This document shows, piece after piece, positions 1 through 32,000 of a stretch of DNA of 32,000 nucleotides. The position numbers and the translations under genes were made by a program. Source of the stretch: Dendronalium phyllosphericum CENA369. GTDB lineage: Bacteria > Cyanobacteriota > Cyanobacteriia > Cyanobacteriales > Nostocaceae. The notes below the pieces were generated by a model. The model saw nothing but the letters and a program-made list of their open reading frames with translations, had not been told where the DNA came from and did no database searches. Every line of letters starts with the position of its first letter. Positions within the stretch are counted from its first letter, which is position 1. The stretch spans positions 2,656 to 34,655 of the forward strand of contig NZ_JAECZA010000316.1 in the NCBI RefSeq assembly GCF_016056275.1, written 5' to 3'.

Positions 1-36
1 CAGCACCGTCAAGATGTTATCAATACAACTGATAAA

Positions 37-468
37 TTGACTCGTTTCTTTGTTGGCTGGTCGCTAAATTCTACAGGATTTTTTCTAGCTAAATATCTAT
101 TAATAACTGGCGGTGGCGTTAACTTGTGGTTGGCAATTACGCTCTCGTTTTCTATATGCAGCGTTGGCTCTCTGGCTGGGTTAACGGGCTTGAGAATTAA
201 TTACAACAGTGACGGATTAGAGGTTGATAATATGCAAAATCTGTTTAAAACTGCTGGTGGCTTAGTGTTTGCTGGTGTCACAACTTGGTTAGCTGTTAAA
301 GACTATAAGTATTTTGAGAATTTGACTAAAGAAACTGTGACCCAGATTAATCAAGATATCCAAACCATTGAAAAACAAAATCCACAATCAGACCCTTGGG
401 TAAGTATTGCAGTCGCGGTGGCTTTATTCATTGGTTCCATTGCAATTATTTTTAAGGTACGAGAATGA
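37..468 (+). CDS. small integral membrane protein (hypothetical); frame is open back to nt 1, so the true 5' end may lie upstream of the window
   Basis: 143-codon ORF with hydrophobic stretches (FFLAKYLLITGGGVNLWLAITLSF, GGLVFAGVTTWLAV, WVSIAVAVALFIGSIAIIF). Its TGA overlaps the ATG of the next ORF (ATGA at 465-468). TTG at 37 is only the first possible in-frame start. Confidence 0.45.
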   Translation: MTRFFVGWSLNSTGFFLAKYLLITGGGVNLWLAITLSFSICSVGSLAGLTGLRINYNSDGLEVDNMQNLFKTAGGLVFAGVTTWLAVKDYKYFENLTKETVTQINQDIQTIEKQNPQSDPWVSIAVAVALFIGSIAIIFKVRE

Positions 469-1916
469 AACAAGGTGTTGTCGAGTTAGCGCTGGCTGGT
501 GTGTGTGGTGTAGCTGCAATCACGGGGCTGGCAACATCGCAAACACGCCAGCCTTACGATTTGACACAAATTCAGTTCTGCCCAAAGTCTGCAAGCGATG
601 TAGAAAGTCAAATAGCGCTGGATAAGCGTTTTTGCAACCAGCCGCGTTATGTCCTGACTGAAGAATGGCAACGTTACGGGCTGTATGGCAGTATCATTCC
701 CTACAAAGGTGATGCAATTCAATGGGTGCGTGATTTGCCCACAGACAACCCTAATCAGTTGCTTGGGTACGGGGTTGCAGTTATTGGGCTATGGGGTATT
801 GTGGGTTGCTTGCTCGTGCGTTCGCAACGCCTCAAGCGCACGGATTATGAATTGGGGGAACTCGAAAAGACTGGCGACTATGCAACTTGGCAGCAAAACA
901 AGCACAAACGAGAAGTTAAGCAGCATTCGACCCAGCTTTACACTGAGCGCCTGAAAGATGGACTGTCAGGACTGGACACAGAAGAACGCAAAGCACTAGG
1001 ACTGACTGATGAGGAGAACGAACGCGCCAAGGCACGTATCCAGCTTGAGGATTTTATTCTAGCCCGTGCTGTTAATAATTCTGTGATGGATAAAACCATT
1101 GCTGAGAATCTGCGGGATAAGGCGAAAGCGGATCAGGAACGGGGCAAGATTGAGGGCAAAACCAAAAGCGCGATCGCAAACAGTGACAATCATCCTTTGA
1201 CTGACCAGCGCCTCATCAGTGATTTAATCGAAGCACTCAAGAATCATGAAGATGGCTGGCTGTGGAAGGTTATCGACAATCAAAAGCCCGTTTGGGTGCT
1301 AGGAGAAGCTGGAAGCGGTAAATCAACCCTAGCAGCTTCGATTGTGATGCTCAGAGAATATCTGTTTGATATGCCCTTGTATCAGCTGATAGATGCACAC
1401 GCCGGGGAGAATCTTAGAAACGCATGGAGATATTTAAGCCCTCAGTTGATAGCTAAAACAGAATCAGAGATAGGACAGGCTTTTGATGATGCGCGTGAGC
1501 GTTGGCTGGACAGAATTAATAATCAACCTGATAAGCGACCGCAACAGTTATTAGTTGATGAATTCACTAACTATTCTGAGTCTGACATCACCAAAGAACC
1601 TGCTAAAAAGTTTGTTAAAGCGTCTCTTAGCGACCCTAGAAAAGCGGAAGAAAGATTAGTTTGTATTGCCCATTTCTTCACTAATACTGCTGTGGGTGGC
1701 AGTGATGGAACTGCTAAAGGTAGAGCTAGAGGAACTATTCAAATTGACCGCAAAACTGCGGATGGTAAAACACCTTTAAAGGTAGCAATAATTAACGGTT
1801 TAAATAATGCAGAGGGCGATGCAGAAGTAGATAAAAAGGTGACAATTCCTAGTTGGTTGACTCCTGAAAGTATTCACAAGTATTTTAACGGACAACCTAT
1901 TGATTTTGATGATTAA
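465..1916 (+). CDS. membrane-anchored P-loop NTPase, function unknown
   Basis: Two N-terminal hydrophobic segments (VVELALAGVCGVAAITGLA; LLGYGVAVIGLWGIVGCLLV) are followed by a charged coiled-coil-like stretch. Walker A is VLGEAGSGKST and a Walker B-like motif is QQLLVDEF. The start overlaps the upstream stop. Confidence 0.6.
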   Translation: MKQGVVELALAGVCGVAAITGLATSQTRQPYDLTQIQFCPKSASDVESQIALDKRFCNQPRYVLTEEWQRYGLYGSIIPYKGDAIQWVRDLPTDNPNQLLGYGVAVIGLWGIVGCLLVRSQRLKRTDYELGELEKTGDYATWQQNKHKREVKQHSTQLYTERLKDGLSGLDTEERKALGLTDEENERAKARIQLEDFILARAVNNSVMDKTIAENLRDKAKADQERGKIEGKTKSAIANSDNHPLTDQRLISDLIEALKNHEDGWLWKVIDNQKPVWVLGEAGSGKSTLAASIVMLREYLFDMPLYQLIDAHAGENLRNAWRYLSPQLIAKTESEIGQAFDDARERWLDRINNQPDKRPQQLLVDEFTNYSESDITKEPAKKFVKASLSDPRKAEERLVCIAHFFTNTAVGGSDGTAKGRARGTIQIDRKTADGKTPLKVAIINGLNNAEGDAEVDKKVTIPSWLTPESIHKYFNGQPIDFDD

Positions 1917-1941
1917 TCGTTGGAAAAACATTTTTTAGCTG

Positions 1942-1949
1942 TCAAGAAC
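1942..1949. repeat. left copy of 8-bp target-site duplication TCAAGAAC
   Basis: TCAAGAAC directly abuts the outer end of the left IS inverted repeat. The identical octamer abuts the right end at 3748-3755. Confidence 0.85.
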
Positions 1950-1988
1950 GGGAGCAACGCGATTTTCTGAAGTCGGGAAAAAAACGAG
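1950..1988. repeat. IS left terminal inverted repeat
   Basis: GGGAGCAACGCGATTTTCTGAAGTCGGGAAAAAAACGAG matches the reverse complement of 3710-3747. Confidence 0.85.
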
Positions 1989-2127
1989 CGATCGCTAAAT
2001 CATGTATTTAAATATTTAGTTAAAATGAATACTTGTACAAGGGAGTTAATACTGAGAATACACGAGAGTAGTCTATTTTGAGAGTTGTTTAAATTTATTA
2101 TGAAAACAAAAAAGTGTAGGATGCCCA

Positions 2128-3642
2128 TTGAGTAATAGTTTTGATGTGGAATATCAAAACAGGGAATGCCTACACTTTATGAACGAAAAAATATATTCAA
2201 GCTTAGATTTAAGCAAATCATTGTCAGACTTTAAAGAAAAAGTTACGAAACTTTTAGAAACTAAAAATCTGAGCAAATGGTCGGCTCAAACTTTTAAAGC
2301 ATTAGAAGCAGAAATTAGAAATACCGCATTAAGGTTAGCAGGAGAATGTGTAGCAGTTTTACTAAATAAACTATCTCAATCTCAAGAAGCTCTAAATATA
2401 GCAATAAATCAAACAAGAAGTTTGTCAAATCAAGAAATCAAGAAGTACGGTAATTATACTAGGCAGATACTAACAGTTGGAAATGTGAAAGTCACTCTCT
2501 CATTACCATATATGGTTGAGCGTTACAAACAATCACACCAAAAGGGGAAATATTTAAAGTTAGGATTTTGCCCATTTCTAAAATGGTTAGGAATAGAAGA
2601 AGGATTAACACCCCTTATTTGGACAACAATTACAAAATATGGAGCAATTGCTGGTTCGTTTGAAGCTGCACGCACAATCTTAACAGATTGGGGAGTAAAA
2701 ATTAGCTTAAAACGAATAGAACGTCTCACATATTATTTTGGGAAAATTGGCATAAATTTACGTCAATCTAAATTATCAAGTTTAGAGATGGGTAATCTAC
2801 CTACTCTTAATGTTCTCAAAGACCAGCGTGTTGTTATTGCCGTGGATGGCGGGAGAACGAGAATTCGGATTAACAAAAAAGGTAGACGTAAGCTCAAAAC
2901 TAATCGTCTAGGTTTTACCGGAGAATGGGTTGAGCCAAAATTATTAACTATTTATACAGTGGATGAGCATGGTAGAAAAATTAGGACATCATCTCTACCT
3001 ATTACTAATGACGGGACATATTTGGGTTATCAAGAGTTTCTAAATATTCTAGAAATGTATCTAGTTGATTTGGGAATAAGCCAAGCTAAACAGGTTTTGT
3101 TAGTTGCTGATGGTGCTGAATGGATTTGGAAACATATTCCACCTTTATTGGAGAAACTAAAATGTCCATCTGCCACTTATCAACTATTAGATTTTTACCA
3201 CGCAGCCTCACATTTGCACGACTTTGCTGACGCTGCTTTTACTACAGATAATGAGCGTCAATCATGGTTTAAAAAAGCTCGTAAAGCTTTAAAAAAAGGT
3301 CAAGCTTTAAATTTAATGAGAGATATGGGTAAATTTATTGCCTCAGCTACTGGAGAGCGTTGTAAAACTTTAATTCGGGAACGAAATTATATTCTTAAAG
3401 CTTATCGTAGGCGGCTATTAAACTATCCTCTCGTTGCCTCCCATCAGCTACCACTTGGTAGTGGTGCAGTTGAAAGTTTAATTCGTCAAGCTGTTAATTT
3501 ACGTATGAAGGGAAACGGTAAGTTTTGGCTTCCAGATAACGCAGAGATTATGTTACATCTGCGATGTCAATGGTGCGCTTATAGTTGGGACAATTTTTGT
3601 AATTCTATTTTTGATTCTTTTCTTAATCCCAGCAGTGCTTGA
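2128..3642 (+). CDS. DDE transposase (ISKra4-family-like)
   Basis: 504-aa ORF with acidic-triad contexts VIAVDGGRTRIR and LLVADGAEWIWKHI. It also has LLDFYHAASHL and GSGAVESLIRQAVNLRMKGNGKFW, which I recognise as typical of ISKra4-type transposases. The start is uncertain: TTG 2128 or ATG 2179. Confidence 0.8.
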   Translation: MSNSFDVEYQNRECLHFMNEKIYSSLDLSKSLSDFKEKVTKLLETKNLSKWSAQTFKALEAEIRNTALRLAGECVAVLLNKLSQSQEALNIAINQTRSLSNQEIKKYGNYTRQILTVGNVKVTLSLPYMVERYKQSHQKGKYLKLGFCPFLKWLGIEEGLTPLIWTTITKYGAIAGSFEAARTILTDWGVKISLKRIERLTYYFGKIGINLRQSKLSSLEMGNLPTLNVLKDQRVVIAVDGGRTRIRINKKGRRKLKTNRLGFTGEWVEPKLLTIYTVDEHGRKIRTSSLPITNDGTYLGYQEFLNILEMYLVDLGISQAKQVLLVADGAEWIWKHIPPLLEKLKCPSATYQLLDFYHAASHLHDFADAAFTTDNERQSWFKKARKALKKGQALNLMRDMGKFIASATGERCKTLIRERNYILKAYRRRLLNYPLVASHQLPLGSGAVESLIRQAVNLRMKGNGKFWLPDNAEIMLHLRCQWCAYSWDNFCNSIFDSFLNPSSA

Positions 3643-3709
3643 ACATTTTATACAAGTTAGCTGCACGCTATTTTTTAGCGATCGCATCCTTTGCAGTAGG
3701 GCATCTTCA

Positions 3710-3747
3710 CTCGTTTTTACCCGACTTCAGAAAATCGCGTTGCTCCC
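3710..3747. repeat. IS right terminal inverted repeat
   Basis: CTCGTTTTTACCCGACTTCAGAAAATCGCGTTGCTCCC is the reverse complement of the left end. Confidence 0.85.
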
Positions 3748-3755
3748 TCAAGAAC
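3748..3755. repeat. right copy of 8-bp target-site duplication TCAAGAAC
   Basis: Identical to 1942-1949 and immediately outside the right inverted repeat. Confidence 0.85.
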
Positions 3756-3874
3756 TGGGGTAGAGCGGGTGGCGCAGCGGAGTGTCGGGGGCGGGCTGCC
3801 GAGTTTTGGTCACTCTACGATAATTTCATGCCCGTCCCCGACACCACCCGCTCTAAACGAAGTGTCCCCAGTTC
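3752..3874. repeat. GC-rich long imperfect hairpin element (about 123 bp), identity unknown
   Basis: The left arm is GAACTGGGG..TAGAGCGGGTGG..GTGTCGGGGGCGGGC. It pairs with the right arm GCCCGTCCCCGACAC CACCCGCTCTA..CCCCAGTTC, leaving bulges. The element is much more GC-rich than its flanks, and the IS target duplication overlaps its base. Confidence 0.5.
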
Positions 3875-4159
3875 GTCGGGGCCTCACGAGATGATGAGGT
3901 TGAAGCAATTTTGATATCACTGATAGCAACAATTTATCAACCGGGGATATAGAAGTGAGTGTAGACAGTTGAGACAGCCGCAACATGAGCCTCTCCTATT
4001 GGTGCAGATTATACCTTTAATTGGTTATCGCGCTGCAAACATAAGCAAGTTTAATCAGCTAACGGAATAATGAGGGTTGTAGCGTTCGCTGTGTTGGGCT
4101 GAATGATAAGTCTGGTTTAATCGGGTGTCACCGCTGACGAAATATTCGGCTTTTTGGTC

Positions 4160-4195
4160 GCTTACATTGTGATTTGTTGTTTAGACAATGTAAGC
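4160..4195. promoter_or_regulatory. 11-14-11 perfect inverted repeat upstream of the recombinase gene (candidate recombination site or operator)
   Basis: GCTTACATTGT (4160-4170) and ACAATGTAAGC (4185-4195) are perfect complements, ending 9 nt before ATG 4204. A third near-copy, ACAATGTAAAG, lies at 4774-4784 just after the gene stop. Confidence 0.4.
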
Positions 4196-4203
4196 TAGAC
4201 CCT

Positions 4204-4773
4204 ATGAAAATAAACCGCTTCGGTCGAGCAGAAATCCTTACCCCCGACCAAATTAATCTCCTATTTACCGAGGGGTTTGTCAACCCACGCGATCGGGCTT
4301 TGTTTGGCGTGTGCCTTTATGCTGCCTGCCGGATCAATGAAGCCTGCACTTTGGCACTAAAAGATGTGTTTGGCAGCAACGGTGTCAGAGGCGTGTTAGT
4401 GCTGCGTAGTGTCAACACCAAAGGCAAGCGGGACACAAGGGAAATTCAAGTGCATCCCAAGCTTAGGGAATATTTAGAAGAGTACAACCCGAACCGCCGC
4501 AAGGAGTTCTTGTTTCCGGGGCGGCATGGGTTGGGACACATCCACAAGGTCAGTGCTGATAAAATCCTTAGAGATACCTGTGTGCGGCTGGGCATTGAGG
4601 GGGTTAGTACACACAGCTTCAGGAGGACTGCGTTAACCAGGATGAGCGATGCTGGGATACCGTTGCGCCACATTCAGGAGATATCGGGACATCGGACTTT
4701 GGCAGCTTTGGAGCGTTATTTGGGTGTAACCGAAAAGCAGAAGCAAAACGCGATCTCTGCTTTGGATTTTTGA
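4204..4773 (+). CDS. tyrosine recombinase / site-specific integrase, catalytic domain only (about 190 aa)
   Basis: Catalytic signature in order: Arg in AACRINEA, Lys in NTKGKRDT, HSFRRT (HxxR), SGHRT (His), and LERYL (Tyr). ATG 4204 is preferred over the in-frame TTG 4174 in the ORF track. Confidence 0.85.
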   Translation: MKINRFGRAEILTPDQINLLFTEGFVNPRDRALFGVCLYAACRINEACTLALKDVFGSNGVRGVLVLRSVNTKGKRDTREIQVHPKLREYLEEYNPNRRKEFLFPGRHGLGHIHKVSADKILRDTCVRLGIEGVSTHSFRRTALTRMSDAGIPLRHIQEISGHRTLAALERYLGVTEKQKQNAISALDF

Positions 4774-5043
4774 ACAATGTAAAGAAATATAGTTTAAGCG
4801 ACTTTTCTGTTAGGAAGGAAGCAGGCGAATATTAGCGATCGCTCAAAGATAGGGTCTTGTTTGCTAGGCTAAAGCGGAAGATTTAAAATTTAGGTAGATA
4901 ATCAAGGCTAAATAGTCTCTATGCCTCACTCCATTATGTCAACTCTTTATACTTGCTGACTATTGGCCTTAGATAAGACTAGAGTTTATTGGTACAGCGA
5001 ATTAAATTAATCAAGTAAAAATTATTGAGATTGTAGCTAAATA

Positions 5044-7092
5044 ATGATGCATTTTAAGTTTTCACCAAAAATTCTGCAAAGGTTGGGAGAAGAACTCGTT
5101 CCAAATCCAGACCAAGGAATCATCGAATTGGTTAAGAACTCTTATGATGCTGATGCTACTGAATGCACAGTAGAACTTATCAAAACTAGTGCCATAGGTG
5201 GCTCGATTATTATTTCAGATAACGGTGTTGGTATGGATAAAGATGCCATTAGCGAGGGATGGCTGGTGCTAGGGCGCTCGAAAAAGGCTATCCGTGAAGT
5301 TACTCAATTAGGTCGCTTACCTGTAGGTAATAAAGGATTAGGTAGGTTAGCGGCTCTACAGATGGGTTCTCAAGTATTCTTAAAAACTAGACCTAAACAT
5401 GAGCCAGGAACTGAATATTCTTTAACGATTAATTGGGATGATTTTCAGGAAGCTGATGTAGTAGAAGATGTTCCTTTTGATGTAAAAAAAAGTAGTACAA
5501 ATCAACGGCATGGAACTGATATTATCGTCAACAATCTTAAAAAAATCTTTAATAAACATGATATTGTAAGACTAGCTAGGGAACTTTTACTGCTAGCAGA
5601 TCCATTTGAAAATCATGCAGGTTTTAGCCTGAAACTTATTGCTCCAGAATTTTCTGAAATTGAAAAGCAAGTAAACAATGCTTACTTTGATGATGCCGAA
5701 TATCATTTGCAAGCTAGTATAAATGAACTTGGGATTGCTGAAGCAAATTTGCTGGACTGGCAGAATAACGTAATTTTTCAGGCAAAACATAGTGATATTT
5801 CTCAAGAGCTTTACAAAACACCTCCAACAGAATTTGAATTGTGGGTATTCTTTCTAAATCCTCAAACTTTTTCAGCTAGAAAAACTTCTGTTTCTTTCAC
5901 ACAAGTTAGAGAATGGCTTGCTCAAGTAGGGAATGTTCGTCTCTACCATCGAGGTTTGCGGGTAAAACCCTATGGAGATCCGGACGATGATTGGTTGAAT
6001 TTAAATTATGCACGAGCAAGAAATCCAGAGGTACGTCCTTCAACTAAAACAGTTATTGGTAAAGTCATTGTTAAAGACCCTGAAGATATGTTACTTCAGA
6101 AAACTGATAGGCTTGGTTTTATTGAAAATGAAGCTTTTTTAGAGTTAAAACGCTTCGCAATTGATGTGTTGGAATGGATGGCGAAAGAAAGGCTTAAAGT
6201 CACTGAAACGCAAAGACAAAGGGTTAAGAAACAAGTTCCTCGTGATATTACACAAGCTAAAGCTAGGATTGAAGAAGTTATTGAAGAAGTTCCTCAAGAA
6301 TCTCGTCCTAAAATTCTAGAAGCTGTTCAGCAATACGAAACTGTAACAGAACGTGAAACCAAGGTATTACGTGAAGACCTTCAGCTTTATCGTAGTCTGG
6401 CTACAGCCGGAACAACCGCAGCAGTTTTCGCTCATGAATCTAGCAAACCAGTGACTTCAATTGAAAAAATAGCTAACAGAATAGAAAAAATGGGTAAAAA
6501 ATTTCTGGGAGAAAAATATGAACACTATTTAGGAGAACCAGTTACAAAGCTTTATCAAGTAAGTAAGTCATTACTACGCTTTTCTAATTTTCCGCTGCAT
6601 CTTTTGAAAAGAGAAAAACGTCGTACTGGTGTTGTAGATGTTCATAGTGTTATTGATGATATCGTTGCAGTTTTTCAAACTTTTTTTGATGAAGGTAAAA
6701 TTCAAGTTATCAAAGAAAAAGTTGACACTCAACCTTGTATTTATGGAAGCGATGCTTTGCTAGAAGCAATTATTACAAATCTTTTCACAAATGCTATAAA
6801 TGTTTTTAATATTGAAGGTGGACGCATAGAAGAACGTCAAGTAATTATCAGAACTGAAGTTCAAGGAAGTAATTTAAAAATTAAAGTTTTAGATAACGGT
6901 TCAGGAATTCATAATATAAAACTAGATGAAATTTGGCTACCTGGTAAAACTACTAGGGAAGGTGGCACAGGTTTAGGATTGACAATTGTGAGAGATTCTG
7001 TAACTGATCTGGGAGGCTCGGTAGATGCAATTCCAAAAGGGGAATTAGGTGGAGCAGAATTTATTGTAGAACTAACACTTATTAGAGAATAA
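5044..7092 (+). CDS. histidine kinase core fused to an additional N-terminal GHKL (HATPase_c_3 / MORC-Hsp90-like) ATPase module
   Basis: N-terminal module: ELVKNSYDADAT (N box), SDNGVGM (G1), GNKGLGRLAA (G2). C-terminal kinase core: H box FAHESSKPVTSI, N box ITNLFTNAINV, G1 LDNGSGI, G2 GGTGLGLTIV. No hydrophobic membrane segments were seen. Confidence 0.8.
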   Translation: MMHFKFSPKILQRLGEELVPNPDQGIIELVKNSYDADATECTVELIKTSAIGGSIIISDNGVGMDKDAISEGWLVLGRSKKAIREVTQLGRLPVGNKGLGRLAALQMGSQVFLKTRPKHEPGTEYSLTINWDDFQEADVVEDVPFDVKKSSTNQRHGTDIIVNNLKKIFNKHDIVRLARELLLLADPFENHAGFSLKLIAPEFSEIEKQVNNAYFDDAEYHLQASINELGIAEANLLDWQNNVIFQAKHSDISQELYKTPPTEFELWVFFLNPQTFSARKTSVSFTQVREWLAQVGNVRLYHRGLRVKPYGDPDDDWLNLNYARARNPEVRPSTKTVIGKVIVKDPEDMLLQKTDRLGFIENEAFLELKRFAIDVLEWMAKERLKVTETQRQRVKKQVPRDITQAKARIEEVIEEVPQESRPKILEAVQQYETVTERETKVLREDLQLYRSLATAGTTAAVFAHESSKPVTSIEKIANRIEKMGKKFLGEKYEHYLGEPVTKLYQVSKSLLRFSNFPLHLLKREKRRTGVVDVHSVIDDIVAVFQTFFDEGKIQVIKEKVDTQPCIYGSDALLEAIITNLFTNAINVFNIEGGRIEERQVIIRTEVQGSNLKIKVLDNGSGIHNIKLDEIWLPGKTTREGGTGLGLTIVRDSVTDLGGSVDAIPKGELGGAEFIVELTLIRE

Positions 7093-7097
7093 TTTTT

Positions 7098-7799
7098 ATG
7101 ATCATGACACCAGTTTTGAATGATAGAAGAATAGCTATCATTGATGATGATAAAAACCTAGCAGAGTTAACAGCTTGGGAAGTAGAAGAAGCAGGATATG
7201 AACCATTTTTATTAGACAATAAACACTTTCTCAAAGTTAATGATTTAGTATCTGTGATTAGAGAAAATAGTCAAGGTGCTGTGTGCGATCACCGATTGAT
7301 GAATTCTGGATTTGCTAACTTTTATGGAGCAGAATTAGTTGCAAATCTATACGATTTGAAATTTCCATCACTGTTGATAACTCAATTTACACAGATGGAT
7401 ACAGCTTTTTCTATTAGAAAATGGAGACATAAAATACCTGTACTACTAAGTCGAGATGAAGCCAATGCTTCAAGTATTGCTAAGGGAATAGAGGATTGTA
7501 CTTTAGAACTTTCTGGGAAAGTACCGAGTACCAGAAAACCTCGTAGAACGATAGTTAGGATTGCTAATATTGATGAAGAATCTAATGAACGTGTTATAGA
7601 TGCATTTATTCCAAGTTGGAATCCCTATACGGCTGTCCGTTTTCCAGCTTCTCTGATTCCAGAGAATATTAGAGTAGCATTAAAACCAAATATGCGTTTG
7701 TTTGCTCACGTAAACACAGGAGCAGAAAAAGCTGATGATCTATATTTTGAGAAATTTGAATTAGCACCTGAACCAGATGAAGATGACGGACTCGCCTGA
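7098..7799 (+). CDS. receiver (REC)-like domain protein with uncharacterised C-terminal domain
   Basis: RIAIIDDD (acidic pocket), AVCDHRL (candidate phospho-acceptor Asp) and SLLITQF (conserved Thr position) follow REC order. The C-terminal ~100 aa has no recognisable motif and no HTH. It starts 5 nt after the kinase stop and overlaps the next gene by 23 nt. Confidence 0.55.
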   Translation: MIMTPVLNDRRIAIIDDDKNLAELTAWEVEEAGYEPFLLDNKHFLKVNDLVSVIRENSQGAVCDHRLMNSGFANFYGAELVANLYDLKFPSLLITQFTQMDTAFSIRKWRHKIPVLLSRDEANASSIAKGIEDCTLELSGKVPSTRKPRRTIVRIANIDEESNERVIDAFIPSWNPYTAVRFPASLIPENIRVALKPNMRLFAHVNTGAEKADDLYFEKFELAPEPDEDDGLA

Positions 7800-8802
7800 A
7801 CTTATTATTTTAGATGTTGGACATGGAAATTGTGCGTTAATCAGGGATGCAAATGATGTAATTGTTATTGACTGTCCACCTGGGGGTACGTTGGTAGAAA
7901 CTCTTGAATATCTATCTATCAAAGAAATTTTACATATTCTCATTTCCCATTCTGATGCAGATCATATTGCGGGTATGATTGACTTACTCTCAAATGAAGA
8001 TATCAAAATTCATAATGTACATATAAACCCTGATGCAATTAAGAAAAGTGAAATTTGGAAGGATGTACGTTATGCTTTAAAAGACGCACGCCTACGGGGA
8101 ACTAAAGTTTCATCAGAATTAACAACAGCAAAAACGGGAAGTTTGAACATTGGTACAGTTAATATAGAAGTTCTTGCACCAACACCTGAATTAAATTTAA
8201 GTGGTGCTGGAGGAACTGATTTACAGGGGCGGCGATTAACTTCCAATTCAATATCAGCCGTTATAGGTATAGTTCACGATTCTCATAGAGTGGCTATACT
8301 AGCAGCAGATATTGATAATGTAGGCTTTGACAATTTGATTCAAGACCAAAAGAGTTTGAGTGCTGATATACTTGTTTTTCCTCATCATGGTGGAAAACCA
8401 GGAAGTGCAGATCCTAAAATATTTGCCCAGCAATTTTGTACTTTTATCCAACCAAAGTTAATAATATTTTCAATTGATAGAAATCGTTTTAATAATCCCC
8501 GCATAGAAATAGTAGAGGGTATTATTTCTTCAGTCCCAGATGCTCATATTTTATGCACTCAATTATCCAAACAATGTACTACTAGTCTTCCTAGTTCAAA
8601 GCCTACACATTTAAATACACTTCCTGCCAGAGGGCTTAATAGTAATAGCTGTTGTGGAGGAACTATTACTATTAAAATAGATGGTAGCAAGACAACTTAT
8701 GCTGAGATGGCTTTACATAAAGAGTTTATTATTAATCAAGTAACTAGCCCAATATGTCGAAAGTTTTTATCCATCTTTGAACCGGATAGCGTGTCCATTT
8801 AA
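7777..8802 (+). CDS. metallo-beta-lactamase-fold hydrolase, ComEC/Rec2-type (probable nuclease)
   Basis: ILDVGHGNCALI, ILISHSDADHIAGM (HxHxDH-type metal motif variant) and VFPHHGGK match the ComEC C-terminal MBL pattern. The tail is Cys-rich (C..C..CCGG..C). Confidence 0.8.
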   Translation: MKMTDSPELIILDVGHGNCALIRDANDVIVIDCPPGGTLVETLEYLSIKEILHILISHSDADHIAGMIDLLSNEDIKIHNVHINPDAIKKSEIWKDVRYALKDARLRGTKVSSELTTAKTGSLNIGTVNIEVLAPTPELNLSGAGGTDLQGRRLTSNSISAVIGIVHDSHRVAILAADIDNVGFDNLIQDQKSLSADILVFPHHGGKPGSADPKIFAQQFCTFIQPKLIIFSIDRNRFNNPRIEIVEGIISSVPDAHILCTQLSKQCTTSLPSSKPTHLNTLPARGLNSNSCCGGTITIKIDGSKTTYAEMALHKEFIINQVTSPICRKFLSIFEPDSVSI

Positions 8803-8934
8803 GTACAATATCTGTAATGAAATTGATTGAAATGCAAGATAAGTGCTAGCTTTTGAGTGTACATCCGAATCTGGATATCTCGGCGGACACCTGTAAACTA
8901 CTGCCGCACTTTACACTCAGTAGCTTTCAGAGAA

Positions 8935-11900
8935 TTACCTATACTTTAGTTTCCTGAGACGTGCCAAAGCACTTACTACTGGAGGGTCTTTGACATCTTC
9001 AGGAATAATTACCTTGTCGTCAGGTTGAATACCACAAACATCAAAATCATGTTCCCCTATTTGCCATGCTGGCCGAATAAATATTTGCTTTTTCAGAATT
9101 CCAAGTTCTGTGAAGAAGTTTGCGCTAGAACCATCTTGAGATACACAGCCAGGAGTAAGAATATAAAAACCTAACTTTTCAAACATATCTATAAATTGGT
9201 CAAGATTCCTAGAATCTCTTGGATTCATAGTGTTAATCCGATACGTGAGGATAAATTGTGAGTCACTAGAAGCTTTTAGCCAGTCAGGATTCATTCCAAT
9301 AACTACGCGATAAGCTGCTGGATTGTCAGCATCGATTCCAGTAATAATAGATACTCTGATTTTTTCCTCAACATCTTCGTCTCCAATGTCTTTCCTCCAC
9401 TGATAAAAAATTTTCTTGCTTGCATTCTCATCTTGGAACAAAAGTGCAAGCTCTAAAAGTGGGAGATTACGATTATTTGGGATCAATCCGAACCCTGTTC
9501 CACTCCAACTAGCTTTATCCCAAAGATGAATATCAAGCAAGGAGAAGACCTTACGTTCGCGGTGTTTTAGGTGATCGACACTCTTGAGTTCAGGCGGAGG
9601 CTCACCGTGTCCTGGCTTGGGTGAAAATACATTAGCTCGTTCTTCAGAGATATTTTGAACTGTTTCATTGTTCCAGGCATTTGTTCGTTGAGGCGGAAAG
9701 TGCTTATCACTGTCGCTCAATTTCCAGTCCATAAGTTGCAGTTTTGGACTTTTACCCAAGATATTCCAAACTGCAATAGCTACGTTTGTAAAATCAAGTG
9801 CGCGAGAAAAAGCCAGTTCATCTTGTAAAAGTCCTTTAAAATACTGTTCCGGGTTTGATACAAACGCTATCTTAAAAATTACTCGAATAATTAATTCAGC
9901 CAGCGTTTTGCCTAATGATTCAGAATTAAGGTCTGCTATGTAAGATTCATTGACAGAATGTTTTACTTCTATGAGAGTTTCAAGAGTTTCTCCACCTTCC
10001 TCTTTAATGTGAAAATCAATAACGTTAGCAACAGAACCCGATGATACTATTTGAAATCTAATATTTGGTTGATGAGGGAATAATTGCGAATCAAGACTTG
10101 TTGCCAGAAAAGCTTCAAATGCAGCAAGAATTGACTCCGCAATAAACAGCGATCTACTATTATTTAAAACTTCAGCAACTACGTTGCAGCCAAGAACTTG
10201 TGAGCGGAGTTCTACTGTACCCTCTGCTAAAAATTCTGGTAGTTCTGGTAGGTCATGACTTGCTGGTTGTGCTATCCAATCATTAAAAAACTTACGTACA
10301 CTCGCCTCATCTTCCTCCTCTGGAATCCAACCCTCAGAACGAAGATAATCTTCATAACCTAGTGCGTACAACGATGCCATGAATGAATGATGAAACCCAA
10401 GTTCTTCGAGAACTGCTGGCAAAAACTCTAAACACTGCAAATCCTTAAGGGCAGTTTTAAGAAGAAGAATCCCAAGTACCGCATCTTGAGTTTCCCTCTC
10501 TTTAATAAATTTCTCTTTAGCTTCTTCATTGAGTCCAATTGCTTGTGCAATAACTGTAGAGGTTTCAATCCAAGCGAGTGTGATTGGAATCCGCCCTAAT
10601 TGTAATTCGAGCCAGACAAGACGTTGTAGACAGGCAAAGGCTTGAATAGTAATTGTGCTGTTTTCCCAATACTCATTAAAAGCTTGGGATGCTGCTAGGA
10701 GCATATTGGAACGCGCAGCCCACAGTAAGCCTATCGACTCATAAGCACTTGCACATAGAGATAGTGCAGCAATTAACTCACCATGACACTCACGCATAGC
10801 TAAGTTATGCTGCGCTCGACCAAGAAGATGAATTGCTTCGTAACGGTTTCCGCCAAGAAGTTTTTGCCTTCCTCGTGTCAAAAGCATACGTCCTGAAGTT
10901 GCTTTACTCTCGCGTTGTTGAGAGAGTATAAGTACAGCTTCAAAAAGTTCATCGAAGCCAGGATCATCAGGCAAATATTTACCGAGTTCCATGAGAATCT
11001 CGATCAATGGAGCTACGGGAAAGTTGACTAAACCTTCGCCCTCTGCAAATACCTTGCGAAATTCCTCAAGTATCCTTTTCAACTCAGCAGGTTCATGTCT
11101 GGACTCACTTAGATCCATTAGTAACTCAATGGATCTTGCTTGTAAGGCAGTGCTTGGTCTATCTTGATCAGCCTGGAGACGCTGTAATTCAGTATGTAAA
11201 GTTTTGGTTCGTGCTTCTAGCTTTGCATCGTAGGCTTCAAGTTGTGACCGTTGAACGGTTGTCCACAGAAGTTGCCATAGATTAGCTAATTTTTCAATAT
11301 CTGTGACTTGGCTGCTTTCAATTGCTAGACGCTCAACATCGTCGTAAATGCGGTTAAACGTGTGAAAGTCATCATGCCACCAATAAGCAGTCCATGCTTT
11401 GGCGTAAGCACACCGAAGCTTTTGCTGATGCATTCCATATTGTTCGGCTATACGCTCGGCTCGTGCAAAACGTCCCTCAACCTCTACACGTGGTAATTCA
11501 AGTTCACGTGATAGAATAGCTGCCTCAAGACAATCCTCAACAAGTTGATACTCGACACCTTGATAACGAATAGGATCTTTTATCTGCGTCTCTAGTTCTT
11601 TCAATTCAGCTTCACGAGATGTGTCTAAAGCCCCCTTTTTAACAGCTGGCGTAAGAGGCAAATTGATTTTAAGAGTTTCTACAGCTAGATTTTCTCGCTT
11701 GTTCTGAAACACCTTATCGAGTATCCAAGTTCTATCTAGAACTCGTACATAAATGTTGTACTGTTTTCTCAGTTCATCTTCAATGTTGGCTCGATCTTTA
11801 TCTTTGATATATCGACTACTGATGAAATAAATTAAAGTGTAGCTACGCTGCGTTTCTACAATTCCTTGGACATCAGAACGAACTTTTGAACGCCACTGTT

Positions 11901-12273
11901 GTTTTGCACTGACGGCAAATGCCCAACGTTCTGAGGCAGCTTCACGCCCAACTCCCTCATACCAGCGAAGTGAAACAGCATCGGATACAGGGTAGGTTTC
12001 AGAGTCTACCTTGCTGTCTCCTCCTCCAGTGGGGCCTGTTTGCGGTAAAAGGTTAGGACAAAGCTCTTTTTCAGCTAATCTGCGGCAGAAATGTTCAAAA
12101 TCCTTTTCTTGGCTACGGCTAGTCAATGTTTCTAAGTGATATTCCAAAAAGTTTCGATCTAGCAACGGCTCCCCAACTACTTGCGTATCGGAGAAAAGAT
12201 AAGGTCGCCGTGCCCTCATAAAATCCGAAGGGCGGAACGTTGCTGACTCAGGTTGCTGACGTTTTTCAACCAT
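8935..12273 (-). CDS. large (1112 aa) protein: N-terminal restriction-endonuclease-like (Mrr/PD-(D/E)xK-like) domain, long helical TPR-like middle, unknown C-terminal domain
   Basis: The ORF is long and uninterrupted. FEHFCRRLAEKEL..TGPTGGGDSKVD..WAFAVSAKQQW..YTLIYFISSRYI resembles the Mrr-type E..D..(E/Q/S)xK core. The middle is helical and repeat-like (for example GNRYEAIHLLGRAQHNLAMRECHGELIAALSLCASAYESIG). I found no convincing Walker A. Confidence 0.6.
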   Translation of the reverse strand: MVEKRQQPESATFRPSDFMRARRPYLFSDTQVVGEPLLDRNFLEYHLETLTSRSQEKDFEHFCRRLAEKELCPNLLPQTGPTGGGDSKVDSETYPVSDAVSLRWYEGVGREAASERWAFAVSAKQQWRSKVRSDVQGIVETQRSYTLIYFISSRYIKDKDRANIEDELRKQYNIYVRVLDRTWILDKVFQNKRENLAVETLKINLPLTPAVKKGALDTSREAELKELETQIKDPIRYQGVEYQLVEDCLEAAILSRELELPRVEVEGRFARAERIAEQYGMHQQKLRCAYAKAWTAYWWHDDFHTFNRIYDDVERLAIESSQVTDIEKLANLWQLLWTTVQRSQLEAYDAKLEARTKTLHTELQRLQADQDRPSTALQARSIELLMDLSESRHEPAELKRILEEFRKVFAEGEGLVNFPVAPLIEILMELGKYLPDDPGFDELFEAVLILSQQRESKATSGRMLLTRGRQKLLGGNRYEAIHLLGRAQHNLAMRECHGELIAALSLCASAYESIGLLWAARSNMLLAASQAFNEYWENSTITIQAFACLQRLVWLELQLGRIPITLAWIETSTVIAQAIGLNEEAKEKFIKERETQDAVLGILLLKTALKDLQCLEFLPAVLEELGFHHSFMASLYALGYEDYLRSEGWIPEEEDEASVRKFFNDWIAQPASHDLPELPEFLAEGTVELRSQVLGCNVVAEVLNNSRSLFIAESILAAFEAFLATSLDSQLFPHQPNIRFQIVSSGSVANVIDFHIKEEGGETLETLIEVKHSVNESYIADLNSESLGKTLAELIIRVIFKIAFVSNPEQYFKGLLQDELAFSRALDFTNVAIAVWNILGKSPKLQLMDWKLSDSDKHFPPQRTNAWNNETVQNISEERANVFSPKPGHGEPPPELKSVDHLKHRERKVFSLLDIHLWDKASWSGTGFGLIPNNRNLPLLELALLFQDENASKKIFYQWRKDIGDEDVEEKIRVSIITGIDADNPAAYRVVIGMNPDWLKASSDSQFILTYRINTMNPRDSRNLDQFIDMFEKLGFYILTPGCVSQDGSSANFFTELGILKKQIFIRPAWQIGEHDFDVCGIQPDDKVIIPEDVKDPPVVSALARLRKLKYR

Positions 12274-12687
12274 AAATCTAGTAGAACTTTGTCTAAAGAC
12301 AATACAATCTGCAAGTACAGAAATACTATTATAGCCAGTGGACTATAACTTAAAACCCGCCTTTACGTAAAAGTGCGGTATCAGACATCAAAATTGCTAA
12401 TAATGCAGATCAAGGGGGTTTAATCCTCCGTATGTCGATACCTACCGCGACAGCGCAATACTATTAGCCCATTGAACTACTGAATTAGCAATCGCTGCCA
12501 GCACTACCCATTCACAAAATGCCAGATTACTAATGGTTAACCGTCGCCGTAGATGAAAAGAACTGAAAATTGAGCTAGGGTATCTCGGCAAACACCCTAT
12601 AAAGGGTTCTGTTTGCGATCGCATCTCTTAACACTGCTCACGATTTGACACAATGGGTTATATTTTGTCCAGTGTCATGTTGCGGCG

Positions 12688-13455
12688 GTGAAATTGACCA
12701 AGATAATCTCACTCTTCAATCAAGCGGGTGGTGTCGCCAAATCGACGACAGCCCAAAATCTTGGCTATCACCTTTCACTACGCCACCATCAAGTATTGTT
12801 AATAGACATAGACCCCCAAGGTTCCCTCACCACGTTCATGGGGTTGGAACCAGCCGATCTAGAAAAAACTATTTACGATGCCTTGATATCGGAAGAAGAG
12901 GAACCTATCCCTATACATCGGGACTTAGACGGCATAGACTTAGCTCCTGCTAACATTTTGCTAGCTAATGCCGAACAAGAACTTATATTTGCTGAACTGC
13001 GAGAATTTCGACTCAAAGAGGTACTCACTCCTCTATTAGATAGCTATGATTTTATTTTGATTGACTGTCCGCCCAGCTTGGGTATTCTTAGTCAAATTAG
13101 CTTGGTTGCCTCTACTCATGTGCTGGTTCCCATTCAGTGTCAGTTCAAGGCATTGAAGGGAACAGACTCGCTGTTGAAAACAGTGGCCAGAGTGCAGCGC
13201 AAGCTGAACCGCTCCCTCAAGATAGCGGGATTCTTCCCCACAATGTACTCTGCTAGTAATTCCTTAGACCAAAGAACCTTAGAATCAATTCGCGATCAGC
13301 TGTCGAGTTTGGCAACGATATTTCCTCCCCTACCTCGTGCTACAGCAGTGGCAGAAGCAGCTGAGTATGGTAAACCTTTGGCATTATGCCCTAATAAAAA
13401 TCCTGCTATTCTCCGCGTCTTTGATGAAATAGCAGAAGCTATGGAGGTTTTATAG
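12688..13455 (+). CDS. parA: ParA-family partition ATPase with atypical Walker A
   Basis: KIISLFNQAGGVAKSTTAQNLG lies at the N-terminus, with ILIDCPPSLG and the usual ParA length. It sits directly upstream of parB. The start is GTG. Confidence 0.85.
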   Translation: MKLTKIISLFNQAGGVAKSTTAQNLGYHLSLRHHQVLLIDIDPQGSLTTFMGLEPADLEKTIYDALISEEEEPIPIHRDLDGIDLAPANILLANAEQELIFAELREFRLKEVLTPLLDSYDFILIDCPPSLGILSQISLVASTHVLVPIQCQFKALKGTDSLLKTVARVQRKLNRSLKIAGFFPTMYSASNSLDQRTLESIRDQLSSLATIFPPLPRATAVAEAAEYGKPLALCPNKNPAILRVFDEIAEAMEVL

Positions 13456-14379
13456 ATGAGTCCCAGACGAGCAAGCCAACCACCTGCTGATAGAAGCAAA
13501 CTCAAGAACGTCGCCCTGTTCAAAGAGGATGATGAGAATTTAGTTCCTACTAAGGTGTCACTGGACAAGATTATTCTCCCCTCTACTCAACCTCGGCGTT
13601 ATTTTGACCCCAAAGCTATGCAATCTTTGGTGGAGTCGGTGAAACGTGAAGGCATCCTCCAGCCTTTATTGGTTAGACCAGTAGGGGATAAGTATGAGTT
13701 GGTGGCAGGAGAGCGCAGATATAGGGCAGCACAAGAAGCAGCTTTAACAGAAGTGCCGATAACGGTGCGGGAGATGTCGGATGAGCAAGCGGTACAGTAT
13801 GCGCTCACCGAGAATCTACAACGGTCAGACTTAAACCCAATAGAAGAAACTGAAGGAACCTTGCAACTGTTAGCGCTGCGATTGGGATGCGAAACAGCAG
13901 CAGTGTCTACTGTACTCTACAGAATGGAGAATGAAGCCAAAGGAAAAATTACCCGAAACGTTTCGGGTAATTCCGAGGCAGAAATAGTAGAAAAAGTGTT
14001 CGCTGAATTGGGAAAGATGAATTGGCAATCATTTGTTCGCACTCGGCTACCACTGTTGAAACTGCCAGAGGAGATTTTATCAGCCCTGCGTGCTGGACAA
14101 ATTGAGTACACCAAGGGCAAGGAGATTGCCAAGCTGACATCGAAAGAAGAAAGAATTGAACTCCTAGAAGCTGCAATTTCGCTATCTTTGTCCCTTTCAG
14201 AAATTCAACAGCAGGTCAAAGCCAAACAACCAGTTGCCACACCTCCACCACTGCAAAGTCGTTTAGAGGCTACATACAAGAAAGCGAAAAGATCAAAGGT
14301 GTGGGACAATCCCCAGAAGCAGAAAAAACTAGAATCTTTGTTGAGAGAGTTGGAAACTTTGATGGCTGATGAGGGGTAG
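13456..14379 (+). CDS. parB: ParB/Spo0J-family partition protein
   Basis: LQPLLVRPVGDKYELVAGERRYRAAQEAAL and ALTENLQRSDLNPIEE are classic ParB box motifs. The ATG immediately follows the parA stop. Confidence 0.9.
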   Translation: MSPRRASQPPADRSKLKNVALFKEDDENLVPTKVSLDKIILPSTQPRRYFDPKAMQSLVESVKREGILQPLLVRPVGDKYELVAGERRYRAAQEAALTEVPITVREMSDEQAVQYALTENLQRSDLNPIEETEGTLQLLALRLGCETAAVSTVLYRMENEAKGKITRNVSGNSEAEIVEKVFAELGKMNWQSFVRTRLPLLKLPEEILSALRAGQIEYTKGKEIAKLTSKEERIELLEAAISLSLSLSEIQQQVKAKQPVATPPPLQSRLEATYKKAKRSKVWDNPQKQKKLESLLRELETLMADEG

Positions 14380-14495
14380 GGTTTAAACGTATAAAAATCC
14401 CGAAGCGGAGAAAATCACTCATTAACCCCAACATAAAAGTTTTGACAAGGTTTACATCTTAACGAGCGTGCCTATCAGATGTAGGGTAATTCACT

Positions 14496-14912
14496 CTAAT
14501 TCTTTTCTAAAAATTCTTGAACAGTCAGAATCTCAATTCCTCTCCACGGGTTTAGCACTAGCAGATCATCATCTCCGGTCACAATACATTCTGCTTTTCC
14601 ACTGACAGCTAATTCTAGATATTTGTTATCTTTTGGATCTCGACATTCATTAATCTGTTCAGTTACTTTAATGAACTGTACAGTTTCGGACAAATCCACC
14701 AGGAAATCGTTTCGTTCTTCTGGCGTGATGTACCGATTAAATTTGGGTCGAGCGAGTACCTGTTCTAGCTCTAGCCAAATGGACTCGGACACCAACAATT
14801 CTCCTAAGTCTTGAGCTTTTCTGAGTGCGCGATCTGGTTTGCTCCCTGGTAATAACACCGCGCTAATGATGACATTGACATCACACACAAACCGTCTTTT
14901 ATTCGTCGTCAT
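14496..14912 (-). CDS. PIN-domain toxin of a toxin-antitoxin pair
   Basis: FVCDVNVIISAVL, CRDPKDNKYLELAV and CIVTGDDDLL give the PIN acidic-residue pattern. It overlaps the upstream small ORF by 14 nt. Confidence 0.8.
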   Translation of the reverse strand: MTTNKRRFVCDVNVIISAVLLPGSKPDRALRKAQDLGELLVSESIWLELEQVLARPKFNRYITPEERNDFLVDLSETVQFIKVTEQINECRDPKDNKYLELAVSGKAECIVTGDDDLLVLNPWRGIEILTVQEFLEKN

Positions 14913-15171
14913 TCAAGATTGACTCCAAAATCTCTGGCGTTAAACCTCTTTCTGCGGCTCGTCTGCCAATTTCATCCATTGTTTGCCTGAGCTTGGCAAT
15001 GGCTTCTTGCTTGCTTGTCATTGAAGACTTTAATAACACTGCAATCCGGGATTCAATTTGTTCCCGTTCTTCTTCCGTGGCATTACGGTATGCCTCTGCT
15101 ACCTCAGACGGGACTTTGATAGTAATTTCTTCTTTAGTAATCATGGTCTGTTCGCTTCCATAATTTCTCAT
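14899..15171 (-). CDS. putative antitoxin (small acidic protein)
   Basis: Small ORF overlapping the PIN gene start. An alternative start is ATG 15144 (MITKEEITIKVPSEVAEAY). Confidence 0.6.
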   Translation of the reverse strand: MRNYGSEQTMITKEEITIKVPSEVAEAYRNATEEEREQIESRIAVLLKSSMTSKQEAIAKLRQTMDEIGRRAAERGLTPEILESILNDDE

Positions 15172-15290
15172 CTTTAATCATGTTACTTCCTTGGCTCAGA
15201 GTTCCTCCATCATGCTGTTTGGAGTAGCGTTGTAGCATGGTCATCGATTTCGTATGGAATGCTAAGTAAGGGCAATTTTAAAATTAGAAC

Positions 15291-15330
15291 ACTCGCGCCC
15301 GCGCCACCACCCGATTAGTGGTGTGCGAGT
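15291..15330 (-). terminator. candidate intrinsic terminator after the NACHT gene
   Basis: GC-rich hairpin ACTCGC..CCACCAC-loop-GTGGTG..GCGAGT lies 70-110 nt beyond the stop. On the minus strand it is followed by GTTCTAATTTTAAAATT. Confidence 0.4.
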
Positions 15331-15399
15331 AGCAATGGAACCAAAATGTACGTTAAAGACTAATTCTTGTAATAACACAAAAAATATAATTTAGATGCA

Positions 15400-17550
15400 C
15401 TACAGCCTATTCACAATATTTCCATTAAACCAGGCAATCTTCTTTAAGTCATGACATAACCATTCATAAGCTAGCTCAGTTGCAGAGTTTGGTTTGAATA
15501 CATCTAGTACTTCTGAATTTATAGAAGCGTAAAGCCATGTTGATGCTTCTTTCCTTAGTGATAACAGTTGACTGTTCAAAACAGAAATAGAATAATCACA
15601 GCCTTTTGGAAATAAATTTTCTTTTGTGGGAAAAAAGCACAAGTCTACGCAGCTTTGTTTGCCTTTCGGCAGTGGTTCCCAATAAGATATTATCCAAGGT
15701 TGGTTATTATATGAATTTGGTAAAATAATTTTTCCTACAAAACGCGCTGGCAGCGTTACTGCCGTTGTCAGCCTGGGCGCAAATTTGGAAAAATACGTAT
15801 TAACTAGTTGCTGGTATCCCTCAATAGCACCTTCGTAAACAGCTTTTGCACGAACTAATAATTGTAGTTCGGAGTAGCTCTCCCATATCCATCCATCTGT
15901 AATATCAATATCTGGTTCAGGCCACGGAGAATGCAACTCGGCTTCTCCATCTTGGCGGAGGCTGTTAACTTGAGCTATAAGGTGCTTAAGACCGTAGCAG
16001 TATTCGTACTCGTTTACCCAAGAAGGAATATTCAATGATGACTTAGAAAGACATTCTTCAATTTCACTCAGAGAAATAGGACTATAATTTAACTCCCCAC
16101 GACTAGTAACTATAAGTGCGGTCTGCCAAACAATTTCTTTAAAAATTGATCCGTGGTTGACTGGCAGCATACGCTTTTCCAATAATTGAGATAGTGAACT
16201 ACTAAGCTCATTAAGCGTCAAATTCCAAGCCAAAGCTGATTTATGATTAGCCACCTTAACGCCTGTTAATCCAAACCAATTGGATAATAATTCTGGCTCA
16301 GAAAATGGCGATATAACAATATCAGGCAGATTCTCATCACCACAGTACCAACCAGTTGTCAGATACATTTCGTCTGCGTCAACACCAATTGGTAAAAGCG
16401 TATTATCCTCACGTACTGGTGCAATTAACTTAGAAAGTGGAGCAATACCATCTATCCATGCCTGCATCGCTGTTCGTATTCTTCGCCCAAATTCCAGTGA
16501 TAATGGTAAAGGAACTGATTGTGTGACGTTCCATCTTGTTATTGCCAGCTCTTCCTTGACAATCTCTGAAATAAATGCAGGATGTTTCTGGACTAGTGGC
16601 ACAAGTACCTTTGATACTTGCTCATAACTGTAATTACCAACAAAGATAGCTAGCGGATAGCGCCAACGTTCGAGCCGCTGTGGCTCAAGTTTGAGATCAT
16701 TGGGGTCAATGATGCCAGCAGCTAAACTTTGCGCTGCAAACCATTGTGTTAGAATTGGCAGCGGGAAACCAATAGTTCCTGCATTCTCAACAACTAACCC
16801 CGTATTTAAAAGCATCTGAAATTCTGATGTTGTTCCGCCGATGTCAGTCTTAGAAACTACACCTATACTACAGTCAGTAGCTTGAGCAGCAAGGCATAGT
16901 AGTAATTGCTCAACATTAGAGTTGTTTGCTCTTGCTTTTTCGAGGGAACGTTCAACAAGATTTGACAGTAAATCCCCAGGCGAGGTTGATGCTATTGTGC
17001 CTTGGTTTTTTAAATAGACACCAAGCAATACTGCAAATAAAGGTCGGCGAATAGCATGACGGATGGACTCCGGCCATTGGGAAGAAACATATGGCGGAAT
17101 TGGTTGTTTTGAAATTCTTTCTACAAGAGCATATGCTTCATTCTCTGTAAGTGGAGGAACTTGAACAGCCTCTTCAACTTTAGATAAAGCGGGGATAGCT
17201 CTGCTAGTAATTACTAGGGTAGTTTTTTCCCATGTATTAACAAGAATGCGAGCTTCATTAAGTAAATGTGCTGCTAAGGCGCTTCCTGCTTCGTCAGCCC
17301 CGTCAATGATTGCGGTAACACCTTGTGAGAAGGACTGTCCTAGCTTGCTGATTTCTTCTTCTATAGTTTTTTGTAACTGTCCTGCCACCTGCTGCGCTTT
17401 TAAATCCACAGGTATAGGAGCTGCGGGATTTTTGCGGGCCTGTTTAATTGCATCTTGGAAGAGGCGTTGTGCAAGCAATGACTTACCTACACCAAAATCA
17501 CCGATTAGTATTATTAAAGGGTTTTCATCATTAGGTTGAAACTTAGACAA
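15400..17550 (-). CDS. NACHT-type STAND NTPase (NLR-like) with non-repetitive C-terminal region; frame stays open upstream to 17715
   Basis: Walker A is LIGDFGVGKS and the NACHT-style Walker B is AIIDGADEAG. The ~450-aa C-terminal region has no recognisable repeats. The only start is TTG 17550, and the 55 codons upstream are stop-free and in frame with the 149-aa ORF. Confidence 0.8.
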   Translation of the reverse strand: MSKFQPNDENPLIILIGDFGVGKSLLAQRLFQDAIKQARKNPAAPIPVDLKAQQVAGQLQKTIEEEISKLGQSFSQGVTAIIDGADEAGSALAAHLLNEARILVNTWEKTTLVITSRAIPALSKVEEAVQVPPLTENEAYALVERISKQPIPPYVSSQWPESIRHAIRRPLFAVLLGVYLKNQGTIASTSPGDLLSNLVERSLEKARANNSNVEQLLLCLAAQATDCSIGVVSKTDIGGTTSEFQMLLNTGLVVENAGTIGFPLPILTQWFAAQSLAAGIIDPNDLKLEPQRLERWRYPLAIFVGNYSYEQVSKVLVPLVQKHPAFISEIVKEELAITRWNVTQSVPLPLSLEFGRRIRTAMQAWIDGIAPLSKLIAPVREDNTLLPIGVDADEMYLTTGWYCGDENLPDIVISPFSEPELLSNWFGLTGVKVANHKSALAWNLTLNELSSSLSQLLEKRMLPVNHGSIFKEIVWQTALIVTSRGELNYSPISLSEIEECLSKSSLNIPSWVNEYEYCYGLKHLIAQVNSLRQDGEAELHSPWPEPDIDITDGWIWESYSELQLLVRAKAVYEGAIEGYQQLVNTYFSKFAPRLTTAVTLPARFVGKIILPNSYNNQPWIISYWEPLPKGKQSCVDLCFFPTKENLFPKGCDYSISVLNSQLLSLRKEASTWLYASINSEVLDVFKPNSATELAYEWLCHDLKKIAWFNGNIVNRL

Positions 17551-17715
17551 AGGTGCGCCAATAGATGTATCATTGGCAAGTTCAATCGCTTGGCTGCGAG
17601 TTACACCAGCAGCTTGCCACAGAGATATACACCGACTTATGGATAGTCGATCTAGTTCTTCTAATCTATCAGTGAGGGGATTATACTTTACCCGATCCTG
17701 GTCGGGTGGCTTCAG

Positions 17716-17718
17716 TCA
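17716..17718 (-). other. in-frame TGA between the 149-aa module and the NACHT ORF (candidate readthrough site or nonsense mutation)
   Basis: 17716 minus 17548 is 168, a multiple of 3. None of the 55 intervening triplets is a stop. The next base after TGA is C. Confidence 0.9.
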
Positions 17719-18165
17719 CAAGTTTATAGTTTGATTTTGGATGTTAATACTAGACTTTATTCCTTGAGCTAAGTTCACAACTTTTTCAATGCTATTCGTG
17801 ATCGCGCTTTGGTAATTACTCTGCTTTTCTCTAAGTGCTTTATCCAGTTCAGAATTATGCTTAGTAGCTTCTTTTACATCATTTCCCAAAGCTTCTACTG
17901 CCATCTTAATTTCTTGGTCTGCTTGTGCTGCTTTCTTCACCTCTTCTACTAAGACAGCTTCACCAATATCTTCTTGTCCATCAGGTGGTAGCGCTAAAGG
18001 TTCCACTACTGCTTGTAAAGCATTTGCTGTCTCAGGGAACTTTCTTTTCAAAAGTTGCATTACCTTTTCCGCAGCTTGATCTAAAGCTTTTTCTGTTGAC
18101 CAATCAATAATTTTCCCTGATAGCCAAATGGCAAACGCGATCGCTCCAGTAGTCAGTGGCTCCAT
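17716..18165 (-). CDS. 149-aa helical module protein with hydrophobic N-terminal helix and N/Q/I-rich tail; paralog of 24481-24894
   Basis: MEPLTTGAIAFAIWLSGKIIDWS.. and EDIGEAVLVEEVKKAA..EIKMAVEALGNDV are shared with the other copy. GAGGTAGCAC lies before the ATG. The tail is GIKSSINIQNQTINL. Confidence 0.7.
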   Translation of the reverse strand: MEPLTTGAIAFAIWLSGKIIDWSTEKALDQAAEKVMQLLKRKFPETANALQAVVEPLALPPDGQEDIGEAVLVEEVKKAAQADQEIKMAVEALGNDVKEATKHNSELDKALREKQSNYQSAITNSIEKVVNLAQGIKSSINIQNQTINL

Positions 18166-18287
18166 GTGCTACCTCGTCTCATAACGCTTTATTCAATTGA
18201 TACTACACCGCTTCTATTCCCGATTCCCCAATCGAAGCCAAACTCAAAATTCTACGAAAGGGCTATTACGTGTAATCCAGTCGCGCA

Positions 18288-18962
18288 CTAATTGCCAAAC
18301 CTGATAGTCCAGGAGTCATCTCGCAAATCTGGCGGGAGTTCTGCGGGAAACTCATCAGTAGCATCTATCATGACACTAAAGTGTTGCGAGGCTTGATTTC
18401 CTAACCTTTTGATTTCACGCAACCACTTTGCCAGGTTCTTACCCATAACATCAGGATTAGAGGTATCGAGAATCAGCAGACGGACTCCGCTAGTAGCCAT
18501 CCGTCGCAACCGTTTCTCAATTTGCTTAGATGTAATTGATGAGGGTCTAATGCGGTAGGGGTCAGCAACATCGAAACTCATGACAGCTACACTGTATCGA
18601 CCAACTTTTACGTGATCACCATTATCAATACTGCCCATGAAAATGAAAACTTCGTGGTGAGGGGGGCAGCATTCGTGATCGACAACGTTCAAAACGTTAG
18701 TGGCCATTTCACTGTTTAGATATTGATGAGTTGTTGACTCATCCAGCCATAAAGTTCCAAGCCCATCTTTTTCTGGGTAAATGAATTCACCTTTGTCGGG
18801 GCGAAACTCTCCAACATTAATTAAGGCATACCCTTTGCCAAACTCCCGCTTCATCTGATGTATCTGCTTAAACGCCTTCGCCACAAAACTTGTATCTTCA
18901 AGCACTTGTGAGCAGAAGTTACCTAAAGCTTGCTGCAAAATTGAATTGGCATCCACAATCAA
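18288..18962 (-). CDS. hypothetical protein (224 aa), no recognisable motifs
   Basis: Long ORF on the same strand, 122 nt upstream of the 149-aa/NACHT locus. Only a TTG start is available at the 5' end; the next Met is residue 36. Confidence 0.5.
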   Translation of the reverse strand: MIVDANSILQQALGNFCSQVLEDTSFVAKAFKQIHQMKREFGKGYALINVGEFRPDKGEFIYPEKDGLGTLWLDESTTHQYLNSEMATNVLNVVDHECCPPHHEVFIFMGSIDNGDHVKVGRYSVAVMSFDVADPYRIRPSSITSKQIEKRLRRMATSGVRLLILDTSNPDVMGKNLAKWLREIKRLGNQASQHFSVMIDATDEFPAELPPDLRDDSWTIRFGN

Positions 18963-19194
18963 TTGGCTGTACTTTAAGTTGATGATAATAACTCATTCTA
19001 GTATGTTTAATTGGCAGAAATTTCAGCGATTTTGTTCCACCCAGCACTAACTCAAGCAACTCTTAACTTCTGAGGCGGCGTAGCGGAGTGTCTGCCGCTG
19101 CCTGCAACCATCGCAGGTGGCTCAAAGAGTTGATTTGTGGCAGTGGCTCCCCCCGCAAACTTTGAGCTTGCTAGGTTTTGAGTTGCGCCATCGC

Positions 19195-21453
19195 CTAAAG
19201 GGATCTCCCTCTACTCTGTCTTCTTTCTTGTTGCCGCTTTTCTTCTATTATTTGTTGCAATACGCGCTCTGCTTCACGCCAAAAGCCGAGGTCAAGAGAG
19301 TCTACTGACCCTACATTAATCGGTGAATACTCAAGCTCACCTGACTGGTTTCGGTTGACCGCCACTCGAAATATTTCACCTCGTTCATCATGGGTAAACA
19401 CCAATTCTCTACCCTGTTTTTCTAAAGTTGCTCGTTTGAATCTCAGGCTATTTGAGCCACTTTCTCTTAATTGCCAATTGATTAATTCAACAGCAACAGG
19501 CACAGCGAAGGCTAAATATTCGGACTGTAACTGCTGTTTTTGGTCAAGTTGCTGTGATGGTTGTTCTTGCTTTGATGCCAATTGATTGTTAGCGATTAGA
19601 ACTAATGCTTTAGCTTCATCAGCAGTCCATCCGGCTGGACTGCCTAGTATAATTTCTTCAACTTCTTCGACTGACTTATTATCTAATAGCGCCAAGGTAG
19701 CAATTTCTTTGTCTCGGTCAGTCACTAATAAGTTTTGTAAGTCGGTGCTGTAATACTTATATAACTCGGCTCTTAGTTCCTCTTTTAGTTTTGGTTGATC
19801 TGTGGTTAGAGTTGAAGCTTTATTAAGAGCGTTCGCATCCACTGCTTTTTGTGATCTGTGGAGTTGCTCCAAATAAACAATCACTGCAAAGAGGTCATCG
19901 AATGTGGTTTTTCCGGCTTTAAGTTGCTGCCGATATTGAGATAGTTGTTCGGTTAATTGTGGTAACGTTTCAATCAAGGCTGACTCAACTACTGATTGTT
20001 CAATAAAGTTAGCGATTGCATCCACTGCTTTTTGTAATGAAAGTTGTTGCTCCAAATCAGTAATTGCCGTTGACAAGTCGTTTAATGCGATTCTTCCTTC
20101 TTTTAGCTGCTGCTGATGCCCGTGTAATTGTTCTAGAAATTGTGGCAACCCTTCAACCAAGGCTGACTCAACTGCTCTTGAGTCAATATAGTTAACGATT
20201 GCATCCACTGCTTTTTGTGATATAAGTTGTTGCTCCTGTTGAGCAATCACCGCTCTTAGGTCGTCTAATGTAGTTCTTTCTTCTTTTAATTGCTGCTGAT
20301 ACAGTAACAATTGTTCTGTTAATTCTGTTAATTTTGGTAATGTTTCAACTAAGGCTGACTCAACTGCTCTTGAGTCAATATAGTCAACAATTGCATCCAC
20401 TGCTTTTTGTGATGTAAGTTGTTGCTCCTGTTGAGCAATCACTGCTCTTAGGTCGTCGAATGTAGTTCTTTCTGCTTTTAACTGCTGCTGATAAAGTGAC
20501 AGTTGTTCTGTTAATTCTGTTAATTGTGGTAACGTTTCAACTAAGACTGACTCAACTGCTGACTGTTCAATATAGTTAACGATCACATTTATGAGTTCTT
20601 GGTTGTCAACTGCTCGCCCGACATGATTATGCAACAGTTGCTCAATTCGCTCATCATCCCGTTGTGGCTGATAGTCAATTTCTTTATGTTTTTGCAGTCC
20701 AGGCCAAGTATAGGCAGGCCCCAAAGATGTACCGCTAAATTTCTGCCCGTTCCACGAGTAAGAGATGCCTTTACTTTTGCCGTTGCGTGTTACACCGTGA
20801 CGAACTTCTACGCCTTGTAGTTGCAGTCGTTCAATAACTTGGGGCATGATCGGTCTATTTACCGTGGCGCGGTCGATGAGTTCAATTAGTTGTTGTTTGA
20901 TGGGACGTTCTTGTGGCGAGAGGCGATCGCCTTTAATGTATTCAAGCTGCTCTCGCTCTAGTCGTCTTTGTTGCCCAATACTTGGGTTGCGGGTTAATTT
21001 ATCGTGGCTGCTGTGAGTTTGTTGTAACCCGTAATCCCGTTCTAGCTGCCGGATAATACTTTCACTGCGTTTGTAATCCCAGCTATCATGAACTATCTTG
21101 CCGTTGTCCAAACGGATGCGACTAGCGCAGATATGGATGTGGTCGTGCTGAGTGTTGCTGTGTCTGTAGACTACATACTGGTTGCTGTCAAAACCCATCT
21201 CTTCAAGGTAGCGTTGAGCGATTTCGTTCCAGGTTGCGTCATCGAGTCGTTCGCCTTGGGGTAGAGATAGTGATGCGTGGTAAACTACTCTGTCGGCTTC
21301 ATAGTTCAATTGACGCGAGATTTTGAATTCAACAGCCAGGGCGCGGGGGTTTCTGCCGCCCATGTTGCCACCAATAAGTTTGGCTCCTTCTTGAGATTGG
21401 AGATAATTGAGCAGTCCGCGAAATCCTCGCCCCTTAGTCTGGTTGCCAATCAT
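19195..21453 (-). CDS. MOB relaxase (MobA/VirD2-type relaxase domain) with repeat-containing coiled-coil C-terminal half
   Basis: GRGFRGLLNYL carries the catalytic Tyr context, with YHASLSLP and the histidine triad HSNTQHDHIHICASRI. ATG 21453 (MIGNQTKGRG) is preferred; the ORF track uses TTG 21492. Confidence 0.9.
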   Translation of the reverse strand: MIGNQTKGRGFRGLLNYLQSQEGAKLIGGNMGGRNPRALAVEFKISRQLNYEADRVVYHASLSLPQGERLDDATWNEIAQRYLEEMGFDSNQYVVYRHSNTQHDHIHICASRIRLDNGKIVHDSWDYKRSESIIRQLERDYGLQQTHSSHDKLTRNPSIGQQRRLEREQLEYIKGDRLSPQERPIKQQLIELIDRATVNRPIMPQVIERLQLQGVEVRHGVTRNGKSKGISYSWNGQKFSGTSLGPAYTWPGLQKHKEIDYQPQRDDERIEQLLHNHVGRAVDNQELINVIVNYIEQSAVESVLVETLPQLTELTEQLSLYQQQLKAERTTFDDLRAVIAQQEQQLTSQKAVDAIVDYIDSRAVESALVETLPKLTELTEQLLLYQQQLKEERTTLDDLRAVIAQQEQQLISQKAVDAIVNYIDSRAVESALVEGLPQFLEQLHGHQQQLKEGRIALNDLSTAITDLEQQLSLQKAVDAIANFIEQSVVESALIETLPQLTEQLSQYRQQLKAGKTTFDDLFAVIVYLEQLHRSQKAVDANALNKASTLTTDQPKLKEELRAELYKYYSTDLQNLLVTDRDKEIATLALLDNKSVEEVEEIILGSPAGWTADEAKALVLIANNQLASKQEQPSQQLDQKQQLQSEYLAFAVPVAVELINWQLRESGSNSLRFKRATLEKQGRELVFTHDERGEIFRVAVNRNQSGELEYSPINVGSVDSLDLGFWREAERVLQQIIEEKRQQERRQSRGRSL
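19847..20613 (-). repeat. four in-frame tandem coding repeats (210, 192, 183, 183 nt) inside the relaxase gene
   Basis: The marker GCATCCACTGC recurs at 19835, 20018, 20201 and 20393. The protein units are AVD(A/N)..VESALVETLP.LTEQL..YQQQLK....DDL.AVI..QEQQL.SQK. Confidence 0.85.
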
Positions 21454-21832
21454 CGGTTTCCTCATCCTCCTCAGATATGAAGGTTTTGGCAATTTCTCGT
21501 TGGCAGTGCCGCAACAGTTCTAGTAGTTCGTTTAATAGTTCTGGATCTGCTGGCGGTGGCAGTTGCATTTTGATGGCAGTGTTGGCAACTTTGGCCAATT
21601 GGTTGATGTTGTTGCCGATGCGGGAAAGTTCCAAGTAGGTGGCTACTGTAACTCTGCCCAGTCGCGGCGGCGGTGGTGGAATTGGTCGCAGTAACATACA
21701 ACGTCTTGTCAGTTCTGCCAAGCTCATACTCGCGTCTTCTGCTTTTGACCGAACCATCTCATATTCAATTGGGCTGAACCGCGCTTGCAGTCTTTTGGTG
21801 CGGATGAGTGACGACGAAGAACGCTTGGTCAT
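21434..21832 (-). CDS. mobC: MobC-family relaxosome accessory protein
   Basis: RFSPIEYEMVRSKAEDASMSLAELTRRC (RHH-like) and IGNNINQLAKVAN are typical of MobC. It lies immediately upstream of, and overlaps, the relaxase gene. Confidence 0.85.
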   Translation of the reverse strand: MTKRSSSSLIRTKRLQARFSPIEYEMVRSKAEDASMSLAELTRRCMLLRPIPPPPPRLGRVTVATYLELSRIGNNINQLAKVANTAIKMQLPPPADPELLNELLELLRHCQREIAKTFISEEDEETDDWQPD

Positions 21833-21872
21833 AATCTCAAATCAGACAATGTGCAATTTTGGCGAGGGGTTT

Positions 21873-21897
21873 CCAAAGGGGATACTTCCCCCTTTGG
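21873..21897. promoter_or_regulatory. 9-bp-stem inverted repeat in the mobC / leader-operon divergent region (candidate oriT or operator element)
   Basis: CCAAAGGGG-ATACTTC-CCCCTTTGG lies 41-65 nt upstream of the mobC start. A direct repeat AGCGCAGC (21914, 21929) is nearby in a GC-rich patch of an otherwise AT-rich intergenic region. Confidence 0.35.
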
Positions 21898-22284
21898 CAA
21901 GCCTGCCGAGTCGAGCGCAGCGAGACAAAGCGCAGCTTTAGGCATGGCTTGCTCCTTAGCAAGGGCGTGGGGTAGGAACGAGAGACAGGGGGCAACCAGC
22001 AACGTGTGGTCACAGCGCGTAGAGAGCGGCTACTGCCACTAAAACAAGCTAGTCATTACAAGCTTTGGTAGCATGGTGAACTATTAATAATTGTTTTATG
22101 AATTTTTTTGATAAACTCTTCGTGAGTTATCTTACACGTTCTCAGTGATTACCGTTCAGTTAATCAAGTTAATATCTATTGCTGATTATTAATTAATTGT
22201 TGCATTGATAATAACCTGTCTTTAGATAGATGCTTGGTGTAAAAGTAAAGTTTTAAACATAACGAAACTCTGTTTTTTACTTCT

Positions 22285-22812
22285 GTGACTAAAGATAGTA
22301 TTCCTAAGTCAAAAATTCCAGAGGCTCTTGATGCTCTCCGCGCTTTGGGTGCTAAGGAATTAGATGATATCCCGGCACGAGAGGCTATTAGAAAAATGCG
22401 CCGTCAAATTGAACGGGTGCTACGTCTTGGCTATAGCTACGAGGAAGTGTCAGAAACTTTAGCTGGTTTAGATATCAATATCAGTGCAGAACGTATCCGT
22501 TATCTACTTAGCGATATCAAAAGGTCTACGCGCAAAAAATCAGTAGCTGAGAACCTTCAGGATAATACTGATACTCAAGTTGTTAATGAGCAGAATTTAG
22601 GCGAGAATTCAGCGACAGAAAATAGCAGTAGTCAGTCTGTTAAAAAATCTTCAGCTAAATCGCAAGCAAAATCAAAATCTGCAAAGTCAGTCTCAACAAA
22701 TTCTCAAACTAATACAAATACTAAAAATTTGGCTGAGGCAGAGTCAAATGGGTATCAAAATACCTATCGCCCTGCTTTTATACCTCAAATCATTTCAGAT
22801 GAGGATTTATAA
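22285..22812 (+). CDS. putative DNA-binding protein with S/K/N-rich low-complexity tail (leader-operon gene 1)
   Basis: The N-terminal half has an HTH-like segment (GYSYEEVSETLAGLDINISAERIRYLL). The C-terminal half is low complexity. The start is GTG. It is transcribed divergently from mobC. Confidence 0.5.
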   Translation: MTKDSIPKSKIPEALDALRALGAKELDDIPAREAIRKMRRQIERVLRLGYSYEEVSETLAGLDINISAERIRYLLSDIKRSTRKKSVAENLQDNTDTQVVNEQNLGENSATENSSSQSVKKSSAKSQAKSKSAKSVSTNSQTNTNTKNLAEAESNGYQNTYRPAFIPQIISDEDL

Positions 22813-23589
22813 ATGGCGGTTAAATCAAAATCATCAGCTGATTCTGCTAAACAAAAACCTACTAATCAGCCAAAGACTGTTGGGCGTTTAGTTTTGGTGA
22901 CTGGCGATAAGGGCGGCACTGGTAAAAGTGTGGTGGCAAGAATTCTCCTCGATATTTACCGCCACAGAAATATCAACTGTATTGCTTACGAATGCGACCA
23001 GTCAAATCCTCAGCTTTATCGCCACTATAATAAGGTGCAACCTGGGGTGTCAGGGTTGAAACTTAATCAGCGCGGTGGTGCTGATGCTTTGCAGGATGAT
23101 TTGAAGCGTTTATCTCCTAAAGTATCTCTGGTGGATCTCCCTGCTGGGGCTGCGGAATATTTTGAGTCGGTGGCTAAGGATATTTTTCTGTTTCAAAATG
23201 CCCAGCGTTTGGGTTATCGCATCACTATGGTATCGGTTTTAGGACGAGTCAAGGATAGTGTTTTGCAGTTAAAACGCTTAGTGGATTTTTGCGGCGACCG
23301 TGTTGATTATGTGGTTGTGAAAAATCTTTACTGGGGTGATGAACACAAGTTTACTCGCTATAACAATTCTAAGGTCAAACAATCTGTAGAAGAATTGGGG
23401 GCAATTGAACTGTTATTGCCTGAGTTATACGACGATATTTTTGATTTGATTGACTCAAAAGACCTTACCTTCAGGGAGGCGTTAGAGCATGAGGATTTTA
23501 GTTTGAGTAATCAGTCGAGAGTTTATGGCTGGATTGATGCGGTTGAGTCTGAGTTTGCTAAGGCTGCTGTGCAATTGGGGTTAGAGTAA
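22813..23589 (+). CDS. ParA/MinD-like P-loop ATPase (TraL-like position in a mobilization leader operon)
   Basis: Deviant Walker A is VTGDKGGTGKSVVA, with VSLVDLPAG. The ATG abuts the upstream stop. Confidence 0.7.
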   Translation: MAVKSKSSADSAKQKPTNQPKTVGRLVLVTGDKGGTGKSVVARILLDIYRHRNINCIAYECDQSNPQLYRHYNKVQPGVSGLKLNQRGGADALQDDLKRLSPKVSLVDLPAGAAEYFESVAKDIFLFQNAQRLGYRITMVSVLGRVKDSVLQLKRLVDFCGDRVDYVVVKNLYWGDEHKFTRYNNSKVKQSVEELGAIELLLPELYDDIFDLIDSKDLTFREALEHEDFSLSNQSRVYGWIDAVESEFAKAAVQLGLE

Positions 23590-24326
23590 TGGCTGTGAGT
23601 AATGGTAAAGGTAATGGTGGAGTATCACATTTAGATAGATTACTGTCAGAAAAGTCAGCAGAATTTCAAGCGAAAGTGTTGCGGTTTGCGCTTGATTCTG
23701 GCATGAAACAGGATGATCCAGCATTTCGATTAGTGCAGTACATCGGCTATTTGGCACAGTTGACAGAAACTGCACCAAATGATTGGAAGTTATTATTTGA
23801 AAATTTACAGGCGGAACTGAACCAATGGAGCCAACTGACAGCAGAGCAACTGAAGACTCAGGCAGACCACACGGAGAACATCAAAAATCTAGCGACGAGT
23901 TGCAATCAGCTAGGGATAGCCTTGAGCGCATTAAATCTAACGTCGCAGCAACAACTGGAGCTATTGCAGAACTTAACCAAACTCTCCGGGAATTGGAACA
24001 ATCCCTCGCCAACCCCAACAGAGAAATTAATCGCACCGCTACGAGAAGAATTGAAAGAAGTCAAGGAGATGATATCTCTCATGAACCAAAAAGGCGTGGA
24101 ATCAGACGCTAAAAGTTGGGCGAGAGCTTTTATTATCCGGCTTTTTTCTCCGGTCACTTTTTTTATTCTGTTTTTGATTTATTCAAATCTTTTTCCGCTC
24201 AGAGTTCCTTATGAAACTACGCAGTCTTTGGAGAAGATTTTGGAGCAGACTGGTTGGACTAATACCAAGTTGCAACGGGTTGAGAAACGTTTGGGGACAG
24301 ATCCTAATCTTAGACGGCGACGGTAA
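23589..24326 (+). CDS. coiled-coil protein with C-terminal transmembrane segment (leader-operon gene 3)
   Basis: Stop and start overlap as TAATG. The hydrophobic segment is FIIRLFSPVTFFILFLIYSNLF and the tail is basic (RRRR). Confidence 0.55.
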   Translation: MAVSNGKGNGGVSHLDRLLSEKSAEFQAKVLRFALDSGMKQDDPAFRLVQYIGYLAQLTETAPNDWKLLFENLQAELNQWSQLTAEQLKTQADHTENIKNLATSCNQLGIALSALNLTSQQQLELLQNLTKLSGNWNNPSPTPTEKLIAPLREELKEVKEMISLMNQKGVESDAKSWARAFIIRLFSPVTFFILFLIYSNLFPLRVPYETTQSLEKILEQTGWTNTKLQRVEKRLGTDPNLRRRR

Positions 24327-24368
24327 AAAATTGCTGTTGAAAAAGCGATTTAAAATAACTGTGTCTGC

Positions 24369-24407
24369 ATTACACGAAATAGTTAATTTCGTGTAATTCC
24401 AAATTTT
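24369..24407 (+). terminator. perfect 12-bp-stem hairpin plus T-run after the leader operon
   Basis: ATTACACGAAAT-AGTTA-ATTTCGTGTAAT is followed by TCCAAATTTTG. The stem is AT-rich, so it could instead be a protein-binding palindrome. Confidence 0.45.
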
Positions 24408-24480
24408 GCCCCAATTGCGGAATTCATTAGAGAAAACGTGTAATATCAGTAAAATCTGATGCTGCTAGATGAGGTAGTAC

Positions 24481-24894
24481 ATGGAGCCACTAACTGCGGG
24501 TGCGATCGCTTTTACAAGCTGGGTGGTAGGTAAACTGATTGACTGGTCAACAGACAAAACTTTTGATATAGCCTCACAACGGCTGATGCAACTCCTTGTT
24601 GAAAAATCGCCAGACACAGCCAAAAGCTTAACAGCAGCAGCAGAGCGTGCCGCTTTAGCGCCTAATGAACGAGAAGATATTGGGGAAGCAGTCTTGGTAG
24701 AAGAAGTGTCCAAGGCAGCAGCCAAAGATGCAGAAATTAAAGCAGCAGTAGAAGCTTTAGGAAATGATGTCAATCAAGCTGTAAACGAGAATCGTGAAGT
24801 TGAAAAGCGTTTGACAACTGTGATTGAGAATTGGAAAGGGATAAGCATAAAGGGCGGAATTACTACAATCAATAATCCTACCCTTAACTTTTGA
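24481..24894 (+). CDS. 137-aa helical module protein, paralog of 17716-18165
   Basis: MEPLTAGAIAFTSWVVGKLIDWS.. and EDIGEAVLVEEVSKAA..EIKAAVEALGNDV match the other copy. GAGGTAGTAC lies before the ATG. The tail is GISIKGGITTINNPTLNF. Confidence 0.7.
   Translation: MEPLTAGAIAFTSWVVGKLIDWSTDKTFDIASQRLMQLLVEKSPDTAKSLTAAAERAALAPNEREDIGEAVLVEEVSKAAAKDAEIKAAVEALGNDVNQAVNENREVEKRLTTVIENWKGISIKGGITTINNPTLNF
24892..24894 (+). other. in-frame TGA between the 137-aa module and the NB-ARC ORF
   Basis: 24481 and 24988 are in the same frame. The 31 intervening codons have no stop and no ATG/GTG/TTG. The next base after TGA is C. Confidence 0.9.
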
Positions 24895-24987
24895 CTACAG
24901 TCGTCCTCTGGGGAAAGGACAAAGTTAAATCCCCCAAATAATGTTCCTCGTAGTGGTGTAGTTAAGTTCATCGGACGAGAATCAGAA

Positions 24988-26013
24988 TTGGAGCAACTAC
25001 ACACGCAATTGCAGCAAGTAAACTTAGTTTCTATTTCTGCGATAGAAGGCATGGGAGGAGTGGGCAAAACAGAACTCGCTATTCAGTACACTCAGCAGTA
25101 TAAATCGTCTTATGAAGGAGGTATCTGCTGGCTATTTGCTAGAGAATTTAACGTAGGTACTCAGGTTATCGGGTTTGCCCAATCTCAACTGAACCTGAAA
25201 ATTCCAGAAGGATTAGAATTGTATGACCAAGTAGCTTTTTGCTGGCGAAACTGGTGTGAAGGTGATGTTCTGCTGGTATTGGATGATGTGGTTAACTATC
25301 GCCGAGATATCGAACCATACTTGCCGTCTGCTGCATTCACCCGCTTCAAGATAGTGATGACAACTCGGCAAAAGTTTAGTCCACCCGTTCAGTCGCTGTC
25401 TCTAGATGTGCTGTCTCCAGAACAATCTCTAGAATTGTTGACAGTTTTAATTGGGAAAGAACGAGTTCAGCAGGACTTTGAGATAGCCAACACACTTTGT
25501 CATTGGTTAGAGTATCTACCTCTGGGAATCGAACTTGTTGGGCGCTATTTGCTTGAGCGAAAGGAGCTATCGCTTTTCACACTGCTGTTCCGGCTGCAAG
25601 AGAAAGCCTTGGAGCGGCAAGCAATTAGATACGCCGCTCTTAAGCTAAATGAGGAAAATAGTACTTCAACAGGTAGACGGGGGGCAGAAGCTGCGTTTGA
25701 GTTGAGTTGGGTTGAGCTAGATAACAACAGTCAGCACTTAGGTAAGTTATTGAGTGTGTTTGCATCTGCACCAATTCCCTGGTACTTAGCTGAGTCAGCC
25801 GAGCGAAACTATTGTGAAAACTCTAATGGTGGTAACAAGTTTGATGTTGAGGAAATGGAGGAAGCAAGAGCTAAGTTATTAAGATTTCACTTGCTACAAC
25901 TTTTGCAGCAGCAGGAGCAAATCTACCGTCTACATTCGCTAATTCGTGAGTTCTTTAGAAGCAAGTTAGAAGGAGAACCTGATGTTACAACTTCGGACTC
26001 AAAAGCAAATTGA
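24988..26013 (+). CDS. NB-ARC-type STAND NTPase domain (NLR-like); coding sequence evidently begins upstream of the TTG, and the C-terminus is frameshifted into the TPR ORF
   Basis: GMGGVGKTELA (P-loop), VLLVLDDV (Walker B), KIVMTTRQ, and YLPLGIELVGRYL (GLPL-like). The conserved pre-P-loop motif FIGRESELEQL straddles or precedes the TTG start. Confidence 0.8.
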   Translation: MEQLHTQLQQVNLVSISAIEGMGGVGKTELAIQYTQQYKSSYEGGICWLFAREFNVGTQVIGFAQSQLNLKIPEGLELYDQVAFCWRNWCEGDVLLVLDDVVNYRRDIEPYLPSAAFTRFKIVMTTRQKFSPPVQSLSLDVLSPEQSLELLTVLIGKERVQQDFEIANTLCHWLEYLPLGIELVGRYLLERKELSLFTLLFRLQEKALERQAIRYAALKLNEENSTSTGRRGAEAAFELSWVELDNNSQHLGKLLSVFASAPIPWYLAESAERNYCENSNGGNKFDVEEMEEARAKLLRFHLLQLLQQQEQIYRLHSLIREFFRSKLEGEPDVTTSDSKAN

Positions 26014-27739
26014 AGCAAAGAAATTAAAACGTGCTGTGGCTGCTGCAATGGTAGCAATTTCTCAAAAAATACCTGATTCACCAACTCAAGAGGATATTAA
26101 ATTAGTAAAAGATGCAATACCACATTTAGCGGAGGTGGCACAAAATCTAACTGATGTAGTTAGTGATCAAGATTTAATTTGGCCTTTTGTAGGCTTAGGT
26201 AAATTTTATCGGGGACAGAGTTTGTATGCGATCACACAAGCTTGGTGTGAGGAATGCGTAACAGTATTAAAATCCCGCCTTGGGAATGAACATCCTCATG
26301 TAGCAACTAGTCTGAATAATTTAGGAGAAGTCTATTGTTCTCAAGGACGTTACAGCGAAGCCGAACCTTTGCTCATGCAAGCTTTGGTGATGAGGAAACC
26401 CTTGCTAGGAGACGAACACCCAGATGTCGCAACTACTATGAACAATTTGGCATCTCTCTACAGTTCCCAAGGACGGTACACCGAAGCGGAACCTTTGCTC
26501 ATCAAAGCTTTGGCAACGTATAAACACCTGTTGGGGGATAAACACCCTAATGTCGCCATTAGCCTGAATAATTTGGCAAAACTTTACAATTCCCAAGGAC
26601 GGTACACCGAAGCGGAACCTTTGCTCATCGAAGCTTTGGCAACGTATAAACACCGATTTGGGGATGAACACCTTAATGTCGCCATTAGCCTGAGTAATTT
26701 GGCATCTCTCTACAGTTCCCAAGGAAGGTACACCAAAGCCGAACCTTTGTATATCAAAGCTTTGGAAATGACAAAACGCCTGCTGGGGGATGAACACCTT
26801 GATGTCGCATCTAGTATGAACTGTTTGGCTGGACTTTACGACTCTCAGGGACGCTACACTGAAGCTGAACCCTTGTACGTTGAGGCTTTGGTGATGAGAA
26901 AACGCCTGCTGGGGGATGAACACCCTGATGTTGCATCTAGTATGAACAATTTGGCATTTCTCTACAGTTCCCAAGGACGGTACACCAAAGCCGAACCTTT
27001 GTATATCAAAGCTTTGGAAATGACAAAACGTCTGTTGGGGGATGAACACCCTCATGTAGCACAAAGCCTGAATAATTTGGCATCTCTCTACCATTCTCAA
27101 GGACTTTACAGCGAAGCCGAACCTTTGTTCATCCAAGCTTTGGTGATGAGGAAACGCTTGCTGGGAGATAAACACCCTGATACTATATCTAGCCTGAATA
27201 ATTTAGCATTTATCTACCATTCTCAAAGACGTTACAGCGAAGCTGAACCTTTGTTCGTCCTAGCTTTGGTGATGAGAAAACGCCTGTTGGGGGATGAACA
27301 CCCTGATGTTGCAACTAGTCTGAATAATTTGGGAGAACTCTATTATTTTCAAGGACGTTACAGCGAAGCCGAACCTTTGCTCATCGAAGCTTTGGTGATG
27401 TGGAAACGCTTGCTGGGAGATGAACACCCTCATGTGGCACAAAGCCTGAGCAATTTAGCAGAACTCTACCGTTCCCAAAGACGCTATAACGAAGCCGAAC
27501 CTTTATTCATCCAAGCTTTAGCGATGAAAAAACGTTTGCTGGGAGATAAACACCCAGATATTGCATCTAGCCTGAACAATTTGGCAGGACTCTACTATTT
27601 TTTAGGACGTTACAGTGAAGCCGAATTTTTGTTAATCGAGACTTTGGAGATTTTGGAACAAGAGTTAGGAGCAAATCATCCCAATATAATCACGACGCAA
27701 AATAATTTGGAATCTTTGCGTCAACGTCGTCAGTCTTAG
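25982..27739 (+). CDS. TPR-repeat (kinesin-light-chain-like TPR_10/12) sensor region of the NLR, encoded in the +1 frame relative to the NB-ARC ORF
   Basis: Eleven ~42-aa repeats of the form HP.VA.SLNNLA.LY.SQGRY.EAEPL...AL.M.KRLLGDE. The frame is open from 25970 and overlaps the NB-ARC ORF end (26013). Confidence 0.8.
   Translation: MLQLRTQKQIEAKKLKRAVAAAMVAISQKIPDSPTQEDIKLVKDAIPHLAEVAQNLTDVVSDQDLIWPFVGLGKFYRGQSLYAITQAWCEECVTVLKSRLGNEHPHVATSLNNLGEVYCSQGRYSEAEPLLMQALVMRKPLLGDEHPDVATTMNNLASLYSSQGRYTEAEPLLIKALATYKHLLGDKHPNVAISLNNLAKLYNSQGRYTEAEPLLIEALATYKHRFGDEHLNVAISLSNLASLYSSQGRYTKAEPLYIKALEMTKRLLGDEHLDVASSMNCLAGLYDSQGRYTEAEPLYVEALVMRKRLLGDEHPDVASSMNNLAFLYSSQGRYTKAEPLYIKALEMTKRLLGDEHPHVAQSLNNLASLYHSQGLYSEAEPLFIQALVMRKRLLGDKHPDTISSLNNLAFIYHSQRRYSEAEPLFVLALVMRKRLLGDEHPDVATSLNNLGELYYFQGRYSEAEPLLIEALVMWKRLLGDEHPHVAQSLSNLAELYRSQRRYNEAEPLFIQALAMKKRLLGDKHPDIASSLNNLAGLYYFLGRYSEAEFLLIETLEILEQELGANHPNIITTQNNLESLRQRRQS
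26288..27676 (+). repeat. about 11 tandem 126-bp coding repeats (TPR units)
   Basis: The periodic DNA and protein repeat is seen directly. It also generates long spurious antisense ORFs. Confidence 0.85.
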
Positions 27740-27774
27740 TTTTAGGCAAAGCAATATTGATTTTTCAGGGTGTC

Positions 27775-27927
27775 GGGGTTCTCGTAGCATCCGTGCAATA
27801 ACTTACGTTAAGGCCAGAAAGCAGACACAGCAACCCTTTTAACAACGGTTAAACATTGCCTAGTTTATATTATTTTAGGCAAAGTTTGTCTTAGCGTAAG
27901 TTTCTGTTCGATTGCTACCAGAACCCC
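27775..27927. repeat. about 150-bp element bounded by ~40-nt imperfect inverted repeats between two convergent genes
   Basis: GGGGTTCTCGTAGCA..AACTTACGTTAAG lies at 27775. Its partner CTTAGCGTAAGTT..TGCTACCAGAACCCC ends at 27927. TTTTAGGCAAAG is directly repeated at 27740 and 27873. Confidence 0.45.
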
Positions 27928-27956
27928 TAACAGTAGCGGTGAGGGAGCCGCAAACA

Positions 27957-30947
27957 TCAACTCTTAACGAGCAGATATTCGGGTGCAAACCACAATTCTC
28001 TGCCGTCTGCAATCAGCCTGCATTGTTCCCCATCAAAAGCAATCACCTCACCCTCCAGCCCATCAAAGCGTCCTCCGGCATTAATCGTCACCGTTTTACC
28101 AATTAGATCCACTGTGGTTGTTAATTGTGCTTCTTGGCACTCTGTATCTAGCCGTGCTTCAGTATTATTTTGATTGTCTACGTAGACAATATCCGATTGT
28201 CTACGGTCGTGCAGACAATCTTTTTCCTCGCTATTATCAGGTATTTGCTGGCATTGAGGGCTATTGTCTACATTGTCTGCATCTTGAAAGCTCTTTTCCA
28301 AATTTGGTTTGTCGAATGCAATAAACCTTACGGAGCGACCTTTACGTACAACTGACCCGTAACCCATTTGAGCCATTTTTTCAAATAGGTCGGCTACGTA
28401 AGCCCCCACTTCTCTTTGAGCCGCCTTAGCGCGGTTTTGAATGGGGCGAGAATCTTTATAAACATCACGGGCGCTGATCCCATCAGGATGTTTACTCAGT
28501 GCCGCAGCGTGAATTTGCAACATAATTGATGCAATGTCATCGCTGGTGCTAACTTTTTCCTGCAAGATATGAAAGGCGCTGCGGTAGTATTGGGCAAAGG
28601 TGACAGCCCGTTTTAAGGTGGCTAGGGATAGTGTTTTGATGTCAGTGGTTCCGGGGCTGTAAAAACACTCAATCAAGTGCAAAGCCAGCGCTATCCGCAG
28701 GATGTGAGTATCAAGCTTGTTCATCCAGGTGCGGATACCAGCATGAGAAATCTGCTCGATTTGGTCGCCGATGCTGTCAACAATTCTGGCAAAATACTTT
28801 TGAGCATCTGGCGCTATCTTGACTGTTTGTTCTGTTAAATTGTCTAACCACTCATAAAGTACGGGCAGGCGATCGCTCAGGCGGCAGTAAGCCCCAGGTA
28901 CGTACCGTTTCTTACGTTGTTCGGGTACTGCAAACAAGAAGCGGGCTTGCATCCCGTTCCCGTCGTTAGCGTCTTTAAAAACTTTGCGGAAAACATCATT
29001 CTGGATGCCACCAGCCAGTGATACTGCTGTGCCAGCAATGCTGTAACTATTTTCAATGTCGGCGCGGTCAACAAATGTTGGCTTGTTGTCCCAAAGCTTC
29101 AGCACCAATTCTGTGGCTTCCGTTTCACTACCGGAAAACTGATTAAGAGAACTAAAAAGTCCTTTAAATTCATCCCGCGCCCACAAAGAACCGTGGTTTC
29201 CTTGTTCTGATAGGCGTTTGAGGACTGATTGAATTGTGGCGACTTCAAACAGGTACTTTCTCAACCCTGGCTTTTCTGGTTCTGGGGCTTCAAAGTCCCC
29301 AGCTTTTTCATACCGGGAGATCGCCCGTTTGTACTCTTTAGCCCTTTCCTTATAATCCGCGTCGGCGCGTAGCTGCATCTCCCGTAGTGGCGCAAAAACA
29401 AGGCTGTCAGCACGGGTTTTACCGCCGCCACTCGGTATAACGGTGCAAGTCCAGTTAATCGCAGGGATACCACCATACTCATCCAGAGTAAACGTCCCTG
29501 CTAATGACGATACGGCAGGCAACAAAGCTTGCCAAATCATTACAGGGTCAATATTAAGTTTTTCTGCATCATGCTTGATGTCGCGGGCTAGGGGCGCGGG
29601 TAATACTTCATCCCAGTTAATCCGAGTTTGGCTGTAATCCATTAAGGATTTCAGCCGGATTTCGTCTTCTGGTAGTACTTCATTCACTTTTACTCGTTGA
29701 CTGGAAACAATGCTTTCAAATAATTTCCGGTCAACTAGGTCTTCGTACTGATGATAAAGAGAGTTAAGTTTTTGACGTTCTACAAATTCCGAATAATTAG
29801 ACTCGATAATAGTGTAGATATTGCCGACAATAGCTTGAATTATTCTCTCATCATCATTTTTGGGTGTAGACAATGGCGTAGACAATAAGCCATTGTCTAC
29901 GTAGACAAGAGATTTTCTACTTAAATCAGGTGTTGTACTGATATTAATTTGATACTTTTTCAGCCAAGCGGAGTAACATCCTTGTAGCTTTTCATCATCA
30001 AGGCTGGGGCGAATGGCTTTCGCGTCGGCTTTTCTCCACCAACCTTCGCGCTCCTGTGAACTAAGTGGCGGTGTGCAGCGATCGCAGAACACATCGTACA
30101 AAACCCTTGGTAAGTCCAGATGGTCAATCCCTAATTCATGGAGACGACGAGATGTAGCAATCAGATTAAGGCTCAGTTTCTGGGCTGCCATGTTGCGTCC
30201 ACCGTCGCCTGTGCCATGCTCAATTAAGGCGCGGTCATCCTTACCCAGGAAAATTTCTAAGGGGGGGCGACCAATGACAGCTGGTTTTTGAGGTTTTGGA
30301 GTTGGTGCGGGCGCTCTTGTGGGCTGCTGATGGTTCAGCATCAACTCAATTACCCAGTTGGGGCATTTGGCAACCTCAATATCCTGGGGCGATCGCACCC
30401 AGTAATAACTACCAGTTTGGGGGTGTACAGATGGCGGTAGTACGCTTTGCAATCCATTCCAGCGAAATTCTAGTAACTGCTCTTTACCGTCATCGCCCTT
30501 GACCCCAGTTTTGAGCTTGACAGTTTTTACTACTTGCCAGTATTCCTCTGTGACAAAGTAAAGTAACTGTCTGCGCCCAGCTTTGCCAGAGCTAAAAATT
30601 ACTGTATCGGGTAAGTCGCCATCAGCAAGCTTTTGTAGTAATGCTTCTGCTGCGTAACCGTCCGCATCAATGGCTAAAATTCCGCCTGATACTTCACCTG
30701 TGCGGATGCCGTAGCCCAAAGCTTTGCTTGATTGCAGTTCTTTAATCAGCGCCTGCCTACTTAGTGCTGTTTCTCTTTGCCAGTCCTCACGATAAGGGCG
30801 CTTATTGTCTGTAACAGGAGTCAATGCCCAGTGAAGAGGAATTTGCTGTAAGCCTGAAATTAACCGCTCTGCTGTTGTTGGATTCAATTGTGTAGTATGC
30901 ACTTGTATTACCTCGAATTTTCTTTCAAAATTCGGGTAACTCCTCAT
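27957..30947 (-). CDS. replication protein: N-terminal bifunctional primase-polymerase (Prim-Pol) domain, central DUF3987/helicase-like P-loop domain, small C-terminal beta-rich domain
   Basis: PVTDNKRPYREDWQ and GYGIRTGEVSGGILAIDADG match the Prim-Pol pattern. CTVIPSGGGKTRADS is P-loop-like. The C-terminus is GKTVTINAGGRFDGLEGEVIAF (SH3/KOW-like). The exact start is uncertain: ATG 30947 or a downstream GTG. Confidence 0.8.
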   Translation of the reverse strand: MRSYPNFERKFEVIQVHTTQLNPTTAERLISGLQQIPLHWALTPVTDNKRPYREDWQRETALSRQALIKELQSSKALGYGIRTGEVSGGILAIDADGYAAEALLQKLADGDLPDTVIFSSGKAGRRQLLYFVTEEYWQVVKTVKLKTGVKGDDGKEQLLEFRWNGLQSVLPPSVHPQTGSYYWVRSPQDIEVAKCPNWVIELMLNHQQPTRAPAPTPKPQKPAVIGRPPLEIFLGKDDRALIEHGTGDGGRNMAAQKLSLNLIATSRRLHELGIDHLDLPRVLYDVFCDRCTPPLSSQEREGWWRKADAKAIRPSLDDEKLQGCYSAWLKKYQINISTTPDLSRKSLVYVDNGLLSTPLSTPKNDDERIIQAIVGNIYTIIESNYSEFVERQKLNSLYHQYEDLVDRKLFESIVSSQRVKVNEVLPEDEIRLKSLMDYSQTRINWDEVLPAPLARDIKHDAEKLNIDPVMIWQALLPAVSSLAGTFTLDEYGGIPAINWTCTVIPSGGGKTRADSLVFAPLREMQLRADADYKERAKEYKRAISRYEKAGDFEAPEPEKPGLRKYLFEVATIQSVLKRLSEQGNHGSLWARDEFKGLFSSLNQFSGSETEATELVLKLWDNKPTFVDRADIENSYSIAGTAVSLAGGIQNDVFRKVFKDANDGNGMQARFLFAVPEQRKKRYVPGAYCRLSDRLPVLYEWLDNLTEQTVKIAPDAQKYFARIVDSIGDQIEQISHAGIRTWMNKLDTHILRIALALHLIECFYSPGTTDIKTLSLATLKRAVTFAQYYRSAFHILQEKVSTSDDIASIMLQIHAAALSKHPDGISARDVYKDSRPIQNRAKAAQREVGAYVADLFEKMAQMGYGSVVRKGRSVRFIAFDKPNLEKSFQDADNVDNSPQCQQIPDNSEEKDCLHDRRQSDIVYVDNQNNTEARLDTECQEAQLTTTVDLIGKTVTINAGGRFDGLEGEVIAFDGEQCRLIADGRELWFAPEYLLVKS
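28173..28280. repeat. iteron-like cluster A: six copies of ATTGTCTAC / GTAGACAAT inside the rep gene
   Basis: A perfect 18-bp palindrome ATTGTCTACGTAGACAAT lies at 28173-28190. ATTGTCTAC (28196) and GCAGACAAT (28211) form an inverted pair. Tandem ATTGTCTAC ATTGTCTGC lies at 28263-28280. Confidence 0.7.
29866..29920. repeat. iteron-like cluster B: four to five copies of the same 9-mer inside the rep gene
   Basis: GTAGACAAT occurs at 29866 and 29878. The palindrome ATTGTCTACGTAGACAAG lies at 29892-29909, and a degenerate ATTTTCTAC at 29912. Confidence 0.7.
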
Positions 30948-30984
30948 GTTGCAATGCGAGCGCAGAACTGGTTATCATAGAACT

Positions 30985-31098
30985 GCGATCGCGGTTCCGA
31001 AAAGTCTTGCAGGACATTTTCAGTTCGGAGTTACCCGCGTTATGAATAGTCAAATGACAGAACCCGCTTAACTTCCCGGTCGAGCGGGTTTTGTCGTT
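30985..31098 (+). ncRNA. candidate ~110-nt antisense RNA against the rep-gene leader (speculative)
   Basis: Plus-strand promoter-like TTGCAA (30949-30954), an 18-nt spacer, then TATCAT (30973-30978). The hairpin AACCCGCT-14 nt-AGCGGGTT (31061-31090) is followed by TTGTCGTT. There is no plus-strand ORF here. Confidence 0.2.
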
Positions 31099-31121
31099 GA
31101 GCTATGGACAAAAACATCAAT

Positions 31122-31238
31122 TTAATTGCTCGGAGGAGCGTTGCAGTTGTCTCCTTGCCTAAGAAAATGGTTAACTGCCACTCGTTCGAGTACCCGCTCA
31201 ATCCGGTCTACTCCATTAGGTTGGTCAGCGTAGGTCAT
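31122..31238 (-). CDS. possible 38-aa small protein translationally coupled to the XRE gene
   Basis: ATGA overlaps the XRE stop, and a strong SD (AAGGAGG) lies 4 nt upstream of the ATG. It translates as MTYADQPNGVDRIERVLERVAVNHFLRQGDNCNAPPSN. It is below the length cutoff of the ORF track. Confidence 0.3.
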   Translation of the reverse strand: MTYADQPNGVDRIERVLERVAVNHFLRQGDNCNAPPSN

Positions 31239-31471
31239 TTGTCCTCCTTGTCTTCTTCAATTTCTTCTGGTGGAACCCAGTAAATTAGCTCACTAGGTTG
31301 GACACGGTAATAATCGCAGATTTTGTTTAAAGCTGTAACTTGTGGTATCCAATCTGGATTGTCATATAAGTTGTAAGCGGTACTAGGTGCTATACCCGTA
31401 TCTTTTTGAAAGCGATAACGAGTAATGCCCAAACCGTCTACAAATTGTTTGACTTTGTTCCTTATAGGCAT
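31235..31471 (-). CDS. XRE/Cro-type helix-turn-helix transcriptional regulator
   Basis: ITRYRFQKDTGIAPSTAYNLYDN and LNKICDYYRVQPSELI fit the typical HTH_XRE layout. It is the first gene of the minus-strand rep operon. Confidence 0.85.
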   Translation of the reverse strand: MPIRNKVKQFVDGLGITRYRFQKDTGIAPSTAYNLYDNPDWIPQVTALNKICDYYRVQPSELIYWVPPEEIEEDKEDK

Positions 31472-31483
31472 TCAGTAACAATA

Positions 31484-31592
31484 AACGGTTATTAATACAA
31501 CCATTTATCATTGCTAATTTACAACCGTTAGTAAATATCAAACGATTTATATTAATGAGCACTTGACATTAATGAACGGTTATAGCTAATAT
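31484..31592. promoter_or_regulatory. divergent promoter/operator region with three AACGGTT(A) sites
   Basis: AACGGTTA occurs at 31484 and 31575, and inverted as AACCGTTA at 31523. TTGACA (31563-31568), an 18-nt spacer and TAATAT (31587-31592) form a plus-strand promoter-like pair overlapping the third site. Confidence 0.4.
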
Positions 31593-31727
31593 CATAGTGT
31601 CCGGGTTATCGATACGTCAACAGCCAGGACATAGTTATTTAGCTATAAACACAGGTTATCTGCATTGCGTCTGTTTTATATCTGCGGTCGCAGTAATTGT
31701 GCGTGTCTGCATCATGACAGAGGACTC

Positions 31728-32000
31728 ATGAATATCAATTTACGCAATTTAGAAGCAATCAACGAACTACCAAACAAAGGAGAAATAATGCTGACATCTA
31801 ATCAGATTCGGCGTTTACAAGCAACAAACCGCTGGCTCAGAGAAATCCGAGATTCACAAGAATTCAGGCAACTAGAATACTATCCAGACGTAACACTAGG
31901 CGATGCCATCCAAGCAGTAGACGAACTGCTACAGTCACATGACCATTGTGATTACAACAGGGCGAATTTTACTGATGACCAGTGGCAAAAGTATCTAGAT
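31728..32000 (+). CDS. hypothetical protein, 3'-truncated by the window end
   Basis: The frame is open from ATG 31728 (GAGG 4 nt upstream) to nt 32000 with no stop. An alternative start is ATG 31788, preceded by AAAGGAG. It is absent from the ORF track because it has no stop. Confidence 0.5.
   Translation, partial: MNINLRNLEAINELPNKGEIMLTSNQIRRLQATNRWLREIRDSQEFRQLEYYPDVTLGDAIQAVDELLQSHDHCDYNRANFTDDQWQKYLD

Follow-up and report, generated by a model that had tools for sequence, protein, structure and literature searches.

A mobile cyanobacterial kinase, receiver and metallohydrolase cassette that is probably a methylase-less variant of the Ambrosia defence system

The cassette described here encompasses three genes, A, B and C, which are carried on the same strand of the window, the whole 32-kb stretch of DNA that was analysed and itself a plasmid-like replicon (Table 1). 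The genes are tightly packed, with a 5-nt gap between A and B and a 23-nt overlap between B and C, and the layout and coordinates given in an earlier sequence-only reading are exact. As that reading had judged, the cassette is more AT-rich than its surroundings, with a G+C content of 0.357 against 0.427 in the remaining window, and it does lie alongside an insertion sequence and a recombinase, namely an ISKra4-family transposase and a 199-aa Phage_integrase ORF found upstream. The large convergent ORF beyond gene C had also been described as nuclease-like. It gave no match, to a nuclease or otherwise, in Pfam, NCBIfam, PADLOC or the PDB sequences, and its linkage to the cassette was found in no other locus. 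This neighbour lies outside the system, and its identity as a nuclease is not demonstrable.

Table 1. Genes, domains and sites in and around the cassette (positions within the window)
Feature	Position	Strand	Description
5' leader	4785..5043	+	accompanies cassette in a subset of loci
Promoter-like site TTGCTA-17-TAAAAT	4861-4889	+	consensus match within 5' leader
Gene A	5044-7092	+	682 aa
N-terminal MORC/MutL-like GHKL module of A	5044..5523	+	E28/N32/D35, D59-G61-G63, K97-G98-L99-G100
H464 codon of A	6433..6435	+	H-box FAHES, predicted autophosphorylation site; codon checked
C-terminal CA GHKL domain of A	6631..7083	+	N-box N579/N583, G1 D617/G621, G2 G641-G645
Gene B	7098-7799	+	233 aa
REC domain of B	7122..7517	+	acidic pair D16/D17, D64, T95, R/K119 after strand beta5
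D64 codon of B	7287-7289	+	predicted phospho-acceptor
OB-like five-stranded beta-barrel of B	7530..7772	+	topology beta1-beta2-beta3-helix-beta4-beta5
Acidic tail of B	7773-7796	+	conserved; directly 3' of OB-like barrel
Gene C	7777-8802	+	341 aa
C-terminal extension of C	8554..8757	+	four cysteines C260, C267, C293, C327
1112-aa ORF	8935-12273	-	convergent to cassette

Protein A is identified from its domain matches as a cytoplasmic MORC/MutL-type (paraMORC-type) GHKL ATPase joined to a complete histidine-kinase core, which agrees with the earlier proposal of a kinase core bearing an extra N-terminal GHKL ATPase. Pfam assigns HATPase_c_3 to residues 25-158 and HATPase_c to residues 572-678, and no transmembrane segment was found in the protein. 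Among solved structures, the N-terminal module is closest to MORC3, MORC2 and MutL (5e-7 to 1e-4), and residues 420-680 align with the histidine-kinase cores of NCBIfam and with ZraS in the PDB (4e-15). The region around H464 aligns with the DHp region of ZraS and of other kinases. The H464-E465 pair, the N-terminal GHKL motifs, whose codons were checked, and the boxes of the CA domain are all invariant in the family alignment (A5).

Protein B is modelled as a receiver domain followed by an OB-like beta-barrel and an acidic tail. No match to it was found in Pfam, NCBIfam or PADLOC, and its receiver fold was recognised in an AlphaFold model (pLDDT 91), for which nearly all of the best 50 Foldseek matches in the PDB are receiver domains. 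The key residues of the model lie at the C-terminal ends of beta1, beta3 and beta4. The canonical receiver Lys after beta5 is replaced by Arg, Lys or another residue at position 119, an observation that counts against a role in a defensive phosphorelay. The B family is large (1059 clusters at 50% identity); D64 is kept in 252 of 271 members, and the positions equivalent to D17 and D64 do not vary among 52 diverse representatives. The Asp is absent in 18 of the 271 homologs, and the adjacent kinase gene is missing from each of the five Asp-less loci examined (5/5), whereas the kinase gene is present in all of the Asp-bearing loci examined. From this paired loss, and from the invariant GHKL motifs, H464 and D17/D64, we infer that the phosphorelay is functional.

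The sequence-only reading was correct in describing B as a receiver-like protein without an HTH, but its C-terminal domain, which had been called unrecognisable, is OB-like in the model (pLDDT 86). When this domain was searched against the PDB, the weak matches were almost all OB folds and none was significant, the best E-value being 0.02. The near-invariant residues of the barrel are R146, W174 and N206. As the domain is OB-like, B may bind nucleic acid through it. No HTH was detected in A, B or C (Pfam and NCBIfam for all three, Foldseek for B). The claim that nothing in the operon can bind a promoter consequently stands for recognisable transcription-factor domains but is too strong for the OB-like domain.

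Protein C is predicted to be a soluble ComEC-type metallo-beta-lactamase (MBL)-fold hydrolase that acts as the nuclease effector, although MBL-fold enzymes are not nucleases in every case. It matches Pfam Lactamase_B, and its nearest solved sequences are the MBL domains of ComEC (2.4e-5), with which it has the motifs SHSDADH and PHHGG in common, so that the original ComEC-type assignment is upheld. Similarity was also found in PADLOC to the MBL effectors of the DRT, Lamassu and AVAST systems. The metal ligands are intact, and D13, H16, H58, D60, D62, H63, D178, D180, H203 and H204 are conserved among 27 diverse homologs. The four cysteines of the C-terminal extension are conserved across the same number of diverse homologs, and this extension may form a structural metal site. 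No transmembrane segment was found in C.

The three genes travel together, as had been anticipated. The A-B-C unit, in identical order and with identical overlaps, is found in 23 of the 27 genome loci recovered with B, all 23 being cyanobacterial and representing at least 10 genera. The flanks of the cyanobacterial cassettes are unrelated, making up about 15 independent contexts, and DNA homology between loci ends at the cassette borders. All three genes have dN/dS values of 0.15-0.39; A-B-C is under purifying selection, also after the loss of the methylase that is discussed below.

Ambrosia (AbrR-AbrA-AbrB-AbrC-AbrD) is an experimentally validated phage defence system of Pseudomonas aeruginosa, with methylase, kinase, receiver and HNH components, in which the substitutions AbrB N40A and AbrC D60A each abolish defence (bioRxiv 10.1101/2025.09.30.679545). 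Protein A is 27% identical to AbrB over 392 N-terminal amino acids (E 8e-32), with N32 corresponding to AbrB N40, and the receiver of B matches that of AbrC (BLASTP 9e-6, hhalign 8.8e-6), with D64 aligned to AbrC D60. On these alignments, A is a homolog of AbrB, the receiver domain of B is homologous to that of AbrC, and the cassette is probably an undescribed variant of Ambrosia without its DNA methylase. We place at roughly 60% the probability that it represents a mobile Ambrosia-type immune module, directed against phages or plasmids, in which a phosphorelay gates a nuclease, and that it belongs to a derived, methylase-less cyanobacterial lineage. The defence-like kinase-receiver-MBL interpretation offered at the outset is supported by the conserved mobile unit, the conserved residues, the homology with Ambrosia and the joint loss of Asp and kinase. 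A defence role for the A-B-C branch is thus probable on grounds of homology and context.

In the proposed mechanism, A would act as a soluble sensor whose MORC/MutL-like GHKL module responds to infection, the likeliest cue being DNA that is foreign or has an abnormal structure. Modules of this kind in MORC and MutL proteins depend on ATP to clamp or loop DNA. Sensing would turn on the histidine-kinase core of A itself, leading to autophosphorylation on H464, and the phosphoryl group would then pass to D64 in the receiver of B. Phosphorylation of B may alter the way in which its OB-like barrel and acidic tail interact with C or bring DNA to C, and C would thereby be released or activated to degrade its presumed substrate, DNA. 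Regulation might take the form of activation or of relief from inhibition, and the cell might either degrade the invader directly or undergo abortive infection. The output would be post-translational, since none of the operon's proteins contains a DNA-binding transcription-factor domain.

A different form of control has been proposed for Ambrosia, where reporters placed in the operon displayed infection-induced expression and the authors favour a transcriptional action of the receiver protein (bioRxiv 10.1101/2025.09.30.679545). Applied here, phosphorylated B would bind DNA or RNA via its OB-like domain and induce C or other genes, such that the nuclease would be governed by its abundance during infection rather than gated as an enzyme by B. 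The C-terminal domain of B lends itself to this, as it has conserved Arg and aromatic residues and resembles OB folds, which in many cases bind single-stranded nucleic acid. A conserved 5' leader also accompanies the cassette at some loci, being alignable in the window and at L001, L004, L011 and L018, and DNA homology with other loci starts between 4785 and 5044. However, the leader is unconserved in about half of the loci. It contains no plausible small ORF, no conserved small regulator ORF was found upstream of the cassette, and the promoter-like site is weak evidence because consensus matches were no more numerous than expected from shuffled sequence. B has no HTH or winged-helix domain, and OB folds are not known to act as promoter-specific activators. 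As B and C overlap and share a transcript with A, the regulator would be produced together with the very protein that it is supposed to control. B-C pairs also persist at loci that have no kinase gene, which suggests a direct partnership between the two proteins. Control through expression is considered unlikely.

Judged from its gene content, the wider family is organised as a restriction-modification-like operon of four genes, one of which encodes an N6 DNA methylase, and its effectors are swappable. About 21 non-cyanobacterial loci have the order methylase-A-B-C, with the N6-adenine DNA methylase translationally coupled, and in one further non-cyanobacterial locus the methylase is divergently oriented; wherever the upstream region of a non-cyanobacterial relative is visible, the methylase is present. 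More distant A homologs pair either with an AbrC-like receiver and HNH protein or with partners of about 330-450 aa, some of which resemble receiver domains. The loci without the methylase all fall into one derived clade, and the cyanobacterial lineage is read as having lost the gene once, for which reason the methylase is invisible in the window. The loss leaves self/non-self discrimination unexplained, and this counts against a defence reading.

It could be envisaged that the cassette continues to work as a restriction system that senses methylation, with the cyanobacterial host supplying a protective or marking modification in trans. Many solitary DNA methylases are found in cyanobacterial hosts, and their action would explain why a dedicated enzyme could be lost. 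The consistent presence of the methylase in the relatives, its loss in a single clade and the purifying selection that continues afterwards fit this idea. No methylase-like ORF is found in the 32-kb window, however, nor any homolog of the family methylase within 10 kb in 24 cyanobacterial loci. Moreover, methylation by AbrA gave phage no protection from Ambrosia (bioRxiv 10.1101/2025.09.30.679545), so the methylase may not be a classical self-marker at all. We regard provision by the host as distinctly unlikely.

The neighbourhoods of the cassettes agree in part with an association with defence genes. Recognised defence genes occur within four genes in only about 3-4 of roughly 15 cyanobacterial contexts. 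Neighbours at some homologous loci are a CBASS-like TIR effector (L001), an HEC-03B/NsnB/AriA-like ATPase (L012) and a Mokosh-like helicase (L016), but several chromosomal copies sit beside housekeeping genes (EF-G paralog, PutA, PPDK). The sparse defence neighbours and the housekeeping neighbours count against a defence reading. Non-cyanobacterial copies are flanked by toxin-antitoxin genes, integrases and IS elements. The housekeeping settings, together with the plasmid nature of the window, the closeness of C to the competence nuclease domains of ComEC and a kinase-less branch that adjoins DprA-like and RecQ-like genes, would suit a two-component system controlling a DNA-processing hydrolase in competence and DNA uptake, repair, or plasmid maintenance or addiction. 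Such a role is improbable given that C lacks the membrane channel and OB domains of ComEC and has no transmembrane segment, that the cassette is patchily distributed, has spread horizontally and is inserted at varying sites, that decayed or IS-disrupted copies exist (L024, L030), and that its relatives include a validated defence system and operons linked to methylases. That the triad is a functionless remnant, drifting since the methylase was lost, is highly improbable, for although degraded copies are known (L024, L025-L027, and L030 with IS982 inserted in C), 23 intact copies retain all catalytic residues, the dN/dS values are low and the cassette has spread across genera.

Among known systems, Ambrosia together with the paraMORC two-component-like elements is closest to the preferred phosphorelay-gated immune module, and Detocs, which the sequence-only reading had named as the closest concept, is an analogy only. 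Detocs consists of the hybrid kinase DtcA, the buffer receiver DtcB and the receiver-PNP effector DtcC, and reportedly confers immunity by a two-component phosphorelay with an enzymatic, non-transcriptional output. That concept is what the two would have in common. The Detocs models in PADLOC have no sequence match to the cassette proteins, A has no receiver domain and is thus not a hybrid kinase, it carries a MORC-like GHKL module as its sensor, a single receiver gene is present where Detocs has two, and the effector is a separate MBL protein instead of a domain fused to a receiver. With the nuclease domain of ComEC/Rec2, C has the HxDxDH and PHHG motifs and an SNxS segment in common. Unlike ComEC, it is a soluble protein without a membrane channel or N-terminal OB domain, bears the four-Cys extension and is encoded in an operon with a kinase rather than in a competence locus.

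The paraMORC elements, whose GHKL families were described by Iyer et al. 2008 (PMC2292703), include two-component-like elements linked to restriction-modification that combine HEF_HK (PF19191) with Response_reg_2 (PF19192) (Bellieny-Rabelo et al. 2021, PMC8011034). Like the cassette, they encode a soluble kinase-like protein that has HATPase_c_3 at its N-terminus and HATPase_c at its C-terminus, and the gene beside it is receiver-like. They are likewise associated with DNA methylases and nucleases and predicted to act in conflicts of the restriction-modification type. Neither A nor B has a match to PF19191 or PF19192 at E <= 0.01, the described contexts are those of C5-methylase, Vsr and HNH_2, neither an MBL partner nor cyanobacteria are mentioned in these papers, and the roles assigned to the elements are purely computational predictions (PMC8011034, PMC2292703). 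In Ambrosia, as here, the sensor kinase runs from HATPase_c_3 through a DHp region to HATPase_c, a separate receiver protein follows in the order kinase, receiver, nuclease, and an upstream N6 methylase is found, in the case of A-B-C in its sister lineages. The effector is an HNH endonuclease in Ambrosia and a ComEC-type MBL in the cassette, and the receiver output is a helical domain in AbrC, the wHTH of its authors, but an OB-like barrel with an acidic tail in B. The XRE regulator is absent from the A-B-C cassette, as is the methylase from the window and the cyanobacterial clade. Finally, Ambrosia has been reported in Gammaproteobacteria only (bioRxiv 10.1101/2025.09.30.679545), whereas the A-B-C branch extends across Cyanobacteriota, Bacteroidota, Betaproteobacteria, Geobacteraceae and many metagenomes.

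The cassette consists of three tightly packed genes encoding a kinase (A), a receiver protein (B) and a metallo-beta-lactamase (MBL) hydrolase (C), for which the coordinates, strand, gap and overlap in the sequence-only reading prove exact. Its view that the cassette is more AT-rich than the remainder of the window also holds, with a G+C content of 35.7% versus 42.7%. Judging by its ParA/ParB, relaxase and primase-helicase genes, the window belongs to a mobilisable plasmid or some comparable element. The Phage_integrase ORF next to the 5' end of the cassette is short, and only its C-terminal 80 residues are kept at the equivalent position in the homologous locus of Nostoc paludosum (L001:7431-7670); both points suggest that it is a decayed integrase, a leftover of some previous insertion. 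A search for repeats around the cassette returned chance-level repeats only, with no terminal repeats of the transposon type. The cassette has no megablast match among PLSDB plasmids, and B has no tblastn match in phage genomes, so there is no sign of a phage-borne copy. The window also carries three STAND-type NTPase genes, the first of which is 93% identical to the gene at the same relative position in Nostoc paludosum.

The leader is conserved only in the window and in the loci L001, L004, L011 and L018. It contains no ORF, no HTH ORF and no Rfam match, and an Rfam search of the whole window was equally negative. One promoter-like site within it is cited as a candidate only, because the matches in the promoter and terminator scan were not above shuffle expectation. 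The giant ORF that converges on the cassette had been called nuclease-like, a label that is unsupported because the protein has no match in Pfam, NCBIfam, PADLOC or PDB sequences. It is also absent beside the cassette in every other locus compared, and was rejected as a member of the system.

Coordinates of the cassette, its surroundings in the window and the kinase-less loci of other contigs
Feature	Position	Strand	Remarks
A	5044-7092	+	682-aa ORF
B	7098-7799	+	233-aa ORF; 5-nt gap after A
C	7777-8802	+	341-aa ORF; 23-nt overlap with B
Leader	4785-5043		upstream of A; about 220 nt, DNA-level conservation in a subset of loci
ISKra4-family transposase	2128-3642		upstream of cassette
Phage_integrase ORF	4174-4773	+	short, 199 aa; just 5' of cassette
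1112-aa ORF	8935-12273	-	convergent on cassette
ParA/ParB	12688-14379
MobA/VirD2-type relaxase	19195-21492	-
PrimPol-DUF3987 primase-helicase	27957-30947	-
STAND-type NTPase	465-1916	+	P-loop protein with weak NACHT similarity
STAND-type NTPase	15400-17550	-	NACHT protein
STAND-type NTPase	24988-27739	+	NB-ARC ORF, then large TPR ORF
Kinase-less, Asp-less receiver-OB locus	L121:58-3174		PLD-family gene upstream
Kinase-less, Asp-less receiver-OB locus	L122:2401-3937
Kinase-less, Asp-less receiver-OB locus	L124:1923-6870
Kinase-less, Asp-less receiver-OB locus	L126:4314-8540
Kinase-less, Asp-less receiver-OB locus	L127:1152-10178

Protein A harbors two GHKL ATPase modules in Pfam searches, HATPase_c_3 at residues 25-158 and HATPase_c at 572-678, and no receiver domain. 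Among solved structures, the N-terminal module is closest to MORC3, MORC2 and MutL (5e-7 to 1e-4). A full histidine-kinase core makes up the C-terminal half; it aligns to ZraS, NtrB and other kinases, with the H-box histidine and the N, G1 and G2 boxes of a classical two-component system all present. Among nine diverse homologs the motifs of both modules are invariant, comprising E28/N32/D35, D59xGxG and K97GLG in the first and the H-box FAH464ES, H464-E465, N579/N583, D617/G621 and G641-G645 in the second. Transmembrane segments are found in none of the three proteins.

Protein B has no match in the family libraries (Pfam, NCBIfam and PADLOC), and its architecture comes from a structure model built with 30 homologs (pLDDT 91). 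The N-terminal 140 residues adopt a receiver fold, and nearly all of the top 50 Foldseek matches in the PDB are receiver domains, with a TM of about 0.7 on the target. In the model strands beta1, beta3 and beta4 end in D16/D17, D64 and T95, respectively. The position after strand beta5, where classical receivers have a conserved Lys, is variable within the family but is R or K in most members (R119 in the window). Modelled alone (pLDDT 86), the C-terminal domain forms a barrel of five strands, the third and fourth of which are linked by a helix, and is followed by a conserved acidic tail. The sequence-only reading found this domain unrecognisable, which is borne out insofar as neither a sequence profile nor Foldseek yields a usable or significant PDB match (best Foldseek E 0.02), but the weak matches are almost all OB folds. 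Since these resemblances are sub-threshold, the modelled domain is called only OB-like, with no family assignment. As that reading also stated, B has no HTH, either in family searches or in the structure model.

Protein C is an MBL-fold protein in Pfam, and its earlier description as ComEC-type is upheld: the nearest solved sequences are ComEC nuclease domains (2.4e-5), with which it has the motifs SHSDADH and PHHGG in common. In ComEC/Rec2 the MBL is joined to a polytopic membrane channel, whereas C aligns over the MBL only and has no transmembrane segment. In PADLOC it shows similarity to the MBL effectors of DRT, Lamassu and AVAST systems, and 27 diverse homologs retain its metal ligands along with four C-terminal cysteines.

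The three genes travel together. Scanning genomes with B yielded 27 loci from at least 10 genera of cyanobacteria, and A-B-C is intact in 23 of these, with identical order and overlaps; the others comprise one decayed copy and three remnants. A and C are fragmented in a Nostoc MAG (L024:8397-11193), an IS982 insertion splits C on a plasmid of Pseudanabaena sp. ABRG5-3 (L030:9704-11657), and three loci (L025-L027) hold short remnants of B or C only. The flanking genes represent about 15 unrelated contexts, and DNA similarity between loci begins 0-260 nt 5' of A and stops at the stop codon of C. In the cyanobacterial comparisons all three genes are under purifying selection (dN/dS 0.15-0.39). 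The dS is 0.13-0.4 among closer loci and reaches about 1.0-1.2 in the most distant (L019 and L023); the low values fit a recent spread by horizontal transfer. Known defence genes are present in some of the contexts. A CBASS-like TIR effector adjoins the cassette in L001, the closest relative, an HEC-03B/NsnB/AriA-like ATPase occurs in L012 and a Mokosh-like helicase in L016, and CHAT, TIR, Uma2 and integrase genes are also among the contexts. Other copies adjoin housekeeping genes, so the island signal is real but moderate.

Outside the cyanobacteria the cassette is generally preceded by a methylase. On annotated plasmids of Hymenobacter volaticus and Burkholderia aenigmatica the operon has four genes: A, B and C come after an N6-adenine DNA methylase gene, the stop codon of which overlaps the A start. 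The same arrangement is seen in metagenomic contigs, where a scan with the alignment of A and annotation by local HMMs gave further loci. Altogether the methylase is co-directional in about 21 non-cyanobacterial loci and divergent in one. It is found neither in the window, the cyanobacterial loci nor the Pseudanabaena plasmid, and in 24 cyanobacterial loci no family methylase occurs within 10 kb. In a neighbour-joining tree of A, the loci without methylase group as one derived clade inside the lineages that carry it, which indicates a single loss. No small XRE or C-protein regulator is conserved 5' of A, or of the methylase in these sister loci, nor do the latter have a conserved small ORF at their 5' side.

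The wider family is large. A profile of B collects 1059 clusters at 50% identity from a library of 1.84 billion representative proteins, 335 of them at E <= 1e-30, and nearly all of the best 150 matches listed are of 215-280 aa and full-length over the profile, apart from a few fragments. Distant homologs of A (24-30% identity), the only ones that occur with HNH partners, fall into two groups. The first has the Ambrosia-type order of (methylase)-kinase-receiver-HNH, examples being plasmid P2 of Deinococcus gobiensis and about 16 metagenome loci. The second is a two-gene unit of kinase and a partner of about 330-450 aa, several of which adjoin Dcm/Vsr. Pfam gives sub-threshold receiver-domain similarity for the Enterobacter and Campylobacter partners, and none for that of Agrobacterium. 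Campylobacter pTet-type conjugative plasmids (n=43) carry distant homologs of about 26% identity, which pair there with a 331-aa response regulator as a two-gene unit that converges on a dcm methylase (L040:4971-9401). Units of this kind (L037 and L039) are also present on Agrobacterium plasmids, in the vicinity of Vsr, Dcm and AbiE, and on plasmids of Enterobacter. Judged by these homologs, the effector is modular on a common sensor.

A further pattern concerns the putative phospho-acceptor. Within 271 B-family sequences the position of D64 is Asp in 252, and 18 have Ala, Thr, Ser or another residue. Every Asp-bearing locus examined carries the kinase, and none of the five Asp-less loci examined has an adjacent A-type kinase, although three keep the overlapping MBL gene. 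The Asp-less sequences are not fully independent, but they fall into at least two sequence groups, so the loss was not a single event. Such a pattern would be expected if D64 were maintained only because A phosphorylates it; it would also fit B and C being a working pair in their own right. Several Asp-less loci adjoin RecQ-like and DprA-like genes. The kinase-less branch lies beside a divergent RecQ-like DEAD-box helicase, a DprA-like (DNA_processg_A/LDcluster4) gene and a second helicase, often with an Eco57I/TaqI_C-type N6 methylase and RNase III nearby, and the MBL partner is present in some loci and missing in others. In this branch the adaptor may serve again in a distinct system of DNA processing or defence.

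The best-supported reading, to which we give a probability of about 0.6, is a phosphorelay that ends on the hydrolase. The MORC-like module of A would sense a DNA cue associated with infection and so activate the kinase, a phosphoryl group would move from H464 of A to D64 of B, and the OB-like domain and acidic tail of B would then license C as a nuclease. We infer what triggers the system, the transfer of the phosphoryl group itself, the direction in which control works, what C acts on and whether invader or host DNA is cut. The need for the equivalents of the GHKL Asn and the receiver Asp has been shown genetically in Ambrosia, a phage-defence system of Pseudomonas, in which AbrB N40A and AbrC D60A each abolish defence (bioRxiv 10.1101/2025.09.30.679545). 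Homology to that system, together with the architecture, residue conservation and Asp/kinase co-loss observed here, supports in substance the original interpretation of a kinase/receiver/MBL nuclease system.

There are four main rivals to this reading. The output could be at the level of expression, through nucleic-acid binding by the OB domain of B, a type of model favoured by the Ambrosia authors; the branch has no HTH component, which calls a transcription-based model into question and points to direct gating of the nuclease by the phosphorylated receiver. The cyanobacterial cassettes could instead depend on host methylases supplied in trans, and in Ambrosia methylation by AbrA gives phage no protection (bioRxiv 10.1101/2025.09.30.679545). 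A non-defence role in DNA processing is the third, to be set beside the helicase and DprA-like neighbors of the kinase-less branch. The fourth, decay of the cassette after methylase loss, is unlikely, as the selection data speak against it.

A broader proposal, tentative and somewhat short of even odds, is that a cross-phylum phosphorelay runs from a MORC-like clamp ATPase through the kinase to a receiver-OB adaptor that physically licenses an MBL nuclease, in a form that is methylase-free in cyanobacteria. If so, a phosphorelay would end directly on a nuclease rather than a promoter in a family of more than 1000 receiver-OB clusters (50% identity), and the methylase-free cyanobacterial lineage would therefore draw self/non-self discrimination from the sensor and not from an epigenetic mark. 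Systems viewed as restriction-modification plus two-component, including Ambrosia, would then be post-translationally gated immune nucleases and not transcriptionally induced restriction systems. Two losses in nature, of the methylase in one clade and of the kinase plus the receiver Asp in another, offer direct tests of what methylation and phosphorylation do. Filamentous cyanobacteria are difficult to transform and serve as hosts to cyanophages; a nuclease system of this sort, carried on a plasmid, could be among the barriers.

Among known systems, the sequence-only reading took Detocs as the closest concept. This does not stand, and membership was rejected, as there is no match to the PADLOC Detocs model and the architecture differs: Detocs has a hybrid kinase, a buffer receiver and a receiver-effector fusion, whereas the cassette has a single receiver gene and a separate effector protein.

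Ambrosia is much closer. Described in a 2025 preprint, this five-gene system comprises an XRE regulator (AbrR), an N6 methylase (AbrA), a "histidine kinase/HSP90-like ATPase" (AbrB), a receiver protein (AbrC) and an HNH endonuclease (AbrD), all of which are needed for defence, and it was reported from Gammaproteobacteria only (bioRxiv 10.1101/2025.09.30.679545). Comparison with the sequences in its supplementary table shows that A has the AbrB-type architecture, with an N-terminal HATPase_c_3 and a C-terminal histidine-kinase HATPase_c. BLASTP aligns A to AbrB residues 1-399 with 27% identity over 392 aa (E 8e-32), covering the GHKL and middle regions, and N32 corresponds to AbrB N40. The receivers of B and AbrC are likewise related (BLASTP 9e-6, hhalign 8.8e-6), with D64 opposite D60. 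In contrast, their C-terminal domains are unrelated, and Ambrosia has no counterpart of the OB-like domain or the MBL. It has an N6-adenine methylase in the operon, an HNH effector and an XRE/HipB-like regulator, whereas the cassette has no methylase, an MBL-fold effector and no HTH ORF in its leader.

The paraMORC GHKL proteins, and HATPase_c_3-containing kinase-like proteins with receiver-like partners, have been linked computationally to restriction-modification systems in work that mentions neither MBL partners nor cyanobacteria (PMC2292703, PMC8011034). The cassette is like these elements in its soluble HATPase_c_3...HATPase_c kinase beside a receiver-like gene, its MORC/MutL affinity and the methylase linkage of its relatives. 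PF19191 (HEF_HK) and PF19192 (Response_reg_2) have no match at E <= 0.01 in A or B, nor in the Hymenobacter, Burkholderia, Deinococcus, Campylobacter and Enterobacter homologs. Literature searches found no description of the methylase/kinase/receiver-OB/MBL combination. The present loci extend Ambrosia beyond Gammaproteobacteria into a much larger modular superfamily built on a MORC-like kinase, and define an uncharacterised receiver-OB and MBL branch with a wide occurrence in cyanobacteria, Bacteroidota, Proteobacteria and metagenomes. The cassette does not make a category of its own; it is a variant of the Ambrosia/paraMORC two-component restriction-modification-like kind, and what is new in this variant is the lack of a methylase and of an XRE regulator, the receiver-OB adaptor and the MBL effector.

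What the first reader, a model, noticed from the sequence alone, without database searches (positions are those of the whole stretch)
17548..18165. One in-frame TGA is all that separates a 149-aa module from the NACHT NTPase (minus strand)
The 149-aa ORF ends at TGA (17718-17716), and the NACHT ORF is in the same frame. The 55 codons between them (17715-17551) contain no stop and no ATG/GTG/TTG.

Those codons translate to LKPPDQDRVKYNPLTDRLEELDRLSISRCISLWQAAGVTRSQAIELANDTSIGAP, which reads like real protein. The only start available to the NTPase is TTG 17550. It has no purine-rich SD in front of it and lies just 18 residues before the Walker A.

The locus therefore looks like one ~921-codon gene interrupted by a single stop. 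That means either programmed readthrough or a very recent nonsense mutation, rather than two ordinary genes.
Basis: seen in the sequence. Interest (0 to 1): 0.85.

Follow-up and report, generated by a model that had tools for sequence, protein, structure and literature searches.

The report
Conserved read-through stop in immune genes
The lone TGA between the small protein and the NTPase is not a mutation: it belongs to a ~45-base RNA signal found at more than 50 cyanobacterial loci, which most likely lets ribosomes occasionally read through the stop and fuse a membrane-attacking 'Bell' domain and its amyloid tag to an NLR-like immune sensor.

Summary
On the minus strand, ATG 18165 opens a 149-codon ORF that ends at TGA 17718-17716. 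The next 55 codons have no stop and no ATG/GTG/TTG, and the frame runs on to 15400 (921 codons in all).

It is neither a recent nonsense mutation nor an assembly error. The same junction (TGA, then usually CTA or CTG, an 8-nt spacer and a 5-bp hairpin with compensatory changes) recurs at 53 loci, and all 53 have TGA. These include a second copy in this window (24886-24942) and about 30 filamentous cyanobacterial species. The upstream gene is always a small Bell-like protein (MEPLT..., helical, with an N/Q/G-rich tail). The downstream in-frame ORF varies: NB-ARC-TPR, NACHT, this NTPase family, GUN4, CHASE2.

The 14 codons after TGA are conserved at nucleotide level, third positions included. 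A normal coding pattern then resumes before any conserved start codon.

Relatives without the element are classical Bell/NLR amyloid-signalling pairs, in which the NLR carries its own copy of the Bell tail motif. Loci with the element lack that copy.

Best reading: programmed UGA readthrough yields abundant free Bell protein and rare Bell-NLR fusion. This is inferred, not shown experimentally, and I found no report of it.

The parts
17716..18165 (-). Bell-like small protein gene. It encodes 149 aa with an N-terminal hydrophobic helix (MEPLTTGAIAFAIW) and an N/Q-rich C-terminal tail (...NLAQGIKSSINIQNQTINL), and ends in TGA.
   Evidence: The ORF is seen. Forty-two homologs are all 108-177 aa. 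In the search of 1.84 billion representative proteins, 145 of the 150 best-listed hits (170 in all at E <= 0.001) are under 180 aa. AlphaFold2 predicts an all-alpha fold with a low-confidence tail at residues 126-149. The MEP... start matches the 'MEPIS' motif described for Bell/Hell/Bab domains (bioRxiv 10.1101/2024.11.07.622273).
17716..17718 (-). In-frame UGA followed by C (UGA-CUG): the proposed readthrough codon.
   Evidence: The stop is TGA at 53/53 element-bearing junctions, against 21/44 in homologs without the element (Fisher p = 1.8e-10). The +4 base is C in 45/51. Only the two Bell-like genes among 18 long ORFs in the window end in TGA-C.
17668..17724 (-). Conserved junction RNA element: stop codon, 8-nt spacer, hairpin, A-rich stretch and a C-run.
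   Evidence: Covariance model R1, built without the window sequences, scores it 54.1 bits (E 1.7e-9). Fifty-one further matches in 640 kb of related loci all lie at the 3' end of a Bell-like gene. Nucleotide conservation includes third codon positions. There is no Rfam match.
17690..17707 (-). Hairpin S1. The 5' arm is 17707-17703 (ACCCG) and the 3' arm is 17694-17690 (CGGGU); in this copy an extra A-U pair (17702/17695) is possible. It starts 9 nt after the UGA.
   Evidence: Pairing is 98.8-99.2% across 34 and 48 distinct sequences. Three of five pairs show changes on both sides (C-G to U-A, G-C to C-G/U-A). No shuffle in 500 reaches the observed values, and slid controls pair at 14-55%. RNAalifold predicts the same helix independently. 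It is also the minimum-free-energy fold of the window copy.
17677..17699 (-). Tentative second helix S2, which would make a pseudoknot: loop GGA (17698-17696) with UCC (17680-17678). The consensus is GGGA with UCCC.
   Evidence: Pairing is 91.9-94.1% across loci but there is almost no covariation. In the window copy 3 of 4 pairs form. This helix is an inference.
17551..17715 (-). The 55-codon 'spacer'. Codons 1-14 are the RNA-constrained linker. Codons about 17-55 are the conserved N-terminal segment of the NTPase module (RLxEL..SRxRCIxxWQAAGV...).
   Evidence: Nine invariant residues (S25, R28, C29, W33, A35, G37, A43, L46, G53) are shared with 8 homologs, including five one-ORF proteins with other N-terminal domains (sequences).
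15400..17550 (-). STAND (NACHT-like) NTPase with a ~500-aa C-terminal region of unknown fold, as annotated from TTG 17550 (716 aa, I8752_35920).
   Evidence: P0001 is 100% identical. Homologs of 880-1100 aa carry varied N-terminal effector-type domains. No PDB or NCBIfam match was found.
24481..26010 (+). Second copy of the cassette in the window: a Bell-like gene (137 aa, 51% identical to the first), TGA 24892-24894, CUA, the element at 24886-24942 with a compensated hairpin (GUCCU/AGGAC), then an in-frame NB-ARC.
   Evidence: 68.3 bits. FIGR lies at codon 25 and the P-loop GMGGVGKT at codon 52. The first ATG is the Met inside the P-loop.

Best explanation
The locus is one transcription unit with two protein outputs, governed by a conserved recoding cassette.

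Most ribosomes terminate at UGA 17718-17716 and release the 149-aa Bell-like protein. This has a helical domain whose N-terminal hydrophobic helix is the putative membrane-damaging part, plus an N/Q-rich tail of the bacterial amyloid-signalling (BASS) type.

A minority of ribosomes decode the UGA with a near-cognate tRNA, probably tRNA-Trp. They are helped by the leaky UGA-C context and by an RNA hairpin (possibly a pseudoknot) that begins 9 nt downstream, where it would sit at the ribosome's mRNA entrance. These ribosomes continue in frame and make a ~921-aa fusion: Bell domain, amyloid tail, conserved linker, STAND NTPase and C-terminal sensor region.

The fusion thereby gains the amyloid tail that related NLRs encode for themselves at their own N-terminus. 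When the sensor is triggered and oligomerises, the clustered tails would nucleate the amyloid fold. That fold would convert the excess free Bell protein, leading to membrane damage and abortive cell death.

Shown here: the anatomy, its conservation, hairpin covariation, the coding signature upstream of any start codon, and the complementary distribution with the two-gene architecture.

Inferred: that readthrough occurs, its level, the inserted amino acid, and the amyloid-seeding and cell-death steps.
For: (1) Recurrence. A search with the small protein alone, blind to the junction, returned 80 species-level genome loci. Thirty-five of them end in TGA followed by an in-frame ORF of 45 to more than 1165 codons. 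A DNA search anchored only on the hairpin, not on the stop, returned 15/15 metagenome matches with TGA exactly 9 nt upstream, a 132-159-aa MEP... ORF before it and a long in-frame ORF after it.

(2) Stop identity. It is TGA in 53/53 cassettes, against 21 TGA, 21 TAA and 2 TAG in homologs without the element. The +4 base is C in 45/51. UGA is the leakiest stop and +4 C favours leakiness (PMC5289835; PMC7026636).

(3) RNA constraint. In codons 1-14 after the TGA, pairwise differences at codon positions 1/2/3 are 0.17/0.11/0.15, with no third-position excess. In codons 15-29 they are 0.39/0.26/0.52, a coding pattern.

(4) Hairpin covariation. S1 is 98.8-99.2% paired and 3 of 5 pairs show double changes. 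No shuffle in 500 matches this, and slid controls reach at most 55%. The changes alter amino acids in a coordinated way (P...V to S...T), so the RNA rather than the peptide is being selected.

(5) No conserved start. In 27 distinct NB-ARC-type junctions the first ATG/GTG/TTG is scattered over codons 1-53, and 19/27 fall after the conserved FVGR motif at codon 25. Across those junctions the first ATG commonly sits at codon 50-53, next to the P-loop at 49-52, that is the Met of GMGGVGKT. The Pfam NB-ARC model begins at codon 28 in L065, where the first TTG is at codon 39. In this NTPase family, nine invariant residues lie upstream of the window's TTG.

(6) Functional logic. In 27 of 30 element-less relatives the next gene is an NLR whose N-terminus repeats the Bell tail (for example ENWQGINIKGGKPTIKNNTLNFGSK* followed by MTSENWQGINIKGGKPIIKNNTFIFESPKQNPPNN..FV). 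In 16 of them it overlaps the Bell gene by ATGA. This is the Bell/BASS-NLR pair of bioRxiv 10.1101/2020.01.06.895854. Element-bearing NLRs start at the homologous linker (SP....NPPNN..G..NFVGR) but lack the motif copy. L102 shows both features together...ENWQGINIKGGNPIINNPSFNF-TGA-LQSPEGERVK....

(7) The fused architecture is viable. Rare natural one-ORF proteins exist with Bell-NACHT (P0266, 909 aa) and Bell-GUN4-like (P0249) layouts. The MEPIS motif is reported at the N-terminus of antiphage NLRs. More distant homologs of this NTPase carry other effector domains at the same position.

(8) No promoter-like or terminator-like site lies between the TGA and the TTG on the minus strand.

(9) The signal has the same layout as viral readthrough signals: UGA-CUA/CGG plus a stem after an 8-9-nt spacer, or the MuLV 8-nt spacer plus pseudoknot (PMC3159437).
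Against: No expression, ribosome-profiling or proteomic data were available, so readthrough is inferred from conservation alone.

Single-sequence folding energies of the element are no better than those of shuffled sequences (z from -0.2 to -1.2). Support for the hairpin therefore rests on covariation. The pseudoknot helix S2 has almost none.

The loci share ancestry, so the counts (53/53, Fisher p) overstate independence.

To my knowledge, structure-stimulated readthrough of this kind has not been described for cellular bacterial genes, and a 5-bp hairpin is a weak obstacle for a ribosome.

Some relatives have an in-frame start soon after the TGA: GTG at codon 1 in L078, codons 6-11 in L042, L047, L052 and L066, and ATG at codons 22-23 in L001 and L103. 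Independent initiation could therefore supply much of the NTPase there.

Several copies are decaying. L094 has a second stop, L096 has a broken P-loop, and the window's second copy has NB-ARC and TPR in different frames.

The tail of this particular 149-aa protein is only loosely similar to the NWQGINIKGG...NF motif, and its amyloid propensity was not tested.
Confidence: 0.7

Rival explanations
1. These are two ordinary, separately translated genes. The NTPase/NLR initiates on its own at an internal or non-canonical codon. The conserved element is a regulatory RNA, for example one controlling coupling, mRNA stability or downstream-gene expression, rather than a recoding signal.
For: The small protein family is overwhelmingly stand-alone. 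Some relatives have early in-frame starts: L078 at codon 1, and L001 and L103 with ATG at codons 22-23. Public annotation treats them as two genes.
Against: The frame is preserved across unrelated downstream domain families. The coding signature and invariant residues lie upstream of every available start in many loci, including this one. The commonest codon after the stop is CUA, which differs from AUG at two positions and is not a plausible initiator. The exclusive use of UGA is unexplained. NLRs in this arrangement lack the motif copy that their two-gene relatives carry.
Confidence: 0.17
2. The conserved junction is chiefly a DNA-level homology or recombination site. It would allow the Bell module to be swapped onto different sensor genes, as conserved pre-toxin motifs do in polymorphic toxin loci. 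The stop would be incidental.
For: The same ~45-nt block joins non-alignable Bell tails to many unrelated downstream modules, including NB-ARC, NACHT, nSTAND, GUN4, CHASE2 and CHAT. Two copies lie on one plasmid-like contig.
Against: Compensatory changes that preserve base pairing point to a folded single strand, not to duplex homology. This rival does not explain the invariant UGA, the +4 C or the preserved frame. No recombinase is consistently adjacent, although this was not examined systematically. It may well be a secondary consequence rather than an alternative.
Confidence: 0.08
3. The UGA encodes selenocysteine and the downstream hairpin is a SECIS element.
For: There is an in-frame UGA with a hairpin a few nucleotides downstream, which is the bacterial SECIS layout.
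Against: [quoted passage not shown] Rfam gives no SECIS or any other hit in the window. The position is a linker between domains, not a redox site. No Cys-containing homologs occupy that position, and one-ORF relatives lack the segment altogether.
Confidence: 0.02
4. The TGA is a recent nonsense mutation (a pseudogene) or a sequencing/assembly error in an originally fused gene.
For: A single stop sits in an otherwise open 921-codon frame. Some related copies are clearly decaying.
Against: The same TGA with the same context occurs in 53 independent assemblies from about 30 species and in metagenomes, with both flanking ORFs intact. No sense-codon variant of the junction was found among the listed relatives of the small protein (the 150 best of 170 hits; sequences of three longer ones).
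Confidence: 0.01

Closest known systems
Bell-domain / BASS amyloid-signalling gene pairs next to NLR-like NTPases in filamentous bacteria (Dyrka et al., bioRxiv 10.1101/2020.01.06.895854)
   Same: Both have a small protein with a hydrophobic N-terminal helix, an acidic residue at position 2 and a helical domain, followed by a short N/Q/G-rich C-terminal motif. Both place an NB-ARC or NACHT gene immediately downstream on the same strand, and both are restricted to filamentous cyanobacteria. Close homologs of the window's small protein form exactly such pairs.
   Different: In the described pairs the NLR has its own start codon and its own N-terminal copy of the motif. Here the NLR has neither. 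An in-frame UGA with a conserved RNA element sits where the motif copy would join the linker. The paper does not mention stop codons or readthrough.
Bab/Agp amyloid-signalling antiphage system, and NLRs with an N-terminal 'MEPIS' Bell-like motif such as Avast2 and bNACHT02/11/23 (bioRxiv 10.1101/2024.11.07.622273)
   Same: The window protein has the MEP... N-terminal helix. The Bell-type executioner is either separate from the sensor (Bab/Agp) or fused to the N-terminus of an NLR (Avast2, bNACHT).
   Different: The window locus would produce both forms, free and fused, from one ORF. No sequence or structural match to a solved Bell-type structure was obtained here: the PDB fold search gave nothing below E = 1.
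Viral type II readthrough signals (alphavirus, tobravirus, furovirus: UGA-CGG or UGA-CUA plus a stem after an 8-9-nt spacer) and the MuLV gag-pol signal (8-nt spacer plus pseudoknot) (PMC3159437)
   Same: Both have a UGA followed by C (CUA or CUG), an 8-nt spacer, and a base-paired element supported by compensatory changes and by suppressed synonymous variation. Both yield an abundant short product and a rare C-terminally extended one.
   Different: Those signals act on eukaryotic ribosomes and eRF1, and their stems are 10-12 bp or longer, or form a well-defined pseudoknot. Here the host is bacterial (RF2), the stem is only 5-6 bp, and the pseudoknot is unproven.
Coliphage Q-beta coat/A1 readthrough (recalled from my own knowledge, not checked here)
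   Same: In a bacterial translation system, a leaky UGA yields a minor extended protein alongside a major short one.
   Different: Q-beta is a phage gene with no conserved downstream structure that I know of. The present case is a plasmid or chromosomal gene family with a dedicated RNA element.
Modular STAND NTPases with swappable N-terminal effector domains (homologs P0008-P0090 of this NTPase)
   Same: The core is the same: linker, P-loop NTPase and a ~500-aa C-terminal region. An effector-type module is placed N-terminally, including DUF4062 and trypsin-like peptidase domains named. TIR, PNP_UDP and metallophosphatase are my readings of the Pfam accessions from memory.
   Different: In those proteins the effector is fused by ordinary sense codons. 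In the cyanobacterial subgroup (window, L001, L102, L103) the effector position is occupied by the Bell module behind a UGA.

Membership tests
Bell domain + BASS motif protein (Dyrka 2020) | N-terminal hydrophobic alpha-helix with a negatively charged residue at position 2 or 3 ('MEPIS'-type start) | tested here: met
   The protein starts MEPLTTGAIAFAIWL. M1, P3, T5, G7, A8 and I9 are invariant or at least 90% conserved in 42 homologs. The feature is as described.
Bell domain + BASS motif protein (Dyrka 2020) | A ~100-aa all-helical bundle cupping helix 1 | tested here: inconclusive
   AlphaFold2 predicts six helices and no strands, with mean pLDDT 69.7. No PDB match has E < 1, including any Bell-type structure. 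No Bell HMM was available, and Pfam, NCBIfam and PADLOC gave no significant hit.
Bell domain + BASS motif protein (Dyrka 2020) | A short C-terminal motif that forms amyloid | not testable with these tools
   The tail at residues 126-149 is N/Q-rich with pLDDT < 50. Homologs carry NWQGINIKGG..T..N.T.NF. Amyloid formation needs experiment.
Bell/BASS-NLR two-gene amyloid-signalling pair | The adjacent NLR-like protein carries the same motif at its own N-terminus | tested here: not met
   The window's NTPase has no copy of the tail motif after the TGA or after TTG 17550. In contrast, 27 of 30 element-less relatives do carry one. The motif would reach the NTPase only through readthrough.
Bell/BASS-NLR two-gene amyloid-signalling pair | A collinear, closely spaced STAND NTPase gene downstream | tested here: met
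   The NTPase is on the same strand and in the same frame, with 0-165 nt between the ORFs. Of 36 downstream ORFs scanned, 29 match NB-ARC and 5 match NACHT.
Programmed stop-codon readthrough signal (type II-like) | A specific leaky stop codon and 3' context conserved across homologs | tested here: met
   UGA occurs in 53/53 cassettes, +4 C in 45/51, and the next codon is CUA 26 times and CUG 15 times. The window has UGA-CUG.
Programmed stop-codon readthrough signal (type II-like) | A 3' RNA structure about 8 nt from the stop, supported by covariation and reduced synonymous variation | tested here: met
   S1 starts at nucleotide 9, is 98.8-99.2% paired, and 3 of 5 pairs show changes on both sides. 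There is no third-position excess in codons 1-14. The pseudoknot helix S2 remains inconclusive.
Programmed stop-codon readthrough signal (type II-like) | The downstream frame is open and evolves as coding sequence without its own conserved start | tested here: met
Programmed stop-codon readthrough signal (type II-like) | The extended protein is demonstrably made | not testable with these tools
   This needs a reporter assay, western blot, mass spectrometry or Ribo-seq.
NACHT NTPase (Pfam PF05729) | Score at or above the Pfam gathering threshold | tested here: not met
   The score is 25.5 bits against a 26.7-bit cut-off (E 1.4e-5), although precomputed Pfam lists PF05729 for P0001. Walker A (GDFGVGKS) is present. 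The protein is best called a NACHT-like STAND NTPase.
Bacterial selenoprotein gene (UGA + SECIS) | Sec-decoding machinery in the lineage and a SECIS-type element | tested here: not met
   There is no Rfam hit at gathering thresholds. [quoted passage not shown] The source genome itself could not be scanned.

The most novel reading that the evidence does not exclude
Filamentous cyanobacteria carry a dedicated, portable recoding cassette: a Bell-type executioner with its amyloid tag, then UGA-C, an 8-nt spacer and an RNA hairpin or pseudoknot. The cassette can be placed in front of almost any sensor module, including NB-ARC-TPR, NACHT, other STAND NTPases, GUN4, CHASE2 and CHAT. Structure-stimulated stop-codon readthrough would then set a fixed ratio of abundant free executioner to rare executioner-sensor fusion. 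The activated fusion would seed amyloid conversion of the free pool. If correct, this would be the first widespread programmed readthrough signal in cellular bacterial genes. It would also be a third architecture for NLR-amyloid immunity, between the two-gene and fused forms.
Probability: 0.5. Interest if true: 0.92.

Novelty: new variant of a known kind. Interest (0 to 1): 0.85.

Why it matters
Programmed readthrough with a dedicated RNA stimulator is textbook biology for eukaryotic viruses. Apart from selenocysteine insertion and phage Q-beta, it is essentially unknown for bacterial genes. A conserved, compact (~45 nt), covarying element present in dozens of species would give a directly testable bacterial model.

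It would also change how bacterial NLR/amyloid immune systems are read. Dozens of 'orphan' Bell proteins, and NLRs with 'missing' N-termini or odd TTG/GTG starts, would turn out to be single two-output genes. The stoichiometry problem of a prion-like signalling pair, many effectors and few nucleators, would be solved at the ribosome.

There is a practical consequence too. Current annotation mis-sets the starts of these NTPases: codons 22, 23, 38 and 56 after the stop in four orthologous loci. Motif-pair searches for amyloid signalling would miss this class entirely.

Tried and rejected
- **Recent nonsense mutation or assembly error.** Rejected because of conservation in 53 loci.
- **+1 frameshift at the RF2-like xxU-UGA-C.** Rejected because the +1 frame closes at the conserved GGG-UAA nine codons later, and the conserved protein is in frame 0 (sequences).
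- **Reinitiation at the codon after the stop.** Rejected as the general mechanism because that codon is most often CUA.
- **A helix pairing the stop codon itself (UGACU) with AGUYA, as suggested by the MFE fold of the consensus.** It is 86.5% paired with no compensatory change, so it is not supported.
- **Selenocysteine.** No Rfam hit, and the Sec trait is not detected in the phylum.
- **Known RNA family.** Rfam gives 0 hits in the window.
- **Cyanophage origin.** The hairpin pattern gives 0 hits in viral contigs.
- **Suppressor tRNA nearby.** There are no tRNA genes in the window.
- **Structural identification of the small protein.** The PDB fold search gave nothing below E = 1; the weak top hits were Bcl-xL and apolipophorin helical bundles.
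- **Identification of the NTPase C-terminal region.** PDB sequence search and NCBIfam were empty.
- **Strict consensus search in the window.** With up to 3 mismatches it found nothing because both window copies diverge by 4 or more positions. The covariance model recovered both.
- **Literature search.** Searches for readthrough or recoding in Bell/BASS/NLR or cyanobacterial NLR contexts found no report. This covers only the held library.

Full report
**1. The observation**

On the minus strand, ATG 18165 opens a 149-codon ORF that ends at TGA 17718-17716. The same frame continues for 55 codons (LKPPDQDRVKYNPLTDRLEELDRLSISRCISLWQAAGVTRSQAIELANDTSIGAP) with no stop and no ATG/GTG/TTG. It reaches TTG 17550 and runs to the stop at 15400, giving 149 + 1 + 771 codons.

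No purine-rich Shine-Dalgarno precedes the TTG, and the Walker A motif GDFGVGKS starts 17 residues after it. Both ORFs are annotated separately in Nostocaceae cyanobacterium CENA369, as I8752_35925 and I8752_35920. The 'NACHT' assignment is marginal: 25.5 bits against a 26.7-bit threshold.

**2. The same junction recurs**

The nearest relative of the NTPase (P0002, 59% identity) sits in locus L001. There it lies behind a 141-aa ORF that also ends in TGA, followed by CTG and an in-frame peptide. That peptide, LESPERDRAKLNPPTERLKELAMLSRGRC..., is alignable with the window's spacer.

Two more relatives with upstream sequence show the same arrangement: L102 (Coleofasciculus sp. FACHB-542) and L103.

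A paralog of the small protein lies 7 kb away in the same window (24481-24894, plus strand). It also ends in TGA, followed by CTA, and the frame continues into a different NTPase, an NB-ARC with GMGGVGKT. Homologs of the small protein in L003 and L007 show the same layout in front of a NACHT/NCC-H protein and a GUN4-domain protein.

**3. Unbiased sampling**

I searched one genome per species using only the small-protein alignment. This gave 80 loci, almost all from filamentous cyanobacteria (Nostoc, Anabaena, Calothrix, Scytonema, Brasilonema, Stigonema, Fischerella, Rhizonema, Lyngbya, Microseira, Floridaenema, Aerosakkonema). They fall into two classes.

- **Class 1 (35 loci).** The ORF ends in TGA, most often followed by CTA or CTG. 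The same frame stays open for 45 to more than 1165 codons, beginning with a peptide like LQSPERERVKSNPP.
- **Class 2.** The ORF ends ...NFGSK with TGA or TAA, and the frame closes within a few codons.

A converse search was anchored only on the hairpin sequence and placed no constraint on the stop. It returned 15 metagenome matches. All 15 have TGA exactly 9 nt upstream, a 132-159-aa MEP... ORF before it and a long in-frame ORF after it. Viral contigs gave nothing.

A covariance model built from 32 junctions, excluding the window, finds exactly two matches in the window: 17668-17724 and 24886-24942. It finds 51 matches in 640 kb of related loci, every one at the 3' end of a Bell-like gene and none in class 2 loci.

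All 53 cassettes use TGA, compared with 21 TGA, 21 TAA and 2 TAG in the element-less homologs (Fisher p = 1.8e-10). The +4 base is C in 45/51. Shared ancestry inflates these statistics, but the direction is unambiguous.

**4. An RNA element, not just a peptide**

The 42 nt after the TGA have the consensus CUACAGUCGCCCGAACGGGAACGGGUAAAGUYAAAUCCCCCA. They are conserved even at third codon positions.

In 27 distinct NB-ARC-type junctions I measured pairwise differences at codon positions 1/2/3:
- codons 1-14 after the stop: 0.17/0.11/0.15, with no third-position excess;
- codons 15-29: 0.39/0.26/0.52, a coding pattern;
- the Bell tails just upstream: 0.56-0.64 at all positions, essentially unalignable.

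Nucleotides 9-13 pair with nucleotides 22-26. This helix is 98.8% paired in 34 sequences and 99.2% in 48 distinct sequences. Three of its five pairs show changes on both sides: C-G to U-A in 5-6 sequences, and G-C to C-G or U-A. No shuffle in 500 reaches the observed values, and shifted controls pair at only 14-55%. RNAalifold finds the same helix independently.

The window's second copy carries a doubly compensated version (GUCCU/AGGAC). The copy under study has A-U at the closing pair plus one extra pair. These substitutions change the encoded amino acids in a coordinated way (Pro...Val to Ser...Thr), which indicates that the base pairing is what selection maintains.

A second helix, loop GGGA with the downstream UCCC, would make an H-type pseudoknot with an A-rich third loop. 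It is 92-94% paired but barely covaries, so it remains a hypothesis. A helix involving the stop codon itself has no covariation support. Single-sequence folding energies are not distinguishable from shuffles. Rfam has no match.

**5. The downstream ORFs appear to depend on the upstream frame**

Of 36 downstream ORFs, 29 match NB-ARC, 5 match NACHT and 16 carry TPR arrays. Others are nSTAND3/5, GUN4, CHASE2 or CHAT-TPR.

In the NB-ARC class the conserved FVGR motif sits at codon 25 after the stop and the P-loop at codon 52. The first ATG commonly sits at codon 50-53, next to the P-loop, that is the Met of GMGGVGKT. The first ATG/GTG/TTG is scattered over codons 1-53, and in 19 of 27 junctions it lies after FVGR. 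The Pfam NB-ARC model starts at codon 28 in L065, whose first TTG is at codon 39.

For the window's own family, I aligned the post-stop region with eight homologs. Five of them are one-ORF proteins with unrelated N-terminal domains. Nine invariant residues (S25, R28, C29, W33, A35, G37, A43, L46, G53) all lie upstream of TTG 17550.

The first start codon falls at codon 22, 23, 38 or 56 in the four orthologous loci, so none is conserved. No promoter-like or terminator-like site lies between the stop and the TTG on the minus strand. The +1 frame closes after nine codons at the conserved GGG-UAA, which excludes an RF2-type +1 shift.

**6. What the small protein is**

All 42 close homologs are 108-177 aa. 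In a profile search of 1.84 billion representative proteins, 145 of the 150 best-listed hits (170 in all at E <= 0.001) are under 180 aa.

The homologs start MEP[LI]T.GAIA..., with a hydrophobic helix and an acidic residue at position 2. They are predicted all-helical, with a low-confidence N/Q/G-rich tail.

This matches the published description of the Bell domain with a C-terminal bacterial amyloid signalling sequence (BASS), and the 'MEPIS' motif shared by Bell, Hell and Bab domains and several antiphage NLRs (10.1101/2020.01.06.895854 and 10.1101/2024.11.07.622273). I could not run a Bell HMM, and the PDB fold search was uninformative. Membership therefore rests on these sequence features and on the next point.

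**7. Class 2 gives the functional logic**

In 27 of 30 class 2 loci the next gene is an NLR whose N-terminus repeats the Bell tail. In 16 of them it overlaps the Bell gene by ATGA. An example is ...ENWQGINIKGGKPTIKNNTLNFGSK* followed by MTSENWQGINIKGGKPIIKNNTFIFESPKQNPPNNILYYGSDNFV.... This is the canonical Bell/BASS-NLR amyloid-signalling pair.

Class 1 NLRs begin at the homologous linker (SP....NPPNN..G..NFVGR) but have no motif copy. The UGA sits exactly where the motif would be attached. L102 shows the same NWQGINIKGG...NF motif immediately before the UGA.

Readthrough would therefore create an NLR carrying the motif at the same position as in class 2, with the Bell domain in front. Natural one-ORF proteins with Bell-NACHT (P0266) and Bell-GUN4-like (P0249) layouts exist. 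MEPIS-type N-termini are also reported on antiphage NLRs, so the fused architecture is viable.

**8. Mechanism proposed**

Most ribosomes terminate at UGA-C and release free Bell-BASS protein. A minority read through. UGA is the leakiest stop, and +4 C favours leakiness (PMC5289835, PMC7026636). The hairpin begins after an 8-nt spacer. This is the spacing seen in alphavirus, tobravirus and furovirus UGA-CGG/CUA signals and in the MuLV pseudoknot, where the structure is thought to act at the mRNA entrance channel (PMC3159437).

The ~921-aa product would be the sensor. On activation and oligomerisation, its clustered tails would nucleate the amyloid fold and recruit the free protein, whose N-terminal helix would damage the membrane. 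The readthrough efficiency would fix the effector-to-nucleator ratio, as in Gag/Gag-Pol or Q-beta coat/A1.

Everything after 'a minority read through' is inference.

**9. Rivals**

- **Independent initiation with a purely regulatory RNA** remains possible, especially where an early in-frame start exists. It does not explain the invariant UGA, the preserved frame across unrelated downstream families, the coding constraint upstream of starts, or the missing motif copy.
- **A DNA-level recombination role** for the conserved block may be a by-product, since the modules are clearly shuffled. It does not explain the base-pair covariation.
- **Selenocysteine** is unlikely. The Sec trait is not detected in Cyanobacteria (PMC1794560), there is no SECIS hit, and the position is a linker.
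- **A nonsense mutation or assembly error** is excluded.

**10. Novelty**

The components are known: Bell/BASS-NLR systems and structure-stimulated UGA readthrough. I found no report of their combination, nor of any such readthrough element in bacterial cellular genes. The two Bell/BASS papers contain no mention of stop codons or readthrough, and five full-text searches found nothing. The library is incomplete, so prior description elsewhere cannot be excluded.

Noticed in passing
window 24481-27739 (+): A second copy of the cassette consists of a Bell-like gene (137 aa), TGA 24892-24894, the element and an in-frame NB-ARC (24895-26010). Its TPR array (ORF 25982-27739, TPR_12 E 1.7e-200) is in a different frame from the NB-ARC. 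This implies a frameshift: a decaying copy, an assembly error or a further recoding event.
   Followed up: partly
window 12688-14379, 19195-21492, 27957-30947: The window looks like a mobilisable plasmid. It has ParA (AAA_31/CbiA), an adjacent ParB-like ORF, a MobA/VirD2 relaxase and a Prim-Pol + DUF3987 primase-helicase-like protein. Both Bell cassettes are therefore carried on a mobile replicon.
   Followed up: partly
window 19195-21492 (-): The C-terminal half of the relaxase ORF contains about four tandem ~60-aa repeats (...AVESALVETLPKLTELTEQL.LYQQQLKEERTTLDDLRAVIAQQEQQL.SQKAVDAIV.YI...). They are visible in the translation.
   Followed up: no
L010-L083 (class 2 loci), e.g. L012 around 3900: Element-less homologs are textbook Bell/BASS-NLR pairs. 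In 16 of them the ATG of the NLR overlaps the Bell stop as ATGA, and the ~22-aa tail motif is duplicated almost verbatim on the NLR N-terminus.
   Followed up: yes
L094 (around 4644-4700, -) and L096 (around 3776-3832, -): Some cassettes are decayed. L094 reads TGA CTG TAG, with a second stop two codons later. L096 has a broken P-loop (GMGEWVKRN*).
   Followed up: no
P0005, P0006, P0009, P0007: Public gene calls for this NTPase family start at inconsistent places. Some start in the middle of the conserved WQAAGV..EAI segment and one starts after the Walker A (P0007, 673 aa). This suggests systematic start mis-annotation caused by the in-frame stop.
   Followed up: partly
L047 3918-6311; L060 2097-3395; L070 3900-5159; L008 3939-5021: The Bell + TGA junction also precedes modules that are not NB-ARC/NACHT: nSTAND1-WD40 (its post-stop sequence is divergent and the model does not recognise it), CHASE2, CHAT-TPR and CarboxypepD_reg-GUN4.
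   Followed up: partly
window 5044-7092 (+): A 682-aa protein has two GHKL ATPase-type domains: HATPase_c_3 at the N-terminus and HATPase_c at the C-terminus. It may be another defence-type gene on the same plasmid.
   Followed up: no
window 14496-15171 (-): Two small ORFs of 138 aa and 90 aa overlap just downstream of the NTPase, laid out like a toxin-antitoxin pair. This was not tested against any library.
   Followed up: no

What the first reader, a model, noticed from the sequence alone, without database searches (positions are those of the whole stretch)
17690..17724. Both TGA junctions share a recoding-like context: UGA-C, 8-nt spacer, GC-rich hairpin, and a conserved peptide after the stop
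**Minus locus (RNA sense).** AAC UUG UGA CUGAAGCC ACCCGA-CCAGGA-UCGGGU, giving a 6-bp stem at 17707-17690.

**Plus locus.** AAC UUU UGA CUACAGUC GUCCU-CUGGGGAA-AGGAC, giving a 5-bp stem at 24903-24920.

**Shared features.** Both stops are UGA followed by C, which is the least efficient termination context reported for E. coli. In both, a stem-loop starts exactly 8 nt after the stop.

**Post-stop peptides.** They align position for position: L-K-P-P-D-Q-D-R-V-K-Y-N-P versus L-Q-S-S-S-G-E-R-T-K-L-N-P. The consensus is L-x5-[DE]-R-x-K-x-N-P. The two copies are only about 60 percent identical in the upstream module, so retention of the stop, its context and the downstream peptide argues for selection rather than two accidents.

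**Caveat.** Stems of 5-6 bp occur easily by chance.
Basis: partly seen in the sequence, partly recalled or inferred. Interest (0 to 1): 0.8.

Follow-up and report, generated by a model that had tools for sequence, protein, structure and literature searches.

The report
Conserved UGA readthrough signal joining effector to NLR
Two cyanobacterial immune-type loci place a leaky UGA stop plus a conserved RNA hairpin between a small death-effector gene and an in-frame NLR sensor with no start of its own; about 56 further loci do the same, which points to programmed stop-codon readthrough in a bacterial cellular gene family.

Summary
Neither hairpin folds better than shuffled sequence. The comparative evidence is what decides the case.

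About 58 junctions from filamentous cyanobacteria share the arrangement. All have UGA, and 52 have C as the next base. The spacer is fixed at 8 nt. The 5-bp stem is 96-99% paired, with compensatory changes. A conserved tract AAAGUYAAAUCCCCC follows and may form a pseudoknot.

The NLR ORF follows in frame. It usually has no start codon before its conserved FVGR motif. The 14 codons after the stop are conserved equally at all three codon positions. Variants with one extra loop nucleotide read the tract in another frame, then restore the frame.

The upstream module is a Bell-like (MEPLT) helical effector with a C-terminal amyloid-type motif. Sister loci are canonical Bell/NLR gene pairs in which the NLR repeats that motif. 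The UGA loci lack the repeat.

Best explanation: programmed UGA readthrough yields abundant free effector and rare effector-NLR fusion. This is untested experimentally, and I found no description of it in the literature I could search.

The parts
17716..18165 (-). Bell-like effector module (149 aa, I8752_35925). It starts MEPLT with a hydrophobic helix 1, is all-helical, and has a disordered C-terminal tail. It ends at TGA 17718-17716.
   Evidence: P0001, 100% identity. AF2 model with 6 helices, residues 126-149 below pLDDT 50. No Pfam or NCBIfam family. The MEPIS motif of Bell/Hell domains is described in bioRxiv 10.1101/2024.11.07.622273.
17719..17787 (-). C-terminal amyloid-type (BASS-like) motif of the minus module: EKVVNLAQGIKSSINIQNQTINL.
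   Evidence: Related motifs end other modules directly before the UGA (for example INIQNQNISI and IENQTFNQTF). Amyloid formation was not tested.
17715..17718 (-). Recoding site UGA-C of the minus locus.
   Evidence: UGA in 58 of 58 junctions and +4 C in 52 of 58.
17708..17715 (-). 8-nt spacer CUGAAGCC.
   Evidence: Spacer length is invariant in 35 of 36 aligned loci.
17690..17707 (-). Hairpin ACCCGA-CCAGGA-UCGGGU (6 bp here, 5 bp in the family).
   Evidence: Family stem 96-99% paired with compensatory changes. Matches covariance model R1 at 53.8 bits; this row was part of the alignment R1 was built from, so the match is by construction.
17674..17689 (-). Conserved 3' tract AAAGUAUAAUCCCCUC. 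The C-run can pair with the GGA of the loop, giving a candidate pseudoknot that is weak in this copy (3 bp).
   Evidence: helix 90-92% paired in the family, with few compensatory changes.
15400..17715 (-). In-frame extension of 771 codons: linker plus a NACHT NTPase and a long C-terminal region. The first in-frame ATG/GTG/TTG is codon 56 (TTG at 17550). Walker A is at codon 72.
   Evidence: (NACHT E = 1.7e-5, just below the Pfam cut-off).
24481..24894 (+). Bell-like effector module (137 aa, I8752_35960), ending at TGA 24892-24894.
   Evidence: (P0018, 51% identical to the minus module).
24826..24891 (+). C-terminal amyloid-type motif ENWKGISIKGGITTINNPTLNF. In sister loci the same motif family is duplicated at the NLR N-terminus (ENWQGINIKGGxxxIxNxTFxF).
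24892..24895 (+). Recoding site UGA-C of the plus locus (UGA CUA).
   Evidence: CUA is the commonest next codon, 17 of 36.
24895..24902 (+). 8-nt spacer CUACAGUC, which is the family consensus.
24903..24920 (+). Hairpin GUCCU-CUGGGGAA-AGGAC. Relative to the consensus GCCCG/CGGGU it carries two compensatory pair changes.
   Evidence: Matches R1 at 75.6 bits; this row was part of the alignment R1 was built from, so the match is by construction.
24921..24936 (+). Conserved 3' tract AAAGUUAAAUCCCCCA. UCCCC (24930-24934) can pair with the loop GGGGA (24910-24914), giving a candidate pseudoknot.
24895..26013 (+). In-frame extension of 372 codons: linker plus NB-ARC. FIGR is at codon 25 and Walker A at codon 52. 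The first in-frame start codon is TTG at codon 32, which lies inside the conserved N-terminal motif.
   Evidence: (NB-ARC E = 5e-13).
25982..27739 (+). TPR repeat ORF (585 aa) in the +1 frame, overlapping the end of the NB-ARC ORF by 32 nt. It is the sensor repeats of the same NLR, split off by a frame change.

Best explanation
Each locus is one translational unit with a programmed UGA readthrough site.

Step 1, termination. Most ribosomes terminate at UGA-C and release the small Bell-like effector. This is a helical, membrane-targeting type of domain whose last ~20 residues form an amyloid-type (BASS-like) motif.

Step 2, readthrough. When UGA sits in the A site, the conserved RNA element begins 8 nt downstream, at the mRNA entrance of the ribosome. 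The element is a 5-6 bp GC hairpin plus the AAAGUYAAAUCCCCC tract, possibly forming a pseudoknot. It favours decoding of UGA by a near-cognate tRNA (Trp expected) over RF2. A minority of ribosomes therefore continue and make effector-motif-linker-NLR.

Step 3, signalling. The NLR (NACHT in the minus locus, NB-ARC/TPR in the plus locus) has no start codon and no amyloid motif of its own. It acquires both through readthrough. When the NLR oligomerises on sensing its trigger, the clustered N-terminal motifs would nucleate the amyloid fold. That fold would then convert the abundant free effector, leading to membrane damage and cell death.

In this way one gene replaces the canonical two-gene Bell/NLR pair, and the recoding efficiency sets the effector-to-sensor ratio.

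Shown here: the anatomy, its conservation, the covariation, the frame and start-codon pattern, the absence of the duplicated motif, and the existence of canonical sister loci.

Inferred: that readthrough happens and how efficiently, which amino acid is inserted, amyloid templating, and the death function.
For: 1. All 42 close homologues of the module are stand-alone proteins of 108-177 aa. Nearly all of the 150 representatives listed (of 170 hits) are 47-170 aa. Termination at this point is therefore the conserved main outcome.

2. In 36 of 81 module loci (79 analysable fetched loci plus the two window loci), the stop is TGA followed in frame by an ORF of 45-1317 codons that encodes an NLR in most of them. 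In 22 of 24 metagenome hits found with the hairpin pattern alone, TGA lies exactly 8 nt upstream. Most of the 22 continue in frame into an NLR; the rest are cut by a contig end or are decayed copies. The remaining 2 hits are at the level expected by chance.

3. The +4 base is C in 32 of 36 loci, and the next codon is CUA or CUG in 28 of 36.

4. Hairpin pairs are kept in 96-99% of cells, with compensatory changes: CG to UA in 6 sequences, plus GC, UA and CG variants. L065 has GCCGG/CCGGU. No shuffle out of 500 reached the observed values, and the slid controls collapse to 50% paired or less.

5. Conservation is at the nucleotide level. Codons +1 to +14 show 0.80/0.85/0.84 identity at positions 1/2/3. 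The NLR shows 0.63/0.69/0.43.

6. L008 and L059 (and L045, whose 3' tract has diverged) have one extra nucleotide in the loop, so L008 and L059 read the 3' tract in another frame. The NLR is nevertheless back in frame with the UGA. This argues for selection on the RNA and, separately, on reading-frame continuity.

7. In 25 of 36 loci the first in-frame ATG/GTG/TTG lies at or after codon 25. That is where the conserved FVGR motif of the NTPase sits in the 18 FVGR-type loci.

8. Sister loci are canonical pairs. The NLR starts by ATGA overlap or after a spacer, and it repeats the module's C-terminal motif (best 14-aa window score: median 54). The UGA loci show no repeat (median 13.5, maximum 24).

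9. The same cassette also joins a non-Bell putative serine esterase to a NACHT protein.

10. The UGA-CUA context and the 8-nt spacer match known readthrough signals (PMC3159437).
Against: - There is no experimental evidence: no peptide, reporter or ribosome-profiling data.
- The stem is short (5-6 bp) and not unusually stable in single sequences. Whether so small a structure can stimulate readthrough on a bacterial ribosome is unknown.
- Support for the pseudoknot helix is modest (90-92% paired, few compensatory changes).
- An alternative outer helix that includes the stop codon is 78% paired and shows essentially no covariation (2 cells at 1 of 7 pairs).
- In the minus locus a TTG sits 16 codons before Walker A and could start a stand-alone NACHT protein.
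- The plus-locus NLR is split by a frame change, so that copy may be decaying.
- The esterase loci have no obvious amyloid motif, so the motif-supply rationale cannot be the whole story.
- The Bell assignment rests on the N-terminal motif, the helical prediction and the gene context. Foldseek and PDB sequence searches gave nothing significant.
Confidence: 0.72

Rival explanations
1. Two separate proteins. The ribosome terminates at UGA, and the NLR is made independently, either by reinitiation at a non-canonical codon next to the stop or from a downstream GUG/UUG. On this view the conserved RNA element is a coupling, pausing or stability signal rather than a readthrough stimulator.
For: Bell and NLR are separate, translationally coupled genes in the sister loci (Dyrka et al.). 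The minus locus has a TTG at codon 56, before Walker A. Reinitiation directly at the codon after the stop would also preserve the frame.
Against: The codon after the stop is CUA in 17 of 36 loci and CUG in 11 of 36, and it is almost never a usable start. In 25 of 36 loci the first canonical start lies at or beyond codon 25, where the conserved FVGR motif sits in the 18 FVGR-type loci. An NLR made this way would have neither an effector nor the amyloid motif that all canonical partners carry. Frame continuity is actively restored after the +1 loop insertion.
Confidence: 0.1
2. A DNA-level junction cassette. On this view the conserved 45-nt segment is kept because it serves as a homology or recombination site for shuffling effector modules onto different NLR sensors.
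For: The same element joins at least four Bell-like families and an esterase to NACHT, NB-ARC/TPR and APPLP-type NTPases. Conservation drops sharply on both sides of it.
Against: Compensatory changes maintain pairing, which indicates a structural constraint on a folded strand. This view explains neither the invariant UGA, nor the +4 C, nor the fixed 8-nt spacing, nor the maintained frame. It could still act in addition to readthrough.
Confidence: 0.06
3. Selenocysteine insertion. UGA is decoded as Sec, directed by the downstream hairpin acting as a bacterial SECIS.
For: UGA is followed by a nearby hairpin with G residues in its apical loop, about 16 nt from the UGA.
Against: The Sec-decoding trait (SelA/SelB) was not detected in Cyanobacteria (PMC1794560). 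No junction has a Cys codon at this position (0 of 58), and homologues end with true TAA or TAG stops there. The site is a linker, not a redox centre. No Rfam family matches, SECIS included.
Confidence: 0.02
4. Decayed genes. The TGAs are inactivating mutations of formerly fused Bell-NLR genes.
For: NLR loci decay often. The plus locus has a frame change between NB-ARC and TPR. L007, L026, L091 and L095 are clearly broken. One true constitutive fusion exists (P0176, 909 aa).
Against: The same stop codon, at the same position and with the same context and RNA structure, occurs in about 58 loci across several orders. The ORFs on both sides are intact and 400-1300 codons long. Independent decay cannot produce this.
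Confidence: 0.02

Closest known systems
Bell-domain / BASS - NLR amyloid-signalling gene pairs (Dyrka et al. 2020, bioRxiv 10.1101/2020.01.06.895854; Bab/Agp, bioRxiv 10.1101/2024.11.07.622273)
   Same: A small helical effector with a MEP-type N-terminal hydrophobic helix and a ~20-aa C-terminal amyloid-type motif, immediately upstream of and collinear with a NACHT or NB-ARC/TPR NLR, in filamentous cyanobacteria. Sister loci of this same family are textbook examples, with the motif duplicated at the NLR N-terminus and an ATGA overlap.
   Different: In the window loci the NLR has no motif copy and no start codon. It is in frame behind a conserved UGA and RNA element. The published screens required the motif at the NLR N-terminus and would therefore miss this class. 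Those papers do not mention stop codons or readthrough.
Programmed stop-codon readthrough with a 3' RNA stimulator (MuLV gag-pol UAG + 8-nt spacer + pseudoknot; alphavirus and plant-virus UGA-CUA/CGG + stem-loop; Firth et al. 2011, PMC3159437)
   Same: A leaky stop context (UGA-C, most often UGA-CUA). A structure that starts 8 nt after the stop. Nucleotide-level conservation downstream of the stop, with compensatory changes. A set ratio of short and extended products sharing an N-terminus.
   Different: Those cases are viruses translated by eukaryotic ribosomes with eRF1. This is a cellular gene family in bacteria (RF2), and the stem is much shorter (5-6 bp). No measurement exists here.
Phage Qbeta coat protein / A1 UGA readthrough
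   Same: A bacterial ribosome reads through UGA at low frequency to make an extended protein needed alongside the short one (mentioned in PMC3159437; the details are from my own knowledge).
   Different: It is a phage gene, and to my knowledge no conserved downstream structured stimulator is recognised as its signal. It is not an immune gene.
All-in-one HeLo/Bell-NLR proteins and plant CC-NLR resistosomes
   Same: The readthrough product would be an NLR with an N-terminal membrane-targeting helical domain. One constitutive Bell-NACHT fusion of this family exists (P0176).
   Different: Here the fusion is conditional on recoding, and a free copy of the effector is always made in excess.
Bacterial SECIS / selenocysteine recoding
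   Same: UGA redefined with the help of a nearby downstream hairpin.
   Different: No Sec machinery is known in cyanobacteria. There are no Cys homologues, the site is a linker, and no Rfam family matches.

Membership tests
Bell/BASS-NLR amyloid signalling pair | N-terminal Bell-type helical domain (~100 aa) with a conserved N-terminal hydrophobic helix (MEPIS-type motif) | tested here: inconclusive
   MEPLT plus a hydrophobic helix 1 is present and conserved (M1, P3, T5, G7, A8, I9). The AF2 model is all-helical. However, no Pfam or NCBIfam model matched, and there was no significant Foldseek or PDB sequence hit.
Bell/BASS-NLR amyloid signalling pair | Short amyloid-forming motif at the C-terminus of the effector | tested here: inconclusive
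   The plus module ends with ENWKGISIKGGITTINNPTLNF. This is the same motif family that is paired in sister loci. The tail is predicted to be disordered. Amyloid formation cannot be tested with these tools.
Bell/BASS-NLR amyloid signalling pair | The same motif repeated at the N-terminus of the adjacent NLR | tested here: not met
   Each motif occurs only once in the window. Best 14-aa window score: median 13.5 in the UGA loci versus 54 in canonical sister loci.
Bell/BASS-NLR amyloid signalling pair | Adjacent, collinear NACHT or NB-ARC protein with repeats | tested here: met
   NACHT in the minus locus, scoring just under the Pfam cut-off. NB-ARC plus TPR in the plus locus.
Programmed stop-codon readthrough | Stop codon and its immediate context conserved across diverged homologues | tested here: met
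   UGA in 58 of 58 junctions, +4 C in 52 of 58, and never TAA or TAG with the element.
Programmed stop-codon readthrough | In-frame downstream ORF with a coding signature and no independent start | tested here: met
   In the 36 module-found loci the downstream ORF is in frame; in the 22 metagenome junctions the downstream ORF, read in the frame of the UGA, is open into the NLR. Coding periodicity of 0.63/0.69/0.43 downstream. First start codon at or after codon 25 in 25 of 36 loci; the FVGR motif sits at codon 25 in the 18 FVGR-type loci.
Programmed stop-codon readthrough | Conserved 3' RNA structure at fixed spacing, supported by covariation | tested here: met
   8-nt spacer. A 5-bp stem that is 96-99% paired, with compensatory changes at 3 of 5 pairs. 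The pseudoknot is only suggestive.
Programmed stop-codon readthrough | Extended protein actually produced, at a defined efficiency | not testable with these tools
   This needs reporters, western blots, mass spectrometry or ribosome profiling.
Selenoprotein / bacterial SECIS | Sec machinery in the genome, and Cys in homologues at the UGA position | tested here: not met
   No Cys codon at the site in 58 junctions, and true stops in homologues. The machinery was not searched for directly. The literature reports the trait as absent from Cyanobacteria. No Rfam match.

The most novel reading that the evidence does not exclude
Filamentous cyanobacteria carry a dedicated, portable recoding cassette: UGA-C, an 8-nt spacer, a GC hairpin or pseudoknot, and a conserved 3' tract. 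It makes bacterial ribosomes read through a stop at a set frequency. As far as I could find, this would be the first conserved family of structure-stimulated programmed readthrough in bacterial cellular genes. Immune NLRs use it to make a free death effector and an effector-tagged sensor from one ORF, which replaces the duplicated amyloid motif of two-gene systems and fixes their stoichiometry.
Probability: 0.62. Interest if true: 0.9.

Novelty: new variant of a known kind. Interest (0 to 1): 0.85.

Why it matters
Programmed readthrough stimulated by a downstream RNA structure is established for viruses of eukaryotes. In bacteria it is known essentially only as context-dependent leakiness (phage Qbeta). 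A conserved, structured signal in about 60 cellular loci would give the recoding field a bacterial model for how an mRNA structure competes with RF2.

For prokaryotic immunity, it reveals an unrecognised architecture of NLR and amyloid signalling systems. These genes are currently annotated as a small hypothetical protein plus an N-terminally truncated NLR. The architecture suggests how cells keep a dangerous sensor-effector fusion rare while keeping the effector abundant.

The element is also a compact candidate tool for tunable two-product expression in cyanobacteria. It gives annotators a simple rule for merging these gene pairs.

Tried and rejected
- **Single-sequence folding** of both window junctions and four homologues is not better than shuffles. 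Thermodynamics alone gives no support.
- **Rfam.** The gathering-threshold scan of the whole window gave nothing. E-value scans of both junctions gave only chance-level hits, none of them SECIS.
- **Family searches on the modules.** Pfam and NCBIfam assign no family.
- **Structure searches.** The AF2 model searched with Foldseek against the PDB gave nothing below E = 1. A profile search of PDB sequences found nothing. Bell membership could therefore not be shown by fold.
- **Alternative outer helix** pairing UUUGACU (which contains the stop) with AGUUAAA: 78% paired, essentially no covariation (2 cells at 1 of 7 pairs), and incompatible with a ribosome sitting on the stop. Not adopted.
- **Suppressor or Sec tRNA** in the window: none found.
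- **A second motif copy** elsewhere in the window: none found.
- **A consensus-like extra copy of the RNA element** in the window (pattern with up to 3 mismatches): none. The two window junction copies themselves differ from the consensus pattern by more than 3 mismatches.
- **Alternative genetic code:** rejected, because TGA ends other window genes.
- **Literature.** Searches linking readthrough with cyanobacteria, NLR, Bell or antiphage systems found no relevant paper.
Full report
**1. The observation**

- Minus strand: AAC UUG UGA(17718-17716) C UGAAGCC, then ACCCGA(17707-17702)-CCAGGA-UCGGGU(17695-17690).
- Plus strand: AAC UUU UGA(24892-24894) CUACAGUC, then GUCCU(24903-24907)-CUGGGGAA-AGGAC(24916-24920).

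Translation through the stops gives two products:
- a 149-aa module, then the stop, then a 771-codon in-frame extension (minus locus);
- a 137-aa module, then the stop, then a 372-codon in-frame extension (plus locus).

The extensions are different NTPases: NACHT on the minus strand and NB-ARC on the plus strand. In the plus locus the TPR repeats lie in a separate, overlapping ORF.

The window comes from Nostocaceae cyanobacterium CENA369. The modules are I8752_35925 and I8752_35960, and they are 51-55% identical.

Taken alone, the hairpins are not special. Their folding energies equal those of shuffled sequences (z = -0.03 and -0.27).

**2. What the comparison shows**

The module family consists of stand-alone small proteins.
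- All 42 close homologues are 108-177 aa.
- An exhaustive profile search found 170 representatives. Nearly all of the 150 listed are 47-170 aa. The rare exception is a 909-aa constitutive Bell-NACHT fusion.

I fetched 80 genomic loci through the module and read each junction. They fall into two kinds.

*Kind A* (34 loci plus the two window loci; L061 belongs here too but is cut by its contig end).
- The module ends at TGA.
- The next base is C in 32 of 36, and the next codon is CUA or CUG in 28 of 36.
- An almost invariant nucleotide string follows: CUACAGUC GCCCG AACGGGAA CGGGU AAAGUYAAAUCCCCCA.
- The frame stays open for 45 to more than 1300 codons, into an NLR in most loci (Walker A found in 30 of 36; three of the ORFs are 45-165 codons, in decayed loci).

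*Kind B/C* (about 37 loci).
- The module ends ...ENWQGINIKGGxxTIxNxTFNFGSK, followed by TGA, TAA or TAG.
- The NLR is a separate gene. It starts by ATGA overlap or after a spacer.
- It begins with a copy of the same motif (MTSENWQGINIKGG...).
- This is exactly the Bell/BASS-NLR amyloid-signalling pair described by Dyrka et al..

A scan of metagenomes with only the hairpin pattern gave 24 hits. In 22 of them TGA lies exactly 8 nt upstream of the stem, and most continue in frame into an NLR; the rest are cut by a contig end or are decayed copies. The other 2 hits are unrelated, which is about the number expected by chance.

The upstream modules in those hits include several Bell-like families. 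In three contigs the module is instead a putative serine esterase (weak DUF676/PGAP1 matches) in front of a NACHT protein.

A covariance model built from the junctions finds one copy per Kind A locus and nothing elsewhere in 740 kb. The single addition is a divergent copy in L065: UGA-C, an 8-nt spacer and the stem GCCGG/CCGGU, in frame with an NB-ARC.

**3. The conserved object is an RNA, and the frame is maintained**

Structure:
- The 5-bp stem is paired in 96-97% of cells in the module-found alignment (A2).
- Compensatory changes occur at 3 of 5 pairs. Examples are CG to UA in six sequences, including the plus window copy.
- The closing pair alternates between G-U and G-C.
- No shuffle out of 500 reaches the observed values, and sliding the partner by one column halves the pairing.
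- With 56 sequences (A3) pairing is about 99%. That alignment was fitted to the model, and 22 of its rows were found with a pattern that fixes the stem.
- A second helix between the loop GGGA and the downstream UCCC would make a pseudoknot. It is 90-92% paired but has few compensatory changes, so it is only suggestive.

Conservation by codon position, in 18 loci of equal length:

| Region | Position 1 | Position 2 | Position 3 |
|---|---|---|---|
| Codons +1 to +14 (the element) | 0.80 | 0.85 | 0.84 |
| NLR, codons 25-55 | 0.63 | 0.69 | 0.43 |
| End of the module | 0.39 | 0.34 | 0.38 |

The element shows no codon periodicity, whereas the NLR shows the normal coding pattern.

Frame:
- L008 and L059 have one extra nucleotide in the loop, so they translate the conserved AAAGUUAA..CCCCC tract in a different frame (GTDKVNTPS instead of ERVKLNPPN). 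L045 also has the extra nucleotide, but its 3' tract has diverged.
- In L008, one fewer nucleotide directly after the C-run puts the NLR back in frame with the UGA.

The 'conserved peptide' is therefore a by-product of a conserved RNA. Continuity of the frame across the stop is selected in its own right.

**4. The NLR cannot stand alone**

- In 25 of 36 Kind A loci the first in-frame ATG/GTG/TTG lies at or beyond codon 25. That is where the conserved FVGR motif of the NTPase sits in the 18 FVGR-type loci. In the plus window locus the first start is codon 32; in the minus locus it is codon 56.
- Kind A NLRs also lack the motif copy that every canonical partner has. The best 14-residue window between the module C-terminus and the NLR N-terminus scores a median of 13.5 (maximum 24). 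In Kind B/C the median is 54.
- In the window each motif occurs only once.

**5. Mechanism**

The simplest reading is programmed UGA readthrough.
- Termination gives the free effector.
- Occasional decoding of UGA (Trp expected) gives effector-motif-linker-NLR.
- The structure sits where the mRNA enters the ribosome when UGA is in the A site.

The geometry and context (UGA-CUA, 8-nt spacer) match established readthrough signals of MuLV, alphaviruses and plant viruses (PMC3159437).

Functionally, the fusion would supply the NLR with the effector's amyloid motif. An activated NLR oligomer could then convert the excess free effector. This is the logic of the two-gene systems, achieved here with one ORF.

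The esterase-NACHT loci show that the cassette is not limited to amyloid-bearing effectors. A more general role is therefore likely: keeping the fusion rare and the effector abundant.

None of the translational steps has been measured.

**6. Rivals**

- **Selenocysteine is unlikely.** The trait was not detected in Cyanobacteria (PMC1794560). No homologue has Cys at the site. Homologues have true stops there. No SECIS or other Rfam family matches.
- **Independent initiation or reinitiation is disfavoured.** The codon after the stop is mostly CUA, start codons are missing, and the motif is missing. For the minus locus alone, though, a TTG start 16 codons before Walker A cannot be excluded.
- **Pseudogenisation cannot explain the class.** About 58 loci share an identical stop and context. 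Individual copies are decaying: L007, L026, L091, L095 and L042, and possibly the plus window locus, whose NB-ARC and TPR parts are in different frames.
- **A DNA-level recombination role** for the conserved junction could coexist with readthrough. It explains neither the covariation, nor the UGA, nor the spacing.

**7. Novelty**

The Bell/BASS papers contain no mention of stop codons or readthrough. Their screen required a motif at the NLR N-terminus. Searches combining readthrough with cyanobacteria, NLR, Nostoc or antiphage systems found nothing relevant.

I therefore rate this as a new variant of two known kinds (programmed readthrough, and Bell/NLR signalling). It is of high interest. It rests on strong comparative evidence but no experimental evidence.

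Noticed in passing
window 25969-26013: The plus-locus NB-ARC ORF ends at TGA 26011-26013. The TPR ORF starts at ATG 25982 in the +1 frame, preceded by AAGGAGAA, so the NLR is split into two overlapping ORFs. The close relative L022 has the same NB-ARC tail but no intact TPR ORF. This could be a decaying copy, a genuine two-gene split or a second recoding site.
   Followed up: partly
window 18288-24326 and 27957-30947: The two module-NLR loci flank plasmid-type genes: a MobA/VirD2 relaxase (19195-21492), a small MobC-like ORF (21434-21832), a ParA-like ATPase (22813-23589) and a Prim-Pol/DUF3987 replicase (27957-30947). The window is probably part of a plasmid or other mobile element.
   Followed up: partly
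L086 (minus strand, element at 831-893), L088, L098: The same UGA-C, spacer and hairpin cassette joins a putative serine esterase (THSLGG, weak DUF676/PGAP1 hits) to a NACHT protein with a C-terminal multi-pass membrane region. The cassette is therefore not restricted to Bell-like or amyloid-bearing effectors.
   Followed up: partly
L008 4391-4454; L059 4431-4494; L045 4397-4460: These copies have one extra nucleotide in the hairpin loop. In L008 and L059 the conserved 3' tract is therefore translated in another frame, and the frame is restored afterwards (in L008 by one fewer nucleotide just after the C-run). This acts as a natural experiment separating RNA selection from peptide selection.
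   Followed up: yes
L065 4965-5420: A contig binned as Chloroflexaceae carries a divergent copy (UGA-C, 8-nt spacer, stem GCCGG/CCGGU, in-frame NB-ARC) behind a second Bell-like module. Either the cassette exists outside cyanobacteria or the contig is mis-binned.
   Followed up: no
L091 (element 4638-4700, minus strand); L042 4404-4460; L095: These are decayed variants. L091 has an extra in-frame TAG one codon after the UGA. L042 has TAA, then UAU, then UGA, with an altered spacer and a frame-shifted NLR. L095 has a broken Walker A. They show how these loci degenerate.
   Followed up: partly
A2 columns 5-11 with 42-48 (for example L037 4395-4434): UUUGACU, which contains the stop codon, can pair with the conserved AGUUAAA downstream of the hairpin. 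This helix appears in the minimum-free-energy fold of several copies. It is 78% paired with essentially no covariation (2 cells at 1 of 7 pairs). It might sequester the stop in untranslated mRNA, or it might be coincidental.
   Followed up: partly
P0176 (909 aa) and P0159 (412 aa): Rare constitutive fusions of this module family exist: Bell-like plus NACHT with no stop and no LQSPERER linker, and Bell-like plus an unrelated C-terminal domain that I did not identify.
   Followed up: no
window 8935-12273 (minus strand): A 1112-aa ORF with no Pfam match at all, next to the NLR loci.
   Followed up: no

What the first reader, a model, noticed from the sequence alone, without database searches (positions are those of the whole stretch)
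17716..18165. The ~140-aa module looks like a membrane-targeting helical effector with an amyloid-like tail (Bell/BASS-NLR logic), here fused in frame to its NLR
**Shared features of both copies (also 24481-24894).**
- A hydrophobic N-terminal helix: MEPLT(T/A)GAIAF..W..GK(I/L)IDWS.
- A helical acidic core: EDIGEAVLVEEV.KAA..D.EIK.AVEALGNDV.
- A short beta-prone N/Q/G/I/T-rich tail: GIKSSINIQNQTINL and GISIKGGITTINNPTLNF.

**Known parallel.** Small proteins with an N-terminal HeLo/Bell-type membrane-disrupting helical domain and a C-terminal amyloid signalling motif are described in multicellular bacteria and fungi. They are encoded directly upstream of an NLR that carries the matching motif at its N-terminus.

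**What differs here.** The NLR has no motif or start of its own and continues in frame after a leaky-context UGA. My inference is that termination yields the free effector and readthrough yields effector-motif-NLR. One recoded gene would then supply both partners of a templating pair. I have not seen this arrangement described.
Basis: inference. Interest (0 to 1): 0.75.

Follow-up and report, generated by a model that had tools for sequence, protein, structure and literature searches.

The report
Bell effector joined to NLR by UGA
Two small cell-death effector genes on a cyanobacterial plasmid each run straight into their immune-sensor gene across a conserved UGA stop codon followed by a conserved RNA hairpin, so one gene probably makes both a free effector and a rarer effector-sensor fusion by stop-codon readthrough, an arrangement I found no description of.

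Summary
Both ~140-aa modules exist as described (51% identical). Each ends in TGA and continues in frame into a STAND NTPase ORF that has no start codon of its own.

- **Family.** Direct homologues are listed by Dyrka et al. as Bell-domain proteins carrying the BASS7 amyloid-signalling motif. Copy 2's tail matches BASS7.
- **Two architectures.** In the classic form the Bell gene overlaps (ATGA) an NLR gene whose N-terminus repeats the motif. In the window's form there is one motif copy, then TGA, then the NLR.
- **Conservation.** I found 37 instances of the window's form in cyanobacteria. All have TGA, never a sense codon or TAA/TAG.
- **Junction.** TGA is followed by C or A, an 8-nt spacer (CUACAGYC) and a 5-6 bp hairpin with compensatory changes. 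Synonymous sites there are strongly constrained.
- **Downstream sensors.** They vary: NB-ARC+TPR, NACHT, nSTAND+WD40, GUN4.

Best reading: programmed UGA readthrough gives abundant Bell-BASS plus rare Bell-BASS-NLR. Readthrough itself, amyloid formation and membrane toxicity are untested. I found no publication describing this. It is a new variant of a known kind and of high interest.

The parts
17716..18165 (-). Bell-type effector module, copy 1 (149 aa, stop included). All-helical with a disordered C-terminal tail.
   Evidence: ORF. The identical protein P0001 is in Nostocaceae cyanobacterium CENA369. AF2 model: helices 3-15, 26-42, 44-54, 64-82, 84-101 and 105-133; tail 127-149 has pLDDT <50. 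Homologues are labelled Bell in Dyrka et al. Table S2.
18097..18165 (-). N-terminal hydrophobic helix MEPLTTGAIAFAIWLSGKIIDWS ('MEPIS'-type motif).
   Evidence: M1, P3 and G7 are invariant in alignment A1. The MEPIS motif of Bell/Hell/Bab is described in 10.1101/2024.11.07.622273.
17719..17787 (-). C-terminal tail of copy 1 (EKVVNLAQGIKSSINIQNQTINL). N/Q/I/T-rich and a candidate amyloid-signalling motif, but not a classified BASS family.
   Evidence: The tail is conserved in P0002-P0007 and L063-L067. It was not found in the Dyrka Table S2 text. It occurs only once in the window.
17716..17718 (-). Conserved UGA at the module/NLR junction, copy 1. Followed by C.
   Evidence: All 37 related junctions have TGA.
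17708..17715 (-). 8-nt spacer CUGAAGCC between the UGA and the hairpin.
   Evidence: Alignments A2 and A3.
17690..17707 (-). RNA hairpin ACCCGA-CCAGGA-UCGGGU (6 bp, 6-nt loop).
   Evidence: RNAfold predicts it at -8.6 kcal/mol. Covariation of the homologous helix is shown. The covariance model hits this site at 54 bits, E=1e-8.
15400..17715 (-). In-frame ORF of 771 codons after the UGA. It encodes a P-loop STAND NTPase (GDFGVGKS) with a long C-terminal region of unknown fold. First in-frame start is a TTG 55 codons in.
   Evidence: Pfam NACHT scores 25.1 bits against a cut-off of 26.7. A related junction in L063 leads into a clear NACHT+NCC-H protein.
24481..24894 (+). Bell-type effector module, copy 2 (137 aa, stop included).
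   Evidence: It equals P0018 and is 51% identical to copy 1.
24826..24891 (+). BASS7 amyloid-signalling motif ENWKGISIKGGITTINNPTLNF.
   Evidence: It matches the BASS7 entries (…ENWQGINIKGGTNTINNNTFNF) of Dyrka et al. Table S2. The motif is conserved in A1.
24892..24894 (+). Conserved UGA, copy 2. Followed by CUA.
24895..24902 (+). 8-nt spacer CUACAGUC (the family consensus).
24903..24920 (+). RNA hairpin GUCCU-CUGGGGAA-AGGAC. It carries two compensatory double changes relative to the consensus GCCCG/CGGGU.
   Evidence: The covariance model hits this site at 65 bits.
24895..26013 (+). In-frame ORF of 372 codons after the UGA, encoding an NB-ARC NTPase. First in-frame start is a TTG 31 codons in, inside the NB-ARC match.
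   Evidence: Pfam NB-ARC E=5e-13, residues 29-241.
25982..27739 (+). TPR sensor ORF (585 aa) in another frame, overlapping the end of the NB-ARC ORF by 32 nt. This is the split C-terminal part of the NLR.
   Evidence: Pfam TPR_12 E=1.7e-200. Junction frames are shown. TPR 126-nt repeats appear.

Best explanation
Each locus is a one-transcript version of a Bell/BASS-NLR amyloid-signalling immune pair.

**Short product.** The small ORF encodes a Bell-type helical effector with a buried hydrophobic MEPLT helix. By homology it is a membrane-targeting cell-death executor. It ends in a short amyloid-signalling tail: BASS7 in copy 2 and an unclassified N/Q/I/T motif in copy 1.

**The junction.** There is no separate NLR gene with its own start codon and its own motif copy. 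The NLR ORF follows in frame after a UGA.
- The UGA sits in a weak termination context (UGA-C, mostly UGA-CUA).
- A conserved hairpin, possibly a pseudoknot, lies 8 nt downstream. That would place it at the ribosome's mRNA entrance when the UGA is in the A site.

**Proposed mechanism.**
- Most ribosomes terminate and release free Bell-BASS.
- A minority read the UGA through, most likely with tRNA-Trp, and make Bell-BASS-NLR.
- The single motif copy therefore ends up on both the effector and the sensor, and readthrough frequency sets the sensor:effector ratio.
- On ligand recognition the NLR part oligomerises and brings its BASS segments together. It nucleates the amyloid fold and templates the free effector pool, which then attacks the membrane (abortive infection or regulated cell death).

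**Shown.** Family identity, architecture, conservation of the UGA, the hairpin with covariation, the absence of any alternative start, and the diversity of downstream sensors.

**Inferred.** That readthrough occurs, its efficiency and the inserted residue, amyloid templating, and membrane toxicity.
For: **1. Family identity.**
- Homologues are the Bell/BASS7 proteins of Dyrka et al. Table S2.
- In 18 related loci the next gene is an NB-ARC NLR whose N-terminus repeats the tail motif and co-varies with it. Sixteen of these have an ATGA stop/start overlap.

**2. The UGA is conserved.**
- 17 genome loci, both window copies and 3 further contigs were all found through the protein. They carry module-TGA-long in-frame ORF of 100-1526 codons.
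- A metagenome scan for the downstream element alone, without requiring TGA, gave 15 of 15 with TGA exactly 9 nt upstream and a MEPLT/MEPLS module before it.
- No junction has a sense codon, TAA or TAG at that position.

**3. The RNA element.**
- The helix at columns 24-28/38-42 is 96-98% paired.
- 3 of 5 pairs show compensatory double changes. Sliding the partner columns gives at most 58% pairing.
- In copy 2 a synonymous CGG>AGG change restores a pair.
- Synonymous codon choice is fixed: TCG 13/14 against 9% background, CGG 14/15 and 9/9 against 17%, CCC 15/15 against 23%.
- The 45 nt after the stop fold more stably than in other loci of the family, p=6e-6.
- The covariance model hits only these junctions in 561 kb.

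**4. No other route to the NLR.**
- No conserved in-frame ATG/GTG/TTG precedes the NB-ARC domain. The first conserved ATG is the Met of the GMGGVGKT P-loop.
- No promoter-like or terminator-like site lies between module and NLR on the coding strand.

**5. The fused protein is viable.** Natural fusions without a stop exist but are rare: P0169 (909 aa, Bell+NACHT) and P0159, out of 151 representatives.

**6. No second motif copy.** The tail motif occurs once in the window, so a motif-bearing NLR can arise only by readthrough.

**7. The code is standard.** TGA terminates other genes in the window.
Against: - No expression, proteomic or ribosome-profiling data were available. Readthrough is not demonstrated.
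- The hairpin is short (5-6 bp). Structure-stimulated readthrough of a cellular bacterial gene is, to my knowledge, without an established precedent.
- The second (pseudoknot) stem has only weak covariation.
- Foldseek found no significant match of the module model (pLDDT 70) to HeLo, MLKL or CC folds. Pfam, PADLOC and PDB sequence searches were also negative.
- BASS7 itself has not been tested for amyloid formation in the papers I read. Copy 1's tail matches no classified BASS family.
- Some junctions look decayed: L055 has a TAG two codons after the TGA, L057 and L062 have short downstream ORFs, and L038 is frameshifted.
- The window's copy 2 has its NLR split between NB-ARC and TPR.
- Many instances are related by descent, so the counts are not independent events.
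Confidence: 0.62

Rival explanations
1. Termination-reinitiation. Ribosomes always stop at the UGA. The hairpin holds the ribosome or mRNA so that translation restarts at the next codon (CUA/CUG/AUA/AUC) or nearby without a canonical start. This would give Bell-BASS and a separate NLR that carries no motif.
For: - The classic relatives are translationally coupled by an ATGA overlap, so coupling is ancestral.
- The codon after the UGA is always [C/A]U[N]. In some loci it is CUG, AUA or AUC, which are weak near-cognate starts.
Against: - The most common codon is CUA (11/19), which differs from AUG at two positions. To my knowledge it is not a start codon.
- The NLR would then lack any motif. That leaves the conserved BASS tail without a partner.
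- I know of no precedent for start-codon-free reinitiation in bacteria.
Confidence: 0.12
2. The UGA is decoded efficiently as a sense codon, either as selenocysteine through a SECIS-like hairpin or by a dedicated suppressor tRNA. The locus would then be simply an all-in-one Bell-NLR with no functional short product.
For: - A UGA followed by a nearby hairpin is the bacterial SECIS layout.
- All-in-one Bell-NLR fusions exist (P0169).
Against: [quoted passage not shown]
- None of 37 junctions has Cys or any other sense codon in place of the UGA. Selenoprotein families normally have Cys homologues.
- Only 13 nt separate the UGA from the loop, and the loop starts with AA. From my own knowledge this does not fit the bacterial SECIS model.
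- A redox residue between an amyloid motif and a linker has no obvious role.
- The window has no tRNA gene and no Rfam match.
Confidence: 0.06
3. The two ORFs are independent. The hairpin is an mRNA stability or processing element at the 3' end of the Bell gene. The NLR is made from an internal non-conserved start, or is a decaying pseudogene.
For: - Gene callers start the NLR 100-170 nt downstream.
- Several loci show damage downstream.
Against: - The frame stays open for 300-1500 codons directly from the UGA in most loci.
- The stretch before the first possible start is conserved as protein (SPERERVK-NPP-NIP-FVGRE) and belongs to the NB-ARC Pfam match.
- The in-frame relation and the TGA identity would not be conserved (37/37) if the ORFs were independent.
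- There is no U-tract terminator.
Confidence: 0.08
4. The conserved 30-40 nt junction is mainly a DNA-level recombination handle that lets Bell/BASS cassettes be swapped between different sensor genes. Its RNA fold would be incidental. This does not exclude readthrough.
For: - Nearly the same junction links very different tails upstream to very different NTPases downstream: NB-ARC+TPR, NACHT+NCC-H, nSTAND1+WD40, nSTAND3/5 and GUN4.
- The same copy-1-type module and tail sits before a NACHT-like protein in the window, a NACHT+NCC-H protein in L063 and NB-ARC+TPR proteins in L066/L067.
Against: - Compensatory base changes that keep pairing argue for selection on a folded strand, not on sequence identity.
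- This rival does not explain why the stop is always TGA.
Confidence: 0.08

Closest known systems
Bell-domain/BASS - NLR gene pairs of filamentous bacteria (Dyrka et al., bioRxiv 10.1101/2020.01.06.895854), specifically BASS7
   Same: - The protein family is the same: homologues of the window's modules are listed there as Bell proteins.
- Copy 2 carries the same BASS7 motif.
- The host group is the same (Nostocaceae and other filamentous cyanobacteria).
[quoted passage not shown]
- The module is collinear with and immediately upstream of the NLR.
   Different: - In the described pairs there are two genes, each with its own start, often overlapping by 4 nt, and the motif is present twice.
- Here there is one motif copy and no NLR start codon. 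The two ORFs are joined in frame by a conserved UGA plus hairpin.
- A pipeline that requires a motif at an annotated NLR N-terminus cannot see such loci. None of the tails specific to this architecture that I searched for appears in their table.
Bab/Agp (BASS11) antiphage system of E. coli ECOR25 (bioRxiv 10.1101/2024.11.07.622273)
   Same: - A small helical Bell-related effector with a conserved N-terminal hydrophobic helix (MEPIS-type) and a C-terminal ~20-aa amyloid motif.
- The motif is shared with the adjacent sensor.
- The outcome is abortive infection with membrane alteration.
   Different: [quoted passage not shown]
- It uses two separate genes and no recoding.
- No detectable sequence or fold match to the window's module was found.
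Fungal HET-S/NWD2 and HELLP/PNT1-type amyloid signalling pairs
   Same: The logic is the same. An NLR carries an N-terminal amyloid motif that templates the C-terminal motif of a HeLo/Hell pore-forming effector encoded next door.
   Different: - These are eukaryotic systems with separate genes.
- Fungal 'all-in-one' NLRs carry the effector domain directly, with no stop codon in between.
Programmed stop-codon readthrough in viruses: phage Qbeta coat/A1 (UGA) and MuLV gag-pol (UAG, 8-nt spacer, pseudoknot). From my own knowledge; MuLV also PMC4178896.
   Same: - One ORF gives an abundant short product and a rare C-terminally extended product at a fixed ratio.
- The stop context is leaky.
- In MuLV a structured RNA begins 8 nt after the stop, the same spacing as here.
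   Different: - Those are viral genes.
- Here the signal sits in cellular or plasmid immune genes of bacteria.
- The stimulator is a short hairpin of a sequence family not in Rfam.
- The extension is a whole 40-170 kDa sensor.
All-in-one bacterial NLRs with an N-terminal MEPIS-type helical domain (Avs2, bNACHT02/11/23 as cited; P0169 here)
   Same: The predicted readthrough product has exactly this domain order: N-terminal Bell-like helical domain followed by a STAND NTPase.
   Different: These have no internal stop, no amyloid motif requirement and no free effector pool.

Membership tests
Bell domain (Dyrka et al. 2020) | Sequence homology to proteins defined as Bell-domain proteins | tested here: met
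   - P0041 (E=1.9e-14 to copy 1) has the tail PTIINENWQGINIKGGTNTINNNTFNF at residues 112-138, as does AKG20974.1 in Table S2.
- The L011/P0023 pair equals OUL32057.1/OUL32058.1.
Bell domain (Dyrka et al. 2020) | ~100-aa all-alpha domain with a conserved hydrophobic N-terminal helix (MEPIS-type), followed by an unstructured C-terminal motif | tested here: met
   - The AF2 model has six helices and a tail with pLDDT <50.
- M1, P3 and G7 are invariant.
- The motif is described.
Bell domain (Dyrka et al. 2020) | Fold related to HeLo / MLKL 4HB / CC-HeLo membrane-targeting bundles | tested here: inconclusive
   - The best Foldseek PDB hit has E=0.8, and none is HeLo or MLKL. An Rx-CC domain appears at E=3.4.
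- The model is of medium confidence only. The literature notes large topological variation among Bell folds.
Bell domain (Dyrka et al. 2020) | Membrane-disrupting / cell-death activity | not testable with these tools
   Needs expression and permeabilisation assays.
BASS7 amyloid-signalling motif | Sequence motif ENWQGINIKGGxNTIxNxTFNF at the C-terminus of the Bell protein | tested here: met
   Copy 2 reads ENWKGISIKGGITTINNPTLNF. Copy 1 does NOT carry it: its tail GIKSSINIQNQTINL matched nothing in Table S2.
BASS7 amyloid-signalling motif | A second, co-varying copy at the N-terminus of the adjacent NLR | tested here: not met
   - The second copy is present in 18 related loci.
- It is absent in the window: each tail occurs once, and the NLR ORFs begin directly with the linker after the UGA.
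- This is the feature that the readthrough model replaces.
BASS7 amyloid-signalling motif | Forms amyloid / prion-like fibrils | not testable with these tools
   The main text of the paper I read mentions experiments on BASS1 and BASS3 only. BASS7 does not appear in the main text.
NLR-like STAND NTPase | NB-ARC or NACHT NTPase domain above the curated threshold | tested here: met
   - Copy 2: NB-ARC scores 49.3 bits against a cut-off of 23.5.
- Copy 1 is only borderline: NACHT scores 25.1 against 26.7, with the Walker A motif GDFGVGKS present. For copy 1 alone the result is inconclusive.
NLR-like STAND NTPase | C-terminal repeat sensor domain | tested here: met
   - Copy 2 has a TPR ORF at 25982-27739, but in a separate overlapping frame.
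- Copy 1's C-terminal ~500 aa has no Pfam match.
Programmed stop-codon readthrough (recoding) site | Stop codon identity and position conserved across homologues, with a long in-frame ORF under protein-level conservation and no start of its own | tested here: met
   TGA in 37 of 37 junctions, with ORFs of 100-1526 codons.
Programmed stop-codon readthrough (recoding) site | Weak termination context and a conserved downstream RNA structure at recoding distance | tested here: met
   - The +4 base is C in most junctions and A in the rest; +5 is invariably U.
- The hairpin starts 8 nt after the UGA and shows covariation.
- Synonymous-site constraint is strong.
Programmed stop-codon readthrough (recoding) site | Both terminated and extended products detected | not testable with these tools
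   Needs western blot, mass spectrometry or ribosome profiling.
Bacterial selenoprotein gene (UGA + SECIS) | Cys-containing homologues at the UGA position, and the Sec machinery in the host lineage | tested here: not met
   - No sense-codon homologue among 37 junctions.
[quoted passage not shown]
- The genome of this strain could not be searched for selA/B/C.

The most novel reading that the evidence does not exclude
Filamentous cyanobacteria use a dedicated cis-acting recoding cassette to express an amyloid-signalling immune system from a single ORF.

- The cassette is UGA-CUA, an 8-nt spacer, and a hairpin or pseudoknot.
- Termination gives the executioner (Bell-BASS) and readthrough gives the sensor carrying the same executioner and motif (Bell-BASS-NLR).
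- Translation-termination efficiency would then set, and could regulate, the sensor:effector ratio. RF2 activity might for example change during phage attack or stress.
- The cassette is portable and has been recombined onto many different sensors.

This would be a structure-stimulated programmed readthrough signal in cellular bacterial genes, and a new way of building a templating pair.
Probability: 0.5. Interest if true: 0.88.

Novelty: new variant of a known kind. Interest (0 to 1): 0.8.

Why it matters
- **A rare recoding case in bacteria.** Programmed stop-codon readthrough with a conserved downstream RNA stimulator is textbook for RNA viruses and retroviruses. To my knowledge it is hardly documented for bacterial cellular genes. 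Here a family of at least 37 loci offers a compact, mutable signal that can be tested in a reporter within days.
- **Orphan Bell proteins.** Most Bell proteins in the Dyrka survey had no matched NLR (346 matched gene pairs against 1816 non-redundant Bell C-termini). Loci of this type are invisible to pipelines that need an annotated NLR N-terminus. They may account for part of those orphans, and their NLRs are currently annotated with wrong starts.
- **Stoichiometry in higher-order signalling.** Amyloid and other higher-order immune assemblies need few sensors and many effectors. Setting that ratio through termination efficiency, and placing the motif on both partners from one copy, is an economical solution. 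It also links immune readiness to the state of the translation apparatus.
- **Modular evolution of bacterial NLRs.** The junction joins interchangeable effector cassettes and sensors, which bears on how these proteins evolve by module exchange.

Tried and rejected
- **Protein family libraries.** Pfam and PADLOC scans of the modules gave nothing significant.
- **Structure searches.** The PDB sequence profile search found nothing. Foldseek of the AF2 model against PDB found nothing below E=0.8. A fold-level link to HeLo/MLKL could therefore not be shown.
- **RNA families and tRNAs.** Rfam gave no match at gathering threshold on the whole window, nor at permissive threshold on two junctions. ARAGORN found no tRNA or suppressor tRNA in the window.
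- **Viral contigs.** A scan for the junction element gave no hits.
- **Pseudoknot.** Pairing of the loop GGGA with the downstream UCCC is 89% but has only two single-cell double changes. I keep it as a possibility, not a finding.
- **A-to-I editing of UGA to UGG by TadA.** Rejected: no conserved UACG loop context, and the small GAC-UACA-GUC hairpin is not conserved in copy 1 or L008 (read).
- **Intrinsic terminator or internal promoter between module and NLR.** None was found.
- **Genome-wide UGA reassignment.** Rejected, because other genes in the window end at TGA.
- **Literature.** Four searches combining readthrough with NB-ARC, NLR, amyloid signalling, cyanobacteria or anti-phage found no description. 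The library does not cover most subscription-journal papers.
- **Failed pattern.** My first degenerate DNA pattern was mis-typed and found nothing. It was replaced by a fuzzy regex.
Full report
**1. What is in the window**

The window matches a contig of Nostocaceae cyanobacterium CENA369. Protein P0001 is 100% identical to copy 1 and P0018 is copy 2. The contig looks like a mobilisable plasmid:
- MobA/VirD2 relaxase at 19195-21492 (-)
- NikA/MobC at 21434-21832 (-)
- ParB at 13456-14379 (+)
- Prim-Pol/DUF3987 at 27957-30947 (-)
- a PIN-domain protein at 14496-14912 (-)

Copy 1 of the module is the ORF 17716-18165 (-), 149 aa. Copy 2 is 24481-24894 (+), 137 aa. The two copies are 51% identical, E=6e-33.

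Both end in TGA. The same frame then stays open for 771 codons in copy 1, which has the Walker A motif GDFGVGKS and a Pfam NACHT score just below threshold. It stays open for 372 codons in copy 2, which has an NB-ARC match at E=5e-13.

The first canonical in-frame start codon is 55 codons after the stop in copy 1 and 31 codons after it in copy 2. In copy 2 that is inside the NB-ARC match, which begins at residue 29.

**2. What the module is**

A word-indexed search found 42 relatives, all 108-177 aa. An exhaustive profile search of 1.84 billion representative proteins found 151 relatives. Nearly all are 50-170 aa. Only two are genuine long fusions: P0169 (909 aa, module + NACHT) and P0159 (412 aa).

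Conserved features in alignment A1:
- M1, P3 and G7 in the N-terminal hydrophobic helix
- the acidic core DIGEAVLVEEVKKAA..DPEIK.AVEALGN
- in many members, the tail ENWQGINIKGGxNTIxNxTxNFG(S)K

The AF2 model (pLDDT 70, pTM 0.67) is a six-helix bundle. Helix 1 spans residues 3-15 and the tail 127-149 is disordered.

Pfam, PADLOC, PDB sequence and Foldseek-PDB searches gave no significant match. The literature settles the family assignment instead. Table S2 of Dyrka et al. (bioRxiv 10.1101/2020.01.06.895854) lists direct homologues as Bell-domain proteins paired with NLRs through the BASS7 motif:
- AKG20974.1 of Calothrix sp. 336/3, which has the same tail at the same residues as P0041
- OUL32057.1/OUL32058.1 of Nostoc sp. 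106C, which is my locus L011
- OYE01691.1/OYE01692.1, which is L006

The MEPLT start corresponds to the 'MEPIS' motif that a 2024 preprint describes as common to Bell, Hell, Bab and several antiphage NLR N-termini. That work showed a Bell-related effector (Bab) acting in abortive infection through an amyloid motif shared with its sensor (10.1101/2024.11.07.622273).

Copy 2's tail is BASS7. Copy 1's tail (NLAQGIKSSINIQNQTINL) is conserved among its closest relatives but matched nothing in that table.

**3. Two architectures in one family**

I fetched 48 genome loci encoding relatives. All are from cyanobacteria. I read the frames around the module's stop in each.

*Classic architecture (18 loci).*
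- The module ends …NFGSK. In 16 loci its TGA overlaps the ATG of the next gene (AAATGA).
- That gene is a 260-1090-aa protein, usually an NB-ARC NLR. Its N-terminus repeats the motif (M-T-S-ENWQGINIKGG…).
- Tail and head co-vary. In L011 they read QGVITTGGQTTVKGSTFNF and NLQGIITQGGKVIVQDSTFNF. In L020 they read NWQGINFKNANPTISNNTFNF and NLQGINSKDSNVTIKDNIFNF.

*Window-type architecture (17 loci plus both window copies).*
- There is one motif copy, then TGA, then a long ORF in the same frame (99 to 1526 codons).
- That ORF begins L-Q-(S/P)-P-E-R-E-R-V-K-x-N-P-P…FVGRE, which is the linker and the start of the NTPase domain.

*Orphans.* Nine loci end in TAA with no adjacent in-frame partner.

The window-type form looks like the classic pair with the stop/start overlap and the second motif copy removed. 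BASS7 tails occur in both architectures: W2, L022 and L033 are window-type.

**4. The junction is a conserved nucleotide element**

In the window-type loci the sequence after the stop is conserved at the nucleotide level. The consensus is UGA CUA CAG YCG CCC GAA CGG GAA CGG GUA AAG.

*Synonymous sites are constrained.*

| Codon | Use at the junction | Background in the same ORFs |
|---|---|---|
| TCG (Ser) | 13 of 14 | 9% |
| CGG (Arg, first position) | 9 of 9 | 17% |
| CGG (Arg, second position) | 14 of 15 | 17% |
| CCC (Pro) | 15 of 15 | 23% |

*A hairpin starts 8 nt after the UGA.* The consensus is GCCCG-AACGGGAA-CGGGU.
- In the 19 loci found through the protein it is 97.8% paired, with compensatory double changes at 3 of 5 pairs. 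No shuffle out of 500 reached the observed covariation, and slid registers gave at most 58% pairing.
- With three further protein-selected contigs it is 96.2% paired and has six double-change cells.
- Copy 2 reads GUCCU/AGGAC. This includes a synonymous CGG>AGG change that restores a pair.
- L066 reads GCCCA/UGGGU.
- Copy 1 and L063 read ACCCGA/UCGGGU, which is 6 bp.

*Further support.*
- The first 45 nt after the stop fold more stably than in other loci of the family (Mann-Whitney p=6e-6).
- A possible second stem pairs the loop GGGA with the downstream UCCC, which would make an H-type pseudoknot. It is 89% paired but has little covariation, so I leave it open.
- A covariance model of the element hit only these junctions in 561 kb of related DNA, plus a degenerate copy in L038.
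- Rfam has no such family.

**5. The stop is always UGA**

I scanned metagenome contigs for the hairpin element alone, without specifying the stop.
- There were 15 matches. All 15 have TGA exactly 9 nt upstream.
- Wherever the contig extends far enough upstream, a MEPLT/MEPLS-type module precedes the TGA. Several of these come from more distant subfamilies with other tails: GGTHTHNYNT, GNTIIGGTF, DVNVDTQTINL.

Together with the protein-selected loci this gives 37 junctions. None has a sense codon, TAA or TAG. The base after the stop is C in most and A in the rest, and +5 is always U.

From my own knowledge, UGA-C is the weakest termination signal in E. coli, and UGA-CUA(G) is the classic readthrough context in eukaryotes. 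The latter is also stated in the abstract of 10.64898/2026.07.14.738498.

TGA ends other genes in the window normally. About a quarter of the long ORFs in the window end in TGA, so universal TGA at the junction is not a matter of codon usage. The instances are, however, phylogenetically related.

**6. What follows the junction**

The in-frame ORFs encode different sensors:
- NB-ARC+TPR (W2, L008 and many others)
- NACHT+NCC-H (L063, L043)
- nSTAND1+WD40 (L036)
- nSTAND3/5 (L030)
- a GUN4-domain protein (L001)

The same copy-1-type module and tail precedes a NACHT-like protein in the window, a NACHT+NCC-H protein in L063, and NB-ARC+TPR proteins in L066/L067. The junction therefore behaves as a portable connector.

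**7. Mechanism**

The downstream ORFs are long and conserved as protein. They have no conserved start. The only conserved ATG is the Met of the GMGGVGKT P-loop. No promoter-like or terminator-like site separates them from the module on the coding strand. Each tail motif occurs only once in the window.

The simplest account is programmed UGA readthrough.
- Termination gives free Bell-BASS.
- Readthrough gives Bell-BASS-NLR.
- From my own knowledge, a structure 8 nt after the stop matches the geometry of known recoding stimulators such as MuLV (an 8-nt spacer before a pseudoknot). That would put it at the mRNA entrance when the stop is in the A site.

The long product has the domain order of known all-in-one NLRs and of the rare natural fusion P0169. 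This argues that it can fold and function.

Sensor oligomerisation would nucleate the motif, which would then convert the free effector pool. It is untested.

**8. Rivals**

- *Reinitiation without a start codon.* The codon after the UGA is mostly CUA, and the NLR would be left without a motif.
[quoted passage not shown] There are no Cys homologues, and the loop distance does not fit a bacterial SECIS.
- *Independent ORFs or pseudogenes.* This does not explain the conserved frame, the conserved TGA, or the protein conservation upstream of any possible start. Some loci are visibly damaged, however (L055, L057, L062, L038).
- *A DNA recombination handle.* This is compatible with the shuffling seen, but it does not explain the compensatory changes or the TGA. 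It may coexist with readthrough.

**9. Novelty**

Bell/BASS-NLR pairs and amyloid signalling in antiphage defence are known. So is viral programmed readthrough.

I found no paper describing Bell or NLR genes joined by a conserved stop codon, or a readthrough-type hairpin in such loci. The Dyrka pipeline, by design, would not register these loci. The library I could search is incomplete.

I rate this a new variant of a known kind, with high interest. The signal is compact, widespread in filamentous cyanobacteria and directly testable.

Noticed in passing
window 25982-26013 (and L018 around 6624-6700): The NLR of copy 2 is split. The NB-ARC ORF ends at a TGA (26011-26013) and the TPR ORF starts at an ATG (25982) in another frame, with a 32-nt overlap. 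The close relative L018 is also split at the same domain boundary, but differently: three stops, then an ATG in the same frame. This is either a genuine two-gene sensor or parallel decay.
   Followed up: partly
window 19948-20583: A tandem repeat of 192 nt x 3.4 copies (82% matches) lies inside the C-terminal half of the MobA/VirD2-type relaxase ORF (19195-21492, minus strand). It encodes 64-aa protein repeats.
   Followed up: no
window 13456-14912, 19195-21832, 27957-30947: ParB, a PIN-domain protein, relaxase plus NikA/MobC, and a Prim-Pol/DUF3987 replication protein are all present. The contig looks like a mobilisable plasmid carrying two Bell-NLR loci.
   Followed up: partly
L038 5380-5460: This is a degenerate junction. 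The module ends in TAA, the TGA lies two codons later, and the hairpin region carries indels. The NLR continues in a different frame (…NRVKSNPPQNIP…). It is probably a decayed copy of the recoding cassette.
   Followed up: partly
L055 (match 4662-4685, minus strand), L057, L062 second copy: Some metagenomic junctions have extra stops soon after the UGA. L055 reads TGA CTG TAG, and L057 and L062 have ORFs of only 60 and 111 codons. These are either decaying loci or assembly errors.
   Followed up: no
L001 5439-6521; protein P0159: Bell modules are also linked to GUN4-domain proteins. In L001 the link is the UGA-hairpin junction. In P0159 it is a direct fusion with a transmembrane segment. This partner is not an NTPase.
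   Followed up: no
window 8935-12273 (-), 18288-18962 (-), 22285-23589 (+): Several sizeable ORFs (1112, 224, 175 and 258 aa) have no Pfam match at E<=0.001. The 224-aa ORF lies directly upstream of copy 1.
   Followed up: no
L062 5195-5218 and 8122-8145: One 8.7-kb metagenome contig carries two window-type junctions in tandem orientation. This mirrors the two copies in the window and suggests that such loci cluster.
   Followed up: no

What the first reader, a model, noticed from the sequence alone, without database searches (positions are those of the whole stretch)
24481..25060. Same architecture at the paralogous plus-strand locus: TGA, then 31 sense codons carrying the conserved pre-P-loop motif, with no start codon
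The 137-aa ORF ends at TGA 24892-24894, in the same frame as the NB-ARC ORF. The 31 codons after it have no stop and no ATG/GTG/TTG. They read LQSSSGERTKLNPPNNVPRSGVVKFIGRESE, then L(TTG)EQLH..GMGGVGKT.

The F-[IV]-G-R-E-x-E-L segment just ahead of the P-loop is a hallmark of STAND/NB-ARC proteins. Here it lies upstream of, and across, the only candidate start. Initiation at TTG 24988 would therefore delete a conserved part of the domain, so the NTPase appears to depend on translation coming through the TGA.
Basis: partly seen in the sequence, partly recalled or inferred. Interest (0 to 1): 0.85.

Follow-up and report, generated by a model that had tools for sequence, protein, structure and literature searches.

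The report
Conserved leaky stop joining executioner to NLR
In this cyanobacterial plasmid, and in at least 30 related loci, a small helical protein gene is separated from an NLR-type ATPase gene only by an in-frame UGA followed by a conserved RNA hairpin, so the ATPase is most likely made by programmed read-through of the stop codon; no such signal appears to have been described for bacterial cellular genes.

Summary
ORF 24481-24894 ends in TGA. Then come 31 in-frame sense codons with no ATG, GTG or TTG, which already encode the start of the NB-ARC domain.

It is not a local accident. I found 32 distinct loci with the same layout, including the minus-strand paralog in this window. They come from Nostocales, Oscillatoriales and Acaryochloris. 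In all 32 the stop is TGA and the downstream ORF is in frame 0.

Eight nucleotides after the stop lies a 5-bp hairpin. It is 99% paired, shows compensatory changes at 4 of 5 pairs, and has frozen synonymous sites. Downstream ORFs are under purifying selection (dN/dS 0.08-0.46). In several loci they have no canonical start before the Walker A motif.

Sister loci of the same small-protein family are ordinary two-gene pairs. Their NLR has its own ATG and its own copy of the small protein's C-terminal amyloid-like motif.

Best explanation: programmed UGA read-through. It would yield abundant free helical-domain protein plus rare helical-domain-NLR fusion.

No experiment exists, and the pseudoknot part is weakly supported. 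I found no prior description. The plus-strand NLR is also split between its NB-ARC and TPR parts.

The parts
24481..24891 (+). Small ORF (137 aa): all-alpha N-domain with a hydrophobic N-terminal helix (MEPLTAGAIAF...) plus a C-terminal motif
   Evidence: ORF. 72 homologs, all 108-177 aa. AF2 model has 6 helices, pLDDT 76, with residues 121-137 disordered. No Pfam, NCBIfam or PADLOC family.
24826..24891 (+). C-terminal amyloid-like motif ENWKGISIKGGITTINNPTLNF, ending exactly at the stop
   Evidence: The motif is conserved in the family. In two-gene relatives the same motif is repeated at the N-terminus of the adjacent NLR.
24892..24894 (+). In-frame TGA, the proposed read-through site, in the context UUU UGA CUA
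   Evidence: TGA in 32 of 32 loci of this layout. The +4 base is C in 26, A in 4 and G in 2.
24895..24902 (+). 8-nt spacer CUACAGUC between the stop and the hairpin
   Evidence: Alignments A2 and A3. The length is invariant.
24903..24920 (+). Hairpin S1: GUCCU (24903-07), loop CUGGGGAA (24908-15), AGGAC (24916-20)
   Evidence: 99.4% of cells are paired and 4 of 5 pairs show changes on both sides. Here there are three compensatory differences from the consensus GCCCG/CGGGU. G.U pairs indicate the sense strand.
24910..24934 (+). Possible pseudoknot stem S2: loop GGGGA (24910-14) with UCCCC (24930-34), across an A-rich AAAGUUAAA (24921-29)
   Evidence: 92% paired but nearly invariant. The 3' strand DNA is also present in two-gene relatives, so support is weak. 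ViennaRNA's MFE for this sequence uses this stem rather than S1.
24895..26013 (+). NB-ARC ORF in frame with the small ORF (372 sense codons, then TGA 26011-13). Walker A is at 25048-25071.
   Evidence: Pfam NB-ARC E = 5e-13 from residue 29. dN/dS against L057 is 0.077.
24988..24990 (+). TTG, the only canonical start candidate, inside the NB-ARC/AAA_16 domain match
25982..27739 (+). TPR ORF (585 aa) in the +1 frame. It overlaps the end of the NB-ARC ORF by 32 nt and forms the sensor half of a split NLR.
   Evidence: TPR_12 E = 2e-200. Junction analysis and the same split in L057.
17719..18165 (-). Paralogous small ORF (149 aa), ending ...INIQNQTINL
   Evidence: It is P0019.
17716..17718 (-). 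In-frame TGA of the minus-strand paralog (UUG UGA CUG)
17690..17707 (-). Hairpin S1 of the paralog: ACCCGA / UCGGGU around loop CCAGGA
   Evidence: It is the MFE structure. The A-U closing pair is a compensatory variant.
15400..17715 (-). NACHT-like P-loop NTPase ORF in frame (771 sense codons). The first canonical start is TTG 17550 (residue 56); Walker A GDFGVGKS starts at residue 72.

Best explanation
The locus is a single translational unit with a programmed leaky stop.

Ribosomes start at ATG 24481 and make the 137-aa helical protein with its C-terminal amyloid-like motif. Most terminate at UGA 24892-94. A minority decode the UGA, probably as Trp by near-cognate tRNA-Trp, and continue into the NB-ARC ORF. 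The product carries the helical domain and motif on the N-terminus of the NTPase.

Read-through is promoted by the weak UGA-C context and by an RNA hairpin that begins 8 nt after the stop. That would place it at the mRNA entry channel when UGA is in the A site. The hairpin may be the first stem of a compact H-type pseudoknot.

Functionally this replaces the two-gene arrangement of sister loci, where the NLR has its own ATG and its own copy of the motif. Here one gene supplies both the abundant free executioner and a rare NLR-tethered copy. Oligomerisation of that copy could template the free protein through the shared motif.

Shown here: the conserved stop, frame and hairpin; purifying selection downstream; the lack of usable starts; colinearity with two-gene NLRs.

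Inferred: read-through itself, its efficiency, the inserted residue, the pseudoknot, amyloid templating, and the cell-death or defence role.
For: 1. 32 distinct loci share the layout: W+, W-, L001, 2, 5, 9, 10, 11, 15, 16, 18-22, 26, 28, 34, 35, 36, 39, 42, 43, 45, 48, 49 and 54-59. All have TGA, all are in frame 0, and in-frame continuations run up to 1344 codons. Stops of relatives that are not of this layout and do not overlap the next gene are TAA in 10 of 11.

2. Hairpin S1 is 99.4% paired. Four of five pairs show double changes (C-G to U-A six times). 0 of 500 shuffles reach the covariation score, and slid controls are 15-56% paired.

3. The constraint is at the nucleotide level. Arg codon 8 is CGG in 24 of 25, plus one compensated AGG, against 19% CGG among Arg codons downstream. 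Codon 6 changes amino acid (R/W/G/Q) but keeps GG. In L056 codon 8 becomes TGG (Trp), keeping a G.U pair.

4. Downstream ORFs have dN/dS of 0.08-0.46, similar to the small ORFs.

5. The first canonical start is inside or after Walker A in L010, L034, L054, L055, L056 and L058, and 2-7 residues before it in five more loci. Annotators chose ATT, or the ATG inside GMGGVGKT.

6. Two-gene relatives have an ATGA overlap or a separate ATG, and their NLR begins M..ENWQGINxK... Motif-to-Walker-A spacing there is about 48 aa, against 52 from TGA to Walker A here. The two-gene locus L023 lacks exactly the 18 nt that form the loop end, the 3' arm and the A-rich stretch.

7. No sense-codon fusion of this N-domain to an NTPase was found in three searches.

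8. The same cassette joins different N-domains to NB-ARC-TPR, NACHT-like and CHASE2 partners.

9. TGA is an ordinary stop for other ORFs in the window. There is no terminator-like site between the two ORFs.

10. The geometry matches viral type II read-through signals (UGA CUA plus a 3' structure, 8-nt spacers). UGA read-through of 3-5% is known in E. coli for Q-beta (PMC13517186).
Against: - There is no protein, ribosome-profiling or reporter evidence.
- Predicted folding energies are no better than shuffled sequence (z = -0.5 to 0).
- S1 has only 5 bp.
- The pseudoknot stem S2 is almost invariant. Its 3' strand (AAUCCCCC) is also present, with the same DNA, in two-gene loci that would not need it.
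- The structure was derived from the same sequences on which it was counted.
- Sequences are phylogenetically related, so counts overstate independent events.
- Some loci of this layout have broken downstream ORFs (L005, L034, L042, L043). The W+ NLR is itself split at 25982-26013, so part of the set may be decaying.
- The N-domain could not be placed in the Bell family or any solved fold.
Confidence: 0.74

Rival explanations
1. These are two separate genes. The NTPase is translated independently from a non-canonical or internal start (ATT, or the downstream TTG/GTG/ATG). The hairpin would serve translational coupling, mRNA processing or stability rather than recoding.
For: RefSeq and other callers annotate such starts: ATT in L054, L055, L056 and L036, and TTG, GTG or ATG elsewhere. 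Sister loci are genuinely two-gene with coupled ATGA starts. The hairpin loop is purine-rich (GGGAA), faintly Shine-Dalgarno-like.
Against: No start candidate is conserved in position. In W+ the ATT position is GTT. No start-like codon lies 5-10 nt after the loop. Canonical starts fall inside or after Walker A in six loci. This model does not explain why the frame is 0 in 32 of 32, why the stop is always TGA, or why 18-103 codons between the stop and the first start stay open and homologous to translated linkers.
Confidence: 0.1
2. The TGA is a nonsense mutation and the NLR part is a decaying pseudogene. Only the small ORF would be functional.
For: The W+ NLR is also broken between NB-ARC and TPR. 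Several related loci have truncated downstream ORFs. NLR-like genes turn over quickly.
Against: The same stop at the same position recurs in 32 loci from three orders, with long intact ORFs behind it. dN/dS is 0.08-0.46; W+ against L057 gives 0.077 at saturated dS. The stop is flanked by a conserved, covarying RNA element. No intact sense-codon ancestor form is found.
Confidence: 0.04
3. The UGA encodes selenocysteine and the hairpin is a bacterial SECIS element bound by SelB.
For: A UGA followed closely by a hairpin in the coding sequence is the bacterial SECIS layout.
Against: [quoted passage not shown] The position is an interdomain linker with no Cys-containing homologs. Rfam gives no match. 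No tRNA gene lies in the window. From my own knowledge, the loop AACGGGAA and the 5-bp stem do not resemble the fdhF-type SelB site.
Confidence: 0.03
4. The conserved 40-nt junction is mainly a DNA- or RNA-level recombination or shuffling joint that moves N-domains between sensor modules. The in-frame stop would be a by-product, and NLR expression would be achieved in some other unknown way.
For: The junction is far more conserved than both flanks. It links unrelated N-domains and unrelated downstream domains. The closest relatives of the W+ N-domain (74-84% identity) are of the two-gene type, which implies module swapping.
Against: Strand-specific G.U pairs and compensatory changes point to a folded sense-strand RNA. 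This model leaves NLR translation unexplained. It is compatible with read-through, rather than an alternative to it.
Confidence: 0.05

Closest known systems
Viral type II stop-codon read-through signals (alphavirus, coltivirus and tobravirus UGA-CUA/UGA-CGG plus a 3' structure) and the MuLV gag-pol pseudoknot
   Same: A leaky UGA followed by C(UA). A structured RNA starts about 8 nt downstream. The result is a minor C-terminally extended product alongside a major short product (PMC13517186).
   Different: Those signals work on eukaryotic ribosomes with eRF1. Here the host is a cyanobacterium using RF2. The structure is much smaller: a 5-bp stem, possibly a compact pseudoknot. There is no sequence relationship, so any similarity is convergent.
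Q-beta phage coat/A1 read-through in E. coli
   Same: Bacterial UGA read-through at a few percent gives an essential extended protein that shares its N-terminal part with an abundant short one.
   Different: It is a phage gene. As far as I know (own knowledge) no dedicated downstream RNA structure is required. It is not a cellular gene family and not an NLR.
Bell/BASS-NLR amyloid-signalling gene pairs of filamentous bacteria (Dyrka et al., bioRxiv 10.1101/2020.01.06.895854) and Bab/Agp in E. coli (bioRxiv 10.1101/2024.11.07.622273)
   Same: A small alpha-helical protein of about 100 aa with a C-terminal short motif sits next to an NB-ARC/NACHT-TPR protein in multicellular cyanobacteria. Sister loci here (L023, L004, L008, L031, L052) show the defining paired motif on both proteins.
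   Different: In the window locus the NLR has no start codon and no motif copy of its own. The two ORFs are joined in frame by UGA and a hairpin. Homology of this N-domain to Bell was not established. The preprint does not mention stop codons or read-through.
All-in-one NLRs (effector domain-NOD-repeat in one polypeptide), e.g. EAD10-NB-ARC proteins
   Same: The read-through product would have this architecture. Its linker (..NPPNNxPxxGxxxFVGRE) is homologous to linkers of such proteins.
   Different: Here the fusion is conditional on passing a stop. No constitutive fusion of this N-domain to an NTPase was found.

Membership tests
Programmed stop-codon read-through (recoding) site | An ORF continues in frame 0 past the stop and is conserved under purifying selection | tested here: met
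   32 of 32 loci are in frame. Downstream dN/dS is 0.08-0.46.
Programmed stop-codon read-through (recoding) site | A specific leaky stop codon and a conserved local context | tested here: met
   UGA in 32 of 32. The +4 base is C in 26 of 32 and never U. TAA dominates in relatives that are not of this layout (Fisher p = 3e-8).
Programmed stop-codon read-through (recoding) site | A stimulatory 3' RNA structure at a fixed short distance, supported by covariation | tested here: met
   S1 starts 8 nt after the stop, is 99.4% paired, and has 4 of 5 pairs with double changes. Folding energy is not significant.
Programmed stop-codon read-through (recoding) site | The structure is an H-type pseudoknot (second stem) | tested here: inconclusive
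   S2 is 92% paired but nearly invariant. Its 3' strand is also conserved in two-gene loci.
Programmed stop-codon read-through (recoding) site | The extended protein is detected, and depends on the signal | not testable with these tools
   Needs reporter assays, western blots, mass spectrometry or ribosome profiling.
Bell/BASS-NLR amyloid-signalling pair | A small protein with a C-terminal short motif encoded next to an NLR-architecture protein | tested here: met
Bell/BASS-NLR amyloid-signalling pair | The same motif at the N-terminus of the adjacent NLR as a separate polypeptide | tested here: not met
   There is no second copy after the TGA in W+ or W-. The feature is met only in sister two-gene loci.
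Bell/BASS-NLR amyloid-signalling pair | The N-domain is homologous to the Bell domain | tested here: inconclusive
   No Pfam, NCBIfam or PADLOC hit. No PDB hit by fold or sequence. No Bell reference sequences were available to compare.
Bell/BASS-NLR amyloid-signalling pair | The motif forms amyloid and templates its partner | not testable with these tools
   The only indication is that AF2 leaves residues 121-137 disordered.
Bacterial selenoprotein gene (UGA plus SECIS) | Homologs carry Cys at the UGA position, and the site is in a redox or catalytic position | tested here: not met
   No sense-codon homologs. The site lies in an interdomain linker.
Bacterial selenoprotein gene (UGA plus SECIS) | The host encodes SelA, SelB and tRNA-Sec | not tested
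The literature reports the trait was not detected in Cyanobacteria (PMC1794560).
NB-ARC STAND NTPase | NB-ARC domain with Walker A | tested here: met
   PF00931, E = 5e-13, 49.3 bits against a cutoff of 23.5. GMGGVGKT is present.
Nonsense-mutation pseudogene | A sporadic stop, relaxed selection and decay downstream | tested here: not met
   The stop is positionally conserved in 32 loci, and dN/dS is well below 1.

The most novel reading that the evidence does not exclude
This would be a portable bacterial recoding cassette: UGA-C, an 8-nt spacer and a compact hairpin or pseudoknot. Its role would be to set the ratio between a free membrane-targeting executioner and a rare executioner-NLR fusion made from the same start codon. 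That amounts to a one-gene version of amyloid-signalling NLR pairs, moved by recombination between different effector domains and sensor modules across cyanobacterial orders. It would be the first structured read-through stimulator known for bacterial cellular genes. The read-through rate could itself respond to stress or infection.
Probability: 0.5. Interest if true: 0.9.

Novelty: new variant of a known kind. Interest (0 to 1): 0.85.

Why it matters
- Recoding: programmed stop-codon read-through with a dedicated downstream RNA structure is textbook for eukaryotic viruses but essentially undocumented for bacterial cellular genes. A conserved, compact, easily mutated signal in model strains (Nostoc PCC 7120, Acaryochloris marina MBIC11017, Cylindrospermum PCC 7417) would give the field a bacterial system to study.
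- NLR biology: it would show a new way to keep a dangerous NLR at low dose and stoichiometrically tied to its executioner. It would also link the two known NLR layouts, two-gene amyloid pairs and all-in-one proteins.
- Annotation: dozens of cyanobacterial NLR genes are currently annotated with arbitrary starts such as ATT or the ATG inside the P-loop. Their true N-termini would be wrong.

Tried and rejected
- Rfam scan of the site: only noise.
- Megablast of the locus against plasmids: no match.
- Viral contig scan with the element: 0 hits.
- Thermodynamic folding: z-scores near 0, so energy gives no support. ViennaRNA cannot model the pseudoknot.
- Outer stem pairing the stop codon (UGACU) with AGUYA: 89% paired, but no compensatory change, and one pair is broken in 10 of 32 sequences. 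Not adopted.
- Foldseek and PDB sequence search for the N-domain: nothing below E = 1 and E = 0.02 respectively.
- NCBIfam and PADLOC: no family.
- An 80-aa linker query to the protein database returned only short fragments, so it was uninformative about fusions. It did show the linker peptide inside other NLR N-termini.
- +1 frameshift at UUU UGA C: the +1 frame stops after 11 codons and the last sense codon is not conserved. Rejected.
- Ribosomal bypassing: there are no matched take-off and landing codons. Rejected.
- TGA reassignment: other ORFs in the window end normally in TGA. Rejected.
- Suppressor tRNA on the plasmid: no tRNA gene in the window.
- Literature searches for prior description: none found in the held library. 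Subscription-only papers were not covered.
Full report
**Observation**

The window carries ATG 24481 to TGA 24892-24894 (137 aa). In the same frame follow 31 sense codons (24895-24987) with no ATG, GTG or TTG. Then comes TTG 24988 and an NB-ARC ORF that runs to TGA 26011-26013.

Pfam aligns NB-ARC from residue 29 and AAA_16 from residue 24 of the post-TGA translation. The TTG is residue 32 and Walker A (GMGGVGKT) starts at residue 52. So the domain does begin upstream of the only canonical start.

The minus-strand paralog is built the same way: small ORF 18165-17719, TGA 17718-17716, 55 sense codons, TTG 17550, and a NACHT-like ORF ending at 15400.

The window is plasmid-like. It encodes a relaxase, ParA, ParB and a Prim-Pol/DUF3987 protein. 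It matches a contig of Nostocaceae cyanobacterium CENA369.

**The layout recurs widely**

The small protein has 72 close homologs, all 108-177 aa. I fetched DNA around relatives from plasmids, genomes and metagenomes. I then searched plasmids with the 51-nt junction itself. Three layouts appear within one family.

- Layout A (32 distinct loci, including both window loci). The small ORF ends directly after its C-terminal motif with TGA. A long ORF follows in frame 0, from 63 to 1344 or more codons.
- Layout B (7 loci). The small ORF ends ...FNFGSK. The next gene starts at an ATGA overlap or a separate ATG in another frame. It begins with a second copy of the motif (M-T-x-ENWQGINxK...) followed by NB-ARC.
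- Layout C (10 loci). A stand-alone small ORF, ending in TAA in 9 of them.

All 32 layout-A stops are TGA. Among non-A stops that are not part of an ATGA overlap, 10 of 11 are TAA (Fisher p = 3e-8).

Layout A occurs in Nostocales, Oscillatoriales (Microseira, Floridaenema) and Acaryochloris. It includes model strains: Nostoc PCC 7120 pCC7120gamma, Acaryochloris marina MBIC11017 pREB4 and pREB5, and Cylindrospermum stagnale PCC 7417.

**A conserved nucleic-acid element follows the stop**

The 45 nt after the TGA are more conserved than either flanking ORF. The consensus is TGA CUACAGUC GCCCG AACGGGAA CGGGY AAAGUUAAA UCCCCC.

An 8-nt spacer is followed by a 5-bp hairpin, S1.

- Over 32 sequences, 99.4% of cells pair.
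- Four of five pairs show changes on both sides. C-G becomes U-A six times, for example W+ GUCCU/AGGAC and L059 GUCCG/CGGAC next to its relatives' GCCUG/CGGGC.
- 0 of 500 shuffles reach the covariation score.
- Sliding the partner strand by 1-3 nt drops pairing to 15-56%.
- Frequent G.U pairs mean the fold is on the sense strand, that is, the mRNA.

Synonymous sites are frozen.

- Arg codon 8 is CGG in 24 of 25, plus one compensated AGG. CGG makes up 19% of Arg codons in the downstream ORFs.
- Codon 6 changes amino acid (R/W/G/Q) but keeps GG.
- Codon 9 is GUA, GCA or ACA, in step with its pairing partner.
- In L056 codon 8 becomes TGG (Trp), preserving a G.U pair.

So the constraint is on RNA, not on the peptide.

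A second stem (loop GGGA with downstream UCCC, across an A-rich AAAGUUAAA) would make a compact H-type pseudoknot. It is 92% paired but almost invariant. Its 3' strand DNA is also present in layout-B loci. I treat it as a hypothesis.

Folding energies are not better than shuffles, and Rfam has nothing here.

**The downstream ORFs are translated but lack their own starts**

- dN/dS of downstream ORFs is 0.08-0.46, like the small ORFs. W+ against its relative L057 gives 0.077 at saturated dS.
- The first canonical in-frame start is the Met inside GMGGVGKT in L010, L034, L055 and L056.
- It lies after Walker A in L054 (PCC 7120, residue 84 against 56) and L058 (103 against 54).
- It lies 2-7 residues before Walker A in five more loci.
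- Annotation pipelines resorted to ATT or to the P-loop ATG.
- No terminator-like site separates the ORFs.
- TGA is a normal stop elsewhere in the window.

**Colinearity with two-gene relatives**

The conceptual product across the TGA aligns residue by residue with layout-B NLR N-termini: motif, linker, NPPNN, FVGRE, GMGGVGKT. There are 6-8 extra residues where the stop and hairpin lie.

The layout-B locus L023 reads ttt GAG TCG CCT GAA GAA AAT CCC CCA AAT AAT. That is the layout-A junction minus the 18 nt that provide the loop end, the 3' arm and the A-rich stretch.

Motif-to-Walker-A distance is about 48 aa in layout B. TGA-to-Walker-A distance is 52 aa in layout A.

The linker peptide also occurs inside all-in-one NLRs such as EAD10-NB-ARC proteins.

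**The stop is maintained**

No sense-codon fusion was found in three searches.

- All 72 close homologs are short.
- A profile search of 1.84 billion representative proteins gave 218 hits. Only four of the best 150 exceed 177 aa, and none of those carries an NTPase.
- A search with the conceptual fusion returned only NLRs with other N-termini.

The same cassette joins an N-domain not detectably homologous to the window's (Acaryochloris) and a weakly related one (PCC 7120). Its downstream partners are NB-ARC-TPR, NACHT-like and CHASE2 proteins.

**Mechanism proposed**

Translation starts at 24481. Most ribosomes terminate at UGA. A fraction decode it and continue, producing helical domain-motif-NB-ARC. 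Near-cognate tRNA-Trp is the usual bacterial route, as cited in PMC7918605.

The UGA-C tetranucleotide is, from my own knowledge of E. coli termination studies, the weakest context. A structure 8 nt downstream would sit at the mRNA entrance when UGA is in the A site. The same geometry is seen in viral read-through signals (PMC13517186).

Biologically, layout A would give from one gene what layout B gives from two: abundant free executioner, and scarce NLR carrying the same motif. This fits amyloid-type templating as described for Bell/BASS-NLR pairs (bioRxiv 10.1101/2020.01.06.895854) and for Bab/Agp.

Homology of this N-domain to Bell, amyloid formation and a cell-death or defence role are all inferences. 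The AF2 model is a 6-helix bundle with a disordered motif. It has no match in the PDB and no family in Pfam, NCBIfam or PADLOC.

**Rivals**

- Independent non-canonical initiation does not explain the universal frame, the universal TGA, or the starts inside or after the P-loop.
- A pseudogene is contradicted by positional conservation and purifying selection.
- Selenocysteine is unlikely. The trait was not detected in Cyanobacteria (PMC1794560), there are no Cys homologs, and the site is a linker.
- A pure recombination-joint role is compatible with read-through, not an alternative to it.
- +1 frameshifting, bypassing, codon reassignment and a plasmid suppressor tRNA were examined and rejected.

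**Caveats specific to the window**

The plus-strand NLR is split. NB-ARC ends at 26013 and the TPR ORF starts at ATG 25982 in the +1 frame. The closest relative, L057, is split at the same domain boundary in a different frame and is annotated as two CDS. This may be a genuine two-polypeptide NLR or early decay. The strong purifying selection on the NB-ARC part argues against advanced decay.

A minority of layout-A loci elsewhere have truncated downstream ORFs.

**Novelty**

Full-text searches found no description of an in-frame stop, read-through or recoding element in cyanobacterial NLR or Bell-like loci. The kind of mechanism (stop-codon read-through) and the kind of system (NLR with an amyloid-motif partner) are both known. 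Their combination, and a structured read-through stimulator in bacterial cellular genes, appear new. I rate it a new variant of a known kind, with high interest, pending a simple reporter or proteomic test.

Noticed in passing
window 25982-26013 (and L057 5100-5150): The plus-strand NLR is split at the NOD/TPR boundary. The NB-ARC ORF ends at TGA 26011-13, and a 585-aa TPR ORF starts at ATG 25982 in the +1 frame with a 32-nt overlap. The close relative on Nostoc sp. C057 plasmid p057_C is split at the same boundary, but in a different frame and with a 38-nt gap. RefSeq annotates two CDS there. L057 shows a duplicated-looking REFFRSKLE / WKFLQGKLE junction, which suggests recombination between paralogs.
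   Followed up: partly
L054, L055, L056, L036, L044, L045, L048, L049: Public annotations give the NLR genes arbitrary starts. NCBI uses ATT in L054, L055, L056 and L036. Other gene callers use the ATG inside the Walker A motif GMGGVGKT.
   Followed up: yes
A3 columns 10-14 with 41-45 (window 24892-24896 with 24923-24927): The stop codon and the next two bases (UGACU) are complementary to AGUYA in the A-rich stretch after the hairpin. 89% of cells pair, but there are no compensatory changes and one pair is broken in 10 of 32 sequences. It is unclear whether this contributes to the signal.
   Followed up: partly
window 19195-21492 (-): The MobA/VirD2-type relaxase has about four tandem repeats of roughly 45-60 aa in its C-terminal half (..QKAVDAIVDYIDSRAVESALVETLPKLTELTEQL..QQQLK..DDLRAVIAQQEQQL..), seen in the translation.
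   Followed up: no
P0073 (Scytonema sp. NUACC21): This 86-aa annotated protein joins the first 15 residues of the N-domain (MEPLTAGAIAVGTIV) directly to ..VKLNPPNN..FVGR..GMGGVGKT. It looks like a deletion derivative that removes most of the N-domain, the stop and half of the hairpin.
   Followed up: no
L005, L034, L042, L043: Four loci with the TGA-hairpin layout have a further in-frame stop 63-165 codons into the NB-ARC ORF. L044, which carries the same small protein as L043, is open for more than 378 codons. These could be pseudogenes or assembly errors.
   Followed up: no
Small ORFs of the read-through layout end exactly at the last hydrophobic residue of the motif (..TLNF*..QTVNL*..FHQTF*). 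Those of two-gene or stand-alone loci carry an extra G-(S/N/G)-K tail. The closest relatives of the window's small protein (74-84% identity) are of the two-gene type, which implies recent swapping of the 3' end.
   Followed up: partly
L011 4484-4543: This locus (Floridaenema) has TGA in frame with a 1266-codon NACHT-type ORF but a divergent junction. It still has a 4-bp stem (UCUG/CAGA) at the same positions. Its loop CCAG is complementary to a downstream CUGG.
   Followed up: partly
window 5044-8802 (+): A 682-aa protein with two HATPase_c-type domains is followed by an uncharacterised 233-aa ORF and then a metallo-beta-lactamase-fold protein. Nearby large ORFs have no Pfam match (465-1916, 2128-3642, 8935-12273). 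These may be further plasmid-borne conflict genes.
   Followed up: no

Follow-up and report, generated by a model that had tools for sequence, protein, structure and literature searches.

Short repeated DNA words inside a cyanobacterial plasmid replication gene: candidate Rep-binding origin sites overprinted on linker-coding DNA

Introduction

To our knowledge, little is known about the replication origins of cyanobacterial plasmids, and the papers on cyanobacterial plasmid Rep proteins that were searched make no mention of iterons. The DNA of Dendronalium phyllosphericum CENA369 analysed here (32,000 nucleotides, referred to as the window; positions are counted from its first letter) carries a replication gene in which a 9-mer, ATTGTCTAC / GTAGACAAT, recurs in two clusters. 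Why should a short DNA word be repeated within the coding sequence of an initiator? A preliminary description had proposed that iteron-like DNA sites are embedded in the linker-coding part of this gene, which would then do double duty as coding sequence and as a set of protein-binding sites. Here we examine the geometry of the repeats, their conservation in homologous genes and the readings that could account for them.

The replication gene and its predicted product

The features of the gene that are needed below are the following.

27957..30947, minus strand: rep gene, encoding the 996-aa PrimPol and DUF3987 helicase Rep of a mobilisable Nostocales plasmid
29871..29948, minus strand: DNA coding for linker 1 (residues 334-359, pLDDT 28-47), containing most of cluster B
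28317..28535, minus strand: DNA coding for a predicted winged helix (residues 805-877), directly upstream of linker 2; candidate repeat binder
28116..28307, minus strand: DNA coding for linker 2 (residues 881-944, pLDDT 24-35), containing cluster A
27966..28115, minus strand: DNA coding for a C-terminal, KOW-like beta domain (residues 945-994) with fold matches to SPT5 KOW domains (2e70, 8p4e_Z)

Pfam assigns a Prim-Pol domain (PF09250, residues 39-198, E 5e-26) and a DUF3987 domain (residues 471-790, E 5e-40). In the AlphaFold model (mean pLDDT 80.9), the PrimPol domain is followed by a PriCT-like helical bundle (residues 230-332), disordered linker 1 and a helical N-domain with the DUF3987 (AAA+/MCM-like) helicase, after which a winged helix (WH), disordered linker 2 and the KOW-like beta domain are predicted. 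PF08707 is recorded for many homologues, and the window Rep itself falls below the PriCT_2 threshold in the Pfam scan. The WH is assigned from the order of its modelled elements, four helices and a beta hairpin. Fold matches include the prim-pol of pRN1 ORF904 (1rni, 3m1m), SCCmec Cch, SPT5 KOW domains and AAA+ proteins such as MCM, ORC and Cdc6.

Linkers 1 and 2 are the two internal segments of Rep with pLDDT below 50 and more than 20 residues, and both house repeat clusters. Cluster A corresponds to codons 890-925, inside the low-confidence segment 881-944, and cluster B to codons 343-360, its last site ending one codon past the segment 334-359. The original placement of cluster A in the linker-coding part of a primase-helicase ORF is thus borne out by both Pfam and AlphaFold.

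Copies and geometry of the 9-mer

Six copies lie within 28173-28280 (cluster A), four exact and two with one mismatch, and a second cluster (B) was found at 29866-29920.

28173..28190, no strand assigned: cluster A palindrome, a perfect 18-bp palindrome (ATTGTCTACGTAGACAAT) made of two head-to-head 9-mers, ATTGTCTAC (28173-28181, plus) and GTAGACAAT (28182-28190, minus); encodes I-V-Y-V-D-N; invariant in 6 relatives
28196..28219, no strand assigned: cluster A inverted pair, ATTGTCTAC ggtcgt GCAGACAAT, with copies at 28196-28204 (plus) and 28211-28219 (minus, ATTGTCTGC, one mismatch) and a 6-nt spacer; in a different frame from the palindrome (D-C-L ... R-R-Q-S)
28263..28280, plus strand: cluster A tandem pair, abutting copies ATTGTCTAC (28263-28271) and ATTGTCTGC (28272-28280, one mismatch), both plus; A-D-N-V-D-N on the gene strand
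29866..29920, no strand assigned: cluster B, five copies, three exact and two with one mismatch; conserved in relatives
29814..29831, no strand assigned: degenerate tandem pair, ATTGTCGGC AATATCTAC on the gene strand, two mismatches each

The six copies within 108 bp, the palindrome, the spaced inverted pair and the abutting tandem pair are all present as first described. Both mismatched copies of cluster A differ at a single base (TAC to TGC), and most relatives have TAC at these two sites. Cluster B consists of two same-orientation copies at 29866 and 29878, a near-palindrome at 29892-29909 and one copy at 29912, a geometry that recurs with other words in other clades. The degenerate pair is located at the start of the helicase N-domain helix; its site holds an exact TGTCTAC in close relatives, and other clades carry their own word twice there. 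The two clusters lie 1.7 kb apart and use one 9-mer in both orientations, with start-to-start spacings of 9, 14, 15, 52 and 9 in cluster A and 12, 14, 9 and 11 in cluster B.

The 32-kb window has seven exact copies, compared with approximately 0.24 expected under a uniform model. All seven are inside the rep ORF, split over the two clusters, as are all eight copies of TTGTCTAC. Matches with at most one mismatch number 19, versus 7.9 +/- 3.1 in shuffled sequences, none of 100 shuffles reaching 19.

Conservation at the nucleotide level

The copies occupy all three reading frames and both orientations (IVYVDN, DCL, RRQS, LLST and PLST), the three frames being represented within cluster B by LVYVDN, LLST and PLST, and hence they are not a peptide repeat. 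Among six close relatives, 95 of 99 repeat bases (96%) are invariant versus 94 of 176 other linker bases (53%; Fisher p = 3e-15), the value for the rest of the rep gene being 68%. Third codon positions in the same six genomes are invariant at 94% in the repeats versus 44-48% otherwise (p = 5e-9). Synonymous positions are therefore kept while the surrounding linker drifts, and these comparisons indicate that the 9-mer sites are under selection at the nucleotide level. Together with the concerted word changes described below, the frames, orientations and third-position conservation support the double-duty proposal and led us to reject the peptide-repeat reading, for which synonymous variation between copies would be expected; no such variation separates the copies.

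A family-wide arrangement with lineage-specific words

Approximately 40 homologous rep genes (23-95% identity) were examined. Clusters are present in all close homologues and in most of the set, at one or two constant places in the gene, so that homologues without repeats, a finding that would have spoken against a role for these sites, are not the rule. The word differs by lineage (TGTCTAC, TGTCAGT, TGTCAAC, TGTCACC, TGTCGGC and others), most versions sharing a TGT(C/T) core. Both clusters of a gene use one word, which switches in concert between clades with preserved geometry, the encoded amino acids changing accordingly (VYVDN, VSTDN, VNVDN, VTGD). As judged from these sequences, the intragenic cluster arrangement is family-wide. 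The copies form long same-orientation arrays in clades of about 30% identity, and in one homologue (L037) two arrays of opposite orientation lie either side of a 71% AT spacer. Microcystis p1 has a shorter rep, and GTCACC-type words occupy the non-coding DNA immediately 3' of it, an origin-like layout comparable to that of pRN1, whose origin is likewise immediately downstream of orf904 (PMC4234260). The linker of another homologue (L007) has plain tandem repeats with a 33-nt period.

A shift of the iterons to a position upstream of rep was considered for Pleurocapsales- and Chroococcales-type relatives but rejected: their genes have intragenic TGTCAC(C) clusters, and the upstream repeats are different words (TGTTCTA; CTCTAGA with a 21-nt period; AAACGTT) that are probably other operators. 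Some small (7-kb) plasmids each carry more than one repeat set, with additional sets of different words elsewhere, and assignment of the origin by exclusion therefore failed.

The words stay with the helicase/WH module and not with the PrimPol module or the neighbouring XRE regulator. A DUF3987-only gene without PrimPol (L020) keeps both clusters, and PrimPol-PriCT modules 60-66% identical to that of the window but fused to a different helicase have none. The WH sequence differs between word groups in a way that is inseparable from phylogeny, and no shared WH residues were obvious between distant clades with the same word (TGTCTAC in the window clade and L008/L042; TGTTGAC in L022 and L037). 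Two coexisting plasmids of Nostoc CENA543 (L009, L010) have an identical word, and two rep copies on one replicon of Chroococcopsis (L036, L039) have a common one; neither instance of sharing is expected if incompatibility is simply determined by the word.

Origin sites or other functions

Fusion of primase, helicase and WH has been proposed to yield a self-sufficient initiator, and the WH of the AEP-DUF3987-WH architecture is predicted to recognise origins (PMC2777425, PMC5862659). We hypothesize, with a probability of roughly 0.6, that the 9-mers are bound by Rep as origin or cis-replication sites and have been overprinted on DNA that encodes linkers, a reading of the sequence that agrees with the iteron-like sites first proposed and draws on frames, synonymous conservation and concerted words. 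We infer that the plasmid's own Rep would bind the 9-mers as double-stranded DNA, most likely via the WH after the helicase, and that clusters A and B would jointly constitute the replication origin, or an origin and one further cis-acting site. Overprinting would be confined to the DNA for the two disordered linkers, the only parts of the gene that tolerate such sites. Several Rep molecules would be brought in by the head-to-head and tandem copies and would nucleate AAA+/MCM-like helicase rings on neighbouring moderately AT-rich DNA, and the PrimPol domain would then make the first primer. The word differs between lineages and switches jointly at all sites of both clusters.

29911..29960, no strand assigned: AT-rich stretch abutting cluster B, 76% A+T, 99th percentile of the window; candidate unwinding element
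31235..31471, minus strand: XRE/Cro-type HTH gene (HTH_26, E 8e-10), upstream of rep; probably not the repeat binder

The AT-rich stretch is the most AT-rich 50-nt segment of the rep gene. Across the family, the cluster flanks are moderately AT-rich only, and no more than about half of the loci have their AT-richest window at a cluster or next to one. With their short length of 7-9 bp, mixed orientations and irregular spacing, the words differ from classical iterons, which are phased and 17-22 bp long. The rep region contains no DnaA box, the sole match in the window being at 23316; GC and AT skew across the window track the coding strand and give no origin signal; and a promoter and terminator scan yielded nothing above chance near the clusters. 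No public sequencing run had more than 27% of the rep-region words, and literature searches turned up no experiments on binding or replication with any protein of this Rep family.

A more far-reaching version, which we offer tentatively and at somewhat less than even odds, is that an origin is written into the initiator gene across a cyanobacterial plasmid family and split between the two disordered linkers. The word would dictate linker residues, a change of specificity would rewrite at least 10 sites across both linkers in concert, the clusters would loop across the helicase DNA in the manner of ori and crr to load head-to-head AAA+ rings, and the minimal replicon would be approximately the rep ORF alone.

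Among the alternatives, the one that survives best, although we consider it unlikely, is that Rep binds the words for control and not for initiation, as an autoregulatory roadblock on rep transcription, by titration of Rep or by handcuffing, with replication starting at another place, such as the AT-rich DNA that precedes the XRE-rep operon. Operators bound by dimers in iteron plasmids are typically inverted pairs or palindromes, and the moderate AT content of the cluster flanks fits this reading, as does the position of the AT-richest DNA nearby, the XRE promoter region (31471-31600, 72-78% A+T). However, this upstream region has a different repeat (ATAACCGTT, three copies), which travels with the XRE gene into a plasmid with another replication module. 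The 32 kb hold no TGTCTAC copy outside the rep gene, and a Rep-recognised origin elsewhere would therefore be without Rep sites. The opposed arrays around an AT-rich spacer of the L037 type, in turn, resemble origins.

Recognition by a protein other than Rep, whether the XRE regulator encoded upstream, a centromere-binding partition protein or a factor of the host, appears improbable. In its favour, rep follows an XRE gene and small ORFs both in the window and in several relatives, and plasmid centromeres, too, typically contain clusters of short repeats. Yet the neighbours of plasmids sharing the clusters vary (ParM/ParG, ParA, none or HNH), and the words remain with the helicase/WH module where PrimPol is absent. 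The XRE protein, which the preliminary description had named as a possible binder, is disfavoured in this role: another plasmid combines a 95%-identical XRE, which has its own candidate operator, with a different replication module, and TGTCTAC does not occur there over 12.8 kb. A host factor would leave the lineage-specific words among plasmids of related hosts unexplained.

Slightly less probable still is that the inverted copies act as single-stranded hairpins, either as rep mRNA signals (translational pausing between domains, RNase sites) or as ssDNA priming signals for PrimPol. The clusters sit exactly at domain boundaries, and both fold as ssDNA far better than shuffled controls (z -3.6 to -7.5). 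Such folding follows automatically from inverted repeats, however, and hairpins require complementarity and not one fixed word, whereas here one and the same word also recurs in tandem or direct copies that are unpaired, is shared without change by clusters 1.7 kb apart and switches at every site together from clade to clade. The long same-orientation arrays of the clades of about 30% identity are unable to pair locally.

Finally, linker-coding DNA is fast-evolving, of low complexity and prone to repeat expansion, as in L007, but a functionless by-product of slippage or duplication is very improbable and was rejected, since slippage makes neither palindromes nor inverted copies, puts no common word into two linkers 1.7 kb apart and accounts neither for 96% invariant repeat bases amid variable spacers nor for words that switch in concert across about 40 genes.

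Comparison with known replicons

The precedent named in the preliminary description, the lambda origin, is documented: four 18-bp iterons and a 38-bp AT-rich segment lie within gene O (PMC3349717). As proposed for the plasmid studied here, the repeats are inside the initiator's own coding sequence together with an AT-rich stretch, and the same DNA is coding sequence and cis-element. However, lambda O is no primase-helicase but depends on DnaB of the host via the P protein, and it shows no sequence or domain homology to this Rep. Lambda has a single cluster of 18-bp iterons, whereas the 7-9-bp words here form two clusters separated by 1.7 kb, each in its own linker.

The alpha protein of phage P4 reportedly binds an octamer, the type I iteron TGTTCACC, which is said to occur in both orientations in the clusters ori and crr, both needed in cis. 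The two clusters of one short word in both orientations, separated by more than a kilobase, resemble this arrangement, and the Rep is likewise predicted to be a single-polypeptide primase-helicase with a WH after the helicase. The architectural analogy drawn initially, with alpha as a single polypeptide of primase, helicase and C-terminal winged-helix DNA-binding domain, has a documented basis (PMC2777425). Alpha, however, combines a DnaG-type primase with an SF3 helicase, the corresponding parts of this Rep being an AEP PrimPol and a DUF3987 AAA+/MCM-like ATPase, and ori and crr are outside the alpha coding sequence whereas the clusters here are inside rep. No alpha Pfam domains were found in Rep, and searches of PDB sequences, including 1KA8 and including a search with a family profile of Rep, gave no match.

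In RepA_N plasmids (pAD1, pSK41 etc.), the origin iterons are reportedly found in the central, weakly conserved portion of the rep ORF. These iterons often contain short inverted sub-repeats (PMC7145576). The sites described here share with lambda O and RepA_N a location in poorly conserved interdomain segments of the initiator ORF, and they are selected as DNA; RepA_N plasmids of Firmicutes differ in having an unrelated initiator fold (DnaD-like NTD), no primase or helicase, a single cluster and hosts of a different phylum. In SV40/polyomavirus large T antigen and papillomavirus E1 origins, 5-6-bp words in inverted pairs are recognised by the initiator-helicase and direct the assembly of two head-to-head hexamers beside AT-rich DNA. 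The palindromes here and the opposed arrays in relatives resemble these origins, which, however, are non-coding and are served by eukaryotic viral SF3 helicases with a different origin-binding domain.

A close architectural counterpart is ORF904 of pRN1, which likewise has Prim-Pol, a PriCT-like domain, helicase and WH, and whose prim-pol fold is matched by the PrimPol domain of Rep (see above). AEP, DUF3987 and WH fusions are described for the 'PrimPol-PV1' supergroup, with the WH predicted for origin recognition (PMC5862659), and Rep has the features of PrimPol-PV1 and ORF904-like proteins, namely a Prim-Pol domain, a PriCT-type bundle, DUF3987 and a C-terminal WH, in part according to the AlphaFold model. 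The pRN1 origin is immediately 3' of orf904 (PMC4234260), and its cognate binding site could not be identified (PMC2777425). That origin adjoins the WH-coding end of rep, and cluster A is at the corresponding place, but pRN1 has an SF3 helicase and a non-coding origin with a stem-loop, in contrast to repeated words inside the ORF.

CyRepA1 (Slr7037 of pSYSA) is a cyanobacterial plasmid Rep with primase and helicase domains; transcript-primed initiation has been proposed upstream of its gene, and no iterons are described (PMC9978351, PMC10079941). An NCBIfam scan of the window Rep gave no CyRepA1 match. RepA of pANS/pUH24 (CyRepA1 per NCBI annotation) has a PrimPol-PriCT module 37% identical to that of the window Rep, but the match is confined to the N-terminal PrimPol region (residues 7-203) and the helicase differs, being SF2-like; the repeat set of pANS (CTGTTAACAG, 13 copies) is intergenic and about 1.7 kb from rep. 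Classical theta iteron origins (F, R6K, RK2, pPS10) have direct, phased 17-22-bp repeats and Rep_3 / double-winged-helix initiators, whereas the words here are 7-9 bp long and of mixed orientation, and Rep combines Prim-Pol and DUF3987. Such origins also carry an AT-rich unwinding element and DnaA boxes next to the repeats; here a 76% A+T stretch abuts cluster B, and no DnaA box lies in the rep region. In the favoured reading, the sites would work like lambda ori in gene O and P4 ori/crr.

Implications

The clusters provide a natural example of a cis-element overprinted on coding DNA, in which disordered linkers offer evolutionary slack and the protein follows the DNA word. A primase-helicase-WH initiator thereby gains an explicit candidate recognition sequence, the pRN1 protein being without one identified (PMC2777425). 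If the words are Rep sites, the origin could be read from the rep gene in a widespread family of plasmids of Nostocales, Chroococcales, Pleurocapsales and Oscillatoriales, the minimal replicons of shuttle vectors could shrink to the rep ORF, and the lineage-specific words would be a starting point for predicting specificity and compatibility. If, moreover, the origin is intragenic and split between the two linkers, compact orthogonal replicons with a specificity that can be read from sequence may become available for cyanobacterial vectors.

Two clusters of a short word within the rep gene

The window is part of a mobilisable Nostocales plasmid that encodes a MobA/VirD2-type relaxase, contains HIP1 palindromes and finds its best matches among Tolypothrix, Nostoc and Microchaete plasmids. 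The features on which the analysis centres are:

27957-30947, minus strand: rep ORF, 996 aa, containing clusters A and B
28173-28190: perfect 18-bp palindrome of cluster A
28196-28219: inverted pair of cluster A with a 6-nt spacer
28263-28280: abutting tandem pair of cluster A
29866-29920: cluster B, five copies, three of them exact
31235-31471, minus strand: XRE/Cro-type gene (HTH_26), upstream of rep

Within 28173-28280 the word ATTGTCTAC/GTAGACAAT occurs six times, four times exactly and twice as ATTGTCTGC; these six copies, with the palindrome, the spaced inverted pair and the tandem pair, all lie where the preliminary description had placed them, and the two mismatched copies are TAC in most relatives. 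All seven exact copies and all eight copies of TTGTCTAC in the 32-kb window fall within clusters A and B, with about 0.24 exact copies expected by chance, and when up to one mismatch is allowed 19 matches are observed in the window versus 7.9 ± 3.1 in shuffles.

Rep carries the Pfam domains Prim-Pol (residues 39-198) and DUF3987 (471-790), and its nearest relative is the Rep of Nostoc minutum NIES-26 (95% identity). In an AlphaFold model built from 49 homologues (mean pLDDT 80.9), the PrimPol domain is followed in turn by a bundle of helices (230-332), a first disordered stretch (334-359), a helical N-domain with a P-loop core (367-800), a winged-helix (WH)-like unit made of helices at 805-860 and a beta hairpin at 864-877, another disordered stretch (881-944) and a small C-terminal beta domain (945-994). 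Foldseek relates the PrimPol part to pRN1 ORF904 and the C-terminal domain to KOW motifs; for the ATPase part its matches are MCM, ORC/Cdc6 and the SCCmec helicase Cch. Cluster B corresponds to codons 343-360 and cluster A to codons 890-925, so that the two clusters coincide with the two long internal linkers predicted to be disordered, the last cluster B site ending one codon past the first linker; the earlier claim of a linker position thus holds for both clusters. Several homologous Reps begin at window residue 16/17 (MHTTQ..., region 30900-30947), and the GTG at codon 16, not the ATG at 30947, may be the true rep start; the Nostoc minutum Rep aligns with the window Rep from residue 1.

Conservation of the words at the DNA level

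On the gene strand the palindrome encodes I-V-Y-V-D-N and the spaced inverted pair D-C-L...R-R-Q-S, while cluster B copies encode L-V-Y-V-D-N, L-L-S-T and P-L-S-T, showing that the same nucleotides are used in three frames and both orientations. In an alignment of six genomes of one subclade (the window and the related loci L011, L012, L013, L001 and L014), the 9-mers form invariant islands in a drifting linker: 95 of 99 repeat bases are invariant (96%) versus 94 of 176 other linker bases (53%; Fisher p = 3e-15), and 68% of the rest of the rep gene. Third codon positions are 94% invariant within the repeats and 44-48% invariant outside them (p = 5e-9). On these grounds the repeats are DNA sites and not a peptide repeat, and the comparative evidence is strong support for the proposal that they are iteron-like sites in linker-coding DNA.

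Lineage-specific words across the family

Homologous rep loci were taken from plasmid records and genome contigs, and each was searched without prior assumption for over-represented words. Clusters occur at the same gene positions in most of the approximately 40 full-length homologues (23-95% identity). Both are present in homologues above about 36% identity; most clades at about 30% identity have the C-terminal-linker cluster only, sometimes with up to 25 copies, and a few distant relatives have weak repeats, in which a word occurs three to five times.

Words of the clusters and the loci from relatives (L numbers) that carry them
TGTCTAC: window clade, L008, L042
TGTCAGT: L003, L004, L015, L016, L018, L023
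TGTCAAC: L019, L020
TGTCACC: L006, L007, L021, L024, L026, L029, L031, L034, L036, L039
TGTCGGC: L009, L010, L043, L044
TGTCATC, TGTCTAA, TGTTGAC, TGTGGAG: other loci

Most words have a TGT(C/T) core in common, and each gene uses one word, identical in clusters A and B; in the sister (AGT) clade its form is ATTGTCAGT. The geometry is kept, from palindrome through single copies to the tandem pair at helix 1 of the helicase N-domain, and the encoded peptides track the word, both at the palindrome (V-Y-V-D-N, V-S-T-D-N, V-N-V-D-N or V-T-G-D) and at the helix start (IVGNIY, IVSVVS, IVTTVN or IVTSVT). Such a concerted switch of at least ten sites is expected of binding sites that co-evolve with their binding protein and would not arise by neutral repeat turnover; that the words have no function is very hard to credit. 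Two related reps of a single strain, on Nostoc sp. CENA543 plasmids pCENA543a and pCENA543c (L009 and L010), have the word TGTCGGCG in common, and two related reps with TGTCACC (L036 and L039) lie on one Chroococcopsis gigantea replicon, which makes it unlikely that the word by itself determines incompatibility.

Origin-like features and a proposed mechanism

The AT-richest 50 nt of the rep gene (29911-29960, 76% A+T) adjoin cluster B. Family-wide, cluster flanks are moderately AT-rich (0.58-0.70 versus 0.54 for the gene), and roughly half of the loci have their AT-richest segment at a cluster or next to one. In the clades at about 30% identity copies of like orientation tend to be grouped, with one block followed by a second of the opposite orientation. 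In L037, a Komarekiella delphini-convector contig, codons 892-1012 comprise two pairs of GTTGAC in the same orientation, a 71% AT spacer and an array in the opposite orientation, all in coding DNA, a candidate origin of textbook layout. No DnaA box was found near rep, which fits an initiator that supplies helicase and primase itself. In Microcystis p1 (7 kb), the DUF3987 Rep is shorter, and ten GTCACC-type words lie in the non-coding DNA that comes after its gene, much as the pRN1 origin lies just 3' of orf904 (PMC4234260). Plausibly, the ORF grew to take in an origin of this kind on its 3' side, which would now form a disordered linker together with an added C-terminal domain.

We hypothesize that Rep recognises the words in double-stranded DNA, dimers occupying the head-to-head pairs and additional Rep copies the tandem sites, and that bound Rep would assemble AAA+ rings that open the adjoining AT-rich DNA, after which the PrimPol domain would prime; the second cluster would act as a cooperating cis site. 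The presence of the sites, their position in the linkers, their conservation as DNA, their family-wide occurrence and their association with the helicase/WH module are shown, whereas Rep binding, origin function and cooperation between the clusters are inferred. This proposal has to accommodate sites that are short and irregularly spaced, a word common to two coexisting Nostoc CENA543 plasmids, and several repeat sets on some small plasmids. An alternative that we consider unlikely, though worth keeping in view, is that the words are control sites and the origin lies elsewhere.

Binding by a protein other than Rep is improbable. The XRE protein, which the preliminary description had offered as a binder, was dropped, as Nostoc sphaeroides p3 encodes a 95%-identical XRE but replicates with a module of another kind, consisting of a hypothetical protein and DnaB, and TGTCTAC is absent from 12.8 kb of that plasmid. 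The XRE gene has a candidate operator of its own: ATAACCGTT/AACGGTTGT occurs three times around its promoter region (31484-31583, the AT-richest DNA near rep), and since the motif recurs at the p3 XRE promoter (AACCGTT) it is probably the XRE operator. Other neighbour genes differ among the plasmids (ParM/ParG, ParA or none), leaving Rep as the sole constant partner. Within Rep, the words stay with the helicase/WH(/KOW) module: in L025, L027, L028 and L030, PrimPol-PriCT parts 60-66% identical to that of the window are joined to an AAA_25 helicase, and these genes lack a TGTC-type cluster downstream of PriCT and instead bear other, 21-nt-spaced repeats near the gene 3' end, whereas L020, a DUF3987-only gene without PrimPol, retains both TGTCAAC clusters. 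The WH sequence varies between word groups in step with phylogeny. That the words are hairpin signals in RNA or single-stranded DNA is about as improbable; folding z-scores are -3.6 to -7.5, but these follow automatically from the inverted repeats.

Other repeats in the window and in relatives

The TPR gene (ending at 27739) and rep (ending at 27957) converge, and the short stretch separating them contains an inverted repeat (27775-27812/27890-27927; 38 nt, 79% complementary, 77 nt between arms), possibly a bidirectional terminator or a cis-element of some other kind. A 126-nt tandem repeat, present in about 11 copies (26282-27651), makes up the TPR_12/TPR_10 ORF (25982-27739), whose start is overlapped by an NB-ARC ATPase ORF (24988-26013); the two ORFs resemble a STAND NTPase and may be one gene that has been split or frameshifted. 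NACHT-like ATPases are found at 465-1916 and 15400-17550 (minus strand), and a 192-nt tandem repeat (19948-20583; 3.4 copies, 82% matches) lies within the MobA/VirD2-type relaxase gene (19195-21492, minus strand).

In Nostoc minutum NIES-26 (L011), a 66-nt unit containing the words TCAAATAA/AGCAATAT is repeated in tandem about 15 times, some 900-1900 nt downstream of rep. Separate repeat sets at most about 400 nt upstream of rep occur in Chroococcales- and Pleurocapsales-type relatives (L026, L029, L031, L034, L036, L038, L007, L032 and L050); they include TGTTCTA or TGTTTTA, CTCTAGA with a 21-nt period and an AAACGTT palindrome with a 21-nt period. These sets do not match the intragenic word, and other proteins probably use them as operators. 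In pUH24/pANS of Synechococcus elongatus PCC 7942 (L083), a widely used vector replicon, intergenic positions 1929-2254 contain CTGTTAAC 13 times, in most cases within the palindrome CTGTTAACAG, about 1.7 kb from a PrimPol-PriCT-SF2-like repA, and are a candidate origin. Dense lineage-specific word arrays (for example TTGTTGAGTA at 21-nt spacing) occupy the 3' part of the gene in other PrimPol fusions, both with AAA_25 helicase and of Chamaesiphon types (codons ~715-845 in L025, L027, L028 and L030; codons ~935-1105 in L055 and L060), suggesting that origin-like repeats within rep coding DNA may be general among cyanobacterial PrimPol replicons.

Relation to known systems

In RepA_N plasmids the origin lies inside the initiator gene, and in P4 a short octamer is clustered twice, in ori and, some distance away, in crr. 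The lambda origin is within the initiator gene O (PMC3349717), P4 alpha and pRN1 ORF904 share the primase, helicase and WH initiator architecture (PMC2777425), and a published catalogue of AEP-DUF3987-WH fusions predicts that their WH recognises origins (PMC5862659). The window words differ from classical iteron origins in repeat length and phasing, and Rep differs in initiator type; homology of Rep to P4 alpha was not found. By analogy, the window system would work like lambda and P4 while being a member of neither. A literature search found no description of a cyanobacterial PrimPol-DUF3987 family with short words in two disordered linkers and a concerted lineage switch, and the searchable cyanobacterial Rep papers make no mention of iterons.
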